This document shows, piece after piece, positions 1 through 64,000 of a stretch of 64,000 bases of DNA. The notes below the pieces were generated by a model that was not told the DNA's origin, made no database searches, and saw only the letters and a program-made list of their open reading frames with translations. The number at the start of each line of letters is the position of its first letter. Positions within the stretch are counted from its first letter, which is position 1. Position numbers and translations under genes: made by a program. This DNA is from Paraprevotella sp. (GTDB lineage: Bacteria > Bacteroidota > Bacteroidia > Bacteroidales > Bacteroidaceae): positions 128,886 to 192,885 of the forward strand of contig JAZRBH010000006.1 in assembly GCA_045634965.1 (NCBI GenBank). The letters are read 5' to 3'.

Positions 1-2
1 TA

Positions 3-746
3 GAAATGTTTTGTCATGGAGCGCTTTGCATGGCAGTAAGTGGAAAGTGTTATTTGAGTTTGGATAACACCGGTCGTTCTGCTAATCGTGGTGCTTGTAT
101 GCAGATTTGTCGCAGAAGCTATGTCGTGACTGATAGGGAAACCGGCGCGGAATTGGCGATAGACAATAAATACATTATGAGTCCTAAGGATTTGAAAACC
201 ATCCGTTTTATCGATAAGATGATGAATGCCGGAGTCCGAGTCCTGAAGATAGAGGGAAGAGCTCGAGGCCCTGAGTATGTTCATACGGTGGTGGGTTGCT
301 ATCGTGAGGCGATACAGTCTGTCATCGACGGTACTTTTACTGAGGAGAAGAAAGACGAATGGGACGAAAGATTGTCACGTGTCTTCAATAGAGGTTTCTG
401 GGATGGATATTATCAAGGTCAATTTTTGGGAGAATGGACCCGTAATTATGGTTCCGCTGCCACAGAAAAGAAGGTGTATGTAGGCAAGGCTATCAAATAT
501 TTCTCCAATCTGGGTGTTGGGGAATTCCAGATAGAGGCTTCTGAAATGAGTGTTGGTGATAAACTGCTGATAATAGGTCCTACTACCGGTGCGCTTTTTA
601 TGGATTTAGAGGAAGTGCGTTATGATTTGAAGCCGGTAGAAAGTGTACAAAAAGGAATGAGAGTATCTTTTAAAGTTCCGGAAAAGATTCGTCCAAGTGA
701 CAAACTTTATAAAATGGTGAAGAATACGAAAGAGGGACAAATCTAA
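3..746 (+). CDS. U32 family peptidase (collagenase-like / tRNA hydroxylation protein), 5'-truncated by the window edge
   Basis: U32 Cys cluster EMFCHGALCMAVSGKCYLS..NRGACMQICRR, then SPKDL and LKIEGR motifs; the frame is open to the window start. Confidence 0.9.
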   Translation, partial: EMFCHGALCMAVSGKCYLSLDNTGRSANRGACMQICRRSYVVTDRETGAELAIDNKYIMSPKDLKTIRFIDKMMNAGVRVLKIEGRARGPEYVHTVVGCYREAIQSVIDGTFTEEKKDEWDERLSRVFNRGFWDGYYQGQFLGEWTRNYGSAATEKKVYVGKAIKYFSNLGVGEFQIEASEMSVGDKLLIIGPTTGALFMDLEEVRYDLKPVESVQKGMRVSFKVPEKIRPSDKLYKMVKNTKEGQI

Positions 747-775
747 ATAAAAGATTCTCTATCGTTGTCAAGAAC

Positions 776-819
776 AAACAAATCAGGCATTTTTCTTAAA
801 AAGAGTGCCTGATTTGTTT
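776..819 (+). terminator. Intrinsic terminator hairpin after the U32 gene
   Basis: aaacaaatcaggca...tgcctgatttgttt inverted repeat followed by T-rich sequence. Confidence 0.75.
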
Positions 820-828
820 ATCTTTTGT

Positions 829-836
829 TATCTTTG
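829..836 (+). promoter_or_regulatory. Bacteroidetes -7 promoter box for cysE
   Basis: TATCTTTG matches TAnnTTTG, 33 bp upstream of the ATG at 870. Confidence 0.65.
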
Positions 837-869
837 CAAGGTATAATATTTACATCTATAGGCGGTTGA

Positions 870-1763
870 ATGAGTCCTTTGAATTTTACTAATCATTTGA
901 CACAGATAGTGGCGGAATTATCTGATAGTTCGTCATTGAAAGGTCTGTTTCATGAACATAAAGATGGTGATCCATTACCATCGGGCATGGTGTTGCGTGA
1001 GATGATTGATTTGGGGCGTGCCATTCTATTCCCCGGTTATTATGGGAAATCTTCTGTCAATCAGCAAACCCTCCATTATCATATAGGCGTAGAGCTTGAA
1101 CGTATGTATCATCTTTTGGTTGAGCAGATTCAAGCAGGGTTGTGTCAAGTCAATAGTGGAGAAAGCGGTTCCGACGATTATTTGGCGCAAGCCTATCGTA
1201 TAGCTGACGACTTTGTTGGTCGATTGCCCTATTTGCGTAAAATATTGGCAACAGATGTGGAAGCGGCATATAATGGTGACCCTGCAGCAGAGTCTTATGG
1301 CGAGATTATCAGTTGCTATCCTATCATAAAAGCATTAACTTGTTATCGTATAGCTCACGAACTATTGGTGTTGGGAGTTCCTCTTATTCCTCGGGTTATT
1401 ACAGAAATGGCACATTCAGAAACAGGAATTGACATTCATCCCGGAGCACAGATTGGTCATCATTTCACGATAGACCATGGGACTGGTGTAGTGATTGGAG
1501 CGACATGTATCATTGGTAATCACGTCAAATTGTATCAAGGAGTAACGCTCGGAGCCAAAAGTTTTCCTCTTGATGAGGAAGGAAACCCTATAAAAGGGAT
1601 TCCACGTCATCCGATATTGGAAGATGATGTGACGGTTTATGCCAACGCTACGATTTTAGGAAGGGTGACAATAGGGAAAGGAGCCACCATCGGAGGTAAT
1701 ATCTGGATAACCGAGGATATACCGGCCGGAGCACGCGTATTACAGAAAAATATAAATAGATAA
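870..1763 (+). CDS. cysE: Serine O-acetyltransferase
   Basis: GIDIHPGAQIG, FTIDHGTGVVIG, VKLYQGVTLGA, RHPILEDDVTVYANATILG hexapeptide motifs. Confidence 0.92.
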   Translation: MSPLNFTNHLTQIVAELSDSSSLKGLFHEHKDGDPLPSGMVLREMIDLGRAILFPGYYGKSSVNQQTLHYHIGVELERMYHLLVEQIQAGLCQVNSGESGSDDYLAQAYRIADDFVGRLPYLRKILATDVEAAYNGDPAAESYGEIISCYPIIKALTCYRIAHELLVLGVPLIPRVITEMAHSETGIDIHPGAQIGHHFTIDHGTGVVIGATCIIGNHVKLYQGVTLGAKSFPLDEEGNPIKGIPRHPILEDDVTVYANATILGRVTIGKGATIGGNIWITEDIPAGARVLQKNINR

Positions 1764-1791
1764 AAAGTATCCATAGAACAAACTTACACAA

Positions 1792-3237
1792 ATGGGAACT
1801 GAATTTGAACTGATTGCCAAAACGTTTCAAGGTTTGGAACAAGTGTTGGCGGGTGAACTTACCGATTTAGGAGCGAATAATATTGAGATTGGACGCCGAA
1901 TGGTGTCTTTTACCGGTGATAAAGAGTTGATGTATCGTGCGAATTTCGCATTGAGGACAGCGATTCGAATATTGAAACCGATAAAACATTTCAAGGCAGA
2001 GAGTGCTGATGAGGTGTATGATGCAGTGAAATCAGTGGATTGGAGTCTGTATTTGAACAATGAAACAAGTTTTGCTGTTGATTCTGTTGTATTCTCAAAA
2101 GAATTTCGTCACAGTAAATTTGTTGCCTATAAAGTAAAAGATGCTATTGTTGACTATTTCCGTGAAAAGACCGGTACTCGACCTAATATCAGTATTACAA
2201 ATCCGGATTTGCGTCTGAATATTCATATCGCAGAATATGAATGTACACTTTCATTGGATAGTTCCGGCGAGTCTTTGCATCGTCGTGGTTATCGTCAGGA
2301 AGCGGTAGAAGCGCCGCTTAATGAGGTACTGGCTGCGGGAATGATATTGATGACCGGATGGAGAGGAGAGTGCGATTTGATAGATCCGATGTGCGGTTCT
2401 GGAACTATCGCTATTGAGGCAGCTCTCATCGCTCGTGGAATGGCGCCCGGTTTGTTCCGTAAAGAATATGCGTTTGAGAAGTGGCCTGATTTTGACAAGG
2501 ATTTATTTGATCATATCTATAACGATGAATCTAATGAAAAGGAATTTGCTCATAAGATTTATGGCTACGATATCAACCGTAATGCAGTGGATATTGCAAC
2601 ACGCAATGTAAAGGCTGCAGGACTGAGCAAGGACATAGAAATTATTCAACAGGATTTCCATCAGTTTACTCAACCCAAAGAAAAGAGTATCATTATTACC
2701 AATCCTCCATATGGTGAACGAATTTCAACCCCCGACCTTTTAGGGTTATATAAGATGATAGGGGAGCGCCTGAAACATCAATTCTTGGACAATGATGCAT
2801 GGATTTTGAGCTATCGTGAAGAGTGTTTTGATCAAATAGGATTGAAACCTTCATTGAAGACTCCTCTCTATAATGGTTCGTTAGAGTGTGAGTTCCGTAA
2901 ATACCAAATCTTCAGTGGGAAATACAAGGATTTACGTGCCGATGGAATGGATATCAAGACTACAGAAGAACGTCGGATGATGGCAGAAAAACGTCGTTTC
3001 AAAGCGCATCGTGAATTCAAAAAAGGCATTGATGAAGAGGATAATGGTTTTCAAATCAGAAAAAGAGGCGGATATGATGATGCCAAAGGTGGGCGAACAA
3101 AGGGACATGCAAGAGACGAAAGGGAGAATCGTAAGCCGTCATTTGACAAACGTCCGAGACGTGAAGGAAAATCATTTGATAGAGGGGGAAAAGGATTTAT
3201 GAAAAATCGTAAAAGAGATCGATATGAAGAAGATTAA
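1792..3237 (+). CDS. THUMP-domain class I SAM RNA methyltransferase (RlmL-like) with charged C-terminal tail
   Basis: SLHRRGYR, APLNEVLAAG, DPMCGSGTIAIEAA, TNPPYGER motifs. Confidence 0.9.
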   Translation: MGTEFELIAKTFQGLEQVLAGELTDLGANNIEIGRRMVSFTGDKELMYRANFALRTAIRILKPIKHFKAESADEVYDAVKSVDWSLYLNNETSFAVDSVVFSKEFRHSKFVAYKVKDAIVDYFREKTGTRPNISITNPDLRLNIHIAEYECTLSLDSSGESLHRRGYRQEAVEAPLNEVLAAGMILMTGWRGECDLIDPMCGSGTIAIEAALIARGMAPGLFRKEYAFEKWPDFDKDLFDHIYNDESNEKEFAHKIYGYDINRNAVDIATRNVKAAGLSKDIEIIQQDFHQFTQPKEKSIIITNPPYGERISTPDLLGLYKMIGERLKHQFLDNDAWILSYREECFDQIGLKPSLKTPLYNGSLECEFRKYQIFSGKYKDLRADGMDIKTTEERRMMAEKRRFKAHREFKKGIDEEDNGFQIRKRGGYDDAKGGRTKGHARDERENRKPSFDKRPRREGKSFDRGGKGFMKNRKRDRYEED

Positions 3238-5458
3238 TTTTTGTATCATATTATCTTTCTTATCAGTAATGGCCATGGCACAGGCAAAGAAAAATTTCAC
3301 CTTGGATGATTTGTTGCCGGGTGGAAGGACTTATTCGCAATTGACACCACAGAATATGTACACTGCATGGTGGGGTGATCGTTGTGTGGAAACATCTATT
3401 GATAAGTGTGAATGGATAGATACGAAGAATGGAACGAAAAAGACGCTATTTACCATTGAGGAACTGAATCAATGGTTGGGGGGAGATGAGGATAACAAAC
3501 CGGTAAGGAGTTGTTATAATTTGCAGTTCCCTCACCCAACGAATACTTGGGTAGCGGTAAAATTGACGAATGACAAGGCGGAAACAAACAGAAAACATAA
3601 ATATGTTGTTTTGGATTTTACTTCCGGGAAGATGATATGGCAACAGGAATATCCGGCTGAGGCTTCTCTCTTGGATCGTTCGGAGGTGTCCAAAAATGTC
3701 GCATATATTTATCAACAAAACCTATATGTAACGGATGCCAACAATAAAATGATGGCTGTATCAACGGATGGAAGCAACGATTTGGTCTACGGACAAACCG
3801 TCCACCGCGATGAGTTTGGTATTCACAAGGGCACATACTGGAGTCCTGACGGAAAGTTGTTGGCATATTACCGTATGGATCAAAGTATGGTGTCGGATTA
3901 TCCGCAAGTGGATATCCGTACAAGAATAGCTTCTACTTACTCATGTAAATACCCGATGGCAGGCGAGGTTTCGCATCAAGTGACGGTAGGTGTTTTCAAT
4001 CCGGCAACCGAAACAACAACGTGGTTGCAGGCAGGAGACCCTACTGATCGGTATTTTACAAATATATCATGGAGTCCCGACTGCAAGAAACTATTCATGA
4101 TAGAGTTAAATCGCGATCAGAATCATGCGGTATTGGTGCAGTACAATGCTTTGACTGGTGAGAAAGAAGGTGTTCTTTACGAAGAGAAACATCCTAAATA
4201 TGTAGAACCGATGCATGGCTTGTTATTCTTGCCATGGGATGATACGAAATTCATCTATCAGACGCAACGTGACGGGTACAATCAACTTTATCTTTTTGAT
4301 TTAAGTGTTCGTCAAAATGGAGAAGAAGTGCCAACCCAGACGGGAGGTACAAAGAAGGAGTATGTGAAAGTAACGCCACTTACAAGCGGGGCATGGGTGG
4401 TAAAAGATGTGTTGGGATTCAATCAAAAAGAAAAAAGCATATTGATTTGTACCAATGAAATTCACCCCCTTCAGTCCAATATCTTCAAAGTGAGAATCAA
4501 GGATGGTAAACGGACTTTGTTGGATAATGGTGAAGGGGTACATTATGGACGTCTGAGCCAGAGCGGTGCCTACTTGGTTGATTTATATTCTTCGCCAACA
4601 GTTACGAAAAATATAGATTTGACGAATGTTAAAACTTGTAAGAGTTGTCGTCTGTTGACAGCAGAAGATCCGTGGAAGGAATATAATGTACCGGAAATCA
4701 CGAGCGGTTCTATCAAGGCTGCGGATGGCCAGACAGATTTGTATTATCGTATGGTCAAGCCCGTAGATTTCGATCCGAACAAGAAATATCCTACCGTTGT
4801 TTATGTGTACGGAGGACCTCATGCCCATAATGTGGAGGCGAGTCGTAACTACTTGGCTCGTGGATGGGAAATCTATATGGCTCAGAAAGGCTATCTCTTG
4901 TTTATTCTGGACAATAGAGGTTCACAACATAGGGGAATCGAATTTGAGAATGTGACTTTCCGTCAATTGGGAGTAGAGGAAATGAAGGATCAGATGGAAG
5001 GAGTGAAGTATTTAAAGTCTCTTCCTTATGTTGATGCTGATAGATTAGGAGTTCATGGGTGGTCTTATGGTGGTTTCATGACAACCAATCTGATGCTGAC
5101 ATATCCGGATGTGTTTAAGGTAGGAGTTGCCGGTGGTCCTGTTATTGACTGGCAGTATTACGAAGTGATGTATGGTGAACGATACATGGATTCGCCCCAG
5201 AACAATCCGGAAGGGTATAAAGGAAGTAATCTAAGATTGAAAGCCGGAAATCTGAAAGGGAAATTGCAGGTAATCATCGGTTATAACGACCCTGTTTGTG
5301 TACCGCAACATGCACTCTCGTTCTTACGTGCTTGTATAGATGCCGGAACGCAGCCCGATTTTTTCATGTATCCGAATCAAGAACATAATATGTTAGGAAC
5401 AGATCGTGTGCATCTGCATGAGAGAATCACCCAATATTTTGAAGATTATTTAAAATAA
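3224..5458 (+). CDS. Dipeptidyl-peptidase IV (S9B)
   Basis: Signal peptide, DPPIV-N propeller, GWSYGG nucleophile motif, [11 protein letters not shown]; start overlaps the upstream stop by 14 bp. Confidence 0.92.
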
Positions 5459-5466
5459 ATACAGCT

Positions 5467-6735
5467 ATGAAGATATTACTTTTAGGAAGTGGCGGTCGCG
5501 AGCATGCGTTGGCTTGGAAGATAGCCCAAAGCGAAAAGGTGGAGAAATTATACATCGCTCCGGGAAATGCAGGAACAGGAAATGTAGGAGAGAATGTTGC
5601 CATTAAAGCAGATGATTTTGAAGCCATTAAATCATTTGTTTTAAATCAGGGAGTTGACATGGTGGTGGTAGGACCTGAGGATCCTTTGGTAAAAGGTGTA
5701 TATGACTTCTTCAAGAATGATAACGAATTGTCATGCGTTCCAGTTATTGGACCATCCAAACAAGGTGCAGTACTTGAAGGAAGTAAGGATTTTGCCAAAG
5801 CATTCATGCAACGCCATCATATACCGACGGCTGCATATCAGACTTTTACTGCGGAGACATTGGAGAATGGTTTGAAATTCTTGGAAACATTGAACGCTCC
5901 TTACGTGTTGAAAGCAGATGGATTATGTGCAGGTAAGGGCGTTTTGATTCTCCCGACATTAGAAGAGGCGAAAGCTGAATTAAAAGAGATGTTAGGTGGA
6001 ATGTTTGGTTCTGCATCATCATCAGTGGTCATTGAGGAATTTTTGAGTGGAATTGAGTGTTCAGTTTTTGTTCTGACAGATGGTAAGAACTATAAAATTC
6101 TGCCCGAGGCAAAAGATTATAAGCGTATTGGCGAACATGATACCGGTTTGAACACAGGAGGTATGGGTAGTGTTTCACCGGTGCCTTTTGCAACAAAAGA
6201 GTGGATGCAAAAGGTGGAGGATCGTATCATCCGTCCGACAGTAGAAGGTTTGGCAAGCGAAGGTATAGAGTATAAAGGCTTTATTTTCTTTGGATTGATC
6301 AATGTCAACGGAGAACCTATGGTGATAGAGTACAATGTGCGTATGGGCGACCCGGAAACAGAAAGTGTAATGTTGCGTATCAAGAGTGATTTGGTGGATC
6401 TGTTGGAAGGAGTGGCACAAGGCGATTTGGATCAACGTAAATTGGAATTTGATGAACGGAGCGCTGTTTGTGTGATGCTCGTTTCCGGGGGCTATCCTGA
6501 AGCATATGAAAAAGGATTCCCGATTTCAGGCATTGAGGAAGTGAAGGAAAGTATTGTTTTCCATGCCGGAACAGCCATGAAAAACAACGAGGTGGTGACA
6601 GCCGGTGGGCGTGTCATTGCGGTCAGCTCATATGGTATAGACAAAGAGGATGCATTGAAAAAATCTTTTGAGTCAGCGCAAAAGATTCAATTTGAAAAGA
6701 AATATTTCCGTTCTGATATAGGACAGGATTTATAA
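5467..6735 (+). CDS. purD: Phosphoribosylamine-glycine ligase
   Basis: [46 protein letters not shown]. Confidence 0.97.
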
Positions 6736-6740
6736 TATTC

Positions 6741-7688
6741 ATGAGAAATAGAAGATTCCAGCATGCGGTGGCGATGAGTAGCGTAACGCTGCCCGTCGCT
6801 GCTGTTTTAAGCACATTATTGTGGTGTGCTGAAGGGGTCTTCACGCTTTCTCATATTGCCGGATGGTTGATGACGGCTTTGGTCGCATATTTGTGGATTG
6901 AAACCAATCATTCCAATTCGTTGATACGTGTGCGAACATTATCAGTGGCTTCTGTTTATGTTCTTCTTTTAGGCTCTATCTTTTGTTTGCACAGTATTCA
7001 ATCCGGTGGATTCATAGCATGTTTAATGCTCCTGTCATATGGGTTGCTGTTTAATTCTTATGGAAAAACAGATGCCGTATTTGAATTGTTCCATGCGTTT
7101 TTATGCATAGGAGTGGCGAGCTTGTTTCATGTACAAATGATTCTATTTGTTCCGTTATATTTCTGCTATTCATCGTTTTTTTTCCGTTCGCTGAACTGGA
7201 GAACTTTCTGGGCGGCGATGATAGGCGTAGTTTTACCATATTGGTTCTTGTGGGGATATCGTTTTTTGCATGGCGAACTCGACTTGTTCGTTGACCATTT
7301 TATGGAGTTAACCAATGTATTGTTAGTGACTTCGAATGTTAATGACCTTGATAATGTTTTATACATTACAGCTCTATGTTTTGTTTGTTTCTTCACATTC
7401 GTTGCGATGATTCATTGTGTAAGAACAGGGTTTAATGACAAGGTTAGGACAAGAATGTTGTTGTATTTTATAGTGGCACAGGAAGTTGTAATAATGCTGA
7501 TGTTGTTGATCATGCCTTTATATAAGGATATGTGGCTACATCTTTTGGTGATGAATTCGGCACCTTTATTAGCCCATTACTTTACGTTGACCAATAGTCG
7601 ATTTTCAAACTTCTTGTTTATAGCGTTTCTCCTTTTATTATTCACTTTGATGATGTTGAATGTATGGATGCTTTCAGCGATATTTTGA
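6741..7688 (+). CDS. Polytopic membrane protein, DUF6427-like
   Basis: About 9 hydrophobic segments; recognised as the membrane protein that follows purD in Bacteroidales. Confidence 0.65.
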   Translation: MRNRRFQHAVAMSSVTLPVAAVLSTLLWCAEGVFTLSHIAGWLMTALVAYLWIETNHSNSLIRVRTLSVASVYVLLLGSIFCLHSIQSGGFIACLMLLSYGLLFNSYGKTDAVFELFHAFLCIGVASLFHVQMILFVPLYFCYSSFFFRSLNWRTFWAAMIGVVLPYWFLWGYRFLHGELDLFVDHFMELTNVLLVTSNVNDLDNVLYITALCFVCFFTFVAMIHCVRTGFNDKVRTRMLLYFIVAQEVVIMLMLLIMPLYKDMWLHLLVMNSAPLLAHYFTLTNSRFSNFLFIAFLLLLFTLMMLNVWMLSAIF

Positions 7689-8113
7689 TACAATACGGCT
7701 ACACCGGTATGTTTGTAGCAGCTTTTATTGCCGGTAGTGTATTCCCCTTCAGCTCGGAGGCAGTGATGGCCGGATTGCAATTAGCGGGGTTGGAGCCGAT
7801 ATCTTTGTTGATATGGGGTACAGCAGGAAATGTGGCGGGTAGTATGTTTAACTATTGGGTCGGTACATTTGGACGTATGGAGTGGATTGAAAAATATTTG
7901 CATGTCAAAAAAGAGAAAGTAGAAAAGACACAACGTTGGATGGAAGAAAAAGGGGCATGGATGGGTGTCCTTTGTTTTTTGCCCATATTGGGCAGTGTGA
8001 TAGCGGTGACATTGGGTTTTATGCGAGCCAATCCTTTGGTGAGTTTTATCGCTATCTTTGTAGGTAAACTGATTAGATATGCAGTGTTGATTTATACGAT
8101 AACATTGATATAG
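7664..8113 (+). CDS. YqaA/DedA (VTT) family membrane protein
   Basis: AFIAGSVFPFSSE, GNVAGSMFNYWVG, GKLIRY motifs. Confidence 0.85.
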   Translation: MDAFSDILIQYGYTGMFVAAFIAGSVFPFSSEAVMAGLQLAGLEPISLLIWGTAGNVAGSMFNYWVGTFGRMEWIEKYLHVKKEKVEKTQRWMEEKGAWMGVLCFLPILGSVIAVTLGFMRANPLVSFIAIFVGKLIRYAVLIYTITLI

Positions 8114-8116
8114 GAA

Positions 8117-8950
8117 ATGAAGAAACATGTGTACATATTGTTAATGGCGTATACCTTATTAATAATAGGGTGTGGTACGGATGCAAAAACGAATACAAAA
8201 CAAGAGTCTCAGCCGATAATTACGGTTTCCATTGAACCTTTACGGTATATGACCGAGCAGATTGTCGGAGATAAGTTTCAAGTAGTGACATTTGTGCCCG
8301 AAGGGAAGAATCCGGAAAGTTATGACCCTTCTCCGAAGCAAATGATGAAACTGAGTCAGTCACCATTGTTTTTGATGATAGGAGAATTGGGGTTTGAGCG
8401 TATGTGGTCTCATAAGATAAGTGAAATGTTGCCCGATATCAAGATTGCCAACATATCTCCAGTAAAGGGGAATGCAGATCCTCATGTATGGACTTCGCCC
8501 AAGAACATGAGACAGATAGCTCAAAACATTTTTCAAGTGGTTTGTACTTTAGATTCCACAAATATTGCTTTGTATAGTGAAAATCTTGGAAAGATCAATG
8601 AAGATATGGATCAATTGGATGAAGAAATACGCCATTTCACCGATTCTATCCGTCAGCGTACGTTTCTTATATATCATCCCTCGCTGACCTATTTTGCCCA
8701 CGAATACGGCTTAACGCAATTAAATATTGAGAATGAAGGGAAAGAGCCTTCGGTCAAGCAATTGGCTGCTTTGATTGAAAAATGCAAGGAACATCAAGTG
8801 GCTACGGTATTCGTGCAAAAAGAATTTGATGTACAGCGCAGTCAATTGATTGCCAATGAGATTAATGCCAAAGTGGTTGTGATTGATCCGTTGAGTTATG
8901 ACTGGAGAGGTGAAATGTTGAAAATCGCTAAAACATTGTGTGCACAATGA
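8117..8950 (+). CDS. Zn/Mn ABC transporter solute-binding lipoprotein (ZnuA-like)
   Basis: Lipobox LIIGC, DPHVWTSP, HPSLTYFA; the first metal ligand position reads PESYDP rather than PHxYEP. Confidence 0.88.
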   Translation: MKKHVYILLMAYTLLIIGCGTDAKTNTKQESQPIITVSIEPLRYMTEQIVGDKFQVVTFVPEGKNPESYDPSPKQMMKLSQSPLFLMIGELGFERMWSHKISEMLPDIKIANISPVKGNADPHVWTSPKNMRQIAQNIFQVVCTLDSTNIALYSENLGKINEDMDQLDEEIRHFTDSIRQRTFLIYHPSLTYFAHEYGLTQLNIENEGKEPSVKQLAALIEKCKEHQVATVFVQKEFDVQRSQLIANEINAKVVVIDPLSYDWRGEMLKIAKTLCAQ

Positions 8951-9711
8951 ATAAAAGACCGGTCATACAACTCTTAAAGGTCCATGCAGGATATGATGGA
9001 AAGACCGTCTTGCGGGATGTCCATCTTACAATATATGAGAATGATTTCTTGGGGGTAATCGGACCTAACGGAGGAGGTAAAACGACATTGGTTCGTGTCA
9101 TTTTAGGCTTGGAAAAGCCAACACAAGGTGAGTTGTTTTTCTATCGTGATGGTAAACCGGTAAAGAATCTACGTATCGGTTATCTCCCTCAATCCGGTAA
9201 GATAGATAGGAACTTTCCGATCTCTGTATATGATACAGTTTTGTCGGGATATAAGAAAGAATCACTGTTCAGTAATCAAAAAGCATCACATTCTGCCGTT
9301 CAACGTATTTTGGAAAGAATGGAACTTTCAGATTTGTCATCCCGACCGATAGGAGCATTGAGTGGAGGACAGTTGCAAAGGGTTCTTCTGAGTCGTGCGT
9401 TGGTCTCATCTCCTGAAGTGTTGATTCTTGACGAACCGGATACTTATATCGACCGAAAGACAAAGACGGGATTGTATCAATTGCTGGAAGAAGTGAATAA
9501 AGAAACTGCAATCGTTTTAGTCAGTCACGATTTGGGAGCCATTCTGCAGAATGTACGGAGTATAGCATGTGTGGATGAAACGCTCCATTACCATCCGCAG
9601 GCAGAGATTCCGGAAGAATGGCTTGATGAGGAAACAGGGTGTCCGATAGACTTAATCGGACATGGTCATCATCCGCATCGTATATTGAAACATCATGCAA
9701 CGGACGAATAA
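8947..9711 (+). CDS. Metal ABC transporter ATP-binding protein (ZnuC-like)
   Basis: Walker A GPNGGGKT, LSGGQLQR, ILDEP, His-rich C-terminus; ATG at 8947 gives an ATGA overlap with the SBP stop. Confidence 0.9.
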   Translation: MNKRPVIQLLKVHAGYDGKTVLRDVHLTIYENDFLGVIGPNGGGKTTLVRVILGLEKPTQGELFFYRDGKPVKNLRIGYLPQSGKIDRNFPISVYDTVLSGYKKESLFSNQKASHSAVQRILERMELSDLSSRPIGALSGGQLQRVLLSRALVSSPEVLILDEPDTYIDRKTKTGLYQLLEEVNKETAIVLVSHDLGAILQNVRSIACVDETLHYHPQAEIPEEWLDEETGCPIDLIGHGHHPHRILKHHATDE

Positions 9712-9766
9712 AGTTGCTTGTCGTATCAAATCTTGTTAAAAACAATATATATAAAGGAAAAAACCG

Positions 9767-9774
9767 TATTTTTG
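9767..9774 (+). promoter_or_regulatory. -7 promoter box for the DUF2723 operon
   Basis: TATTTTTG, 42 bp upstream of the ATG at 9817. Confidence 0.6.
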
Positions 9775-9816
9775 CAAATTAGTGTCAGAATAATCAGAAA
9801 ATATAAGTTTAATAAG

Positions 9817-12800
9817 ATGAAACAGTACAAATTAGTCAATAACCTCCTCGGATGGATTACATTTGCGATAGCTGCTTGGGTATACTGCTCTACAGTTGAG
9901 CCTACTGCAAGTTTTTGGGATTGTCCGGAGTTTATCACAACGGGTTATAAATTGGAAATAGGACACCCACCCGGTGCGCCATTTTTCATGCTGACAGCCA
10001 ATCTTTTTTCTCAGTTTGTAAGTGATCCTACTCAAATTGCTTTCATGGTAAACATCATGTCAGCATTGTTGAGCGCAGGATGTATCCTTTTCTTGTTCTG
10101 GAGTATCACTCATTTGGCAAGGAAAATGATATGCAAGGATTACAATCAAATGACGGTAGCTAAATTAGTGACCATTATGGGTTGTGGTTTGGTGGGTGCC
10201 TTGGTCTATACCTTCTCAGATACATTTTGGTATAGTGCTGTTGAAGGCGAGGTTTATGCGTACTCATCACTATTTACAGCACTCGTTTTCTGGTTGATAT
10301 TGAAATGGGAAGAACATGCAGACGAACCCCATAGCGACCGATGGCTCGTGCTGATTGCCTATCTGACAGGATTGTCTATTGGAGTACACTTGTTGAACCT
10401 TCTTTGTCTTCCTGCAATTGTTTTGGTATGGTATTACAAAAAACATCCTAATGCGGACCTGAAAGGTTCACTTCGTGCGCTGGTGGCCTCGTTTGTTCTT
10501 GTTGCGGCGGTACTTTATGGCATTGTGCCGGGTATTGTGAAAGTGGGTGGATGGTTTGAACTCTTCTTTGTCAACACCATGCATCTACCCTTTAATTCGG
10601 GTTTGATTTTCTATATTATATGTTTGATTACCGTAGTACTTTGGGCCATTCATGAGACGATTGTACAGAAGAGCAGAAAGCGCATGAACATTGCTTATCT
10701 GTTGGCAGTGGGAATGTTGGGTATTCCTTTCTATGGTTATGGCTGGTCTAGTTTTGTCATCGGAATCATACTATTGGGTGCTTTGGCATATGTGTTGAAT
10801 CGTCGTTTTCAGGATAAACCTTTGATTAGTGCCCGTGTGATGAATACGTCTTTGTTGTGCATGCTGATGATTATGATAGGTTATTCCACCTATGCTGTCA
10901 TTGTTATCCGTTCCACAGCCAATCCACCGATGGATCAGAACTCACCGGAGGATATCTTTACGTTAGGACAATATTTGAATCGTGAGCAGTATGGTAGTCG
11001 CCCTTTGTTCTATGGTCAGGCCTATACATCAAAAGTCAAGCTACAACCTACAAACGAGGGATATTGTACACCGGTAAGCAAGAAAGGTGCGCCGGTTTAT
11101 CAGCGGGTAGAAAAACATAGTGCTGATGAAAGGGATGCATACGAAATTGTTCATTACAATATTGAATATGTATACGATCAGAACATGTTGTTCCCACGTA
11201 TGTATTCTGATAAAGACCAACATCCGCAAGCATACGAGTCTTGGTTGGGAGGAGTAAAAGGCAGAGAGGTACCTTATAACCAATGTGGACAGACTGTTAT
11301 GGTCAAAGTGCCTACCCAAGCTGAAAATCTTCGTTTCTTCTTCAGCTATCAGTTGAACTTTATGTATTGGCGTTATTTCATGTGGAACTTTGCCGGTCGT
11401 CAGAATGATATACAAGGCAATGGCGAATTAGAGCATGGTAACTGGTTGACAGGTATTTCGTTCATTGACAATGCTCGTCTGGGAAATCAAGATAATTTGC
11501 CGAGTGAATTAAAGAACAATAAGGGACACAATGTATATTATTGCTTGCCTTTGTTATTAGGATTGTTAGGATTGTTCTGGCAAACATATAAGAATCAGGA
11601 GGGAGTAAAACAGTTTTGGGTAGTCTTCTTCTTGTTCTTCATGACAGGAATCGCAATTGTCATTTATCTGAATCAGACACCAATGCAGCCACGTGAGCGT
11701 GATTATGCCTATGCCGGCTCTTTCTATGCATTTGCAATTTGGGTAGGTTTGGGTGTTGCAGCTATTGTAGATGCATTGAAGCGATTGAGGATACCGGAAT
11801 TGCCTGCTGCAATAGTTGTTTCATTATTGGCATTGTTAGTGCCTGTACAGATGGCAGGAGAGAACTGGGACGATCATGATCGTAGCGGAAGATTTGCTTG
11901 CCGTGATTTTGGTCAGAATTATCTGAATTCATTGGCAGAAAAGGGATATCCGGTGATATTTACCAATGGTGATAATGATACATTCCCCTTATGGTACAAT
12001 CAAGAAACCGAGAATTGTCGTACCGATGCGCGAGTTTGTAACTTGAGTTATTTGCAGACAGATTGGTATATCGACCAGATGAAGCGTCCGGCATACGATT
12101 CTCCTTCATTGCCCATCACTTGGACACGTTTACAATATGTGGCAGGTACACGTGAAGGAATACCGGTTCAGGCAGATGCTTTGAAACAAGTATTAGATTA
12201 CTATAAAGACAGCCCGGAAGACGTAAAGGAATTGCTGGGTGAGAATCCTTATGAATTGAAGAATGTCATTAAGTATTGGGTGTTGAACGAGAATCCTGAT
12301 CTGCAGATTTTCCCGACAGACAGCATGGTTATTACAGTGGATAAGGAGGCTGTAAAACGTTCGGGTATGATGATAGCAGGCGACTCTATCCCTGATGTGA
12401 TGCACATATCCTTGAAAGGAAAGCGTGCCGTATACAAGAGTGAATTGATGATGTTGGAGATGCTTTCTCAAGCCAATTGGGAACGTCCATTGTATGTTGC
12501 GCCTACAGTTGGTTCGTCCAATTATGGTCATTTGGGTAATAACTTTGTTCAAGAAGGTCTTGCCAACCGTATAACACCATTCAATACGAAAGAAACGGGC
12601 ATGAATATTGATACGGACCGTATGTATGACAATATGATGAACAAGTTTAAGTTCGGTGGTATCAATGAGAATCCTGATATTTATTTGGATGAAACGGTCA
12701 TGAGAATGTGCTATACACATCGTCGTTTGTTTGCACAATTAGCTAAGCAACTTTTGATAGAGGGTAAGGAAGATAAGGCATTGGCTGTAGTGAAGCGTAT

Positions 12801-13131
12801 AGAAGAGGCTATCCCGTCATCTGTAGTACCTCATAATTATCAGAGCGGTTCAATTGACTTAGCTGAGGTGTGGAGTTTCTTGGGTCATCAAGAAGAGGGA
12901 CATACCATTCTTAGAGAGATGGGTGACAATACAAAAGAATATCTTGATTGGTATCTTTCTTTGAGCACTCCAAGGTTATTGCAGTCCCAGAGGGATTATA
13001 TCAGTCGAATTTATATTCTTAATGAAGTTTCAAAAGCACTATCGATTACTGATGAGGAGAAGGCTGCCGAATGTCGTGAGGTGGTGAACCAATACATTGA
13101 GGCCGGTTTTCAGCGAGGCGTGAACTTTTAA
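9817..13131 (+). CDS. DUF2723 / TMEM260-like GT-C membrane glycosyltransferase
   Basis: SFWDCPEF, GHPPGAP, AVEGEVY, QPRERDY, FTNGDNDTFPLWY; start moved from 9718 to 9817, downstream of the -7 box. Confidence 0.88.
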   Translation: MKQYKLVNNLLGWITFAIAAWVYCSTVEPTASFWDCPEFITTGYKLEIGHPPGAPFFMLTANLFSQFVSDPTQIAFMVNIMSALLSAGCILFLFWSITHLARKMICKDYNQMTVAKLVTIMGCGLVGALVYTFSDTFWYSAVEGEVYAYSSLFTALVFWLILKWEEHADEPHSDRWLVLIAYLTGLSIGVHLLNLLCLPAIVLVWYYKKHPNADLKGSLRALVASFVLVAAVLYGIVPGIVKVGGWFELFFVNTMHLPFNSGLIFYIICLITVVLWAIHETIVQKSRKRMNIAYLLAVGMLGIPFYGYGWSSFVIGIILLGALAYVLNRRFQDKPLISARVMNTSLLCMLMIMIGYSTYAVIVIRSTANPPMDQNSPEDIFTLGQYLNREQYGSRPLFYGQAYTSKVKLQPTNEGYCTPVSKKGAPVYQRVEKHSADERDAYEIVHYNIEYVYDQNMLFPRMYSDKDQHPQAYESWLGGVKGREVPYNQCGQTVMVKVPTQAENLRFFFSYQLNFMYWRYFMWNFAGRQNDIQGNGELEHGNWLTGISFIDNARLGNQDNLPSELKNNKGHNVYYCLPLLLGLLGLFWQTYKNQEGVKQFWVVFFLFFMTGIAIVIYLNQTPMQPRERDYAYAGSFYAFAIWVGLGVAAIVDALKRLRIPELPAAIVVSLLALLVPVQMAGENWDDHDRSGRFACRDFGQNYLNSLAEKGYPVIFTNGDNDTFPLWYNQETENCRTDARVCNLSYLQTDWYIDQMKRPAYDSPSLPITWTRLQYVAGTREGIPVQADALKQVLDYYKDSPEDVKELLGENPYELKNVIKYWVLNENPDLQIFPTDSMVITVDKEAVKRSGMMIAGDSIPDVMHISLKGKRAVYKSELMMLEMLSQANWERPLYVAPTVGSSNYGHLGNNFVQEGLANRITPFNTKETGMNIDTDRMYDNMMNKFKFGGINENPDIYLDETVMRMCYTHRRLFAQLAKQLLIEGKEDKALAVVKRIEEAIPSSVVPHNYQSGSIDLAEVWSFLGHQEEGHTILREMGDNTKEYLDWYLSLSTPRLLQSQRDYISRIYILNEVSKALSITDEEKAAECREVVNQYIEAGFQRGVNF

Positions 13132-13143
13132 TTACAAAAATAG

Positions 13144-13755
13144 ATGTTCATAGAACAACCTTCCATATTTCTTAGGTGGATTTATCCGTCAGCGATGTGG
13201 CGGATAAATCCACAAAAGAAATCGGTATACCTGACCTTTGACGATGGCCCTATACCTGAAGCAACTCCATTTGTTTTGGACGTATTGGATCGTTACGGAG
13301 TCAAAGCTACATTTTTCATGGTCGGTGATAACGTCCGTAAATACCCTGAAATTTATAAGATGGTGGTGGAACGTGGGCATTGTGTCGGAAATCATACATT
13401 CAATCATATCGGGGGATTCAGACATTCAAGTAAAGAATATCTGGAGAATACAGAGAAAGCAAATCTTTTGATACATTCCCATCTCTTTCGTCCGCCACAT
13501 GGTTGGATGCGCATCCTCCAATATCGACTATTGCGCAAGCACTATCGTATTGTCATGTGGGACTTGGTCACTCGTGATTATAGTAAGAGAATGACTGCTG
13601 CCGATGTGGTGAATAATGTCAAACGATATGCTCGAAACGGTTCCATTATTACTTTTCATGACTCATTGAAAAGTATAGAGAAATTGCGTACAGCGTTGCC
13701 CGAATCATTACAATGGTTGAAGGATGAAGGGTATTCCTTTGAACTGATAAAGTGA
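13144..13755 (+). CDS. Polysaccharide deacetylase (CE4/NodB)
   Basis: YLTFDDGP, GNHTFNH, FRPPHG, TFHDS. Confidence 0.92.
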   Translation: MFIEQPSIFLRWIYPSAMWRINPQKKSVYLTFDDGPIPEATPFVLDVLDRYGVKATFFMVGDNVRKYPEIYKMVVERGHCVGNHTFNHIGGFRHSSKEYLENTEKANLLIHSHLFRPPHGWMRILQYRLLRKHYRIVMWDLVTRDYSKRMTAADVVNNVKRYARNGSIITFHDSLKSIEKLRTALPESLQWLKDEGYSFELIK

Positions 13756-14753
13756 TAGAAGAAATGCAGAATGGTGTAGAAGAAAATATATTATCTTCCG
13801 TATGGATAAAAGCCGAGGCCGAACGTCTCGGCTTTTCTGCCTGTGGGTTCGCAAAGGCTCAACCTGTAGATGAAGGGCATCGTCAGTTTTTTCATGATTG
13901 GGTGCAACGAGGATTGCATGCAGATATGACCTATTTGGAGCGTAATATGGATAAGCGTTCCAATCCCGCATGTTTGGTGGAGGACTGTCGTACCATTATT
14001 TCCGTAGCATTGAATTATTTTCCAAAAACTTTTATTCCGGAGCACCAACCTCAAATTTCGTGGTATGCCTATGGGCGAGATTATCATGAAGTGATGAAAG
14101 AGAAGTTGCAAGCCTTATTGGGAACCATTCAAAAACAGTATTCGGATGCCAATGTTACAGGGCGGTGTTTTTGTGATACAGCTCCTATCTTTGAAAGATA
14201 TTGGGCGTGGCAATGTGGATTAGGATGGATAGGTCGAAACAAGCAACTGATTATTCCGCATGCGGGCAGCACCTATTTCTTAGGAGAAATATTCTTGAAT
14301 CAGCAGGTGGATAAATATGGTATACCTATGAATGACCATTGTGGGAATTGTATGAGATGTATAGAGCATTGCCCTACAGACGCTTTGACGCTTCATAAAG
14401 GATTGGACGCACGAAAGTGTTTAAGTTATCTGACGATTGAAAATCGAGGAGAAATTCCGGTTGAGGCAGCCTCAAAGATGCATCCGTATGTTTATGGCTG
14501 TGACCGTTGTCAACAGGTATGCCCGTATCTGAAATTCGCCGTTCCAACGCATGAAAAAGATTTTTCTCCTACTTCGGAACTTTTGTCTATGGATTGGAGC
14601 TCATGGAAAGAACTGACGCAGGAGTCCTACCAAAGGGTATTTAAAGGTTCCGCAGTTAAGCGGGCGAAATATCCAGGGTTACAACGCAATGTCCATGCGC
14701 TGTCAATAGCGGAAAAGCAAGATGATGATACCTTTAATATGGATGAATCGTAG
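13752..14753 (+). CDS. queG: Epoxyqueuosine reductase
   Basis: YAYGRDYH, CDTAP, CGNCMRCIEHCPT and YGCDRCQQVCP 4Fe-4S motifs. Confidence 0.93.
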   Translation: MIEEMQNGVEENILSSVWIKAEAERLGFSACGFAKAQPVDEGHRQFFHDWVQRGLHADMTYLERNMDKRSNPACLVEDCRTIISVALNYFPKTFIPEHQPQISWYAYGRDYHEVMKEKLQALLGTIQKQYSDANVTGRCFCDTAPIFERYWAWQCGLGWIGRNKQLIIPHAGSTYFLGEIFLNQQVDKYGIPMNDHCGNCMRCIEHCPTDALTLHKGLDARKCLSYLTIENRGEIPVEAASKMHPYVYGCDRCQQVCPYLKFAVPTHEKDFSPTSELLSMDWSSWKELTQESYQRVFKGSAVKRAKYPGLQRNVHALSIAEKQDDDTFNMDES

Positions 14754-14763
14754 TATTCTTCCA

Positions 14764-15876
14764 TTATAACAGTCTGTATGTTCCTCCACTCATCAGTTTT
14801 ACCAATCCTTTCATTTCAAGGTGGAACAAGAAACCGCTGATTTTATGTATGGGAATATTGACGGCAATAGAGAGATTGTTGATGTGTGCCCGTTCCTGCT
14901 GTTGTAAGTACTCAATGATGCGTTGTTCTTCTTCGCAGAGATCCGGAAATAATTCAATCTGAATGTTTTCTTGTTGTTCCTTTTTCTTCACCCACCCGAT
15001 AGCATCCATAAAATCATCTGCATTTTGTATCAAAATGGCCTTGTTGTCACGTATCAACTGATTACAACCTTGTGAATAGGCATCATTGATTCGGCCGGGA
15101 AAAGCAAAAACATCGCGATTATAATCAGAAGCGATGCCGGCAGTGATGAGTGCACCACCTTTGTCAGCTGATTCAATGACAATAGTAGCATCCGCCATAC
15201 CGGCAACAATTCTGTTTCTGCGTACAAAATTCACTTTATCGGCATTTGTTTTGCTCATGAATTCTGTCAGTAGTCCACCTTGTCCTATCATTTCAATGGC
15301 TGTGTTGCGGTGTGTCCTTGGATAGATTTGGTCCAATCCGTGCGCCAATACACCTATAGTATCCAGCCCATTGGATAAGGCAGCTCTATGACTATGGATG
15401 TCAATTCCATATGCCAAACCGCTGACCACCAATACGTCCGGGCATAACAGTTTGAGGTCATGAACAAAGTGACGACATAAATCTTTCCCGTACTCAGTAC
15501 AATGGCGTGTGCCAATCATATTAATGACGCGTGAACGGTTCATATCTGCATTTCCTTTGTAGAAAAGGAGGATAGGTGCATCGTCACATTCTCTGAGTCG
15601 TGCAGGATAATTTTCATCATGATAGCAGATACACGTAATCCCTTTTTGGGTAGCGAACATCCACTCTTCTTCCGCACGTTTTATGTGTTCGTCCATTCCC
15701 TTGAGAACTTCGGCAAGTTTGTCCGATATTTCAGGGTAAAGATCTTTGATATGATGGCGGTTTTCGTATACGGCGCTGGCGCTGCCAATCTCTTTGACGA
15801 GTTGATGCTGTATGACAGGATAGAAATGCAGTGTCCTGCTCAGCGCCATGCTACAGAGTATTTCATTTTCGTGCAT
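14764..15876 (-). CDS. dprA: DNA-processing protein A
   Basis: IGTRHCTEYG, VSGLAYGID, FVRRNRIVAG, SADKGGALITA, C-terminal winged helix. Confidence 0.94.
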   Translation of the reverse strand: MHENEILCSMALSRTLHFYPVIQHQLVKEIGSASAVYENRHHIKDLYPEISDKLAEVLKGMDEHIKRAEEEWMFATQKGITCICYHDENYPARLRECDDAPILLFYKGNADMNRSRVINMIGTRHCTEYGKDLCRHFVHDLKLLCPDVLVVSGLAYGIDIHSHRAALSNGLDTIGVLAHGLDQIYPRTHRNTAIEMIGQGGLLTEFMSKTNADKVNFVRRNRIVAGMADATIVIESADKGGALITAGIASDYNRDVFAFPGRINDAYSQGCNQLIRDNKAILIQNADDFMDAIGWVKKKEQQENIQIELFPDLCEEEQRIIEYLQQQERAHINNLSIAVNIPIHKISGFLFHLEMKGLVKLMSGGTYRLL

Positions 15877-15894
15877 ACAATTTTGTGAGGATGG

Positions 15895-16302
15895 TTATTC
15901 ATTATGCTGGGAAAGCAATTGATCAAAAATTTCACAAGTATTCAGTCTGCCATTCACGATACATACCGTTTCCACTTGACTTTTGATGCAGCACTTCATA
16001 TCCGGCAATCGGAAGATGTCTTGCTGAAAAACGTACTTTATACCTTCTTTAACCACATTCAGTTTGCAGACAAACTTGTCGCCACTCGTAAGCGGAGTCT
16101 TGAAGGCCATGCTCAGTCTTGCCACAACAGGGTCAATGCCTTCTTTATGGAGTTGAGCAAAACTAATGCCATGTGCCGTCAGAAATTCATGACGGGTGTG
16201 TTCAATATAATGCTGATAGTTGGCATTGTTGACAATACCTTGAAGGTCACATTCGTAATCGCGCACCTTCATTTCAAGTTCAAATGAATATGCTGTTTTC
16301 AT
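15895..16302 (-). CDS. Acyl-CoA thioesterase (YbgC/FadM hot-dog fold)
   Basis: VRDYECDLQGIVNNANYQHYIEHTR motif. Confidence 0.9.
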   Translation of the reverse strand: MKTAYSFELEMKVRDYECDLQGIVNNANYQHYIEHTRHEFLTAHGISFAQLHKEGIDPVVARLSMAFKTPLTSGDKFVCKLNVVKEGIKYVFQQDIFRLPDMKCCIKSQVETVCIVNGRLNTCEIFDQLLSQHNE

Positions 16303-16303
16303 G

Positions 16304-17614
16304 TTATGGTTTTTCTTTTCGTTTCATGAATTCATATCCGAATCTGCAGTGTAGGCAGTATTTTCGGTCACAATATTCTTTCTTGAGTTGTATAAGGGCC
16401 TGAGTGTCCGTTGCTCTGTCCACTTTTATTCCCAATTCGCTCCACTGTCGTGTGATATAATTATTTTCTGCCCTAATGGAATCCAGGAGATTCAGAGCCC
16501 GCTCCTTCATCTGCTCATCACCAATTGAAATGCCATAGGCGTACAATAAGGGCACAATGGTGTTAATGATAATCAGTTGGCGAGAAGTGATGGTCAATGT
16601 TTTATCATTCCTTGCGCTGGGACATCCAAAGGTGTAATGTGATTGCCAATAGGCCGTGGCATGTGTTTTCAAAACTTCTTGTAGTCCATCAATGTCCGGT
16701 TGTTCCAAAATCTGTGAGAAACCGGCAGACTGATAGTAATATAGCTGTGACAATTGTGCCAGTCTGACATGAGGGAAATTCTGTGGTCTCAATCGTAAGA
16801 ACTTCCATACACTTGCATTGATGGGAGTCAAGGAAAATTTATGTGCCAGATATTCGTATTCCCCTTTCAGCTTAGAAAAATACCCGTCATTAACGGCTTC
16901 CTGTTGATATTTCTGAGGAATCGTATTGATATCAAGGAGCCCGGCCTGTCCCATAAAAATCGCTTCTATTTGGAACAGATTGTCGCGATGATGCGCGACA
17001 GCCGGCAAAGGAATATTCTTGGCCCAGAATTCAAAGGCATCACCATTGACACCGAAACCGAAGTTGCGCGCTAAAGTGATAAAGTATGCTTTTTCCCAAT
17101 CGCCTTGCAATGATTTTACCCGTTCTAGGATGACGTGAGCCTTTTGTTCTAATCTTTCATACACCAATGCATTGAGCCAACTGTGAATAGTGAAATGGTC
17201 AATTTGCGGTATGATTTTATGGCAGCGGGGATAGTCCGTTGTCTTACATAATTCCTTGTAGTTCTCTTTCAAATGTTCGGGGATTGTTAGAACCAATTGT
17301 GGAAGACATTTTCCATCTTCTGTTATCACATCCTTATCGGCAGTCTGTACTACATGCAGAATGACATTGTTGTAGTGTACATCTTCATGATGGCCATGTT
17401 GGAACCAATCGCTGGATTTTTGATGAATCTCAATGCTCCCCACCCACAAGGTATCTCCTATCTTAATCTTGGCATGATGGAAATCAGGACCGGCATTTCT
17501 GTTCAATATTCCGGAATCCAGCACTTCTACCACCTCACCCTCTGTGGTTTGCAAAGGGTGCAATGGAAATAATCTATAATTCCAAATGTAATACAAAAGT
17601 TTTTCCATAGCCAT
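16304..17614 (-). CDS. DUF2851 family protein
   Basis: NAGPDF, GSIEIH, WFQHGH, LRPQNFP, C-terminal YC..KYCLHCRFG. Confidence 0.88.
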   Translation of the reverse strand: MAMEKLLYYIWNYRLFPLHPLQTTEGEVVEVLDSGILNRNAGPDFHHAKIKIGDTLWVGSIEIHQKSSDWFQHGHHEDVHYNNVILHVVQTADKDVITEDGKCLPQLVLTIPEHLKENYKELCKTTDYPRCHKIIPQIDHFTIHSWLNALVYERLEQKAHVILERVKSLQGDWEKAYFITLARNFGFGVNGDAFEFWAKNIPLPAVAHHRDNLFQIEAIFMGQAGLLDINTIPQKYQQEAVNDGYFSKLKGEYEYLAHKFSLTPINASVWKFLRLRPQNFPHVRLAQLSQLYYYQSAGFSQILEQPDIDGLQEVLKTHATAYWQSHYTFGCPSARNDKTLTITSRQLIIINTIVPLLYAYGISIGDEQMKERALNLLDSIRAENNYITRQWSELGIKVDRATDTQALIQLKKEYCDRKYCLHCRFGYEFMKRKEKP

Positions 17615-17639
17615 GCTGTCGGGGCTTTATTTTTACGAA

Positions 17640-17677
17640 CAAAAGTAATGAAATTCAGTGCAAATCCTCTATCTTTG
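17640..17677. promoter_or_regulatory. Divergent -7 boxes for DUF2851 (minus) and dapB (plus)
   Basis: TACTTTTG on the minus strand at 17640-17647; TATCTTTG on the plus strand at 17670-17677. Confidence 0.6.
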
Positions 17678-17708
17678 TCCAAGAAAATGAAACAATAAGT
17701 TTGAAATC

Positions 17709-18464
17709 ATGAAAATAGCATTAATAGGATATGGTAAGATGGGGCACATGATAGAGCAGATAGCTTTGGAACGTGGTCATGAGATAGTGTCTATCATTGA
17801 CATCAATAATCGTGAGGATTTTGATTCCGATGCATTCCGTTCAGCAGATGTTGCCATAGAGTTTACTACACCGCATACTGCATACGACAATTACTTGAAA
17901 GCTTTTGAACAGGGGGTAAAAGTCGTTTCCGGTTCTACCGGATGGTTGTCCGAGCATGGAGATGATGTGCGTCGGATGTGTAATGAAGAGGGCAAGACGC
18001 TTTTTTGGAGCAGTAACTTCAGTTTAGGAGTTGCCATTTTCAGTGCAGTCAATAAATATCTGGCACGCATCATGAATCGTTTTGAAGCTTATGATGTCAA
18101 GATGGAGGAAGTGCATCATGTCCATAAGTTAGATGCTCCTAGTGGCACTGCCATCACTTTGGCAGAAGGGATTTTAGAGAATTTAGACAGAAAAACAGAT
18201 TGGACAAAAGGCACATTGCTTGCACCGGATGGTACGTTGAGCGGTGAAGGAACTCATCCTGCAACAGACTTGGTGATAGATAGCGTTCGTCGCGATGAGG
18301 TCCCTGGTATACATAGTATTGCTTACGACAGTGAAGCTGATATGATTACCATTACTCATGATGCTCATAATCGTAAGGGATTTGCGTTAGGTGCTGTGCT
18401 TGCAGCAGAATATACTGCAAAACATGAGGGCTTGCTTGGGATGGATGATTTGTTTCAGTTTTAA
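17709..18464 (+). CDS. dapB: 4-hydroxy-tetrahydrodipicolinate reductase
   Basis: GYGKMG, EVHHVHKLDAPSGTA, HDAHNRKGFALGA. Confidence 0.96.
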   Translation: MKIALIGYGKMGHMIEQIALERGHEIVSIIDINNREDFDSDAFRSADVAIEFTTPHTAYDNYLKAFEQGVKVVSGSTGWLSEHGDDVRRMCNEEGKTLFWSSNFSLGVAIFSAVNKYLARIMNRFEAYDVKMEEVHHVHKLDAPSGTAITLAEGILENLDRKTDWTKGTLLAPDGTLSGEGTHPATDLVIDSVRRDEVPGIHSIAYDSEADMITITHDAHNRKGFALGAVLAAEYTAKHEGLLGMDDLFQF

Positions 18465-18480
18465 GTAGTTCATAATAGAT

Positions 18481-19935
18481 ATGATGAAAAGAATCAAACA
18501 TAACCCCACCCCTATGGATTGGATAAAGATGGGCGTCGTGGCGGTGTTGTACTTGTCGTTTTTGTTTTGGATAAAAAGTTGGTGGGGAATCATTGTCCTG
18601 CCTTTCATTTACGATGTCTATATTACCAAATACATCCGTTGGACTTGGTGGAAGGAGGCAGAAAGCCCGATTACGCGCACCATCATGAGTTGGGTAGATG
18701 CCATTGTTTTCGCTTTGGTGGCAGTTTATTTCGTAAATATTTACTTCTTTCAGAACTATACGATACCCACATCATCGCTTGAGAAATCATTATTGGTGGG
18801 CGATTATTTGTTTGTGAGCAAGATGAGCTACGGACCACGAAAACCGCAGACTCCGCTTTCCATGCCTCTCACACAGCATACCATGCCGGTAATCGGAGGT
18901 AAGTCGTATTTTGAATGGCCCCAATGGGAATATGAACGTGTGGGTGAGGGGAAACCACAATTGAACGATATTGTGGTGTTCAATTATCCGTCAGGTGATA
19001 CTGTAACGGTAAATCCGGAATTTCAAGGGATGGATTTCTATGCCATCGCTTATGGTATCGGTGCGCAGAACTATTACCAACAATATGGGAACTATCCTCC
19101 ATTGGATTCCCTGTCAATTCTGCAACAGCGTACATTCTTTGATAAAATCTATGCATTGGGCCGCGAGTACATTAACCAAAACAAGGGAGTTTTTGGTGGT
19201 GTAACGTGGCGTCCGGTCGATCGTAGGGAGAATTATGTGAAACGATGTGTCGGATTACCGGGACAAACTTTAGAGATAAAGAACCATATCATTTATTTAG
19301 ACGGTGTTGCCAATAAAGAACCGGACAATGTGCAGTATGATTATATCGTGCGCCTCAAGCGTCCTATTCCCGATGAACTTGTACGTGAATTGGGAATCAG
19401 TCAGGAGGATTTGACTTCCATGAGCCAAACGGGTTCACTACCATTGACAAATGTTGCATATCAGCGTCTGAAAACATGTACGGATATCGTGGAGTCTATA
19501 ACGTACGATAGCCTTTCATCTGTTGCTGACGGACTTTATCCTTTGAATGCTTATACCGGATGGACACGTGACAATTACGGACCTGTTTGGATTCCTGCAA
19601 AAGGGCAGACCGTAACGTTGACGTTGGAGAATCTCCCGATTTATGAGCGTCCTATCAAAGTATATGAAAAGAATGATCTGCAAGTGACATCTGACGGTCA
19701 GATTCTAATCAATGGAACTCCTGCCGACAGCTATACTTTCAAAATGGACTACTATTGGATGCAGGGCGACAACCGTCATAACTCAGCCGATTCACGTTAT
19801 TGGGGGTTTGTTCCGGAGGATCACATTGTAGGAAAACCCATTATTATATGGCTTTCTACGGACAAGGACCGTGCGTGGGGCGACGGACATATCCGTTGGA
19901 ACAGACTTTTCCGTTTGGTAGACAATATAAAATAA
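18481..19935 (+). CDS. lepB: Signal peptidase I
   Basis: IPTSSLEKSLLVGD (catalytic Ser), YVKRCVGLPG (catalytic Lys), GDNRHNSADSRYWG. Confidence 0.94.
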   Translation: MMKRIKHNPTPMDWIKMGVVAVLYLSFLFWIKSWWGIIVLPFIYDVYITKYIRWTWWKEAESPITRTIMSWVDAIVFALVAVYFVNIYFFQNYTIPTSSLEKSLLVGDYLFVSKMSYGPRKPQTPLSMPLTQHTMPVIGGKSYFEWPQWEYERVGEGKPQLNDIVVFNYPSGDTVTVNPEFQGMDFYAIAYGIGAQNYYQQYGNYPPLDSLSILQQRTFFDKIYALGREYINQNKGVFGGVTWRPVDRRENYVKRCVGLPGQTLEIKNHIIYLDGVANKEPDNVQYDYIVRLKRPIPDELVRELGISQEDLTSMSQTGSLPLTNVAYQRLKTCTDIVESITYDSLSSVADGLYPLNAYTGWTRDNYGPVWIPAKGQTVTLTLENLPIYERPIKVYEKNDLQVTSDGQILINGTPADSYTFKMDYYWMQGDNRHNSADSRYWGFVPEDHIVGKPIIIWLSTDKDRAWGDGHIRWNRLFRLVDNIK

Positions 19936-19942
19936 GAAGGAA

Positions 19943-20701
19943 ATGTTCAAAAGTGCGCTACGTTTGATTTTCAGCATTCTGGTGGCCGGTATTCTGGTGT
20001 GGGGCATCCGCTTCTTTGGATGTTCAATCGTAGAAATACCGGAGGATGGGGAGCGTCCTGTATTTATGGCTGGCGATCGTGTTGCGCTCAATAAATGGTC
20101 TTATGGCATTAGATTGTCACCGATGAAATGGTTGGATAAAGCCCGTTTGGGAGATGCTCGGGTTGGTTTGGGCGAATGGGTGGCATTCAATGACCCCTCT
20201 ATGCACGACGATAGCATCTTCATTGACGAGCGGAACATCTTTATTGGTTATTGCTATGCGGTGCCGGGTGATACGTTATGGGTAGACCGTTGCGGAAATA
20301 TTTTCAGGTATATGCCGCCATCCGGACGACCATTCAAAAAGGTGCGCTTACCACAAAAAGGAGAGTTTGTAGGTATTACACCGGATAATGTATATTGGTA
20401 CAACAGTATGATTAATCTGCATGAGGGATTGTGCTCTGAAGTAGTTTCGGACTCGTTGTATGTGTCAGGACAATTGGTGACTTCATTCCGTTTTATGCAT
20501 GATTACTATTGGATGTCATCGGCTAATTGTGAAAATCAACTGGACTCCAGAACTTTCGGATTTGTGCCTGACATCTATATTATAGGTCGTCTTACCCGTG
20601 TGTTGTACTCTTTTGATGATGCAGCTCCATGGTACAATCCTTTCCGTTGGGACCGTACGATGATGAAGGTGGGCTGCGAAAAACCAGATATCCGGCGATG
20701 A
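19943..20701 (+). CDS. S26 signal-peptidase-like paralog lacking the catalytic dyad
   Basis: N-terminal TM, GD..ALNKWSYG, VAFNDP, DSRTFGFVP..IIG retained; Ser and Lys positions are Gly. Confidence 0.8.
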   Translation: MFKSALRLIFSILVAGILVWGIRFFGCSIVEIPEDGERPVFMAGDRVALNKWSYGIRLSPMKWLDKARLGDARVGLGEWVAFNDPSMHDDSIFIDERNIFIGYCYAVPGDTLWVDRCGNIFRYMPPSGRPFKKVRLPQKGEFVGITPDNVYWYNSMINLHEGLCSEVVSDSLYVSGQLVTSFRFMHDYYWMSSANCENQLDSRTFGFVPDIYIIGRLTRVLYSFDDAAPWYNPFRWDRTMMKVGCEKPDIRR

Positions 20702-21345
20702 ATAAATCTTGTTTGCTTTCTACCGCTTATTGGGCACCCATACAATATTATGCCAAACTCTATGCCTGCGATCAAGTAGTCGTTGAGGCATACGAACATT
20801 ATATCAAACAGACTTACCGTAATCGTTGTATCATAGCTTCTCCTTCAGGAACACAAATACTGACCATCCCGATTGTCAAACCGGAATCAGAAAAATGTGC
20901 CATGAAGGATATTCGCATTTCCGACCATGGCAATTGGCGCCATCTGCATTGGAATGCTTTGGAGAGCAGCTATCGCAATAGCCCGTATTTTGAATACTAT
21001 GCGGATGATTTCCTACCGTTTTATACCAAACGCTGGGAGTTTCTGTTGGATTTCAATGAGGCCATCAGAGAGAAAGTTTGTGAGTTGATCAACCTTAATG
21101 TTACTCCTGTCTTTACAACAGCCTACGGAAAAATTGATGGCGTGGCGCAACCGGTATGGGACGATTTCAAGAATCGCATTAGTCCGAAAATAGCGGTTGA
21201 GGAGGACAAACAATTCTGCTGTCCTATCTATTACCAGGTGTTTCAAGAGAAGAATGGATTTATTCCCAATTTGAGTATTGCAGATTTGTTGTTCAATATG
21301 GGGCCTGAATCTTTACTCGTTTTGAGAGATTCGGTTCACTTGTAA
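20698..21345 (+). CDS. WbqC family protein
   Basis: KQTYRNRCII, HWNALESSYRNSPYFEYY, LSIADLLFNMGPES; start moved to the ATG at 20698 (ATGA overlap). Confidence 0.9.
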   Translation: MNKSCLLSTAYWAPIQYYAKLYACDQVVVEAYEHYIKQTYRNRCIIASPSGTQILTIPIVKPESEKCAMKDIRISDHGNWRHLHWNALESSYRNSPYFEYYADDFLPFYTKRWEFLLDFNEAIREKVCELINLNVTPVFTTAYGKIDGVAQPVWDDFKNRISPKIAVEEDKQFCCPIYYQVFQEKNGFIPNLSIADLLFNMGPESLLVLRDSVHL

Positions 21346-22631
21346 ATCAAAGTAGTCAGATTCTCCGGCTGGAACATCTCTTTTGCTACAGCATGCAAGT
21401 CTTCTGCCGTCAGCGCATCTATTTTTTGAAACAATCGTTCTTTGTCACGCGTCTGTCGGTAATGTAGAAAGGTTTTACCCATTGCCAGTGCTACACTTTC
21501 GGAATTTTCATAGGAGATACCAATCTGTCCTTTGATTTGTTGTTTGGCGGCTTTAAGGGCAGATTCACTGAGCGGTTGGTCTGCCAACCGTTTCAGCTCT
21601 TTCATCACCAATCGTTTACAACGTGAGATATCGTGAGGGTCACATCCGAAATACACGCTCCATACTCCGGTGTCGGTATATGTGGTCATCACGCTTTCTA
21701 CCGTATACACCAAACCATTCTTTTCGCGCAGACTGATATTGAGGCGCGAGTTCATGCCGGGTCCTCCCAAAATATTATTCAGTAGGTACAGACTGAGGTG
21801 ACGTGGGTCGCGCGCGCTATATGCACGTGTACCAATGAGGACGTGTGCCTGGTGTGTATCTTTTTTACGTATCACCTCTTGTGGTATATAGGTAGGAGGT
21901 TCACTCCTGTTGGCTCTGTTGTCAGTGGCAACGGTTGTCGTTGGGTTCAGTATTTTTTGTCGCAATGGTGCATCTTCAGAAAGGGACTGTGCCACTTTGA
22001 CGAGTGCTTTGTCTAATTCACGACGAACGATTTTCGGTTCTATTTTCCCATAAATAAAAAATACCATGTTCGTGAGCGTGTAAAGTCGTTCGGCAAACCG
22101 TTGAACGTCTTCACTGCGAAACTCTCGCAGTCGTGGTGCTTCGCCTAAGATGTTGCGACCTAAAGGATGTCCGTTGAAGATAAGATTTTCAAACTCGTCG
22201 AAAATGAGTTCCGAAGGAGAGTCGTTGTAACTTTCTATCTCATCAATGACCACTTCTACTTCTTTGATCACCTCTGTTTGGGGGTATGTGCTGCCCAAAA
22301 CGATATCTGTCAGCAAATCCACCGCCCTTGAAAAATGTTCTTTAAGAAATGCCGAATAATAAATGGTTTCTTCCTTGCCGGTGTATGCGTTCAGGTCACC
22401 GCCTACTGCTTCCATACGGTTCAGGATGTGCCATGAACGACGACGGTGAGTCCCCTTGAACGTCAAGTGTTCGCAGAAGTGTGCCAACCCGCTTTCTGTT
22501 TCAAGTTCATCGCGTGTTCCTGCATCAATGGCAATTCCGCAATAAGCCACATCGGAGTTGGATGGGGCGCAAATCAATCGCATTCCGCATGGGAGCGTTT
22601 CAGTGTAGTATGGTTTATTATTTGTCTGCAT
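21336..22631 (-). CDS. M16 (pitrilysin) family zinc peptidase
   Basis: HFCEH inverted zinc motif, GGDLNAYTGKE, GMNSRLNISLREKNGLVY. Confidence 0.92.
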   Translation of the reverse strand: MQTNNKPYYTETLPCGMRLICAPSNSDVAYCGIAIDAGTRDELETESGLAHFCEHLTFKGTHRRRSWHILNRMEAVGGDLNAYTGKEETIYYSAFLKEHFSRAVDLLTDIVLGSTYPQTEVIKEVEVVIDEIESYNDSPSELIFDEFENLIFNGHPLGRNILGEAPRLREFRSEDVQRFAERLYTLTNMVFFIYGKIEPKIVRRELDKALVKVAQSLSEDAPLRQKILNPTTTVATDNRANRSEPPTYIPQEVIRKKDTHQAHVLIGTRAYSARDPRHLSLYLLNNILGGPGMNSRLNISLREKNGLVYTVESVMTTYTDTGVWSVYFGCDPHDISRCKRLVMKELKRLADQPLSESALKAAKQQIKGQIGISYENSESVALAMGKTFLHYRQTRDKERLFQKIDALTAEDLHAVAKEMFQPENLTTLIYK

Positions 22632-22780
22632 GATTTTTATAGTAACGATACAAAAATACGTTATTTTGACAATTTATATCTTGCTTTAAAAGAAAAAATG
22701 TAAATTTACTGCGTACTTGATGAGATTTAAAAAAGGTAATTATAATAAATCGGATGGAGAAGATTTATAAGTAGTATATT

Positions 22781-22826
22781 AGAAAAGAGGAATGAAGTAT
22801 TTATTATTATTTCATTCCTCTTTTCT
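22781..22826 (-). terminator. Terminator downstream of the OprB-like porin
   Basis: Perfect 16-bp inverted repeat agaaaagaggaatgaa / ttcattcctcttttct. Confidence 0.8.
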
Positions 22827-22842
22827 GATATAGTCTTAATGC

Positions 22843-23925
22843 TTAATTCCCAATCTCCACAATAGCACGAAGTTGTGCCGCAGCGGTATAATGTCCGTTG
22901 GTGTTGATGCAGTGGACGGCAGGTTGTAAGGTGAAGTACTTGCAGACAGGGAAACTGCCGGTCAATTCGACATCCGTTTCGCGTCCGTCGGCATATAAGG
23001 CGCGATTGAAAACGATACCGATTTGAGCTTCATTCTTAGTGATATTACCTAACAACAATCCGGCGCCCCAATAACCACGACAGGAACTGCGAGTGGCAGG
23101 CGCTGCACCTCCTTGTAATAATCCGGATAATTGAGTGCGTCCTATTTTTACAATATCTTGTTCGATCAAAGCCCACAAAGCGTAGTTATAAGTCAAATCA
23201 TTTTCAATATCTTCAGCCGGTGAAGTACCGAGTGCGTAACCTAATGTATAATGACCGGTATGTTCCTCCTCACTTTCGCCGGTATAATAGGACACGCTAC
23301 CAATATTGAACACACCGTCACTTTTGGGACAAAAGCGGAATTGTTCGTCCAAGCGGTCACTTGCCGTTCCATTGTAAACACTCTCGCGAATGATAAGTCC
23401 TTTTACGGGGCGGATTTCAGTGTGTAAGCATAGGGCGGCAACAGGAAATGTCGCAATGGGGAAGTTTGCGGTCAGAACCGGTAGAATGCCATGAGAAGCA
23501 TTTGTAAAAAGTCCGGTAGAGGGCGTTGTAAAGTAGTCGAAATCTACATTTCGCAAGCCTGCAAAAACCATGAAATGCTCGCCTATCTGTTGTGATAATC
23601 CCGCCTGTATAAGGCGAAAGGCCTTGTCCGGTCCTGCATCAAGGTTGCTAAAAACTTGAAGGTCGTCCGCAACAGGGGTGTTGAGGTTATAAGTAGCGAG
23701 GGCTGCTAAGTCCAAACTTGCTCCTTTCCATAGTCCGGTTTGCATATCGGCTTCAAGCAGATTACACCAACCGACTTTCCCATCGGTGATATTCCAAAGT
23801 CCTTCTGTTGTACCGGTTACGCTCCATGTGATACGTTGAGCATTGGTTGAAAGGCTTGCGAAAGTGCATAGCAAGCACAAGGCAAAGCGCGCGAACGCAC
23901 TTTGTAGAGTAGTGTTTCTATTCAT
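22843..23925 (-). CDS. OprB-family (carbohydrate-selective) outer-membrane porin
   Basis: Signal peptide, DDLQVFSNLDAG, GLRNVDFDYF, ANFPIATFP, amphipathic beta-strands, FTLQPAVH near the C-terminus. Confidence 0.75.
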   Translation of the reverse strand: MNRNTTLQSAFARFALCLLCTFASLSTNAQRITWSVTGTTEGLWNITDGKVGWCNLLEADMQTGLWKGASLDLAALATYNLNTPVADDLQVFSNLDAGPDKAFRLIQAGLSQQIGEHFMVFAGLRNVDFDYFTTPSTGLFTNASHGILPVLTANFPIATFPVAALCLHTEIRPVKGLIIRESVYNGTASDRLDEQFRFCPKSDGVFNIGSVSYYTGESEEEHTGHYTLGYALGTSPAEDIENDLTYNYALWALIEQDIVKIGRTQLSGLLQGGAAPATRSSCRGYWGAGLLLGNITKNEAQIGIVFNRALYADGRETDVELTGSFPVCKYFTLQPAVHCINTNGHYTAAAQLRAIVEIGN

Positions 23926-23981
23926 ATGTGTAGTGTTTTAATTTTTTGTTTTCTTTTGGAGACGGGGACGATTTGATATTG

Positions 23982-26321
23982 TTAAAACAATAAAGCAATT
24001 CGATAGACGGCAAAAGCCATGACGTAAGCTAAAACAGTGGTATAGGCAGCAGTGAACAAAGCCCATTTCCAACCTCCGCTTTCTCCCTTGACGGCAGCAA
24101 TGGTTGCCAAACAGGGGAAGTAGAGCAGAGCAAAAATCATGTAACTCAGTGCAGCTTCTGGCGTAGTGTGCTGACTCAATACCTGAGCTAAACGTGTTTG
24201 TGAGGCTTCTTCGGTGGTTTCCACTTCAGCATCTTCGGCATCACAATTATAAAGGACACCGAGTGAGCTGACCATCAATTCCTTGGCTCCTACACCAGCG
24301 AGTATACCTACTCCCATGCGCCAATCATAACCCAATGGTCGAATGATTGGTTCTATAGCATGACCGATTTGTCCCATGTAGGATTGTTCTTGTTGCTCCG
24401 ATTCACTTAGGGTATCATTACTTTGGGGGAAGTAACCCAATGCCCAAATAACAATACTTGCAACAAGGATGATACCTCCCATTTTGTGAAGATATTGTCG
24501 GCCTTTTTCCCAAGTATGGCGAATGACAGCAACTGAGTTGGGAAGTCGGTAGGGAGGCAGTTCCATAACAAAGTGGCTCTCCATCTTTCGCATGAACATT
24601 TTACTGAAAACCCATGCGACAAAGAGTGTCATGAGGATGCCTAAAGCATATAGGGCAAGCATGACGGTTGATGCGTTTTGGGGGAAAAATGCGCCTGCGA
24701 ATACCACATAAACAGGAATGCGTGCACTACATGATATCATAGGAGTCACCAACATGGTAATCAGTCGGCTTTTAGCATTTTCTATGGTGCGTGTTGCCAT
24801 AACAGCCGGAACATTGCATCCGAATCCCATCAATAGGGGGATGAATGACTTGCCGTGAAGTCCTAACTTATTCAAAAGGGGGTCGGCCAACATTGCGGCT
24901 CTTGCCAGATATCCACTGTCCTCCAATATAGAAATGAGGAAATACAAGATCAGGATGTTGGGAAGGAAGATGATGACACTGCCCACACCGCCTAAGATGC
25001 CGTCGCAAACAAGGGCTTGCAGGACGCCTTGCGGGATCAATTCTTGGCAATAAGCCGTGAGCCATGCTACACCGCTGTCAATCCAGTCCATCGGGTATTG
25101 TCCGATTGTAAATGTCAACCAAAAGATGAACCACATGATGAGTATGAACAAGGGGTATGCCAACCATTTGTTAGAACATACACGGTCAATAAGTGAGGTA
25201 ATATGCTCAATCTTTCCGTTTTTCTTCTCATAGACACCTTGAAGCAGTTCTGTGATGTGTGCATAACGATCGGCATCCTCGTGTTCACGACAAGTGCATG
25301 GGCAGGCTTCAGCCTCGCTTTTCACAGCGGCATCAATGGTGCGATTTTTTTGATTTGTATTGGTCTGATTTGTACAATGGCAGCAATGTTCGGTGTCGGT
25401 ACAGCAGTTAGCTATGTGGTTATGCCCTTTTACACCGGAACGGTGCAATGCAATATGTTGGTCTGCCAAATCGATGGCTTGACGCAACAATTCAGCAATG
25501 CCTTTCTTTTGTCGGGCAACGGTGGGGCATAGTGGAATATCCAAGCGTTGTGACAAGCGTTCAATGTCAATTGTACTTTCACTTTGTTCGAATTCATCGA
25601 ACATATTCAATGCGCCAACAATAGGGATGTTGCGTTCCTTTAATTGTAGTGTCAATAAAAGATTACGTTCAAGATTGGTGGTATCAAGAACGTTGATAAC
25701 AGCATCTATTTGCCCGCTTTCCAATTCGTGAGCAACGTATGCCTCTTCTGGACTGAACGCTCGAAGTGAATATGTTCCAGGCAAGTCAATGATTTTAACG
25801 GCGCGTCCTTCAAATTTGATATGTCCTACAATACAACTGACAGTGACACCGCTATAATTTCCTGTACGTTCATGACCACCGGAAGCTGCGTTGAACAATG
25901 AGGTTTTGCCACAATTGGGATTACCTACAAGTGCAATGGTAATCTCGCCTTCTTTTGTTGAGGTGTCAGATTTCTTATTGTTGCAACCAGGACAACCCAT
26001 ATTACAAGCAGCGGGGACTTGAACTGTTGAGTCAGATGGATGACTATACATTTTCGGTGCGTCTGCATCAGATAAATGTCTTTGTACATTGTTCACGTCG
26101 TTTGTAACGTGGATGTTACGTGCTTCTTCGCGTCGCAAGGCTATTTTACTGCCCATCAATTCAAAAACGATGGGATTCCCAATAGGTGCAGAGAATATTT
26201 TCTTTACGGATTTTCCCTCAACAAATCCCATTTCGCTTAAACGAGCGCGGAAAGCGCCGCTCCCTTTGATGTGGGATATAATAACTTCTTCGCCTGCTTT
26301 AATATCAGATAATCTCAACAT
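23982..26321 (-). CDS. feoB: FeoA-FeoB fusion ferrous iron transporter
   Basis: N-terminal FeoA SH3 (RLSEMGF..APIGNPI), G1 GNPNCGKT, G3 DLPG, NMFD, gate motifs GFGCNVPA and YFPCLAT; start placed after the -7 box at 26349-26356. Confidence 0.93.
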   Translation of the reverse strand: MLRLSDIKAGEEVIISHIKGSGAFRARLSEMGFVEGKSVKKIFSAPIGNPIVFELMGSKIALRREEARNIHVTNDVNNVQRHLSDADAPKMYSHPSDSTVQVPAACNMGCPGCNNKKSDTSTKEGEITIALVGNPNCGKTSLFNAASGGHERTGNYSGVTVSCIVGHIKFEGRAVKIIDLPGTYSLRAFSPEEAYVAHELESGQIDAVINVLDTTNLERNLLLTLQLKERNIPIVGALNMFDEFEQSESTIDIERLSQRLDIPLCPTVARQKKGIAELLRQAIDLADQHIALHRSGVKGHNHIANCCTDTEHCCHCTNQTNTNQKNRTIDAAVKSEAEACPCTCREHEDADRYAHITELLQGVYEKKNGKIEHITSLIDRVCSNKWLAYPLFILIMWFIFWLTFTIGQYPMDWIDSGVAWLTAYCQELIPQGVLQALVCDGILGGVGSVIIFLPNILILYFLISILEDSGYLARAAMLADPLLNKLGLHGKSFIPLLMGFGCNVPAVMATRTIENAKSRLITMLVTPMISCSARIPVYVVFAGAFFPQNASTVMLALYALGILMTLFVAWVFSKMFMRKMESHFVMELPPYRLPNSVAVIRHTWEKGRQYLHKMGGIILVASIVIWALGYFPQSNDTLSESEQQEQSYMGQIGHAIEPIIRPLGYDWRMGVGILAGVGAKELMVSSLGVLYNCDAEDAEVETTEEASQTRLAQVLSQHTTPEAALSYMIFALLYFPCLATIAAVKGESGGWKWALFTAAYTTVLAYVMAFAVYRIALLF

Positions 26322-26348
26322 AATTTGTACGTGTAGTATTTCTGTTTG

Positions 26349-26356
26349 CAAAATTA
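26349..26356 (-). promoter_or_regulatory. -7 promoter box for feoAB
   Basis: TAATTTTG on the minus strand, 27 bp upstream of the ATG at 26321. Confidence 0.6.
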
Positions 26357-26403
26357 CTACCGTTTACAGAGAATGACAATACCTAAAAACAGTGAATTAA
26401 CAA

Positions 26404-28434
26404 TTAGTTCGCATAGCTGTGCATACCACCAAGTAAGTAGTTGACGCCGAAATAGGTCATAAGGATGACGAAGAAAGCGAAAAACATATATATGTGGAAA
26501 GTACGGGTGTTGCGCCAGCATTTCATGCTTTGAGTGTGCAGAGGAATACCGTAAATGATGAATGCCACCAAAGCCCACACTTCTTTAGGGTCCCACGACC
26601 AATAACTGCCCCATGACTCATTCGCCCACACAGAACCTAAAATGATGCCGATACCTAAAAGGAAAGTTGCGGGATAGAGTAGTAGACGACTAAGTATCGT
26701 GAGTCGCTCCACCTGTTCGTTCTCATGCGGATAGCGGTGGCTGAGGAATAAAGATAGCACAGCGTTCAACCATATAAATGCAAACAACGCATAGGACATC
26801 ATAATCAACGATACGTGATAACTCAACCATGGTGAAATCAATACCGGCATAAGGGGAGTGATTTGCGGATTCATCTGTCCGAGGTAAGCTACCAATAAGG
26901 TAAAACCGGAGAGAAGAAACGCAAATGGACGGGTATAAGGAAAGCGACGATAGAGTAAACATCCGATGATAAGGATGCAAAGCGCTACGAATTGCATGGT
27001 TTCGTAACCATTGCTCAGTGGAACATTACCACAGATGTACCATCTTAATCCATAACCTATAATATGAAAGAGGGTGGCGGTTACGAGAAGACCTTTCCAT
27101 ATACTGCGACTGATATGCCCTTCTTCCTTTTGTCTTAATATCCTATACAGTAGAAGACCGAAAGCCAAAATCCCCAAGGTGAGATTGACCATAAAAAGAA
27201 TTTTACTGAAAGGGATATTGTTGTAAAGTAATTCTGCAATCACTTGATGTTCATGTAGTGGTGTTACGTCATTTGGAATAGGACGAATCAGTTGCCCCTG
27301 TAAGAGCATGAGGATGAGTCCAACTTTTTCGTCGGTTTCTCTGATGGCTTTGGATAATTTGCTTTGCTTGGTCTTTTCTTGTTGCCAAATGGCTTGCAGT
27401 TTGTACTCAGTTTGATCATAAAGGTCGGTAAGACGGGCATAATCCCCTTTGATATTCAGGCGCTTGTGCAGTGTCGCATCCTTTATATATATAATAGGTG
27501 TATTATTCCATGCGTCAGGATATAGCATCCAACTGCTGATGATTTGTTCGGCAGATAGTCCTTTATAAGACGTCTTTCCATAAACTTTTTGTACAAAGTC
27601 ATGTGCCAATGTGTTGAGAATCGTCGTTCTGTCATGATAAATGACTTGTTGAGTTCGCAGACTATCTGCTTGACGCCTATTGACGACCGGTAAGGAATTT
27701 TCAGCGTGAGCATGAATGAAAGAACAGGAGAATAGAACAATCAGACAACTTTTTTTTAACAATGGATGGCGCAGGAGTTTTCGGAATCCCGATTGAGGAG
27801 AGCAGAGGGAACATATCATTCCGATGACTAAGAGTATAAATCCGGCATAAGTAATGCTTGTACCCCATGGGTCATGGTTCACAGTGAGCCATGAACCTTG
27901 CATATCTTCATCGTAAGATGTTTGGTAGAGCCGGTAACCTTTTGATGAAAAGATCTTATTCATGGATATTCGGACCGATGTGTCCGGCGTGTCATCGTGA
28001 TAATTACATGTGATATGACTGACGTAGTCCGCCGGTGCTTCCGTTCCTTCGTAGTATTCTACTTTAAAACTATCCAAGCGGAGCGTAAATGGCAGTTGAT
28101 GCAAGTGTTTTCCTTTGTCCACGAACTTTTCAAGCGGTGCGTTCACTCTTAAATGTAACATGCCTTTTTCCGAACTGATAGCCGTTGTCAATGCGCCTAT
28201 CAAGATACAAGCAAAGGCAATGTGTAAAATGAGGATGTGAAAACGTTTCCATACATTCATTTTGTATAGAACCATCAGCATTAAGACGATGAAGATGGTC
28301 CATAAGGTCTTGAACCAAGCCGTGCCGTATATGATATCCAGTGCTACTGGTGTGCCATATGCTGCTTCAATAAAAGTAGCTACGCCCAAGACAAGCGCAG
28401 CAACATATAGTATTATGAAGGTAATGGTTCGCAT
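26404..28434 (-). CDS. ccsA: Cytochrome c biogenesis protein, ResB/CcsB-CcsA fusion type
   Basis: PLSNGYE, SYHVS, WANESWGSYWSWDPKEVW (WWD domain), GMHSY. Confidence 0.88.
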   Translation of the reverse strand: MRTITFIILYVAALVLGVATFIEAAYGTPVALDIIYGTAWFKTLWTIFIVLMLMVLYKMNVWKRFHILILHIAFACILIGALTTAISSEKGMLHLRVNAPLEKFVDKGKHLHQLPFTLRLDSFKVEYYEGTEAPADYVSHITCNYHDDTPDTSVRISMNKIFSSKGYRLYQTSYDEDMQGSWLTVNHDPWGTSITYAGFILLVIGMICSLCSPQSGFRKLLRHPLLKKSCLIVLFSCSFIHAHAENSLPVVNRRQADSLRTQQVIYHDRTTILNTLAHDFVQKVYGKTSYKGLSAEQIISSWMLYPDAWNNTPIIYIKDATLHKRLNIKGDYARLTDLYDQTEYKLQAIWQQEKTKQSKLSKAIRETDEKVGLILMLLQGQLIRPIPNDVTPLHEHQVIAELLYNNIPFSKILFMVNLTLGILAFGLLLYRILRQKEEGHISRSIWKGLLVTATLFHIIGYGLRWYICGNVPLSNGYETMQFVALCILIIGCLLYRRFPYTRPFAFLLSGFTLLVAYLGQMNPQITPLMPVLISPWLSYHVSLIMMSYALFAFIWLNAVLSLFLSHRYPHENEQVERLTILSRLLLYPATFLLGIGIILGSVWANESWGSYWSWDPKEVWALVAFIIYGIPLHTQSMKCWRNTRTFHIYMFFAFFVILMTYFGVNYLLGGMHSYAN

Positions 28435-28446
28435 CTTGAGTGAGAT

Positions 28447-29586
28447 TTAGAAATCTCTGAACTCTTCGTTATTTTGTTCCTTGATAGCAATACATTCCAT
28501 CTCAATCAACCAAGTGGGGCGACATACCGGAGCCAGTGTGAAGACAGTGGGGATGGTCGGGAATTTCTGTCGGAACAGTTCTTGGATGATTTCGCAGTCG
28601 GAAATGTCGCGCAGATAGACAATGATTTGTGCAACATCATCAAAAGTAGTACCAGCCTCTTCAAGTAAGGTGCTTACATTCTCCCACATGCGTTTTGTTT
28701 GTTGGACGACATCGCCGACATAGACCACTTCTCCTTTGTTGTTGATACTGGCAGTACCACTGATAAAGACATGCGAGCGGTCGCCGTATTCCATGATAGT
28801 GCCACGTTCAAAAGTAACACCATATTCGTAGGTCGGATTCAAATGAGTGGGTGCATATAGATAGCGTTGTTGCTGAGGCTCAAAACCTGTGAGGGCGTAT
28901 GCGCTCAATTGTACCAAAGCCTTGGTGTCGGCAGGTAATCCGCCAATACCGGTGCTACTGATGTAATGAGTCTGTTCTGTCAGCCCTTTTTCGGTAAAGA
29001 ACTCTTTTCTGGCTTTTACCATGCCGGCATATTGTGTGTCTACATCTCTTACGAAAAACCATGTGCGGATACAATGATCAGCCAGTGTGGCACCGAACGA
29101 CTGCAATGTGTTTTCATAATGTTGGAGCAGACTCGTGGTTTGTGTAGCCGAATCTCCTTCATTACTAACCATGCCCATGTTCCATAAATGGCGGTAACCG
29201 TTGTGGGAAACCACGATGGTGTCGTTGATATTTTCCACATCAGTACCTTTTTGGAGATACAGCCATGTTGCTATTTTACTACCGTCAAGAGGGGGTTGTT
29301 GAATAACAGAAACGGAACAATCGGTAACATTTTTCATCAAAGGTTCCTGATTGGTGGCATCGCTGAGGAAATATCTTTTGAAGACAGTTTTTGCTTCGCA
29401 GAGTTGTGGAAGACTGAAAAGGCGTTCTTCTGCCTTATAGATGCGTTCCAGTTGTCCTTCAAACAGATCGTGCTGAGGATCAACATGGAGCATCACATGA
29501 TATTCTGCGACATGATCTCCCGGTTCAAATGCAGAGATTTCAACCGTAACTCCTAAATCCTCCCAATATATTTTGCTGTTATTCAT
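28447..29586 (-). CDS. Two-domain Rid (YjgF/YER057c-like) hydrolase
   Basis: IRTWFFVRD..Y; FISGTAS, IVYLRD, VCRPTWLIEMECIA at the C-terminus. Confidence 0.8.
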   Translation of the reverse strand: MNNSKIYWEDLGVTVEISAFEPGDHVAEYHVMLHVDPQHDLFEGQLERIYKAEERLFSLPQLCEAKTVFKRYFLSDATNQEPLMKNVTDCSVSVIQQPPLDGSKIATWLYLQKGTDVENINDTIVVSHNGYRHLWNMGMVSNEGDSATQTTSLLQHYENTLQSFGATLADHCIRTWFFVRDVDTQYAGMVKARKEFFTEKGLTEQTHYISSTGIGGLPADTKALVQLSAYALTGFEPQQQRYLYAPTHLNPTYEYGVTFERGTIMEYGDRSHVFISGTASINNKGEVVYVGDVVQQTKRMWENVSTLLEEAGTTFDDVAQIIVYLRDISDCEIIQELFRQKFPTIPTVFTLAPVCRPTWLIEMECIAIKEQNNEEFRDF

Positions 29587-29607
29587 GGTCTGCTATCAAA
29601 AACGTTG

Positions 29608-29774
29608 CAAAGATAGTGAAAGGCGAGCGGAGAAACAAAATAAGTTTACTTAAATTTTGGTTATCCCGAGCCGCATCCTATTTTATTCAAAGATAGTGAA
29701 AGGTGAGCGGAGAAACAAAATAAGTTTACTTAAATTTTGGTTATCCCGAACCGCGTCCTATCTTATCAAAGATA
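29608..29774. repeat. Two tandem 80/79-bp imperfect palindromic elements plus a third CAAAGATA box
   Basis: Units at 29608-29687 and 29688-29766 differ at about 5 positions; each begins CAAAGATA, which recurs at 29767-29774. Confidence 0.92.
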
Positions 29775-29843
29775 AGAAACTTAATGTATCCAAAGAGTAA
29801 TGAATATTCCATTTTTCAACGTTTTTTTTAGAGAATCGGTGCG

Positions 29844-29863
29844 AATACCTAAATATAGTGATT
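29844..29863. promoter_or_regulatory. Candidate operator (imperfect 20-bp palindrome)
   Basis: AATACCTAAATATAGTGATT, 14 of 20 positions self-complementary, between the divergent rid and LuxR genes. Confidence 0.4.
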
Positions 29864-29909
29864 GTTTGTGTCGGATATTTTTACGTTCTTTGCATCAGGT
29901 AAACGATGA

Positions 29910-30896
29910 ATGATTATGTTTGAAAAATACAAAGAAACGAATCAGATGGGCGATATTATCTGTGATGATTATCGTATTTTGCAAGTGATGAGCCGATTTG
30001 GACTTACGTTAGGGTTTGGCGACCATACCGTAGGTGAGACATGTGCGACTGCCGGTGTAGATGCTACTACGTTTTTGGCTGTGGTCAATTTTATTCGTTC
30101 CAATGGTAGAACCAATAACATAGGTGATATTGTAGAGGCTTTATCGCTACCGTCGTTGATGGATTATCTGCATCGTTCACATGACTATTTCGTAAAATTT
30201 CGTTTGCCATCCATCCGTCGTAAACTGATTGAAGCATTGGATTGTTCTGCTAACAATCAGATAGCTTTCCTTATTCTTAAATTCTACGATGAATTCGCAT
30301 CAGAAGTGAGTCGACACATGGAGTATGAGGATAAACATATACATACTTACGTGAAAGATTTGATGAAAGGAGTTCGCACCCATTCGGAAGTCAATATCCA
30401 TCAACTTTCGCATCGTCATCAAGACAATCATGCGCAGATAGAAAAGACCTTATCGGAACTGAAAAACATTATTATCAAATATTACCCCACTGATAGTCAA
30501 GCACAGTTGTTGAATGAAGTGTTGATTGATTTGTACATGACGGAAGAAGACCTGTTCAATCATTGTCATTTGGAGGATACATTGTTTTATGAGGCGGTGG
30601 TCCGTCTGGAAGAGCAGTTTCAAGAACAAGGTGTGGAAGAGGATATTAAGGCAGATGCGATAGAGGAGACATTAACATCCACCGATTCGTTGAGTGAGCG
30701 TGAGAAAGAGGTTATCGTTTGTGTGGTTAAGGGGATGGCAAACAAAGAAATTGCAGAGCATTTGTTCATTTCAGTAAATACTGTGATGACGCATCGCAGG
30801 AATATCACTCGTAAATTGCAGATACATTCCCCTGCCGGATTGACGATATATGCTATTGTGAATGGATTAATCAATCTGGAGGAGGTAAAATTATAA
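29910..30896 (+). CDS. ScdA_N + hemerythrin + LuxR-HTH transcriptional regulator
   Basis: RFGLTLGFGDHTVGETC (ScdA/RIC N-terminus), HRSH, HMEYE and HCHLE hemerythrin motifs, LSEREKEVI..KEIAEHLFISVNTVMTHRRNI..KL HTH. Confidence 0.88.
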   Translation: MIMFEKYKETNQMGDIICDDYRILQVMSRFGLTLGFGDHTVGETCATAGVDATTFLAVVNFIRSNGRTNNIGDIVEALSLPSLMDYLHRSHDYFVKFRLPSIRRKLIEALDCSANNQIAFLILKFYDEFASEVSRHMEYEDKHIHTYVKDLMKGVRTHSEVNIHQLSHRHQDNHAQIEKTLSELKNIIIKYYPTDSQAQLLNEVLIDLYMTEEDLFNHCHLEDTLFYEAVVRLEEQFQEQGVEEDIKADAIEETLTSTDSLSEREKEVIVCVVKGMANKEIAEHLFISVNTVMTHRRNITRKLQIHSPAGLTIYAIVNGLINLEEVKL

Positions 30897-30899
30897 TAA

Positions 30900-31430
30900 A
30901 TGGATAAGATAGGCGTTTTTTGTGCAGCCTCTAACAAGTTGGAGCCTCAATATTATGAGTTGGCAGAACAGTTTGGCAAATGGTTGGGTGAGAATGGCAA
31001 GACCTTGGTCTACGGTGGTGCCAATTCAGGACTGATGGAAAGCATCGCCCGTGGTGTAAAGGCAATGGGAGGAAAAGTCGTGGGCGTCGTACCGGATATT
31101 TTGGAGAAGAAATGCCGAAAAAGCGATTTTATTGATGTGACCATTCCATGTGGCGACCTCAACGAGCGGAAAGCCATTCTCGTGGAGCAAAGTGATATCT
31201 TGGTGGCGTTGCCGGGTGGCATAGGAACATTGGACGAGATTTTCACCGTGATGGCAGCCCATAGCATCGGTTATCATGCAAAACGTGTGGTGCTGTTTGA
31301 TCTGAATGGATTTTGGGACGGTTTGTATGAAGTATTACAGGAGTTGGACCGCAAGCATTTCGTCAATGTACCATTGGAGGAATATCTGACTGTTGCCCGT
31401 ACTTGGGAGGAGTTATATGCTCTTTTGTAA
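30900..31430 (+). CDS. LOG-family (TIGR00730) phosphoribohydrolase
   Basis: LVYGGANSGLM, PGGIGTLDE. Confidence 0.9.
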   Translation: MDKIGVFCAASNKLEPQYYELAEQFGKWLGENGKTLVYGGANSGLMESIARGVKAMGGKVVGVVPDILEKKCRKSDFIDVTIPCGDLNERKAILVEQSDILVALPGGIGTLDEIFTVMAAHSIGYHAKRVVLFDLNGFWDGLYEVLQELDRKHFVNVPLEEYLTVARTWEELYALL

Positions 31431-31434
31431 TTTC

Positions 31435-32370
31435 TTATCCGAGAAGTTCTTTCTGTAACTCTTTACCAAAATCAATATCAATGGAGTTGTGAACGCTGGC
31501 GCATACGTTGGCTGCAAAACGTTTGCCACAATGGATAAGTTTTTCCCAAACATCATCGCTGAGGGTTGCGAGATGACCTTTCATGATGTTGTGTTTGACA
31601 AGTCCGTAGATGAATCCTGCATTGAAATTATCACCTGCTCCAATGGTACTGACCGTTTGAATGGTAGGAACATCAAACGATAGGGTTTTAAAGGGTGTGC
31701 AGACGGTAATTCCTTCACTTCCATGTGTACAGATGAAGATGGGACAATATGGAGCGATGTGTTCTTTGTAGATGAATTCTGCATCACGTGAGCCATACAT
31801 AATATCAAAGTCGTCTGCAGAACCGCGCACGATGTCTGTCCATTTGAAGTTTTCGTGTATGATGGGAAGTAACTGTTCCAATTCGTGCCGGTGGGAACGA
31901 CGGAAGTTCAAGTCGTAATAGAGGATGCCTTGTTGTTGGTTGGCATATTCCAGAAAACCTCTCATAAAATCCCTTGTGCCGGGACTGATGGCATAGAATG
32001 AACCGAATTGAATGATATCTCCTTCTTTAACATTTGGTCGTGGAGCATTAACATCACAAACCGGCGACTGTTTGTAGAACAAGTAATTGGCATCGTTATT
32101 CTCATTCAGGAAGGCCAATGAAAGTGCAGATTTGATATCTTCTCTCATGTTCAGATAATCGTCTTGCACATGATTTGCTTTGAGAAAGTCTGCAATGCGC
32201 TGTCCCACCTCGTCTTTCCCGGTTTCTCCTACGAATACAGCCGGGATACCGCAGCGCCCGATGGAGATGATGCTGTTGAACGATGAACCGCCTGGGACAG
32301 CAGCCGAGGGTTGTTGCCCCTTGAATATAATATCCATGATGGTTTCTCCCAGTCCAATGACCTTTCTCAT
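31435..32370 (-). CDS. PfkB family carbohydrate kinase
   Basis: GLGETIMD, PGGSSFN, YDLNFR, STIGAGDNFNAG; start moved to MRKVIG, downstream of the minus -7 box at 32398-32405. Confidence 0.9.
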   Translation of the reverse strand: MRKVIGLGETIMDIIFKGQQPSAAVPGGSSFNSIISIGRCGIPAVFVGETGKDEVGQRIADFLKANHVQDDYLNMREDIKSALSLAFLNENNDANYLFYKQSPVCDVNAPRPNVKEGDIIQFGSFYAISPGTRDFMRGFLEYANQQQGILYYDLNFRRSHRHELEQLLPIIHENFKWTDIVRGSADDFDIMYGSRDAEFIYKEHIAPYCPIFICTHGSEGITVCTPFKTLSFDVPTIQTVSTIGAGDNFNAGFIYGLVKHNIMKGHLATLSDDVWEKLIHCGKRFAANVCASVHNSIDIDFGKELQKELLG

Positions 32371-32397
32371 ACCTTTTTGTTTTGAATGATTCTGTTG

Positions 32398-32467
32398 CAA
32401 ACTTACTACAAAAAAGGGAATAAGTAGTCTTAATCTCCATAAAATCCGTTTCTTTGTGTTACCTTTG
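32398..32467. promoter_or_regulatory. Divergent -7 boxes for pfkB (minus) and the DEAD helicase (plus)
   Basis: TAAGTTTG on minus at 32398-32405; TACCTTTG on plus at 32460-32467. Confidence 0.6.
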
Positions 32468-32581
32468 CATGCGAAAATAAAAGAGTGATGGTTTTCGACG
32501 CAGGTCTGTATCGGCTGATATGATTGGGTTTTTGTTTTGCGTCGTGTACTATCGGGGTATTAATCAATAAAACAAAAACAG

Positions 32582-34498
32582 TTGAAAACATTTGAAGAAC
32601 TCGGTGTCTCCGCCGAGATTAGACAAGCAATTGAGGAATTGGGTTATGAACATCCTATGCCCGTTCAGGAGGAGGTAATTCCATATCTTTTGGGAGTAAA
32701 TAATGATGTGGTGGCATTGGCGCAGACAGGAACAGGTAAGACCGCAGCCTATGGTCTTCCCATTTTGCAAAAGGTGGATGCCGGCAGGACGGAAACACAG
32801 GCTTTGATTCTCAGTCCTACGCGTGAACTTTGTTTGCAAATCGCTGACGACTTGGAGAATTATTCCAAATATCTTCCGGGTGTACGTGTGTTGCCAGTGT
32901 ATGGTGGTACCAACATAGAAAGTCAGATACGTTCTTTGCGTAAAGGAGTACAAGTGATAGTTGCGACACCGGGACGTTTGATAGATTTGATGGAGCGCAA
33001 GGCTGCGTCATTGGATAAAGTGCAAAATGTCATTTTGGATGAGGCTGACGAAATGCTTTCAATGGGATTCTCAGAAAGCATAGATACGATTCTTGCCGGT
33101 GTGCCCGAAGAACGTAACACCTTGCTTTTCTCTGCCACAATGAGTCGTGAGATTGAACGTATTGCAAAACGATATTTGCGCGATGCGAAGGAGATTGTGG
33201 TGGGCTCACGCAACGAAGGGGCTGAAACGGTGAACCATGTTTATTATATGGTACATGCCAAGGATAAATACTTGGCATTGAAACGTGTAGTGGACTATTA
33301 TCCTAAGATTTTTGCGATTATTTTCTGTCGCACCAGAATGGAAACACAGGAGATAGCGGATAAACTGATACAAGACGGCTATAACGCTGATGCTTTGCAC
33401 GGTGATCTCTCTCAACAGCAGCGTGACTTGACAATGCAAAAATTCCGTCAGCATCGTATTCAATTCCTGGTGGCGACAGACGTGGCAGCCCGAGGATTGG
33501 ATGTGGAAGACTTGACACATGTCATCAATTATGGTTTGCCCGATGATACGGAGAATTATACACACCGTAGCGGACGTACCGGTCGTGCCGGTAAGAAAGG
33601 AACCAGCATCTGTATCATCCATACTCGCGAAAAGGCAAAGGTGCGTGAGATAGAGAAAGTCATTGGCAAAGAGTTTGTGAAAGGTGAACTGCCCAGCGGT
33701 AAGGAAATCTGTGCCAAACAGCTCTACAAGGTGATAGATGATATTGAGCGTGTGGAGGTGGATGAAGAAGAAATTGAACAATTCCTGCCTGAAGTATATC
33801 GTAAGTTGGAATGGTTGGACAAGGAAGATTTGATTAAACGTGTAGTCAGTCGTGAGTTTGGTCGTTTCTTACAATACTATGCCAATGCACCGGAGATAGA
33901 GGAGGTGTCATCATCCTCTGATAAAAACCAGAAGAAGGGCAAGCGCAATGGCAGACAGGCAGAGGAAGGATACACTCGTTTGTTCCTGAATTTGGGTAAG
34001 GTAGATGGTTTCTATGCTAAGGAGGTGATGAAATTGGTCAATGACAATGTTCAAGGCAAGGTAGAAATCGGACGTATTGACCTGATGAAGAGTTTCTCTT
34101 TCTTTGAAGTGGCAGAGGAAGAAGCAGACCGAGTGGTAAAATCTCTTTCCTCCATCCATTTTAAGGGACGTAAGGTAACCGTAGAGGTGGCAACAGGAGA
34201 AGCGAGTGATAGCGGTAGGGATAATAAACGTAAAGGTGGTAGGCGTGACGAAAAGAAAGGTCGTCGCGAGGACTCAAAAAACAAAAACGAAAGAAAAGGA
34301 CGTCCTGCTGAGAAAAAACAACAGGAAAAGAAACAGAAACCGAGTCGTGAGGAACGTGGCTATACTGCTGCCCGCGGGAAAAAATATACGAAGGATGATT
34401 GGAAACAATTCTTCAATCCTCAACCAACAAAAGAAATGAAAGGTGAAGAACCTGATTTCTCGGAAGAGGGGTGGGCACGTCGTTTCCCCAAGAAATAA
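32582..34498 (+). CDS. DEAD-box RNA helicase with DbpA-type RNA-binding domain (TTG start)
   Basis: AQTGTGKT, PTREL, LDEADEM, SAT, HGDLSQQQR, ARGLD, HRSGRTGRAG. Confidence 0.95.
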   Translation: MKTFEELGVSAEIRQAIEELGYEHPMPVQEEVIPYLLGVNNDVVALAQTGTGKTAAYGLPILQKVDAGRTETQALILSPTRELCLQIADDLENYSKYLPGVRVLPVYGGTNIESQIRSLRKGVQVIVATPGRLIDLMERKAASLDKVQNVILDEADEMLSMGFSESIDTILAGVPEERNTLLFSATMSREIERIAKRYLRDAKEIVVGSRNEGAETVNHVYYMVHAKDKYLALKRVVDYYPKIFAIIFCRTRMETQEIADKLIQDGYNADALHGDLSQQQRDLTMQKFRQHRIQFLVATDVAARGLDVEDLTHVINYGLPDDTENYTHRSGRTGRAGKKGTSICIIHTREKAKVREIEKVIGKEFVKGELPSGKEICAKQLYKVIDDIERVEVDEEEIEQFLPEVYRKLEWLDKEDLIKRVVSREFGRFLQYYANAPEIEEVSSSSDKNQKKGKRNGRQAEEGYTRLFLNLGKVDGFYAKEVMKLVNDNVQGKVEIGRIDLMKSFSFFEVAEEEADRVVKSLSSIHFKGRKVTVEVATGEASDSGRDNKRKGGRRDEKKGRREDSKNKNERKGRPAEKKQQEKKQKPSREERGYTAARGKKYTKDDWKQFFNPQPTKEMKGEEPDFSEEGWARRFPKK

Positions 34499-34506
34499 GG
34501 AATATG

Positions 34507-34545
34507 AAAAGGACTCTTATGATTAACAATCAGAGTCCTTTTTTC
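34507..34545 (+). terminator. Intrinsic terminator after the helicase
   Basis: aaaaggactct ... agagtcctttt followed by a T-run. Confidence 0.8.
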
Positions 34546-34590
34546 TTTATATTTTCCTTAATATTTCAATACTATTGCAAAATAAAACAC

Positions 34591-34598
34591 TAACTTTG
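34591..34598 (+). promoter_or_regulatory. -7 promoter box for the GH2-PL11 operon
   Basis: TAACTTTG, 28 bp upstream of the ATG at 34627. Confidence 0.6.
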
Positions 34599-34626
34599 TT
34601 GCCAACCTTAGAACGAATATAATACC

Positions 34627-37600
34627 ATGAAACAAATTAAAATTCTGATTGCGTTTTTGTTACTATTCTGTGGTACACCATTGTTACACGCTTCAGGGCA
34701 GCGTCAGGTGTTGAATTTTGATTTGGATTGGCATTTGTATATAGGAGATTTGCCTGTTCAGATGTTTGAGGATGCTGAAAGTGCCGAATCAATCAAAGGA
34801 TCGTCAATGGTATCCTTGCCTCGTGCTTTCAACGGTGAAGAAGCATTTTGCAAAAGTATCCATGAACTGACGGACACAGTGATGTGGTATTACAAAACTT
34901 TTAAACTATCGCAAAAGGCAATACAAGGAAAGGTCTTCATAGAATTTGAGGGGGTGCGACAAGGAGCTGATGTATATGTCAACGGACAGCACGTCGGCTA
35001 TCATGAGAATGGTGTCATGGCGTTTGGTATGGACCTGACTTCTTATGTAAAAAAAGGAAAGAATCTTATTGCTGTTCGTGTGGATAACAATTGGCAGTAT
35101 CGTGAGAGAGGGCATAAGTATAGCCGTTACCAATGGAACGATAAGAATTTCAATGCCAATTATGGAGGTATTCCCAAGCATGTCAAACTGCATCTGTGTG
35201 GTAAAATTTATCAGACATTACCGCTTTATAGTAATTTAGGAACCACAGGTGTGTATGTATATGCTACCGATATGAATTGTGCTCAGCACTCAGCGGTAGT
35301 ACATATAGAAAGTGAGGTTCGCAACGAGAGCGGAACAGCTGAGCATGTGATATATGAAGCGGAAATTTTTGATGCAAATGGGCAATCTGTCGCAACGATG
35401 CGAGGAACGTCTCAAGAGATACTTTCTGGAGCAACCGCTACCTTGAATGTATCAGGGAAGGTGGACGATTTACATTTCTGGAGTCATGGTTATGGTTATT
35501 TATATACGGTAAAATCACGACTGATTCGTGATGGAAAAGTAACGGATGAAGTGGCGACGCGCACCGGATTCCGAAAGACACGCTTTGCAGAGGGGAAAAT
35601 ATGGTTAAACGACCGTGTCATACAGATGAAAGGTTATGCTCAACGTACCAGTAACGAATGGCCTGCGGTGGGCATGAGTGTACCTGCATGGATGAGTGAT
35701 TACAGTAATCGGATGATGGTGGAGAGCGGAGCAAACTTAGTGCGCTGGATGCATGTGACACCTTGGAAACAAGATGTGGAGTCGTGTGATAGAGTGGGCT
35801 TGATGCAGGCGATGCCGGCCGGTGATGCTGAGCGTGATGTAGACGGACGGCGTTGGGAACAGCGAGTGGCATTGATGCGCGATGCTATTATCTATAACAG
35901 GAATAATCCAAGTATTATCTTTTATGAATGTGGAAATAAAGGCATATCTGAAGAGCATCTTTTGGAAATGAAAGCGTTGCGCGATCAATTTGACCCGTAT
36001 GGCGGACGCGCTATCGGCAGTAGAGAGATGTTGGATGTGGATAGTTCAGAGTATGGCGGTGAGATGTTGTACATCAACAAGAGCGCCAAACACCCTATGT
36101 GGGCGATGGAATATTGTCGCGACGAAGGTATGCGCAGATATTGGGACGATTGGACCTATCCCTATCATCAACATGGTGACGGACCTTTATACAAGGGGGC
36201 GGATGCTTCGGCGTACAATCAAAATCAAGACTTGTTCGCTGTTGAGCACATCAGACGTTGGCACGAGTATTGGGTGGAACGTCCCGGAAAGGGAAAGCGA
36301 AGCAGTAGCGGAGGGGTGAAAATCATCTTCTCCGACACGAATACCCATGCTCGCGGTGAGTCTAACTATCGTACAAGTGGCGTGGTTGATGCCATGCGCT
36401 TACCGAAGGAATCGTTCTATGTGCATCAAGTAATGTGGAATGGTTGGGTGGACAATGAACAGGAACGGACACATATCATAGGTCATTGGAATTATGCTTC
36501 AGGAACAGTGAAACCGGTCTATGTAGCTTCAACGGCACCCGAAGTGCGTTTAACTCTTAATGGCAAAAACTTAGGTTCAGGTCATCGTGAGTATGCCTTT
36601 TTACATACGTTCGACAAAGTGACGGTTGAGCCCGGTCAGTTGGTGGCAATAGGTTATGACGAGCAAGGGAATGTCCTTTCTTCAGACACCTTGACAACGG
36701 TCGGTGAGGCAGTAGCATTGCGTTTGACGCTTGAAACTGCTCCCGATGGTTTTAAAGCCGATGGAGCGGATATGGTTCTGGTTACGGTTAAGGCGGTGGA
36801 CAAAGATGGTAGGTTATGCCCGACGGATTTCCGTATGATAAATTACAGATTGGAAGGTCCGGGAGAGTTTTTGGGCGGTATTGCCGGAAACAGAGTGGAC
36901 GACTTGCCAGGCACGCCTAAAAATTATATTCTTTCTTCCCGTCTTCCTTTGGAATGTGGTGTGAGTCGGGTACTGATACGTTCAACTCGCCATGCCGGAA
37001 CGCTCAAATTGTGTGCTGTCGCCGATGGACTGCCTATAACCGAAGTGATGTGGTGGAGAAGTGAGAAAGTAAGTATGGAGGATGGTTACAGCACATATTT
37101 CGCAAGCGATGCCTTGCCTTTGAATTTGACCAATGGCGCAACACCGACGACACCATCTTATAAAGATACGAAGCTGAGTGTGGAGATTGCCGATGTCAAA
37201 GCCGGTGCGAATCAGGAGAAGGCCGGTTACGGTCATGATGACAATGAACGCAGTGAATGGACCAACGACGGACGCTTGTCGACGGCATGGATCACCTACA
37301 CGCTCAAGGCACCCGAAGTCGTTGACGAAGTGTGTATGAAGTTGACAGGTTGGCGTAAACGTCGCTATCCAATAGAAATATTAGCTGATTCCACCCTTGT
37401 GTGGGAGGGCGAGACGCCTATTAGTTTGGGATATGTGCATCTGCCTTTACGCCCTGTTCAAGCATCCACCATCACCATTCGTCTGAAAGGAAGTGCCAAG
37501 AGTGATGATGCGTTCAGTGGAATTACCGAGTTGGTCGCCCCTGTCGAGGGAGAGCTGGATTTGTATAAAAGTCAGGATGCAGACAAGAAGAACGAACTGA

Positions 37601-37689
37601 GAATTGTGGAAGTAGAGTTCTTGAAATGGCTTGCTCCGCATGCTGACGATGGAGTGATAATGAAGGAAAATAAAAAAGATATACCATGA
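34627..37689 (+). CDS. GH2 glycoside hydrolase (beta-galactosidase-like) with DUF4982 and C-terminal binding module
   Basis: Signal peptide, FIEFEGVRQ, NYGGI, TGFRKT, RNNPSIIFYECGN, HIIGHWNY. Confidence 0.88.
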   Translation: MKQIKILIAFLLLFCGTPLLHASGQRQVLNFDLDWHLYIGDLPVQMFEDAESAESIKGSSMVSLPRAFNGEEAFCKSIHELTDTVMWYYKTFKLSQKAIQGKVFIEFEGVRQGADVYVNGQHVGYHENGVMAFGMDLTSYVKKGKNLIAVRVDNNWQYRERGHKYSRYQWNDKNFNANYGGIPKHVKLHLCGKIYQTLPLYSNLGTTGVYVYATDMNCAQHSAVVHIESEVRNESGTAEHVIYEAEIFDANGQSVATMRGTSQEILSGATATLNVSGKVDDLHFWSHGYGYLYTVKSRLIRDGKVTDEVATRTGFRKTRFAEGKIWLNDRVIQMKGYAQRTSNEWPAVGMSVPAWMSDYSNRMMVESGANLVRWMHVTPWKQDVESCDRVGLMQAMPAGDAERDVDGRRWEQRVALMRDAIIYNRNNPSIIFYECGNKGISEEHLLEMKALRDQFDPYGGRAIGSREMLDVDSSEYGGEMLYINKSAKHPMWAMEYCRDEGMRRYWDDWTYPYHQHGDGPLYKGADASAYNQNQDLFAVEHIRRWHEYWVERPGKGKRSSSGGVKIIFSDTNTHARGESNYRTSGVVDAMRLPKESFYVHQVMWNGWVDNEQERTHIIGHWNYASGTVKPVYVASTAPEVRLTLNGKNLGSGHREYAFLHTFDKVTVEPGQLVAIGYDEQGNVLSSDTLTTVGEAVALRLTLETAPDGFKADGADMVLVTVKAVDKDGRLCPTDFRMINYRLEGPGEFLGGIAGNRVDDLPGTPKNYILSSRLPLECGVSRVLIRSTRHAGTLKLCAVADGLPITEVMWWRSEKVSMEDGYSTYFASDALPLNLTNGATPTTPSYKDTKLSVEIADVKAGANQEKAGYGHDDNERSEWTNDGRLSTAWITYTLKAPEVVDEVCMKLTGWRKRRYPIEILADSTLVWEGETPISLGYVHLPLRPVQASTITIRLKGSAKSDDAFSGITELVAPVEGELDLYKSQDADKKNELRIVEVEFLKWLAPHADDGVIMKENKKDIP

Positions 37690-40600
37690 AAAAGATTCTT
37701 ATAGGAGGATTGTTGTTCCTATGTGGAACACTTCAAATTTCAGCGCAACGTATACAACAGACGTTGGGTCGTGGTGTTGTCGCTGCACAGAACGGAACAA
37801 GTGTGACAGTAACATGGCGACGTTTTGCGCAAGAACCTGAAAATGTCACTTACAACTTGTACGTCAATGGTTCAAAGATAAACAACACTCCTTTGACCAA
37901 TACCAACTATGCAACGACAACCGGAGTTGTTCCGGTAGGGAGTAGCATAGCTGTAAGTGCTATAGTTAATGGTGTGGAGTCAGAGATGAGTGCACCGTAT
38001 GTCATGAAGAGTCGCGATTTGCGTAATATGTTTATGCAAATAAGTTTTGCAGCATCGCCTTTGGCAACTGCCAATTATACGACCGATTACGTGTGGCCTG
38101 CCGATCTGGATGGTGATGGCGAGATGGATTATGTAGTGAATCGAAAAAGCGTTTCTACGGGATTAGACAATTACATTGAGGGATATTTGCGCACCGGAGA
38201 GCATCTGTGGACAGTGAAGTTAGGACCGAACGAATTAAGTTGCTCAGGTCAGGACGATATGATTTTGGCATACGATATGGATTGTGATGGTAAGGCTGAT
38301 GTTGTGTGTCAAACGAGCGATGGAACGCAGTTTTGGGATGCCACCCATAAAACTTTCGGACTTTATGTGAATGGTCATACGACAGGCGATACCGACGGCG
38401 ATGGTATTATCAATTACGAAACGCAAGCCACACGTAATGCACCACGTTACATGACGGTGGTGGATGGTATGACAGGACGTGAGAAATGCAGTGTCGAACA
38501 GACCTATAATTCGGCATACAACAGAACCAATAGGAGTTCGTTGATGGGTGATGAGTATAACAAACACGTGGGGCACGTCGGGGTATTCTACCACGATGGT
38601 GTGCATCCGGCTGTCATTATGGAGTGGCACATTCGTTATACGAACGGAGGGCATGCCTACTATAATTCAGCCTTTGCCTTTGATTTCTCAAGTGGCAACG
38701 CGGGAGGGTGGAAGGAACTGTTCTGTAAACCGACAGGAGGTCCTGCCTTCCATCAGATAAGAATTGCCGATGTGGATGCCGATGGAAAGGATGAAATGCT
38801 CACCGGAGGATATACCATGAACGAGGATGGTAGCACGCTCAACAATCCGGGCATAGCCCATGGCGACCGTTTTCGTACGAGCGACATCGACCCTGAACGT
38901 CCCGGTTTAGAGACTTTTGCCATACAGCAGAATGCCGGTGATATGTTGGGACAAATACTTTATGATGCTGCTACAGGAAAGGCGATTAAGAAATGGTACT
39001 TAGGCGCAGTGGGCGATGTGGGTCGTGGTGAATGTATGGATATTGACCCGAATCATTTGGGTTGGGAAATGTGGTCAACCATGGGTGGCGTTTATGATGC
39101 TAAAGGTGAACTGATTCCTGAGCATACTGCACCCTATCCCACAGAAGGCATCTGGTGGGATGGCGATTATGACCGTGAAATCGTACAGACGAGTGATAGT
39201 CATTATAATGTTTATATACAGGACTTTTCTACAGGATGGCGCCTTATTGAAATTGCCAAGTTGAGCGGTTGGCGTTATGTAACGGTCTATGCCAAGCGTG
39301 CAGCTTTTTGGGGTGACATTATCGGTGACTGGCGTGAGGAGTTGGTGTTGCTCCACAAGGAGAATGGAGTCTGTGTAGGAATTGTCGGTTTCACAACCGA
39401 TTTCACAACGAACATCAACAATATTTATAGTTTGCAGGAAGACCCTGCATATCGTTTGCAATGTACCACGAAAGGATATTATCAGAGTCCGAACACAGGA
39501 TTCTATTTAGGTTATGACATGCCCCGTCCTCAGTTGCCACCTTGTATGGTGACAGACGTGATATGGAAATCAACCGACAACTTTACAAACTATGAACGCT
39601 CCGCAGCAGCTGTGTATGAAGATGGCAAAAGTGTGTTGTTGGATTTGAACTCTGATGGTGAGATTAGCATGACCAAAGAAATGCGTCCGAGTGTTTTGTA
39701 TGCTATGCCGGTGAAAGGACAAACCATTGCTTTGGCTGGTAGTGGTAAATTGTCCGGTGAGATGGACTTGTGGAAGAGTCAGGCAGGAACGTTAAAGGTG
39801 GATGTACCGATGGAATATACAGGTACTACCTATATCTCGGAAGGTACGTTGGAAGTTAATACCGAGTTGAAGAGCGACGTGTCCTTACGAGCAAGAGGTA
39901 CGTTGAGTGGAAATGGTAGTATCAACAATATAACTTTCGAGGGCGCTTTGAATGTTGAAGGTTGTCGTATTGCTCCCAATCGTTCCATGACTTTCAAAAA
40001 AGGTCTTGACATCAATAAAAAGGTATATATGGAGATGGACTTGCAGACTTCAGGTGCAGAACCGATAGTCGATGTGGTCAAGGTGGAGGGCGACTTGAAT
40101 GTGACTGCTCCGCTCATATTTACCATCGTAACGTCCGATGCTGCTCCGTTGCCCGGCAAATATAAACTCATAGAATACAGTGGGACGTTCAATGGGAAAA
40201 CGAGCTTTTTCAGCATTAATGGTTTGAAGGGTTTGTTCTGCGAAGTACTGAACGAAAATGGTGCGGTTTATCTCGTTATCAATGAACAAAGAACGGCATC
40301 AGCAGGTGTGCAATGGATGGGATATGAGGATAATTACTGGAACTATTCTGTTTCGAACTTTGACTTAAACGGGACAGCAACGTCTTTCGTTGCCAATGAT
40401 GCAGTCGAGTTTACGGACAATGCGACCTCTACAGGTGTCATCGTCAATGAACTGATGCCGGTGGCAAGCATCAGCGTGGACAATTCAACGAAGAATTATA
40501 TGTTTACGGGCGATGGCGGATTCAGCGGTAGCGGTTCTTTAGTGAAAAACGGAAAAGGAAAGTTGACACTGAAAGTCAACAAGAGCGATTATACAGGTGC

Positions 40601-42233
40601 AACCATTATCAACGGAGGAACGGTGAGCGTCTCTGCATTGGCAGATGGTGGTATGCCAAGTTCGTTCGGTGCGGCATCGTCCGGTGCAGAAAATCTGAAG
40701 ATAGGCAAGGCCACATTGATTATAGATAATACAAATACCTCCACCAATAGAGGCATTACTTTGACTGATTCTGCGACCATACAAATCCCTTCAGGAGCAA
40801 CTTCGTTCAAGGGTATCATTAAAGGAACCGGAACGTTGATAAAGACCGGAACAGGACAACTGAACATTACCTACAGTGGTAATAATACGTGGAGTGGGGG
40901 TACTGTGATTACGGGTGGTACGTTGGCCATGGGAACATGGAATACCACTTTCGGAGTGCCAACGTCTAAGATTACAGCCTTGGGGGGTACCATTCGTATT
41001 TTTGACAATAATACAACATCTGCCATACCGGTATTTAATAATACATTAGAGATACCGGAAGGTAAATCCGTGACGATGGCCGGTGGTCAGCGTTGTTCTA
41101 TTCAGGGGAACTTGACGGGTGCAGGAACTTTGTACATCTCATTCCCTTATGTGCGTGGCGACGTCTCTACCAATATGTCGGCGTTCAGTGGTACGTTGAA
41201 CATCACGTCCGGACAATTCCGTTTGGTGAAGGCAACAGATTTGAGTAAGGCATCAGTCGTACTGCAAGGCGATGCATATCTGGTTCATACAAAAACCGGA
41301 AGTGGAACAGAAGTCAATCTGACAACGAAAATCGGTTCGTTGGCAAGTGAGAGTACGACTTGCAGTTTAGGCATGGGTACGTATGAGATTGGTTACAACA
41401 ATGAGGACGCAACCTATAAAGGAACGTTCTCCACCAATGCCAAAATCTCAAAGTATGGTGATGGTGCATGGACATTGACCAACACTTCGGCAACCGGTGT
41501 TGATGTGTTGGGCGGTACGTTGGTGTTGGATGCGAGTGCTTCATTGACAGGGGCTGTTACTGTGCGCGAAGGTGCTACGATTGATCTAAAAGGTAGGGCC
41601 GGCACTCTAACCATTCGTGGAGGTGGCTCTTTGGTGGCCAATCCATCCAAAAAAACAGCTGCCACCGGATATGTTACAGGTAATTTGAATGTGCAAAAGG
41701 GTGGCGTTGTTACTATCAAGAAAGCGGGAACGCGCTATGATCAGTTTGAGGTGAGTGGCAGAGTGTCGCTCAATACGCCTACCATCAATATCGTATATGC
41801 GAGAGGAACGTATGAAGAAGGTGAAGAAATCAAGGTATTCGATGGATACACGTCTTTAAATGTTTCAGGTGATGTCACAGTTACACCTGCAGCTCCGGCG
41901 GAAGGTTTGGCTTGGGATCTGTCAACCTTTGCCGAGGATGGTGTCATTCGTATTGTGAAAGCAACAAGTGTGGATGAAGTGGAAATAGACCAAATCCGTG
42001 TTTCGCCTAACCCGACTAAGGATATTGCCCGTGTGACATTTGCTGCACCTTTGAAGAACGATGTGGTTCTGCAATTGTTGGCGACAAACGGACAGGTATT
42101 GACCGGCGAGCGGATTTCAGCCGGAACGAAGTCTTATGATTTGGATGTGTCTGACCGTTCATCCGGCATCTATTTCATTCGCATTATTATCGGCGAAGAA
42201 CAAAGAATTTATAAACTGTTGAAATCGGAATAA
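37686..42233 (+). CDS. PL11-like rhamnogalacturonan lyase with autotransporter-associated beta-strand repeats and T9SS type A CTD
   Basis: LGRGVVA..TVTWR, DLDGDGEMDY, AHGD..DIDPERPGLE, GDWREE, LGYDM; repeats GSLVKNGKGKLTL and GTLIKTGTGQL; C-terminal VSPNP...SGIYFIRI. Confidence 0.85.
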   Translation: MKKILIGGLLFLCGTLQISAQRIQQTLGRGVVAAQNGTSVTVTWRRFAQEPENVTYNLYVNGSKINNTPLTNTNYATTTGVVPVGSSIAVSAIVNGVESEMSAPYVMKSRDLRNMFMQISFAASPLATANYTTDYVWPADLDGDGEMDYVVNRKSVSTGLDNYIEGYLRTGEHLWTVKLGPNELSCSGQDDMILAYDMDCDGKADVVCQTSDGTQFWDATHKTFGLYVNGHTTGDTDGDGIINYETQATRNAPRYMTVVDGMTGREKCSVEQTYNSAYNRTNRSSLMGDEYNKHVGHVGVFYHDGVHPAVIMEWHIRYTNGGHAYYNSAFAFDFSSGNAGGWKELFCKPTGGPAFHQIRIADVDADGKDEMLTGGYTMNEDGSTLNNPGIAHGDRFRTSDIDPERPGLETFAIQQNAGDMLGQILYDAATGKAIKKWYLGAVGDVGRGECMDIDPNHLGWEMWSTMGGVYDAKGELIPEHTAPYPTEGIWWDGDYDREIVQTSDSHYNVYIQDFSTGWRLIEIAKLSGWRYVTVYAKRAAFWGDIIGDWREELVLLHKENGVCVGIVGFTTDFTTNINNIYSLQEDPAYRLQCTTKGYYQSPNTGFYLGYDMPRPQLPPCMVTDVIWKSTDNFTNYERSAAAVYEDGKSVLLDLNSDGEISMTKEMRPSVLYAMPVKGQTIALAGSGKLSGEMDLWKSQAGTLKVDVPMEYTGTTYISEGTLEVNTELKSDVSLRARGTLSGNGSINNITFEGALNVEGCRIAPNRSMTFKKGLDINKKVYMEMDLQTSGAEPIVDVVKVEGDLNVTAPLIFTIVTSDAAPLPGKYKLIEYSGTFNGKTSFFSINGLKGLFCEVLNENGAVYLVINEQRTASAGVQWMGYEDNYWNYSVSNFDLNGTATSFVANDAVEFTDNATSTGVIVNELMPVASISVDNSTKNYMFTGDGGFSGSGSLVKNGKGKLTLKVNKSDYTGATIINGGTVSVSALADGGMPSSFGAASSGAENLKIGKATLIIDNTNTSTNRGITLTDSATIQIPSGATSFKGIIKGTGTLIKTGTGQLNITYSGNNTWSGGTVITGGTLAMGTWNTTFGVPTSKITALGGTIRIFDNNTTSAIPVFNNTLEIPEGKSVTMAGGQRCSIQGNLTGAGTLYISFPYVRGDVSTNMSAFSGTLNITSGQFRLVKATDLSKASVVLQGDAYLVHTKTGSGTEVNLTTKIGSLASESTTCSLGMGTYEIGYNNEDATYKGTFSTNAKISKYGDGAWTLTNTSATGVDVLGGTLVLDASASLTGAVTVREGATIDLKGRAGTLTIRGGGSLVANPSKKTAATGYVTGNLNVQKGGVVTIKKAGTRYDQFEVSGRVSLNTPTINIVYARGTYEEGEEIKVFDGYTSLNVSGDVTVTPAAPAEGLAWDLSTFAEDGVIRIVKATSVDEVEIDQIRVSPNPTKDIARVTFAAPLKNDVVLQLLATNGQVLTGERISAGTKSYDLDVSDRSSGIYFIRIIIGEEQRIYKLLKSE

Positions 42234-42239
42234 ATATTG

Positions 42240-42247
42240 TACTTTTG
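42240..42247 (+). promoter_or_regulatory. -7 promoter box for the ricin/LamG enzyme
   Basis: TACTTTTG, about 30 bp upstream of the GTG/ATG at 42277/42280. Confidence 0.55.
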
Positions 42248-42276
42248 CAACAGAAAACACCATAAATAAAATCAAC

Positions 42277-45200
42277 GTGATGAACAGAATGATTACTAAA
42301 GGATTGAAAGCCGTTCAGCAAGTGAGGTTAGGATGGATTGTCCTATTGTCAGTTTGTTGTCTTAGTATGGTGTGTGAAATGAAAGCGCAACCTTTAGCCG
42401 GTGATGTGATGGTGGCATTCCCACGTGCGCAGTTAGTCCCTTATGACATTTCGTCGCAAGGAGTAGAGCAACCGGTGCGTTGGGGAATTGATACAGCATG
42501 GTTATGGGATTGGTGGCCTTTGCGAGCAACCAACCACATGCGTGAGTGTGCCTCGTTGGGGCGTGTCACTCTTTCCCCTCGTGTGAGTGGTAATCATACG
42601 GAATTAGATGCTGATCAGAAGTCTAATTTTGACTTACAGTTGAGTTGGTTGAAAAAGTCAGAAGTAAAGGATCTTTATCTGTTGGCAGGCAATACCAGCG
42701 GTCAGTATTGGCAAATCGGTTATCGTGCAGCCTTTGTCAAAGATATAGAACTTTCAGTACTTTATTTGCAAGGTAAGGGTTATAACGTCATAGCGATAGC
42801 TCCTTTCAACGAACCGGATTATGGTGCGAATTTGGCTCCGGGACCGGAGGAAATGGCGGAAGTTTCGCGCCTGATACGTCAGAATGCGACACTCAGCACG
42901 ATTGATGTGTGTGGACCGAATACGTTGAACCCCGATTATGCGGCTTCGTGGTGGCCCATCATGAAAGATGCAGTTCAAGTGGGTAATACGCACCAGTTGG
43001 CAGGAACATTCGACTCGTTTGCAGGATTTTATGCGGCAGTGCAGGCTTCCGGTAAGAAATCAGCGGGCGATGAGATGCACAACATCAACGATGCTCTCAT
43101 AGGCATGAACTATGGGATGACTGCCGGTATCTGGTGGTCGGACTATGGAGGTTACACCCGTGCAGAGTTGGGTTGTGCCAGCAACGATGGTGTGCGTATC
43201 GGTTATGCAGAGAATCGTGCGGCGTGGACGTCAACTGCGGTGTTCAAACGCAAGTCGGAACCTCTTGTTGAGGCCTTTTTAGGTTCATCGGAACGTCAGG
43301 CGGCAGCAGCTTCCTATACATTCTTGTCGCAAGACAGATTGGTCTATTATGACGGATACGGACCTTATTACGATTACACCCAGGGAACACCGGGTGGAAC
43401 AAGCTATCAAGTGGGGCAGACAAATGCTGAGTATGTCATGGAAATGACTTATGGCGAGGATGTGTCACCTGGTCCGATTGAAGGCAATTTCATATTGGTC
43501 AACAAAAGTACCGGGAAAGCTCTCTCGGTAGGTGGCGTAGACGCATGGACTCTGACTCCTGTAGGTCCTACGGCTTTCGGTGATTTCAGCTATCATTTCA
43601 TGACGAATGTGTCCAATAAGTCTCAATACTTGGATGCCATCAAGTATCAGGCAAGCAATGGTGCTGCTGTTCAGATTTATGCAGGCAACGGCAATGAGTG
43701 TGAGCGTTGGCACTTCCGTTATAAAGGAGGCGGATATTATGTAATTACGAATCATGACAGCGGATTATCACTTGATGGACGTGGCGGATCGGTGGTACAA
43801 TGGGAACGTACAGGCAGTGACTTGCAGTTATGGCGATTGGTGCCCGCCGGTGCAGCAATTGAGACAGAAGCTCCGGTCGCACCGAAAGATCTGATGGCAG
43901 AGGCATTGAGTGGAAGCGTGCGACTGACATGGGACGCCAATACAGAAGAGGACCTTTTGGGATATATGATATATAGATATAATGCGCATGCCGATATATG
44001 GGAAACCATAGGGCGTCGTATCTCGGAGAATCGTTTTGTGGATAATATCTGTGCTAAGGGAGAATCCTATCGTTATCGTGTGAGAGCGATTGATAAATCA
44101 TGGAATGTGAGTGATCCTTCAAACGAGGTGACGGCTTCTACTTCTGTACAGCCTGCACTCATTGCTCAATGGCCGTTGAATGGGACACTGTCGGAGAAGA
44201 CGGAAAATCAACTCCATGCAGTGAGCAATGGTGTGGACTTTTTGACTAATGACACGCACAACGGAGCTGTTTTTGATGGGACCAACGATTACATTTCTCT
44301 GCCTTATCATGTTGCGGACATGAAAGCCATGACGTTCAGCGCATGGGTAAAAATATCGTCCACTACGGCATGGCAGCGCATTTTTGATTTCGGGCGCAGT
44401 CAAAAGGACTATCTGTTCTTGACCAACAACAATGGTTCACGTCTGCGTTTTGAGATTTGCAAGGATGGTGTAAAGCAAGGATTGAATGCGACAAAGGATT
44501 TGTCTGCGGATATATGGACACACGTAGTGGTAACGATTGGCGACAGCGGAACGAAAATTTATTTGGATGGTAAGCTGAACGCATCGACTACAGATATCAC
44601 TTTCCGTCCGTCGGACATTGCTCCGAATGTTTGTTATCTTGGACGCTCATTCTTTGACCAGGACCCACTTTTTGCAGGTGTCTTAGGCGATGTTTGTCTG
44701 TACAATTATGATTTGAAAGAGGAGGATGTGCAGAAACTATATTACCACGATCAAGTGGCGAGTGCCGAGGAACTCTTGGAAAAACCGATGTATAGTGGGC
44801 GTCGTAACACGTTGTTGACAGCCATAGACGAAGTGGAAGTTGCCATTGAGACAGGTGACGAAACAGAGATTACGCAGAAGTTACGACGATTGAAGACAGC
44901 CATGAACGGAGCCAGAACATCCATCAATTACTATGCGCCATTGGCTGATGTTTTAGAATGGACAGAGGAAATGGCATCGCTATATCCGCAAAAGGACGAG
45001 AAGGCGAATGCAGAATACCGTTCACAATATGATGCGTTGTATACTGAGTTCGTGAGTGGAGTGTTTGAACACGCAGAGATAGAGGATAAGGTGAAAGAGG
45101 TAAAAACCTTTGCCAATCGCTACCTGATGACAGATGCCGTGAGTGAGGCTACCGACAGGAAACCTGTTGACATCACCCATTTGTTGCGGAATGCTGATTT

Positions 45201-45858
45201 ATCAGCGAATACAACTGAGCATTGGACACTGACTACAAATGAGACCGGATATAATGGAACAAATGGTTATGGATGTTTTGAGGTGTTCAGTCATACGTTC
45301 AACCTTTCTCAGGTGCTATATGGTATGCCCGATGGTACATACGCTCTTAAAACACAGGCCTTCTACCGCAATGGTGCTAAGGAGAATTGTGCCAGCACTG
45401 CGGTTCATGCGATGGTATATATCTGCGATTCCACATCTGCGATACGTCCCATCTCAAGAGGGGCAAATAGCAGTACATCCGATGGAGACTGGTATGCTTA
45501 TGCCACCAATAAATATGTACCTAATGATTTGGAAGCTGCTGCTTCGGCATTCAATCAAATGAATCGATATAAACCGTCCAACGCCGTTGGATGTGCCAAC
45601 ATAGAATACAAAGTCGAGCAGGATGGTGAATTTGTGTTGGGATTGAAGAAAACGAAAGCGGTAAACAATGACTGGACTGTTGTGAATGACTTCCAACTCC
45701 TCTATTATGGTGGTGGAACGGGAAGTGCTATCCGTGATGTGAGAGTGAATGTGCAGGAGGACGATAAAGTGTACGACTTGACAGGACGGCGAGTGGATGC
45801 CGATCGTCTGCACAAGGGAGTATATATCCGGAAAGGACAGAAAATCCAAGTGAAATAG
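42277..45858 (+). CDS. Secreted multidomain protein: putative clan GH-A TIM barrel + ricin-B + Fn3 + LamG + helical linker + short Prevotella-type T9SS CTD
   Basis: FNEPDY and GDEMH motifs, QxW ricin repeats, APKDL..VRLTW..YRYRVRAID Fn3, WQRIFDFG..WTHVVVT LamG, VYDLTGRR..KGVYI..KIQVK. Confidence 0.75.
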   Translation: MMNRMITKGLKAVQQVRLGWIVLLSVCCLSMVCEMKAQPLAGDVMVAFPRAQLVPYDISSQGVEQPVRWGIDTAWLWDWWPLRATNHMRECASLGRVTLSPRVSGNHTELDADQKSNFDLQLSWLKKSEVKDLYLLAGNTSGQYWQIGYRAAFVKDIELSVLYLQGKGYNVIAIAPFNEPDYGANLAPGPEEMAEVSRLIRQNATLSTIDVCGPNTLNPDYAASWWPIMKDAVQVGNTHQLAGTFDSFAGFYAAVQASGKKSAGDEMHNINDALIGMNYGMTAGIWWSDYGGYTRAELGCASNDGVRIGYAENRAAWTSTAVFKRKSEPLVEAFLGSSERQAAAASYTFLSQDRLVYYDGYGPYYDYTQGTPGGTSYQVGQTNAEYVMEMTYGEDVSPGPIEGNFILVNKSTGKALSVGGVDAWTLTPVGPTAFGDFSYHFMTNVSNKSQYLDAIKYQASNGAAVQIYAGNGNECERWHFRYKGGGYYVITNHDSGLSLDGRGGSVVQWERTGSDLQLWRLVPAGAAIETEAPVAPKDLMAEALSGSVRLTWDANTEEDLLGYMIYRYNAHADIWETIGRRISENRFVDNICAKGESYRYRVRAIDKSWNVSDPSNEVTASTSVQPALIAQWPLNGTLSEKTENQLHAVSNGVDFLTNDTHNGAVFDGTNDYISLPYHVADMKAMTFSAWVKISSTTAWQRIFDFGRSQKDYLFLTNNNGSRLRFEICKDGVKQGLNATKDLSADIWTHVVVTIGDSGTKIYLDGKLNASTTDITFRPSDIAPNVCYLGRSFFDQDPLFAGVLGDVCLYNYDLKEEDVQKLYYHDQVASAEELLEKPMYSGRRNTLLTAIDEVEVAIETGDETEITQKLRRLKTAMNGARTSINYYAPLADVLEWTEEMASLYPQKDEKANAEYRSQYDALYTEFVSGVFEHAEIEDKVKEVKTFANRYLMTDAVSEATDRKPVDITHLLRNADLSANTTEHWTLTTNETGYNGTNGYGCFEVFSHTFNLSQVLYGMPDGTYALKTQAFYRNGAKENCASTAVHAMVYICDSTSAIRPISRGANSSTSDGDWYAYATNKYVPNDLEAAASAFNQMNRYKPSNAVGCANIEYKVEQDGEFVLGLKKTKAVNNDWTVVNDFQLLYYGGGTGSAIRDVRVNVQEDDKVYDLTGRRVDADRLHKGVYIRKGQKIQVK

Positions 45859-45870
45859 TAGATGGTCGAC

Positions 45871-45934
45871 GTTTGTCCGCAGTCACACACATGTTTGTCT
45901 GCGGTCACACGCATGTTTGACTGCGGTCACACAT
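45871..45934. repeat. 22-bp tandem repeat, 3 copies
   Basis: gtttgtccgcagtcacacacat / gtttgtctgcggtcacacgcat / gtttgactgcggtcacacat. Confidence 0.88.
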
Positions 45935-45998
45935 GAACAATGTCGTAAAGGAAATCCATTGATAGCCCACAAGCGGACAGTCAATTGTCTTTTAATCA

Positions 45999-46032
45999 GC
46001 ATTTAGCAATCGTTTAAACGGTGTTTAAATGC
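45999..46032. repeat. 34-bp imperfect palindrome
   Basis: gcattta gcaat cgtttaaacg gtgtt taaatgc: perfect 7-bp outer arms and a 10-bp central palindrome. Confidence 0.7.
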
Positions 46033-46072
46033 GAACAGCGATGAGCTCACGGATACCTTGATTTAATAGAAC

Positions 46073-46110
46073 AAAAAAAATCCTCATGGGATTTCTCTCA
46101 TGAGGACTTT
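46073..46110. terminator. Terminator hairpin between convergent genes
   Basis: tcctcatg / catgagga stem flanked by A8 on the left (U-tract for the minus strand) and ttt on the right. Confidence 0.75.
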
Positions 46111-46127
46111 ATACGGTGCTATTCTAA

Positions 46128-47621
46128 TTACAATTCTACTTTCTTCTTTGCCGGTTTCGACTCATTGTGCAAACGGTCGAGTGCCGTTACCACATAAGTA
46201 TATTTTATCGTACCGTCTTCGTAGGGCAGTTTATAGAAAGTATTATTGGTGATTGCCACAATATTCTCGGCGTAATCCAAGTCTACCTTCTCGTCTTCAG
46301 CAAAGCGATAGACCACATATTGACGTGCCTTGTCCATCTCTTTCTTGCCCTTGGGAGCATACCAGAACAGCATATAACCGTCCTCTGTCCAGAAAGCCGT
46401 CAACTTACGTACCTTCTTCGGAGCTTTCTTGTCAATCCAAGGCATTGAAGGTTGCAAAGCCGGACAACTATGGTATTTCTTGCGCAGCATCGTACCGTAA
46501 TCCCCCTTATTGTCCACCACCGCTTTGGCATACCACTGACAACTGCCTTCTATGTTGGGCAATGTACGTTGCAGTTTCATCTTACGCTCCATCTGATGCT
46601 TTTTCGGATCCACCGGATCAGCGTTACCCACCGTTCTGTCCACGTCCTGACCGATAATCAACGGACGGGCAGATGCGTGTTCGCTCCACCAACGAATCAG
46701 CGTATCATAGTCGGCAGCAGAATGTCCAATCTCCCAATAGATTTGCGGGATGTTATAGTCCACCCAACCCTCTTCTACCCATTTCAGCACATCGGCATAA
46801 AGGTCGTCATAGTTCTGCAACCCACGTGTATTACTTCCACGCTGCGGGTCATTCTTCAAATTGCGGTAAATACCAAACGGAGATACTCCGAACTTCACCC
46901 AGGGTTTGATTTCATGAACACATTCATACATCTGACAAATGAAGCGGTTCACATTCTCCCTGCGCCATTCTCCACGCTCCTGTCCCTGTCCGTAACGGGC
47001 ATAAGTCTTATCATCAGGAATTGGTTTTCCGCCATCCGGATAAGGATAGAAATAATCGTCTATATGAATACCATCCACATCATAACGCACCAGGATGTCC
47101 GTTACCACATTGCAGATATAATCTCTGTTCTCAGGAATTCCGGGATCCATAATCAATTGCCCCGCATACTCGAAGTAACGCTCCGGATGCTTGAAATACG
47201 GATGATTACTTGCCAAATCCTTTGTTCCTTTCGTCTTGGCACGATAGGGGTTGATCCATGCATGCAGTTCCATTCCCCGCGCATGACATTGCTCTATCAT
47301 CCATTGCAAAGGGTCCCAATACGGAGCAGGTGCAACGCCCTGTTTACCGGTCAGATAACGACTCCAGGGTTCAAAACTGCTTTCATAAAGTGCATCGAAC
47401 TCCGGACGCACTTGAAACAAGATGACGTTGATACCACACTTCTGCAACTCATCCAACTGATAAGTCAGTGTGTTCTGCATCTTTTCCGTCCCCATGTTCA
47501 TGAATTGATAGTTCACACACTGTATCCACGCCCCACGAAACTCACGTTTAGGCGTCAACTGAGCAGACAGCGTCATGCTGCACCACCACAACAACAAAAG
47601 AAAAAGAGATTTTTTATTCAT
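46128..47621 (-). CDS. GHL10 (YddW/DUF187-like) family glycoside hydrolase
   Basis: REFRGAWI, FQVRPEFDALY, HAWINPYR, GIHIDDYFYPYP, FGVSPFGI, PQIYW; start moved to MNKKSL, downstream of the minus -7 box at 47640-47647. Confidence 0.9.
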   Translation of the reverse strand: MNKKSLFLLLLWWCSMTLSAQLTPKREFRGAWIQCVNYQFMNMGTEKMQNTLTYQLDELQKCGINVILFQVRPEFDALYESSFEPWSRYLTGKQGVAPAPYWDPLQWMIEQCHARGMELHAWINPYRAKTKGTKDLASNHPYFKHPERYFEYAGQLIMDPGIPENRDYICNVVTDILVRYDVDGIHIDDYFYPYPDGGKPIPDDKTYARYGQGQERGEWRRENVNRFICQMYECVHEIKPWVKFGVSPFGIYRNLKNDPQRGSNTRGLQNYDDLYADVLKWVEEGWVDYNIPQIYWEIGHSAADYDTLIRWWSEHASARPLIIGQDVDRTVGNADPVDPKKHQMERKMKLQRTLPNIEGSCQWYAKAVVDNKGDYGTMLRKKYHSCPALQPSMPWIDKKAPKKVRKLTAFWTEDGYMLFWYAPKGKKEMDKARQYVVYRFAEDEKVDLDYAENIVAITNNTFYKLPYEDGTIKYTYVVTALDRLHNESKPAKKKVEL

Positions 47622-47639
47622 TACATCATTATTTGTGCA

Positions 47640-47772
47640 CAAAAATACAACAAAAGGCCTATGAAACACAAACATTCACAATGATTTCTTCTGCTTTTTT
47701 GCCTGAAAAGAAAGAGAGAACAGAATAACCTTAAAAATGGCAACAACTTCTTAATATAAAATTGTATCTTTG
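47640..47772. promoter_or_regulatory. Divergent -7 boxes for GHL10 (minus) and uvrA (plus)
   Basis: TATTTTTG on minus at 47640-47647; TATCTTTG on plus at 47765-47772. Confidence 0.6.
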
Positions 47773-47795
47773 CTTGTTCGCTAAATCAAAAGTGC

Positions 47796-50609
47796 ATGAG
47801 CAAATACATACAGATAAAGGGAGCCAAAGTCAATAATCTGAAGAATATTGATTTGGAGATTCCTCGCAACAAACTGATAGTCATCACAGGACTTTCGGGA
47901 TCGGGCAAGTCGTCATTGGCTTTCGACACCCTATATGCCGAAGGTCAACGCAGATATGTAGAGAGCCTGTCGGCATACGCCCGACAGTTCCTCGGTCGTA
48001 TGAGCAAACCCGAATGTGATTATATCAAAGGTATACCGCCCGCCATTGCCATTGAACAAAAGGTGAGCAGTAGGAATCCACGTTCCACCGTCGGCACCTC
48101 TACCGAGATATATGAATACCTACGACTTTTATATGCACGCATCGGAAGGACATTTTCCCCCATCAGCGGACAGGAGGTAAAGAAACACTCCACCGAGGAC
48201 ATTGTGCAATGTATGCTCTCCTACTCCCATGGCACCCGTTTCACCGTTCTTGCCCCTCTGCACATCCATGAAGGGCGCACACTGGCACAACAAATAGACA
48301 GCCATTTCAAACAAGGGTTCTCACGCATTGAGGTAAACGGTGATATTGTACGCATAGAAGACTTCATGCAGGAACTGGAGCAACATCCTGACATCAACAC
48401 CACCTCTCACTCCATCCATCTGCTCATCGACCGAATGAGCTGCGACGACGGTAAAGATACCATCTCACGTCTGGTCGATTCAGCCGAGACAGCTTTTTAT
48501 GAAGGGAATGGTGAGTGCATCCTGCGATTCTACCCGTCCGGCATTACGCATACTTTCTCCATGAGTTTTGAGGCAGACGGCATCACATTTGAAGAGCCCA
48601 CCGACAATTTGTTTTCTTTCAACTCCCCTATTGGCGCCTGCCCGATGTGCGAAGGATTTGGAAAGGTCATGGGTATTGATGAAAAACTGGTCATCCCCAA
48701 CTCCGCACTCAGCGTATACGATGGCGCTGTCATCTGTTGGAGAGGAGAGAAAATGAGCGAATGGAAAAATGAGTTCTGTCGCAGGGCGATTAAATACAAC
48801 TTCCCTATATTTGAACCTTACTACCAACTGACACAGGAACAGAAGGATTTGTTGTGGCATGGACCGCAAGACGGCACATCCCCCAAAGAAGAGGTCAGCA
48901 TCGACCGTTTCTTTAAGATGTTGGAGGAGAACCAATATAAGATACAATACCGTGTCATGTTGGCACGCTACAGGGGCAAGACCATTTGTCCAAAATGTCA
49001 TGGCACCCGACTGCGTCCCGAAGCGGGATATGTAAAGATTGGAGGGCGCTCCATTTCCGACTTGGTAGACATCTCTATTGTAGAGCTCAAACGTTTCTTT
49101 GAACATCTGCAACTCACGGAACATGAATCACAAATAGCCAAACGACTATTGACAGAAATCAACAACCGTCTGAACTTCCTGTTAGACGTAGGATTAGGAT
49201 ACCTCACACTGAACCGTTTGAGCAACACCTTGTCAGGTGGCGAAAGCCAACGCATCAATCTTGCCACATCATTGGGTAGCAGTCTGGTCGGCTCACTATA
49301 CATCCTGGACGAACCGAGCATCGGACTGCACAGCAGGGATACGGACAAGTTGATACACGTGCTCAGACAATTACAGGAATTGGGCAACACCGTCATTATT
49401 GTCGAGCATGACGAAGAAATCATCCGCGCAGCAGACTACATCATCGACATCGGTCCGAAAGCCGGAAGGTTAGGCGGTACAGTCGTTTTTGAAGGTGATT
49501 TAAAGCAAATGCTGGATGAGAAACCGCAAGAAACAGAAAGCTATACAGTAAAATACCTGACAGGACAGGAACAGATACCGTGCCCTGCAAGTCATCGTCC
49601 ATGGAACAATTACATCTTGGTGAAAGGCGCCAGAGCCAACAATCTTCGAGGTATTGACGTCCGGTTCCCGCTCAACGTAATGACGGTGGTCACCGGTGTG
49701 AGCGGTTCGGGAAAATCCACATTGGTGCGCGACATCTTCTATCGTGCCATGAAACGCAACTTTGACGAAGTGACTGACCGCCCCGGAGAATTTATCGCCC
49801 TTGAAGGAGATTTGCACATGGTCCGCAACATTGAATTTGTCGACCAGAACCCCATCGGCAAATCTACACGTAGCAATCCTGTCACCTATGTCAAGGCATA
49901 CGATGAAATCAGACGTTTGTTTGCCGCACAACCCCTTGCTCAACAAATGGGATTCACCGCAGGACATTTCTCTTTCAACACAGAAGGCGGAAGATGTGAA
50001 GAATGTAAGGGTGAAGGCACCGTTACCGTTGAAATGCAATTCATGGCCGACCTCGTACTGGAATGTGAGTCATGCCACGGCAAACGGTTCAAGAACGACA
50101 TCCTTGAAGTGAAGTATGAAGGACAAAACATCTACGATGTATTGAACATGACTGTCAATCAAGCCATTGAATTCTTTGAACTCCACCAACAACAAAAGAT
50201 AGTAAAGAAATTACGTCCGCTTCAGGATGTAGGATTGGGTTATATCAAATTAGGTCAATCATCCAGCACATTGTCAGGCGGAGAAAATCAACGTGTCAAG
50301 CTGGCTTACTATATAGGAATGGAGAGCACGGAACCCACCATCTTCATTTTTGACGAACCGACCACCGGTCTGCATTTTCACGACATCAAGCGTTTGCTTG
50401 TTGCATTCGATGCCTTGATAGAGCGCGGACACACACTCATCATCATTGAGCACAATATGGATGTCATCAAATGCGCCGACCATATCATAGACCTCGGACC
50501 GGAGGGAGGCGAACAAGGAGGTAACCTCGTCATCTGCGGAACACCGGAAGAAGTGGCATCATGCGCATCAAGTCACACCGGAAGGTTCCTGAAAGAAAAG
50601 TTACCATAA
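47796..50609 (+). CDS. uvrA: Excinuclease ABC subunit A
   Basis: [14 protein letters not shown], two ABC domains ([16 protein letters not shown]), zinc fingers CPMCEG, CPKCHG, CEECKG. Confidence 0.97.
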
Positions 50610-50634
50610 AAACTCTCACATAGAACTAACGAAA

Positions 50635-50660
50635 AAGGAGTGTTCCGCGGAACACTCCTT
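50635..50660. terminator. Bidirectional terminator between uvrA and secG
   Basis: Perfect 26-bp palindrome aaggagtgttccgcggaacactcctt. Confidence 0.8.
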
Positions 50661-50687
50661 ATATTTTCTACAAACACCCGTTTCCTA

Positions 50688-51050
50688 TTATTGAGCCGGA
50701 GTTTCTGCTTGTGGCAGAGTCGGAGCAGCTTGCGGTGTTTGATTGGTGCCGAATCCCGGCAAGTTGTTTGCATTGGTTGCTTGTTGTTCTGTAGCGATGT
50801 TCATCATCGCAGAACCTTCAACTTTAGCAGAAGGGATAAAATATACAGACATGATGCTCAGCACCACGATAGCTGCAGCCAATCCCCAAGTAATCTTTTC
50901 AATCACATCAGTTGTTTTGCGAACACCCATGATTTGATTGGAAGCAGAGAAGCTAGATGCCAAACCTCCACCTTTAGACTCCTGAATCATCACGATCAAG
51001 CACATCAGAACGGCAAGAACAACGACGAGAATAACTAATAATGTGTACAT
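50688..51050 (-). CDS. secG: Preprotein translocase subunit SecG
   Basis: Two TM helices, IQESKGGGLASSF, GVRKTTDVIEKITW. Confidence 0.93.
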   Translation of the reverse strand: MYTLLVILVVVLAVLMCLIVMIQESKGGGLASSFSASNQIMGVRKTTDVIEKITWGLAAAIVVLSIMSVYFIPSAKVEGSAMMNIATEQQATNANNLPGFGTNQTPQAAPTLPQAETPAQ

Positions 51051-51052
51051 TT

Positions 51053-51790
51053 TTATGAGTTTTTATTTTTATTGTTTATGATCAATTTTTCCAAGAAACG
51101 GATTTGGTCTGCAAAGTAACGATTTTTTTTTGGATATTTCAAACTTAATCTCCTTATAATTTCCAAAGCCTTGGTATATCTGCCCTGTTTGATATAGATT
51201 TTCGCCAATGTTTCAGTGAAATAGTCTTCGTTGCTTTCGATATCTTCCTCCGTCAAATCAGGTGTTTGCAATTGTCCCTCCGGTTGGTCGGACAACACGA
51301 TACGTTTATCTCCCTGATTGATATAGCTGTCTATCAAATCCTGATATTCCAAAGTAGGCACGGAATCTATCCTGTCAGGAGCATCCTCTGTCTGCAACAA
51401 ATAGCCCATATAATCCACCGACGCATCAATCTTATTCATGCGCTTGGGTTTCTCCTGCGGAATAGAAGACAAGAAAGTATCTATCAAAGACCCTGTACGG
51501 TCATCGTCATCCTCCTTCACCCTTTTGGGTTGGTGCTTCTTATAAGGTTCCAAACGATAGTTCTCACCTTCCGTCAACATGAACAAAGCCTTACGGTCGC
51601 TCAGGTAAAAAGAAGCCTTCCGCAACTCCTTATCAAAAGCCGCATCATGCAACTGATACAAATTGCGCAAGTAAAGCAGACGAGCAGTTTGGAAATAAGG
51701 ATATTCCGCCACCAACTTACGTAAGTATGGCAACGAATCATTATCCAAACGATCGGGATGCTTTATGTATTCAGACAAACTTATATTCAT
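51053..51790 (-). CDS. Conserved Bacteroidetes TPR-containing protein
   Basis: YPYFQTARLLYL, FTETLAKIYIKQGRY.KALEI..L.LKYPKK..YFADQI. Confidence 0.82.
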   Translation of the reverse strand: MNISLSEYIKHPDRLDNDSLPYLRKLVAEYPYFQTARLLYLRNLYQLHDAAFDKELRKASFYLSDRKALFMLTEGENYRLEPYKKHQPKRVKEDDDDRTGSLIDTFLSSIPQEKPKRMNKIDASVDYMGYLLQTEDAPDRIDSVPTLEYQDLIDSYINQGDKRIVLSDQPEGQLQTPDLTEEDIESNEDYFTETLAKIYIKQGRYTKALEIIRRLSLKYPKKNRYFADQIRFLEKLIINNKNKNS

Positions 51791-51808
51791 GTTCGTAAAA
51801 AGATAAAC

Positions 51809-52348
51809 TTACCAATTGGCCACCGTCGCATTAAATATCTGGTCTACAATATCCTTCACCATCTGTGTCACCAATTCTTCCTGCACGGCATTCAACTGCA
51901 ATGAAGAATCATACTGCGTGGTTGCACTGAAACGCTGTTCAAAATCCTCATCATGGTTCTGATTGTTCACAAAGCGCACATTCACCGTCATCTTCAACTG
52001 CGTCTGCGCAGAATATCCGTCTGCCGCCACCGACTTGTTGAATTGGTTATACTCCACTATCTCACCGGATATCTGCAAGTCACCATTGCGGTTCACCTGC
52101 TTCAATTTTGTTTGGCGCGCAAAGATATCCGTCAGCTGATTGTTAAAGATGGCCTGCATCGGTCCCCATACATAAGCCGAACGGATAGGAAACTGCGCAA
52201 TCTGTATGGTTTTGGTTTTGGTATAGTCGATAGACGCCCCATTGAACTTATAGGTAATACTGCAAGCCGCCAACACCATGGTAAATGCGACCAGACATAA
52301 GCCATACAAAAAACGGTTCTTATTCATCATATTCTTTATCCAAACCAT
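51809..52348 (-). CDS. lptE: LptE-family lipoprotein
   Basis: Lipobox LAAC + SITYKFNGASIDY, GDLQISGEI; position next to the bEBP and secG. Confidence 0.8.
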   Translation of the reverse strand: MVWIKNMMNKNRFLYGLCLVAFTMVLAACSITYKFNGASIDYTKTKTIQIAQFPIRSAYVWGPMQAIFNNQLTDIFARQTKLKQVNRNGDLQISGEIVEYNQFNKSVAADGYSAQTQLKMTVNVRFVNNQNHDEDFEQRFSATTQYDSSLQLNAVQEELVTQMVKDIVDQIFNATVANW

Positions 52349-53558
52349 ATTCCTTTATTTTGCGGTACAATGTTCGCTCTGAAATTTTCAAATCATGAGC
52401 TGCCGACTTGCGTTTCCCATGATTCTTCTCCAATGCCTTGATGATCATCTGACGCTCCCAATCTTCCAACGACAAAGACTCCTCGACATACTCTTCCGGC
52501 GTTTGGAAATCATCCTCACTTTTGGCAGTTCGTTCTGCAGGATAAGACACATCTTGACGATAATAAGTGATGGGATTGTCTTGCGTAGTCGGGTGTAGCG
52601 AAACACCTTTCACTTCCGCACCTGTTCGTTGCCCCTGCATCTGTTTCTTCAGCTCCATCACGTCGTTTCTCAAATCGAACAAGATCTTATACAAAATCTC
52701 ACGCTCGTTTTCAAAGCTATGTGTTTCTTGCTGTTTCTTCAACGGGACAATATCATGAGACACCAATGTGTCGGGCACATAGTCATCCAACACCTCCGGT
52801 GTGATGACACGCTCCGGCGAAAGGATAGAGATTTGTTCTGTCAGGTTCTTGAGTTGGCGCACATTGCCCGGCCAAGGATATTTCTTCAATCGCATCTGCG
52901 CTGCTTCTGTCAGTTCCACCGGCTCAGGCATATTATATTTTTCAGCTGTATCCATGGCGAACTTTTTGAACAGCAACACCACATCATCCCCCCTCTCACG
53001 CAAAGCCGGCATTTTAATAGGGATGGTGTTCAGTCGGTAGAACAGGTCCTCACGGAAACGACCGTCGCGAATGGCTTTCGCCATATTCACATTCGTTGCC
53101 GCCACGATACGCACATCTGTCTTTCTGACTTCGCTGGAGCCCACACGGATATACTCTCCTGTTTCCAACACACGCAACAAACGTGCTTGTGTCGCCAACG
53201 GCAACTCACCCACTTCATCCAAGAAAAGCGTTCCGCCATTGGCAGCTCCGAAATAACCTTCACGCTCTCCCACCGCACCGGTAAACGCTCCTTTCTCATG
53301 ACCGAACAATTCTGAATCGATTGTGCCCTCCGGAATAGAACCGCAGTTTACGGCAAAGTATTTTTTACTCTTTCGCAAACTATTGTCATGGATGATGCGT
53401 GGTATCGCCTCCTTTCCCACTCCGCTTTCACCGGTAATGAGAACCGACAAATCGGTCTTTGCCACTTGCAAAGCGACATTCACGGCATGATTCACCCCCT
53501 CGGAGTTTCCCACGATACCATATCTTCTTTTTTGTGCTTGAACTTCTGATAAATTCAT
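52320..53558 (-). CDS. Sigma-54-interacting Fis-family regulator (bEBP, no N-terminal sensor)
   Basis: GESGVGKE, ELFGHEKGAFTGA, FLDEVGE, FREDLFYRL, WPGNVRQL, C-terminal HTH. Confidence 0.93.
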   Translation of the reverse strand: MNLSEVQAQKRRYGIVGNSEGVNHAVNVALQVAKTDLSVLITGESGVGKEAIPRIIHDNSLRKSKKYFAVNCGSIPEGTIDSELFGHEKGAFTGAVGEREGYFGAANGGTLFLDEVGELPLATQARLLRVLETGEYIRVGSSEVRKTDVRIVAATNVNMAKAIRDGRFREDLFYRLNTIPIKMPALRERGDDVVLLFKKFAMDTAEKYNMPEPVELTEAAQMRLKKYPWPGNVRQLKNLTEQISILSPERVITPEVLDDYVPDTLVSHDIVPLKKQQETHSFENEREILYKILFDLRNDVMELKKQMQGQRTGAEVKGVSLHPTTQDNPITYYRQDVSYPAERTAKSEDDFQTPEEYVEESLSLEDWERQMIIKALEKNHGKRKSAAHDLKISERTLYRKIKEYGLDKEYDE

Positions 53559-53583
53559 AGATACTTAAAAACAAGATTGCGGG

Positions 53584-53591
53584 CAAAATTA
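53584..53591 (-). promoter_or_regulatory. -7 promoter box for the bEBP-lptE-secG operon
   Basis: TAATTTTG on minus, 25 bp upstream of the ATG at 53558. Confidence 0.6.
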
Positions 53592-53649
53592 CATAAAAGC
53601 AATGGAATAATCAACGAAAACGAAAGAATAATATAATAAGGTATAAGAC

Positions 53650-53753
53650 CGTAAACATAAAATAATTAAGGAAAATTAAAAAAAATGAAGTTTTACCAAA
53701 CAAGGGCAAAAAGGACAAGGCTTTTTCAATTTTTTTAGTATATTTTTGTAACG
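53650..53753 (+). repeat. Repeat A copy 1 (about 104 bp, carries -7 box TATTTTTG at 53741-53748)
   Basis: cgtaaacataaaataattaagg...gtatatttttgtaacg, near-identical to 55976-56078. Confidence 0.95.
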
Positions 53754-53775
53754 AGCGAACTAAAAACAAAAGAGT

Positions 53776-53961
53776 ATGTATTTAGAAAATTTAAAAGCTA
53801 TTATTGATATGGCATACTGTATTTATCGCATGAAAAATGAAGGCGAAGCATAAAAAAAAGTGATGGAACTTATCAAGGCTTGTTTGCCTACATCTCAAAA
53901 TATTGATTATATTTTTAAAACTCCGTTTTTTGCTGTAACACTCAGTAAGATAGTGCGATGA
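53776..53961 (+). pseudogene. Small ORF split by an in-frame TAA
   Basis: MYLENLKAIIDMAYCIYRMKNEGEA*KKVMELIKACLPTSQ...; TAA at 53851-53853, same frame continues to TGA at 53959-53961. Confidence 0.4.
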
Positions 53962-54057
53962 CGGTTTAATAATTATTATTTCATTAACAAAGAATCATAG
54001 ATGGAATTTTATACGCACTAATTTAATTTCATCAATTGGTTATAAAAAATTACTTAT

Positions 54058-54456
54058 ATGGCTAAGCAATTATGGCATGACATCAGATGGGAAGATAAAC
54101 ATCTGTATTCCAATGTTACTTCTACTAATTATGGTGACCCAGTGCGAGCGTTATATCAAGTTGAACCCGATGGACGACCAAGCCGAAGAGATTTAACAAA
54201 GGCAGGATTGGAACATTTTGGGTATGAAGACGAAGATAAAGAGGAAGCGCTTGAGGCAGAGCGTGAAGCAAAACGCGAACAAGAAAGAGAACGAAAAAGA
54301 GAACGAAAAGAAGCAGAGCGTGAAGCGAAGCGCGAACGAGAGAAGGAAAAAGAAAAGGATGGTTGCTGTCCGTCTTCTAGTCTTTCAAATAGCATATGCA
54401 ATTCTATAATAGATAGCATTCCTGGTTTACGTTGCATAATTGATTGTTGTTGGTAA
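54058..54456 (+). CDS. Hypothetical protein with an E/R/K helical repeat and Cys-rich C-terminus
   Basis: 132-aa ORF, AT-rich leader, followed by a terminator. Confidence 0.7.
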   Translation: MAKQLWHDIRWEDKHLYSNVTSTNYGDPVRALYQVEPDGRPSRRDLTKAGLEHFGYEDEDKEEALEAEREAKREQERERKRERKEAEREAKREREKEKEKDGCCPSSSLSNSICNSIIDSIPGLRCIIDCCW

Positions 54457-54472
54457 AAATAATTTAACAAAT

Positions 54473-54502
54473 AATCGGGATAAAAATTTGTCCCGATTTT
54501 TT
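54473..54502 (+). terminator. Terminator hairpin
   Basis: aatcgggat / gtcccgatt followed by a T-run. Confidence 0.7.
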
Positions 54503-54504
54503 CT

Positions 54505-55374
54505 ATGTTCAAAATAGGACTATTTTTCATAAAATTGATTTCATATACACCATTCTTTGTTTTACGGGGTATATCTTCTTGTTTGGCACTAATTCTTTTG
54601 TTAATGCCATCCACAAAGAAAGTTCCATATCGCAATTTCTTTAGAGTGTACTATAAACATCCGAAGAAGGAGCTTGACAAGATGACATATAGATATTTCC
54701 AATCATTTATAGACTATTTCTTTGAAATGGCTAAAATGACAAGTTTTAGTAAGAAAAAAATGAAACGTCATTGTGTGTTCAAGAATTTGGAAGTTTTAGA
54801 GAAATTGTCGCAAAACCATCAATTTATTCTTTGTTATAGTGGTCATATTGTTAACTTTGAAATGTTAACATCACTTCCTCTACATACTAAAGATATCGGA
54901 ATGTGTCATTTATATCTCTCTGCGCCTCATACTGAAGGGCTCTCTTGGTTGTTAAAGGAAAGAGGGAAGTATGGTGCAATAAATATTCCTTCAAAAAGTC
55001 CTATTAGACCATTACTAAAAATTAAGGAAGAAATGGATATGGGTAAGAGCCCTTACAAATGTTTTGTTTTTGGTTCTCTTTCTGATATGGACCCTAAAAA
55101 AGACGACCTACACTCCGTGCCATTTCTTGAGCACACATTAGAAGTAAAAACAGGTGCTGAAAAAATTGGAAGAAGATTTAAAATGGCGTTTTGTTATGCA
55201 AATATCAGAATGCCCAAAAGAGGTTATTATGAAGTTTCTTTTGAAGAATTAATTCCAAGGAAAAATCCAGATTTATATGAATTTGCATATACAGATGAAT
55301 TTGTAAGTAAATTAGAAGAAAACATAAAACAGCAACCTGAAATATGGATGCAGTGGGGAAGTTGCCGTTTTTAA
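54505..55374 (+). CDS. Divergent lipid A acyltransferase (LpxL/HtrB-like lysophospholipid acyltransferase)
   Basis: N-terminal anchor, YRNF..Y, DYFFEM.K, SGHIVNFE (HxxNxE), RGYYEVSF, LEENIKQQPE.W. Confidence 0.78.
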   Translation: MFKIGLFFIKLISYTPFFVLRGISSCLALILLLMPSTKKVPYRNFFRVYYKHPKKELDKMTYRYFQSFIDYFFEMAKMTSFSKKKMKRHCVFKNLEVLEKLSQNHQFILCYSGHIVNFEMLTSLPLHTKDIGMCHLYLSAPHTEGLSWLLKERGKYGAINIPSKSPIRPLLKIKEEMDMGKSPYKCFVFGSLSDMDPKKDDLHSVPFLEHTLEVKTGAEKIGRRFKMAFCYANIRMPKRGYYEVSFEELIPRKNPDLYEFAYTDEFVSKLEENIKQQPEIWMQWGSCRF

Positions 55375-55457
55375 AGAGGTTTATTAAGTTGTTACAATAA
55401 CGTATATGTATAATCTATTAAAGATATTTTATATATAATGTAATTAAATTCCTGAAT

Positions 55458-55745
55458 ATGTCCTACTACACATTTGAAGCATGCAGAGTATCCGGTGACG
55501 GCAATGCCATATTTCCCGCAGAGATTATCATTGATGATGAAGAGGAAGTCCTGATTTATCGGAAACCGAAACTCATTGGAGCCAAAGAAACAAGGGTGAA
55601 ATTTGGTGCCATTGGTAGTATAACAGTGGACAAACATATCCTTTTTGCAGATATCATCATTGAAACAAAGGGAGGAAGGGAGATTGTGGCACAAGGATTC
55701 ACCCGAGAAGATGCTGATAGAATCAAGCAGATTATCGGAGGATAA
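55458..55745 (+). CDS. Small bacterial PH-domain-like protein
   Basis: Beta-rich, RKPKLIG..ETRVKF..I.SITVD..ILFADIIIET.GG pattern with a C-terminal helix. Confidence 0.6.
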   Translation: MSYYTFEACRVSGDGNAIFPAEIIIDDEEEVLIYRKPKLIGAKETRVKFGAIGSITVDKHILFADIIIETKGGREIVAQGFTREDADRIKQIIGG

Positions 55746-55799
55746 ACAAGAAATATGAGTAGAAAAACATTTGAATAGTTTTCATTTGTCCAAAAACGC

Positions 55800-55968
55800 A
55801 ATAAAAAGTTGCTCCAAAAATGAATTTTTCGCCTTTTGTGACTATATTATATAGGTATTTTAAAAACGAAAAGTATGAAAAAACTGTTTTCTGACATGGA
55901 CGGAGTGCTTGTTGATTTCCATAGCGGTATCGACAAGTTGAGTGACGAAACAAAGCAAGAATACGAGG
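55800..55968 (+). repeat. Repeat B copy 1 (75-bp noncoding leader plus the first 31 codons of NT5C)
   Basis: Matches 59833-60005. Confidence 0.95.
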
Positions 55969-55991
55969 ACAAGGTCGTAAACATAAAATAA
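55875..55991 (+). pseudogene. Truncated NT5C 5'(3')-deoxyribonucleotidase fragment fused to repeat A
   Basis: MKKLFSDMDGVLVDFHSGIDKLSDETKQEYE, then DKVVNIK* read into repeat A. Confidence 0.9.
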
Positions 55992-56078
55992 TTAAGGAAT
56001 TTTAAAAAAATGAAGTTTTACCAAACAAGGGCAAAAAGGACAAGGCTTTTTCATTTTTTTTAGTATATTTTTGTAGCG
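55976..56078 (+). repeat. Repeat A copy 2 (-7 box TATTTTTG at 56066-56073)
   Basis: About 5 differences from copy 1. Confidence 0.95.
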
Positions 56079-56121
56079 TGGGACTTTTCGGATATACAGA
56101 ATAAATAATTTAAAATATAAT

Positions 56122-57174
56122 ATGATTATGAAATTTAGAAGTGTGTTTTACGCAGCTATAGCGGCTTTGCTAATTATTAGTTGCGGTGATAGCAAGCAAG
56201 TCAAAGGCCTAACAGAAGGTGCTTCTGGCGATATGGAAGCCTATGAGAATAGCGATGTGAATGCTATAGAGCAGGCACGTCCGTCAATAATGGTTATTCC
56301 TGGTGATCAGACATTAAAAAACTTTAAGTGTTTAGAGACTCAAAATGTAAATGGTCGCAGTTACACCATACGTGACTATAACAAATATCTGTTGGAGGAC
56401 GACCGTGCGAAACGGATAATTTCCACTATCCAAAATGAATTCAACGAAAAAGGATTCCCTCTTAACGATTTTGAACAGACATTGAAACAACTTGACACTC
56501 AGGAGGCTCTTGATATGGCCGATGGTTTTGGAAAGGATGCAAAGACAATGTTGCTTACAACTGCTCAACCAGATATAATTCTGGATTTGACATATACAAC
56601 CAGTCGTGACAAGGGAATTTCGCTGATTGGTCATAGTTATGGCAATCATAGAGGCGAACAAAACGTTAGTTATACTTTGAGTGCACTGGATGCCTATACT
56701 AACAAAGTGGTGGCAACCATGACTGCAAGTAATATTAAAGGTGTATCAACGACAGAGACTATCCAGAATGACATAAAGGAACAGATGCCTAAGTTCCAAC
56801 AGAATATTACAGACTATTTTAGCGACATCCTAACCCGAGGTCGTGATATTACTATTCGAGTTGTGATGGAAGATGGGTGTGTTTTGTCTCTTTCAGATGA
56901 AAGCATCGAGGGTGACACTTATGCCGATTGGATTATCGATTACATCAAGGCTCACACCGTGAAAGGTGCTTACAAGCTGCAGCGCAATACAGATAAGGAA
57001 CTTTATTTCGTCAATTGCCGAATCAAACTTCTTAACGAAGATGGCACGCAATATGGTGTTTATGATTGGGCTCGTGATTTGCAGAAGAATTTGCGGAAGA
57101 ACCTTGGTCTGAAGTGTAAAAACAGGGCACAAGGTCTTGGCGAAGTCATAATAAGCATCGAAGGTATTAATTAA
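56122..57174 (+). CDS. DUF6175-like lipoprotein
   Basis: Lipobox IISC21; RPSIMVIP, GFPLNDFEQTLK, QPDIILDL, LDAYTNKVVA recognised from DUF6175 proteins. Confidence 0.7.
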   Translation: MIMKFRSVFYAAIAALLIISCGDSKQVKGLTEGASGDMEAYENSDVNAIEQARPSIMVIPGDQTLKNFKCLETQNVNGRSYTIRDYNKYLLEDDRAKRIISTIQNEFNEKGFPLNDFEQTLKQLDTQEALDMADGFGKDAKTMLLTTAQPDIILDLTYTTSRDKGISLIGHSYGNHRGEQNVSYTLSALDAYTNKVVATMTASNIKGVSTTETIQNDIKEQMPKFQQNITDYFSDILTRGRDITIRVVMEDGCVLSLSDESIEGDTYADWIIDYIKAHTVKGAYKLQRNTDKELYFVNCRIKLLNEDGTQYGVYDWARDLQKNLRKNLGLKCKNRAQGLGEVIISIEGIN

Positions 57175-57192
57175 TCATAAAAATAATCGGTT

Positions 57193-58419
57193 ATGAACTG
57201 TATAAATAAGTTTATAAGCATCTCTTTCATGACATTGACAATAATATCATGTGGTGGAGAGCAAAGTAAGGGTACTAAGTTTGCTCCTGAGGAGCGCCAG
57301 TCGTCAATGACAGAAAGCGAACGAGAGAATGCCATCGCTCAAAAGAAATCCGAACTTGAAGGCATCAATATCGACACGTTGCTTTATGGTCATGGAGTAA
57401 AGTTCAGCATCGTGCAACCTTATCTACAAGGCGAGGATATAACTCAGGATATTAGCGATAGGGTTGCCATGAAACTCCTTCAAATCGCAAGCCAGAACGG
57501 CATCAGCGGGTTGGGCACCGAACCGACATTTGTGTTTGGTACGGAAATCATGCAGACAGGCAGAAGTGCAACGGGTACTGCTCCGCAAAAGATGACTGTT
57601 CAATACGAACTCACATTCAAGGTCATGAACACACTGACGGGCGATGTCTATGCCACTGCAACTCAAGAGGTGGCTGGCGTTGGACGCAGTTTTGTAGAAG
57701 CCAATCAAAATTTCGTTAAGGAGATAAAGAATACATCAGAAGTTCAAAAGATGCTTCAAACGGCAAGCAGCCGCATCATAGATTGGTATAACAGCAATAT
57801 TCAAACCATAAAGAACCAGATAGAATCGGCTGCTACAAAAGGTGAATATGAGCTTGCACTGGCACTTGCCTCAAGTGTTCCTCAGCAGGCAGCAGAAGCC
57901 TACAAGTATGCTCAAGGAAGAATTGATGAACTCACCAAAGGGCTGATGCACAAGAGAGCGACTGATATTCTCAACGAGATGACTTCAGCAATTTCTTCTG
58001 CCCATGACGAATTTGAACCGACTATCGGTGCATATTTCAAGATGATTCCTACCGATGCGCCAGAACACGCAAAAGCACAAAAACTCTACGAAAGCTATAT
58101 TAGCAAGTGCAATGCCCGTCGCAAGCAGTTGGAAGACAAGGCTGAACGAGATGAAAATGCCGCTCGTGAACTTGAAAGATTGAACATGAAATATAGTCAC
58201 GAAACTGAACTTGCAGAACTTGAAACCCGAAAAGTGACTGCAAAATACACTTGTGATGAAGCAGCCCGTAAGGCAGAATCTGATGCAAGGGTTGCTATTG
58301 CACAAGCTAAGGCTGATGCCAAAGTTCAAGGCAAACGTAATAGTTTCTTCGGTAGCATCGGTTATGCTATTTCCGGTACTGCAGACCGTGTGTTTAAGGC
58401 GATTGATAAGAATATGTAA
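57193..58419 (+). CDS. Lipoprotein, CsgG/TolB_N-like domain + TPR-like helices + coiled coil
   Basis: Lipobox IISC20; KLLQIASQNG, GVGRS, RIIDWY, GEYELALALASSVP; resembles the usual partner of DUF6175 genes. Confidence 0.6.
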   Translation: MNCINKFISISFMTLTIISCGGEQSKGTKFAPEERQSSMTESERENAIAQKKSELEGINIDTLLYGHGVKFSIVQPYLQGEDITQDISDRVAMKLLQIASQNGISGLGTEPTFVFGTEIMQTGRSATGTAPQKMTVQYELTFKVMNTLTGDVYATATQEVAGVGRSFVEANQNFVKEIKNTSEVQKMLQTASSRIIDWYNSNIQTIKNQIESAATKGEYELALALASSVPQQAAEAYKYAQGRIDELTKGLMHKRATDILNEMTSAISSAHDEFEPTIGAYFKMIPTDAPEHAKAQKLYESYISKCNARRKQLEDKAERDENAARELERLNMKYSHETELAELETRKVTAKYTCDEAARKAESDARVAIAQAKADAKVQGKRNSFFGSIGYAISGTADRVFKAIDKNM

Positions 58420-58442
58420 TATTAACTCTTAAAATGTTTTAT

Positions 58443-59153
58443 ATGAAAAAAATTTTGATTTTAGTATTATTATGCGTTGGTATTTATTGGTGCTTCGAAT
58501 CATGCATAGGATGTGAAAGTGGAGATTCTAGTGTTGGTGATTCAGGTAAACTCGTTGAAAATAAAATAGCCAAAAAGTATTATTCTGATTACCAAGAGGC
58601 TTGCAAAGATGGTGCTTTTGAAGATGCACATAAAAAGTTAGAAAGTGAGCACGAAAAGGTACATTACTCTCTTTCCAGTTCTTATTACCTTAAAGGAGTA
58701 AGGGAGTATTTTAGTGCATTGGAGTATATCTATAAAGCAGAGATACAATATATTGTAACAAACTTGGACGATGAAGCTTGCAAAAACAAAATCACCTTTT
58801 TACTTGCTGAAATACCTATAGATGGTCAAAAGCCTGACGAATCTTTTAAAGCATATAGTAGACCTTTTGAAGAGGAACACGATGAAAGATTTAGAGACTA
58901 CGATTATTATAAACCTATTAAAGTGTATGGATATTATGTAACCTCGTATAATAAATTACTCGACTATACTCTAACATTGGCTATTAATAGAAAGCATAAA
59001 AAACTTGCTAAAAGCATACTCTTTCTGTATATTGACGATCTTAATTTTGTAGAAGGAGCAGATTCATATTATAAAGCAGTATATAGTAAATCAAGCTATA
59101 ACGCAGCGAAGAAAAAATACGATCAAGCTGTAAGTATGCAATTATTTGAATAG
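58443..59153 (+). CDS. Hypothetical exported or membrane-anchored helical protein
   Basis: MKKILILVLLC signal-like N-terminus; AT-rich ORF. Confidence 0.7.
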   Translation: MKKILILVLLCVGIYWCFESCIGCESGDSSVGDSGKLVENKIAKKYYSDYQEACKDGAFEDAHKKLESEHEKVHYSLSSSYYLKGVREYFSALEYIYKAEIQYIVTNLDDEACKNKITFLLAEIPIDGQKPDESFKAYSRPFEEEHDERFRDYDYYKPIKVYGYYVTSYNKLLDYTLTLAINRKHKKLAKSILFLYIDDLNFVEGADSYYKAVYSKSSYNAAKKKYDQAVSMQLFE

Positions 59154-59190
59154 AGCCACTATTGCAGAACATTTCTAAATCCATCTAAAA

Positions 59191-59667
59191 ATGAAAAAAG
59201 TCATAAAAATACTACCAGATAGCACCGCTCAGAATAATACGTTAAGTAATGGTGAGCTACGTTATATCGGAATCAACCAAGCATCAGATGTAGATGGCGA
59301 CGTATTAATGACAAATGCTTGTTACTCTGAAATTTTTGGCATCCATAAAAAATCAGCGAAAAATTCAGATAAGCGGTTGTCTATTGTAAAAATATCTGCA
59401 AACGGGAAATCTATACATCGTTCCTACAGAGGAATCACAGCTAAGGGTTTTGATAAAAATTTTGTTGCATTATCTCCAAATTCCATCATGCTATTACATG
59501 ACAGCGAAGGGAATCAACCGCAAAAGGTGAAAGTGTCAAAGGGTTGTTTTGCTCCTTTCTATTGGTGCCATCCAGATAAGTCTGTTCGCATAAGCGTAAG
59601 GATGGGGCTACTTAGTTTGGTGTTGGGATTAATCTCTCTTATAGTTTCAATAATGAGTCTGTTTTGA
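59191..59667 (+). CDS. Hypothetical protein with a C-terminal TM anchor
   Basis: 158-aa ORF ending GLLSLVLGLISLIVSIMSLF. Confidence 0.7.
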   Translation: MKKVIKILPDSTAQNNTLSNGELRYIGINQASDVDGDVLMTNACYSEIFGIHKKSAKNSDKRLSIVKISANGKSIHRSYRGITAKGFDKNFVALSPNSIMLLHDSEGNQPQKVKVSKGCFAPFYWCHPDKSVRISVRMGLLSLVLGLISLIVSIMSLF

Positions 59668-59708
59668 GAGTCTGCAAATAGGCTAAAGCAACCACTATGC
59701 TGTAATTT

Positions 59709-59789
59709 ATTAAGTCCAAATCGGTCGTTTGAAGGATAAATATCGTGGAACCACGAATATAAGATTTTAATGATTGATTTGGACTTAAT
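59709..59789 (+). other. 81-nt nested hairpin
   Basis: Perfect 14-bp arms attaagtccaaatc / gatttggacttaat around an inner cgtgg-aa-ccacg hairpin. Confidence 0.7.
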
Positions 59790-59832
59790 TTGAAAATACA
59801 CCAAATTGGATGGATAAATGACTATGAACATA

Positions 59833-60005
59833 AATAAAAAAAAGTTGCTCCAAAAAATGAATTTTTCGCCTTTTGTGACTATATTATATAGGTATTTTAA
59901 AAACGGGAAGTATGAAAAAACTGTTTTTTGACATGGATGGTGTGCTGGTCGATTTTCAAAGCGGTATCGACAAGCTGAGTGATGACACAAAGCAAGAGTA
60001 TGAGG
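59833..60005 (+). repeat. Repeat B copy 2
   Basis: Matches 55800-55968. Confidence 0.95.
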
Positions 60006-60376
60006 GCAGACTCGACGAGGTACCTGGTATCTTCTCGCTTATGGAACCTATGCCAGGAGCTATAGAGGCAGTACACGAGTTGAGCAAGCACTACGACGTG
60101 TATATCCTTTCTACCGCCCCGTGGAAGAATCCTTCGGCATGGAGCGACAAAATCAATTGGATAACCAAGCACTTTGGCGACATATTCAAGAAACGTGTTA
60201 TCCTGACACATTGCAAGCATCTCGTCAATGGAGATTACTTGGTTGACGATAGGGCAAAGAACGGTGCGAGCGAGTTCCCCGGCGAATGGATTCAGTTTAG
60301 TTCGAAACGTTACCCCGATTGGGAGGAGGTGACCCGCTACCTCATCAGCGAGGCTGATAATAATCTGCAGAGATGA
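59912..60376 (+). CDS. 5'(3')-deoxyribonucleotidase, NT5C type (HAD)
   Basis: FDMDGVLVDF motif I, ILSTAPW, K..WI..HF, GDYLVDDR. Confidence 0.9.
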   Translation: MKKLFFDMDGVLVDFQSGIDKLSDDTKQEYEGRLDEVPGIFSLMEPMPGAIEAVHELSKHYDVYILSTAPWKNPSAWSDKINWITKHFGDIFKKRVILTHCKHLVNGDYLVDDRAKNGASEFPGEWIQFSSKRYPDWEEVTRYLISEADNNLQR

Positions 60377-60430
60377 GACTTTCGTCACAAATAAAATCTA
60401 CATATTCTGAATAACATTACAAGATAAACA

Positions 60431-60712
60431 ATGAAGGGTACATGCAGTACAGATGTTGAAGATTTTTGTCGCGACAGAGGTTTTCTGTTTCACAAGAACG
60501 GGAGCGGAACATGGGGAGCAGACCGTTATTGGACCTACTACAAGGTGGTGAATAACAACCGTCAATTATACAGTATAGAATATTTCCCCGTTCGTAATCA
60601 TGTAAAGATTAGGTGCGAAAATAATAGTTATAGCGGCACCCTTGAATCGTTAGTTCATTTCGTGGAACTATTGAAAGTCATGCGAATTGATTTGGATAAC
60701 AATATACAATAA
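60431..60712 (+). CDS. Hypothetical protein
   Basis: 93-aa ORF with an A-rich leader, co-oriented with its neighbours. Confidence 0.6.
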   Translation: MKGTCSTDVEDFCRDRGFLFHKNGSGTWGADRYWTYYKVVNNNRQLYSIEYFPVRNHVKIRCENNSYSGTLESLVHFVELLKVMRIDLDNNIQ

Positions 60713-60729
60713 CTCTTAATACAAACAAT

Positions 60730-60990
60730 ATGACATTTAAAGAAGCAAAACTACCTAAGAGTGTTTACCTTATATTTGACAATGACGAAGAAATATATGA
60801 AGGTATTCTGATAGAGATTGTAGATATCAACGAAGCAGAGGATCAATGTGTGCTTCTTGTTGACGACCTGATGCCTCAAACAGCAAAGTTGGAAGTCCCA
60901 TATACGGCTTTGAACGAATCTGTCATGCACATGGCCGGCGTACATCTTTTCGTTGACAAGGAGGCAGCAGAAGAGCATTTGAGCAAGTAA
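60730..60990 (+). CDS. Hypothetical acidic SH3/Tudor-like protein
   Basis: 86 aa, short beta-strands, ends LFVDKEAAEEHL. Confidence 0.55.
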   Translation: MTFKEAKLPKSVYLIFDNDEEIYEGILIEIVDINEAEDQCVLLVDDLMPQTAKLEVPYTALNESVMHMAGVHLFVDKEAAEEHLSK

Positions 60991-61056
60991 TCACAAGGGG
61001 CGCTGTCAGGAACTACGAGTTGACTCACTCCATCAAATTTACTTTACCATATTGAA

Positions 61057-61452
61057 ATGAGTGTCCCATTCATTAAGAATTATACAAGGAATTTCTTTAT
61101 GGACCGTATTAAAAACAAAGAACTGCAAGTTGGCGATACGGTCTATTATCTCGCACCCTCCTCGTCCTACTCCATCAAGAAGTCTGTCATCACCGAGAAA
61201 AGAGAGAATCAGTCCAAAGGACGTTTTCATCTTTTCAAAGGATGTGAGTTGACATTGGCAGATGGTACCACCATTGAGTACGACAAGGTGTTTGACTCTA
61301 AGGAACAGGTATTGGCATATATTGTGGATGATTTACAAACCTCCGTTGCAAGCAAGCGTATTGGTTTACAAACTCTTCAAAAAGAATTGGCTGTATGTGA
61401 ACGACTGCTGAAGATGTACAAGGATGCTTTACAAAAAAACAGTGTGCGCTAA
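61057..61452 (+). CDS. Hypothetical SH3/KOW-like + coiled-coil protein
   Basis: LQVGDTVYYL, VFDSKEQVLAYI; stop overlaps the convergent stop at 61449-61451; the true start may be MDRIK. Confidence 0.6.
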   Translation: MSVPFIKNYTRNFFMDRIKNKELQVGDTVYYLAPSSSYSIKKSVITEKRENQSKGRFHLFKGCELTLADGTTIEYDKVFDSKEQVLAYIVDDLQTSVASKRIGLQTLQKELAVCERLLKMYKDALQKNSVR

Positions 61453-62453
61453 ACTGCTGTCGACCTTGAATTCCCTATCTTGATTAAAATCAAGCCAATG
61501 GCAATCCACACCAACTCGCGGACACGTATCAACAAACTGGCATACACGCCATAAGCTCCGGACAAAGATAACCCACCGACTGCCAAAGCAAAACCGCCTT
61601 CACGAGCCCCCATGCTCATGGGAACAAAAAAGAAAATATTGGAAAACAAGGAGGTGAAGGCTTGCAACAACACGCAATCCCAATACGACACATGGTCTGT
61701 GAGTATCATCAGGATGAATTGTATCTCAAGACAACCTGCCATTCGCACCGCAAATTCAATGAACAGCGATAAATAGAAGGTTGTTTTACGTTGCGCATGC
61801 AATGCCGCTATCTGCTCATCAACCTTACGAATGGACGCTTCTTTGCTACTGATGAAACCTTTCAGTTTGGACCGCAGACCGGGAAGGTGAGAAAGGATGC
61901 GCAGGGCTTTCATCGCCAAACCATTCTTATATCCTTTCATAAAGAAATATATGCCGAAAGAGCAAAAAGCAACGCACAACGCCATGAAGACCGTCATACC
62001 GACTGACATCGTACTACCATACAATAACAAGTAGAGCAATACCGAAAAAGACCAGAAACAAAAATGGGAAAAGATGTGCATCATGGCAAACAAGATGACA
62101 CTGGAGGTGGCTTTCGCAGCACCTACATAAGGTGTCAGTTCCATGATGCGATAGGGTTCACCACCCAACAGTCCTACCGGTGTCACGTAGTTCAATGCGA
62201 AACCGCTGATGGTATATTTATACACCTTTAGGAATGGTACCTTAGGAGCAGAACCGTCATTGATGATGACGGACCACGACCACGCGTTGCCCCAATACAG
62301 AAATATCCATAGCGCAAGGACTGCCGGAAACCAATAACCTGCACGACGGATATTCTCCCATAACTCGGTATATGACATATCGGATGTGCAAAGCATGATG
62401 ACAATCGCCACCACGCCTACACATAAAAATATATTACGATACAGAGGCTTCAT
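61449..62453 (-). CDS. Lysylphosphatidylglycerol synthase TM-region (flippase-like) protein
   Basis: ALNYVTPVGLLGGEPYR, FFVPMSMGAREGG, LIRVRELVW; multi-TM. Confidence 0.85.
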   Translation of the reverse strand: MKPLYRNIFLCVGVVAIVIMLCTSDMSYTELWENIRRAGYWFPAVLALWIFLYWGNAWSWSVIINDGSAPKVPFLKVYKYTISGFALNYVTPVGLLGGEPYRIMELTPYVGAAKATSSVILFAMMHIFSHFCFWSFSVLLYLLLYGSTMSVGMTVFMALCVAFCSFGIYFFMKGYKNGLAMKALRILSHLPGLRSKLKGFISSKEASIRKVDEQIAALHAQRKTTFYLSLFIEFAVRMAGCLEIQFILMILTDHVSYWDCVLLQAFTSLFSNIFFFVPMSMGAREGGFALAVGGLSLSGAYGVYASLLIRVRELVWIAIGLILIKIGNSRSTAV

Positions 62454-63545
62454 TTATTCTTCCACCGCATTCAGCCTCAACTTATCACTATCATCTCGAC
62501 GATCGTGATAATACTTCTTCAATGGGTTAGCATGAGCCTCATCATAATTTTTACGATTGCGATAGATATCTATTGCAGCATAAATGGCTTGACGCATAGA
62601 TGCTTCATCAGCCAGTCCTTGTCCGGCGATATCATAAGCAGTTCCATGATCGGGCGAAGTACGTACGATAGGTAATCCGGCTGTAAAATTGACACCCTCA
62701 GTCATTGCCAATGTTTTAAATGGGGCTAATCCTTGATCGTGATACATTGCAAGGACACCATCAAAATGCTCATACATTTTATTGCCAAAGAAACCATCGG
62801 CTGCATAAGGTCCAAAACATAAAATGCCCTCGTTTTCCAACTCTTGCATGGCAGGGATAATCACTTCCTTCTCCTCACCACCTAAGAGACCGTCGTCTCC
62901 GGCGTGTGGATTCAATGCCAACACGGCAATTCGAGGTTTGGTGACACTGAAATCTCTTCTTAACGTTTCGTAGAAGATACGAGCCTTTCTCATCACAGCC
63001 TCTTGTGTAATAGCAGAAGCAACGTCGCGTATTGGCAGATGAGTGGTTACAAGTGCCACGCGCATCACATCGTTCATCAATATCATCAGTGCTTCTTGAT
63101 TCTCTCCTACACGCTCCTGAATATATTCTGTATGTCCGGGGAATTTGAATGACTCACATTGGATAGCTGACTTGTTGATGGGTGCAGTCACCAACACGTC
63201 AAAGAGACCGGCTTTATAATCCTCCATGGCTCTCTCCAATGCTTTCAAAGCACATTTTCCACTTTCTTCTGTGGGTTGTCCGAAATCGATCTTCACTTCA
63301 TCCACGATACAATCCACCAGATTCAGACGTCCATCCACAGCCTCTTCAGCCTTCTGTATCGTCACAAAGTTTGTGGTCAGTTCCATAGCCTTGCGATGAT
63401 AGGTGGCCACCTTCGGCGAACCATAAACAATAGGGATGCACAAATCCAACATCGTCGGCTCACTGAAAAGTTTCAAGATGATTTCATATCCTACCCCATT
63501 GATATCTCCTTGCGTAATCGCTACGCATATTTTGCCATTTTTCAT
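62454..63545 (-). CDS. pdxA: 4-hydroxythreonine-4-phosphate dehydrogenase
   Basis: ITQGDINGVGYE, TAPINK, GHTEY, NPHAGD, MYHDQG, RTSPDHGTAYDIAG. Confidence 0.96.
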   Translation of the reverse strand: MKNGKICVAITQGDINGVGYEIILKLFSEPTMLDLCIPIVYGSPKVATYHRKAMELTTNFVTIQKAEEAVDGRLNLVDCIVDEVKIDFGQPTEESGKCALKALERAMEDYKAGLFDVLVTAPINKSAIQCESFKFPGHTEYIQERVGENQEALMILMNDVMRVALVTTHLPIRDVASAITQEAVMRKARIFYETLRRDFSVTKPRIAVLALNPHAGDDGLLGGEEKEVIIPAMQELENEGILCFGPYAADGFFGNKMYEHFDGVLAMYHDQGLAPFKTLAMTEGVNFTAGLPIVRTSPDHGTAYDIAGQGLADEASMRQAIYAAIDIYRNRKNYDEAHANPLKKYYHDRRDDSDKLRLNAVEE

Positions 63546-63560
63546 AACTATATCTTAGAT

Positions 63561-64000
63561 TTATTGTTCTTTTTTCATCACCACTTCCACCTCCGGAATA
63601 TTGGCTTTCAATTCTTTGACTGTTTCGCCGGGAAGACACAACGTATAGAGCGAACCTTCGAGACGACGAATCAATCCCCGCTTCATTTTTTCGGGTGCAT
63701 AGACGAATCCCTCCACAACAACTACACGATTATTCTCGGTATCTACACGCGAATGACTGACAAACGGACCACCCATGCCATCACGCTCCATCACCCATAA
63801 GCCACGCATCTCCAAGGCATACTGTCCTTTAATGACGATCGGTTCGATGGTGGTGCACTTTTCATCCGTAGCCATATACATATAGGGTTTTGCACCGGGA
63901 ATGTTTTCTTTCATCACCGAATCTCTCTTGGCAATCACATATTCCTTATTGAATGTTTCCGGTCCTTCATAAGGATAAGAATACATACAGATGTTCACCA
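63561..64000 (-). CDS. DUF4837 family protein, 5'-truncated by the window edge
   Basis: CMYSYPY, RGLW..MGGPFVSH, VEGFVYAPEKMKR. Confidence 0.82.
   Translation of the reverse strand, partial: VNICMYSYPYEGPETFNKEYVIAKRDSVMKENIPGAKPYMYMATDEKCTTIEPIVIKGQYALEMRGLWVMERDGMGGPFVSHSRVDTENNRVVVVEGFVYAPEKMKRGLIRRLEGSLYTLCLPGETVKELKANIPEVEVVMKKEQ

Follow-up and report, generated by a model that had tools for sequence, protein, structure and literature searches.

How did two gene blocks with matching ends and different contents come to lie in tandem on one chromosome? The 64-kb stretch of Paraprevotella DNA analysed here (the window) poses this question between a conserved left chromosomal flank, the minus-strand gene for a sigma-54-dependent activator (bEBP; 52320-53558), and a conserved right flank (61449-63545), in which an LPG_synthase_TM-family membrane protein (61449-62453) and PdxA (62454-63545) are likewise encoded on the minus strand. 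Each block opens with a repeat, A, and closes with a second repeat, B, that runs into an NT5C-family gene. A sequence-only reading had proposed a hypervariable locus whose arrays grow by recombination of circular units, with integron-like behaviour. We consider it probable that the interval is a recombination hotspot in an uncultured Paraprevotella species, and that the window itself records a one-off illegitimate fusion of two alleles.

Architecture of the two units

A and B are true repeats, as had been claimed, with A at 53650-53762 and 55976-56087 (the latter reaching left as far as 55969) and B at 55800-55973 and 59836-60012. The exact core of A is 44 nt long and occurs in the 64-kb window at 53685-53728 and 56010-56053 only, that of B is 42 nt long and occurs at 55827-55868 and 59864-59905 only, and for both none would be expected by chance. 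Aligned over approximately 53650-53762 and 55976-56087, the A copies are about 93% identical with a single 1-nt indel. The first copy, A1 (53650-53762, plus strand), forms the left edge of the variable region and is a putative conserved promoter element with a conserved upstream core, AACAAGGGCAAAAAGGACAA, and a perfect Bacteroides-type -7 box, TATTTTTG, at 53741-53748. In A2 (55969-56087, plus strand, including 7 nt of native upstream DNA) the -7 box lies at 56066-56073, and the boxes in A1 and A2 are the only perfect ones (TAnnTTTG) in the intergenic DNA of the island. We infer from these sequence features that A and B function as promoters; the suggestion that each block comes with its own promoter agrees with the predicted promoter of each A-headed unit.

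The two B copies are near-identical in their non-coding part and differ at about 12 positions within the first 32 NT5C codons, and thus come from different alleles. B1 (55800-55968, plus strand) comprises a predicted NT5C promoter (55800-55874) and codons 1-32 of a divergent NT5C allele, which remain as a truncated 38-aa ORF (55875-55991). Its coding SNPs resemble the NT5C genes of two conspecific contigs, L089 and L144, and those of B2 are of the L092/L093 type; the B1 pattern is identical to no sampled allele (95.6% against L089/L144, 92.4% against L142). B2 (59836-59911, plus strand), a predicted NT5C promoter that would serve as the right-hand recombination anchor, precedes a 5'(3')-deoxyribonucleotidase gene of the NT5C family (59912-60376, plus strand; Pfam PF06941, E = 1.3e-19) with the HAD motif DMDGV. 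Of the truncated and full NT5C genes described previously, the truncated one stands and the full one does not: the second encodes a 154-aa form without the ~70-aa C-terminal extension of the 223-aa family, which was removed by a deletion near 60352-60378.

All island genes described here lie on the plus strand, and every gene named in the earlier list was recovered. The first cargo opens with a leader of two small ORFs (53776-53961; 25 aa at 53776-53853 and 32 aa at 53863-53961), formerly described as a split ORF, whose counterparts in L091 and L092 are called as 29-aa and 32-aa genes. This is followed by the gene for a 132-aa protein (54058-54456) that contains an E/R/K-rich repeat and ends in a Cys-rich tail; its copy in L091 is 100% identical, and a terminator-like hairpin lies 3' of its gene (54473-54498). 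The next gene encodes a lipid A late acyltransferase-like protein of the LpxL/Lip_A_acyltrans family (54505-55374; Pfam PF03279, E = 3.5e-15; also NCBIfam), has a GC content of 31-33%, and is rare, with 31 homologues in all and the next best at 74% identity. The bPH_3 (bacterial PH domain) gene (55458-55745; Pfam PF14470) belongs in most alleles to a conserved right-hand block, bPH-B-NT5C, and its product shares 97-99% identity with those of conspecific alleles and 94% with one from a Bacteroidaceae MAG.

The second cargo (56082-59830) contains 22 nt left over from the 3' end of a p508-like gene, an 81-nt hairpin (59709-59789; fold z = -4.5) and four genes, which encode a DUF6175 lipoprotein (56122-57174), a 408-aa lipoprotein (57193-58419), a 239-aa protein (58434-59153) and a 158-aa protein (59191-59667). 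With its lipid A acyltransferase-like protein, lipoproteins and small unknown proteins, the cargo looks like a set of cell-envelope accessory functions. Downstream of NT5C, the island flank (60431-61452) comprises p93 (60431-60712), the usual NT5C partner in other taxa, p86 (60730-60990) and p131 (61057-61452), which are constant in all conspecific contigs.

Variation of the interval within the species and beyond

Conspecific contigs were defined by an identical bEBP or LPG-synthase protein, which gave about 15 distinct contigs. Besides that of the window, they carry at least six structural alleles between bEBP and NT5C: the first cargo by itself (L091 = L147, L092, L094, L103); the second cargo by itself (L142); an FtsK cluster (L093 = L143, L146, L095-097); the same cluster either joined by a 508-aa gene (L089, L144) or reduced by an internal deletion (L145); and, as a second allele with two copies of A, A-gene360-A-FtsK cluster, where NT5C has 223 aa (L090). 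In the alleles with the FtsK/SpoIIIE cluster, the slot holds a type VII secretion-like ATPase beside a WXG100-like protein. A occurs in every conspecific contig, and the alleles cease to be homologous at about 53755. The claim of a hypervariable locus with cargo between conserved anchors is thus borne out within the species, as is the predicted pattern of constant A and B-NT5C with variable cargo and unit number. Because the cargo1-only and cargo2-only alleles both exist singly, the window reads as a head-to-tail fusion of two alleles. In the right anchor (1.6 kb, 80 informative sites), 894 of 3160 site pairs (28%) fail the four-gamete test, and the distribution of polymorphisms shows ordinary homologous-recombination mosaicism in the anchors, abundant in the right one.

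The second cargo is shown by sequence comparison to be foreign in origin. It shares 92% DNA identity over 3.8 kb with a copy at another chromosomal site in L137, whose backbone has a GC content of ~48% vs 43.6% here, and the homology stops within the B promoter. The A/cargo2 joint cuts a p508-like gene, intact in L137 and L138, 22 nt short of its stop codon, and the same joint, GGGAC joined to TTTTCGG, is found in the single-unit allele of L142, where this cargo occupies the same locus as in the window.

In other Bacteroidales, pdxA directly adjoins the bEBP gene. NT5C, p93 and A-like and B-like promoter elements recur in other taxa at non-homologous chromosomal sites, within variable islands, and B-like copies stand 5' of other genes in related islands; the expectation that A and B would be found elsewhere with other cargo accordingly holds for B, NT5C and A-like elements. 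Flank-mediated exchange alone is insufficient to explain this recurrence, which leaves room for element-like mobility.

Origin of the two-unit structure

At the fusion junction (55966-55978, plus strand), NT5C ends in GAGG and continues as ACAAGGTCGTAAAC, the DNA upstream of A, so that NT5C codon 32 is joined to a point 7 nt upstream of A (GAGG followed by ACAAGGTCG). ACAAGGTCG (55969-55977) does not represent NT5C codons 32-35: all of 118 NT5C homologues have R33 and L34, but the junction gives D-K-V, and ACAAGGTCG is the DNA found just 5' of A in every strain. Since these nucleotides belong to the DNA upstream of A, the microhomology comes to at most 3 nt (AGG) instead of 13 nt. The three readable tandem or fusion junctions (the window, L090 and A/cargo2) all differ and are cut at arbitrary places; in L090, the break in the first unit comes 70 nt into cargo1, and a terminator and unrelated non-coding DNA precede the second A. 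These junctions look illegitimate.

We regard it as probable that co-oriented, mostly low-GC gene sets are swapped at this site through homologous recombination within a pair of shared anchors: on the left the activator gene and element A, and on the right bPH_3, promoter B, NT5C and p93-p131. The parents of the window would be A-cargo1-bPH-B-NT5C and A-cargo2-B-NT5C, both of which also occur as single units in the population. An illegitimate join with at most 3 nt of microhomology would have linked codon 32 of the first parent's NT5C to the position 7 nt upstream of the second's A, and the other end of the event would have been resolved through ordinary homology. This could have happened by homology-facilitated illegitimate recombination of incoming DNA, or by tandem duplication followed by replacement of the cargo in one copy, and a dedicated recombinase would not be needed. 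We infer this sequence of events and the route of DNA entry. Against this explanation, the sole gene seen that bears on natural competence or chromosomal DNA exchange is dprA, and the gain of a second A in two independent alleles (the window and L090) suggests more than a single accident.

That same doubling of A in two different alleles is what might be expected if a site-specific system encoded in trans, similar to integrons or rAID, captured promoter-bearing cassettes at A and/or B and built arrays through circular units. A and B also share a 5' motif, AACATAAA(A)TAA ... AAAAAATGAA(G/T)TTTT, different genes are headed by A-like or B-like elements in the islands of other taxa, and the co-oriented low-GC genes with repeated motifs between them resemble Bacteroidales rAID-1 clusters (bioRxiv 10.1101/471110). 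We nevertheless find such a system unlikely. The left boundaries of the duplicated A in the window and L090 are at least 9 nt apart and their partner sequences are unrelated, the A/cargo2 joint falls within the 3' end of another gene, and the plain internal deletion in L145 and the insertion of the 508-aa gene in L089 require no such system. The unit ends bear no attC-like imperfect palindrome, the sole hairpin (59709-59789) being internal to cargo2 and moving with it in L137. As claimed earlier, mobility genes are absent nearby: there is no tRNA in the 64-kb window, no integrase or transposase domain in its ORFs of at least 200 aa or in genes within 10 kb in conspecific contigs, and no tyrosine or serine recombinase in the window or, for any conspecific contig, within 10 kb. 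Together with the irregular, differing junctions and the ordinary homologous recombination in the anchors, these absences leave the proposed integron-like behaviour and growth through circular units unsupported. Searches for related plasmids gave no match, and phages showed remote NT5C similarity only.

The segment might also belong to a larger mobile island transferred as a whole between genomes, its internal repeats being leftovers of successive island insertions. An island of the same family (FtsK/SpoIIIE, p95, bPH_3, p508, NT5C and p93) adjoins an arg operon in a Bacteroidaceae MAG (L140), NT5C islets lie between rpoC and rpsL (L139) and after a dTDP-sugar isomerase/DUF4859 (L081, L137, L138), and the island interrupts the ancestral pdxA-bEBP adjacency and has a lower GC content than the genome. 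However, neither terminal repeats nor an integrase, relaxase or tRNA target is present at the island ends, and conspecific alleles keep the same outer ends and vary only in between. The shared core is ~77-78% identical to islands of other taxa, as expected for old vertical descent or ancient transfer, and 90-92% identity is reached by individual cargo modules (cargo2, NT5C) only; block movement is therefore doubtful. Least probable of all is an assembly chimera of cargo1 and cargo2 strain alleles co-existing in one sample. Both single-unit alleles are present in the population, one study series supplied contigs of both kinds, and the species is known from MAGs only. Exact look-ups with the 38-aa junction ORF, this NT5C, this DUF6175 protein and p239 gave no match at all, and the tandem junction was found in no other assembly, so that its reality rests on one. 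Yet an overlap of at most 3 nt offers no common k-mer to mislead a graph assembler, and a graph error within the shared A or B repeats would yield a normal single unit. Moreover, B1 has its own SNP pattern, matching no sampled allele exactly, and the comparable allele of L090, with two copies of A and another junction, comes from an independent assembly.

Relation to known systems

Class 1-type integrons also place different cargo between repeats in tandem co-oriented units. Their cassettes, however, normally lack a promoter and have precise boundaries; here each unit carries a predicted promoter and its boundaries are irregular, and there is no IntI, attI or attC. Closer in content are the rAID-1 (recombinase-associated acquired interbacterial defence) clusters of gut Bacteroidales (Ross et al.; bioRxiv 10.1101/471110; PMC12247911), which have been described as integron-like (bioRxiv 10.1101/471110): they share the co-oriented, low-GC, mostly small unknown genes and the repeated intergenic motifs, and are strain-variable and horizontally exchanged. 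The units here differ in being multi-gene operons with their own predicted promoters, and for the island proteins Pfam gave no immunity family and PADLOC no matching model. In other strains, the slot recalls the essC-downstream effector/immunity regions of Firmicutes type VIIb systems, as an FtsK/SpoIIIE ATPase that most resembles EccC/EssC stands at its start, next to a WXG100-like protein, and strain-variable genes follow, among them those for a PD-(D/E)xK-like protein and zinc-ribbon proteins. The ATPase, however, has 881 aa and one recognisable P-loop domain, where EssC/EccC have three domains in ~1,300-1,500 aa, all WXG100 matches fall below curated thresholds, other T7SS core components were not seen, and the window's own allele lacks the ATPase and WXG100-like genes.

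Homology-facilitated illegitimate recombination with joints of 3-10 bp is established (de Vries & Wackernagel 2002, Prudhomme 2002 and Meier & Wackernagel 2003, all as reviewed in PMC6382021). As the passages of PMC6382021 on this process describe it, one end lies in homology and the other at 3-10 bp of microhomology, with a net gain of foreign DNA; this anatomy fits both the window junction (AGG) and the A/cargo2 joint (GAC/ACTT). In those passages the experimental proof comes from naturally transformable species only, whereas here the process is read from junction anatomy, and the same trace would remain after a tandem duplication between sister chromosomes and subsequent replacement of an allele.

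The interval shares with minimal mobile elements and flexible genomic islets, whether of the replacement or additive kind, the presence of alternative gene sets at one site between conserved flanks, strain by strain. The minimal mobile elements of Neisseria exchange cassettes between conserved flanks without mobility genes (Saunders & Snyder 2002, cited in PMC1797815), and the relevant passages of PMC1797815 ascribe this to homologous recombination in the flanks; mobility genes are absent here too. In contrast, the left anchor here is a ~110-nt predicted promoter element that can be carried along and duplicated (the window, L090), the right anchor (B, NT5C, p93) also occurs at non-homologous sites in other genera, and the host is a Bacteroidales gut anaerobe whose competence is putative at most. 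The locus is real and undescribed, and its type is a known one, that of anchor-mediated replacement or additive islets.

Repeats and gene content of the island

Both repeats on which the sequence-only reading had built its two tandem units are real. Repeat A has a 44-nt core with precisely two occurrences in the 64-kb window, 53685-53728 and 56010-56053 (none expected by chance), within copies that align over ~53650-53762 (A1) and 55976-56087 (A2). Repeat B, which comprises the putative NT5C promoter and the start of NT5C, has a 42-nt core that is likewise found exactly twice (55827-55868 and 59864-59905) within aligned copies at 55800-55973 (B1) and 59836-60012 (B2). All of the genes listed in that reading for the two units are present: unit 1 comprises two small open reading frames (ORFs), a 132-aa protein (p132), an LpxL-like protein (Lip_A_acyltrans), bPH_3, and a 38-aa NT5C stump, while unit 2 comprises a DUF6175 protein, a 408-aa lipoprotein (p408), proteins of 239 and 158 aa, a strong 81-nt hairpin, and NT5C. 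The 11 genes of the island all lie on the + strand, as does the truncated NT5C remnant. The island is AT-rich, with 28-40% GC in most 500-nt windows and up to 46% in the DUF6175-p408 stretch, versus 43.6% in the rest of the window.

In p132, nucleotides 54241-54355 form an imperfect 12-nt periodic repeat that encodes a stretch rich in E, R, and K, beyond which the C-terminus is rich in Cys (CCPSS...CIIDCCW); a length variant of 128 aa is found in contig L092. The LpxL-like acyltransferase of unit 1 (54505-55374; 31-33% GC) is rare, with 31 homologues among 5.8 billion clustered proteins, and its nearest relative outside the species is 74% identical. The hairpin at 59709-59789 is near-perfect, with 21-nt arms and a z of -4.5, lacks a T-run, and is unique in the window; a search of Rfam with 53-62.5 kb of the window, including the hairpin, returned no match.

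The NT5C product scores 71.3 bits against PF06941 (gathering cut-off 24.8) and presents HAD motif I (DxDxV) as D-M-D-G-V at residues 7-11, and is predicted to be an NT5C-family 5'(3')-deoxyribonucleotidase of the HAD superfamily. The copy in unit 2 had been described as full; the gene is indeed present, but its 154-aa form is itself shortened. Most close homologues have 223 aa, including a ~70-aa C-terminal helical extension that is absent here; the window gene terminates in DNNLQR (region 60340-60380), the extension having been removed by a deletion of ~230-260 nt. One conspecific strain (L090) retains a 223-aa NT5C at the same locus.

The -7 consensus of Bacteroides promoters is TAnnTTTG. 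A scan of the + strand of the 8-kb island for this motif gave perfect intergenic matches only at 53741 (A1) and 56066 (A2); a sigma-70 promoter scan had not outperformed shuffled sequence, an expected result in Bacteroidota. The -7 box is thus in the A copy of both units, in keeping with the earlier proposal that each block has its own promoter. In B, TTTG is found at -33, and ~20 nt separate an imperfect -7 box (TATTTTAA) from the start codon of NT5C. Judged by these motifs, A and B probably act as promoters. A sigma-54 promoter in A was also considered and rejected, a GG-N10-GC match being absent by eye. In further contigs from gut metagenomes (L082/L122, L100, L117, and L136), the upstream core of A, AACAAGGGCAAAA(A/T)GGACAA, and the -7 region stand ahead of unrelated genes of lipoprotein-like type. 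Of 38 metagenome matches to the A core, ~32 are attributable to chance (coding repeats); convincing A-like elements were confined to L100, L103, L117, L122, and L136, with L129 uncertain. B-like copies lie ahead of other small genes in related islands (two each in L081 and L137, one each in L139 and L140).

Alleles at one chromosomal address and the joints between them

The window's UvrA groups with metagenome-assembled genome (MAG) proteins labelled 'Paraprevotella sp.', and a scan of GTDB representative genomes for bEBP, the sigma-54 activator on the left flank, found one congener only, an uncultured Paraprevotella with 80% identity, which lacks the island and was informative solely on the ancestral pdxA-bEBP adjacency. 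In a Mediterranea, a Bacteroidaceae MAG, and a Prevotellaceae MAG (L004, L005, and L006), pdxA directly adjoins the bEBP gene. In the window's species an old pdxA-bEBP-lptE-secG order is therefore broken up by the LPG-synthase-like gene together with the entire + strand island (53.6-61.45 kb), which runs on the opposite strand. The split pdxA-bEBP arrangement spans 53559-63545 of the window.

We counted a contig as conspecific if its bEBP protein, or its LPG-synthase-like protein, was identical to that of the window. The flanks of these ~15 distinct contigs match the window at 97-98.5% identity, and between the bEBP gene and NT5C/LPG synthase there are at least seven structural alleles, the window's own included. 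Allele I is window unit 1 as a single copy: A, cargo1 (small ORFs, p132, and the LpxL-like gene), bPH_3, B, and the 154-aa NT5C (L091 = L147, and L092; partial in L094 and L103). Allele II has, between A and bPH_3-B-NT5C, genes for an 881-aa FtsK/SpoIIIE protein, p95, p157, GYF_2, p214, p205, and p67 (p-numbers denote protein lengths in aa; L093 = L143, and L146; partial in L095-L097 and L149), and allele IIb adds a 508-aa gene (p508) between bPH_3 and B (L089 and L144). Allele III (L090) runs from A through 70 nt of cargo1, a 360-aa zinc-ribbon protein, and a terminator to a second A, the FtsK cluster, and the 223-aa NT5C. Allele IV (L142) is window unit 2 singly at the same locus, with A, DUF6175, p408, variant middle genes, p160, B, and the 154-aa NT5C. 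Allele V (L145) corresponds to allele II minus an internal segment that reaches from FtsK codon 128 to p205; the first 128 FtsK/SpoIIIE codons remain (11087-11491, -), fused to the p205-p67-bPH genes, such that the type VII-like module described below is internally deleted. Homology between alleles always stops just past A (~53755) and restarts at bPH_3 (55447) or B (59836).

The prediction that A and B-NT5C would be constant while cargo and unit number vary therefore holds across the conspecific contigs: content differs between conspecific strains, and A-like and B-like elements occur with other cargo.

Compared with these alleles, the locus in the window is allele I joined head to tail with allele IV, a fusion of two extant alleles. 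B1 and B2 derive from different NT5C alleles, the coding SNPs of B1 resembling the L089/L144 type and those of B2 the L092/L093/L142 type, and the anchors flanking the junction are 91-98% identical to other alleles. The joint between A and cargo2 (GGGAC/TTTTCGG) is already present in the single-unit allele L142 and is therefore older than the fusion. We found no independent copy of the tandem junction; exact-protein look-ups of NT5C, the DUF6175 protein, the 38-aa junction ORF, and the 239-aa protein were empty.

The details of the junction differ from those first proposed. The string ACAAGGTCG (55969-55977) had been taken for a variant of NT5C codons 32-35, a reading that is refuted by the invariance of R33 and L34 in 118 NT5C homologues, as against E-D-K-V in the junction ORF. 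The 9-mer at 55969-55977, ACAAGACCG, lies directly upstream of A beside the bEBP gene in every conspecific contig, and all BLAST alignments of A2 to other strains begin at 55969. We consequently dropped the suggested 13-nt microhomology, since the 9 nt to the left of A2 are A's native upstream DNA and at most 3 nt (AGG) are shared. The join itself reads ...GAGG in NT5C followed by ACAAGGTCGTAAAC..., with ACAAGGTCG starting to the right of the break.

Three independent non-homologous joints can be read at the locus, and no two are alike. That of the window links NT5C codon 32 to a point 7 nt upstream of A, with at most the same 3 nt in common. In L090 the terminator and a ~130-nt stretch of unrelated sequence precede the second A, whose 5' part contains an insertion of 20 nt, and the first unit breaks off 70 nt into cargo1. 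The joint between A and cargo2 falls 22 nt before the stop codon of a 460-aa p508-like gene, which precedes cargo2 in L137 and L138, with microhomology of GAC or ACTT. That A might begin precisely at TAAACATAA in both tandem alleles, as a sign of site-specific recombination, was considered and rejected, as the 9 nt to its left in the window are native and the two boundaries therefore differ. On the right side of cargo2, homology between the window and L137 passes through the hairpin and stops inside the B promoter, a boundary that would reflect a homologous crossover in the shared promoter.

The right anchor recombines. In 13 aligned copies of the 1.6 kb from B through p131, there are 80 biallelic informative sites, and 894 of the 3160 site pairs (28%) exhibit all four gametes. 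Variants in the left flank and within A are likewise reshuffled relative to cargo type.

Related islands and a possible type VII-like gene pair

NT5C homologues with 84-96% protein identity nearly all have a homologue of the 93-aa protein p93 downstream, and are found in other taxa in variable islands at differing chromosomal places. In L081, L137, and L138 the island comes after a dTDP-sugar isomerase/DUF4859; in L082-L088 it is flanked by a kinase-LRR gene and PagL/rpsP, in L139 by rpoC and rpsL; and in L140, a Bacteroidaceae MAG, it lies beside the arg operon. The rpoC-rpsL islet (L139, 7195-13136), an unusual spot for accessory genes, has a B-like promoter and genes for a kinase-LRR_5 protein, NT5C, DUF3467, DUF1508, and a Zeta_toxin-family protein. 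L082 (as also L083-L085) has a full NT5C at 10001-10672 and, 4.16 kb downstream, a decayed, frame-broken copy at 14171-14807, with different genes between them; tandem units bounded by NT5C are thereby seen a second time, in a different taxon.

Cargo2 of the window is 92% identical in DNA to L137 over 3.8 kb, where the hairpin is kept together with it at a different chromosomal site. The L137 backbone has ~48% GC versus 43.6% here, and this degree of identity on backbones of unlike GC suggests that the module moved from one taxon to another recently. The ends of allele IIb recur in L140 (78.5% over FtsK-p95 and 77% over bPH-p508-B-NT5C-p93) around an unrelated middle. By these comparisons the locus in the window belongs to a family of mosaic islands, the conserved parts of which may serve as substrates for recombination across species.

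In other strains of the species, and in the Bacteroidaceae MAG L140, the variable slot starts with a pair of genes. In L089, these encode the ATPase (7082-9727, -) and a 95-aa protein (6775-7062, -); the corresponding start in L140 is at 497-3446 (+). Type VII secretion system (T7SS) ATPases are the closest relatives of the 881-aa FtsK/SpoIIIE protein that alleles II and III encode, with NCBIfam matches to EccCa (7e-25) and EssC (6e-23) that both rank above FtsK and PDB matches to 4nh0, 7np7, and 9qks; the best named relatives of the L089/L140 ATPase are EccCa, EssC, EccC5, and YukB. For the adjacent 95-aa protein, each of three libraries ranks WXG100/EsxA first without reaching threshold (Pfam 23.6 bits with a cut-off of 27.3, E = 6e-5; PDB 2vs0 E = 0.007; NCBIfam TIGR03930 E = 0.002), and it reads W-K-D in place of the W-x-G of WXG proteins. 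The window's own allele lacks both genes, and the pair bears on the purpose of the slot and not on the repeats themselves. Full-text searches of a paper library found no paper tying WXG100 or T7SS to Bacteroidota. If the pairing of an EssC/EccC-like ATPase with a WXG100-like protein holds, it would point to a type VII-like secretion module in Gram-negative Bacteroidota, with the variable region as its effector/accessory repertoire, and would be of interest to students of interbacterial competition in the gut. The 205-aa protein of FtsK-type alleles (L089, 3931-4548, -) has no database match; by eye, its D...E-F-K pattern resembles a PD-(D/E)xK nuclease fold, and it could be a toxin-like cargo.

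Mechanism and comparison with known systems

That the locus is hypervariable, as the sequence-only reading had it, is borne out; the integron-like mechanism attached to it lacks support, there being no common core, recurrent precise boundary, attC-like palindrome, or recombinase. The earlier observation that no tRNA, integrase, or transposase is nearby agrees with our searches, which found no tRNA in the window and no such domains in its ORFs of at least 200 aa. Integrase domains were likewise missing from the island proteins and, in conspecific contigs, from the genes of the surrounding 10 kb, and neither the window nor the conspecific contigs contained mobility genes or the terminal repeats of an element at the locus. 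The island had no match in a plasmid collection; a phage collection gave only remote similarity of NT5C to T4-like vibriophages, and in IMG/VR there was one chance match to A and none to B. A DprA (DNA_processg_A) gene at 14764-15876 (-) fits recombination of incoming single-stranded DNA; as dprA is widespread, it is no evidence of competence.

The joints bear the marks of illegitimate joining combined with resolution by homology, as in homology-facilitated illegitimate recombination. Tandem duplication between sister chromosomes with subsequent replacement of one copy would leave an identical signature, and either would account for the stacked units. The occurrence of A-like and B-like promoters, NT5C, and p93 at unrelated sites in several genera, along with two independent duplications of A, leaves a minor chance, which we would not favour, that something more organised is at work. 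On the most far-reaching reading, A, B, NT5C, and p93 would act as portable anchors in a variable-island family common to Paraprevotella, a Bacteroidaceae MAG, and other gut-metagenome taxa, giving each species near-identical DNA with which to swap or stack promoter-equipped multi-gene modules without a recombinase, and the islands would be the effector/accessory region of an undescribed type VII-like (FtsK/SpoIIIE and WXG100-like) locus in Bacteroidota; we regard this proposal as unlikely. Population data and generic recombination explain the pattern at this locus, and a 'repeat - cargo - repeat' arrangement need not mean a new integron-like machine. What the locus provides is a sequence-resolved case of a gut Bacteroidales species with many alternative gene sets at one chromosomal address, occasionally stacked, in which the recombination scar is directly readable since both parental alleles and the fusion product are available.

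Integrons possess an adjacent gene for an IntI-type tyrosine recombinase, and their cassettes, which are normally promoterless, are bounded by attC imperfect palindromes. The island has neither IntI nor attC, whereas its units carry their own -7 boxes and have boundaries that vary by event. An inverted-repeat scan for attC-like palindromes at the unit ends found none, the one strong hairpin being that at 59709-59789, which we rejected as an attC candidate because it is internal to cargo2 and travels with it. The island is not an integron. It also differs from the rAID-1 islands of Bacteroidales, the definition of which requires an XerD-like tyrosine recombinase on the 5' side (identity to BF9343_RS08045 of at least 44%), at least two co-oriented downstream genes with no more than 41% GC, and repeated intergenic motifs (10.1101/471110; PMC12247911). 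The co-oriented genes, GC of no more than 41% in most windows, and repeated intergenic motifs (A and B, each twice) are shared, but the XerD-like recombinase is absent, with no recombinase domain in the window, as is homology to immunity families, the island proteins having no such match in Pfam and none of any kind in PADLOC. It is therefore not a member of rAID-1.

Homology-facilitated illegitimate recombination produces joints of 3-10 bp (PMC6382021), and the fusion in the window similarly pairs a microhomology joint at one end with long homology at the other. Of the systems compared, the minimal mobile element (replacement/additive islet) is conceptually the closest. Minimal mobile elements are alternative cassettes between conserved flanks that lack mobility genes and are exchanged by homologous recombination (PMC1797815). 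The locus shares the differing cassettes, the conserved flanks, and the lack of mobility genes; the mosaic SNPs and four-gamete failures of the right anchor show recombination there, and cassettes may be exchanged by the same route. The locus is undescribed as such, but of a known kind.
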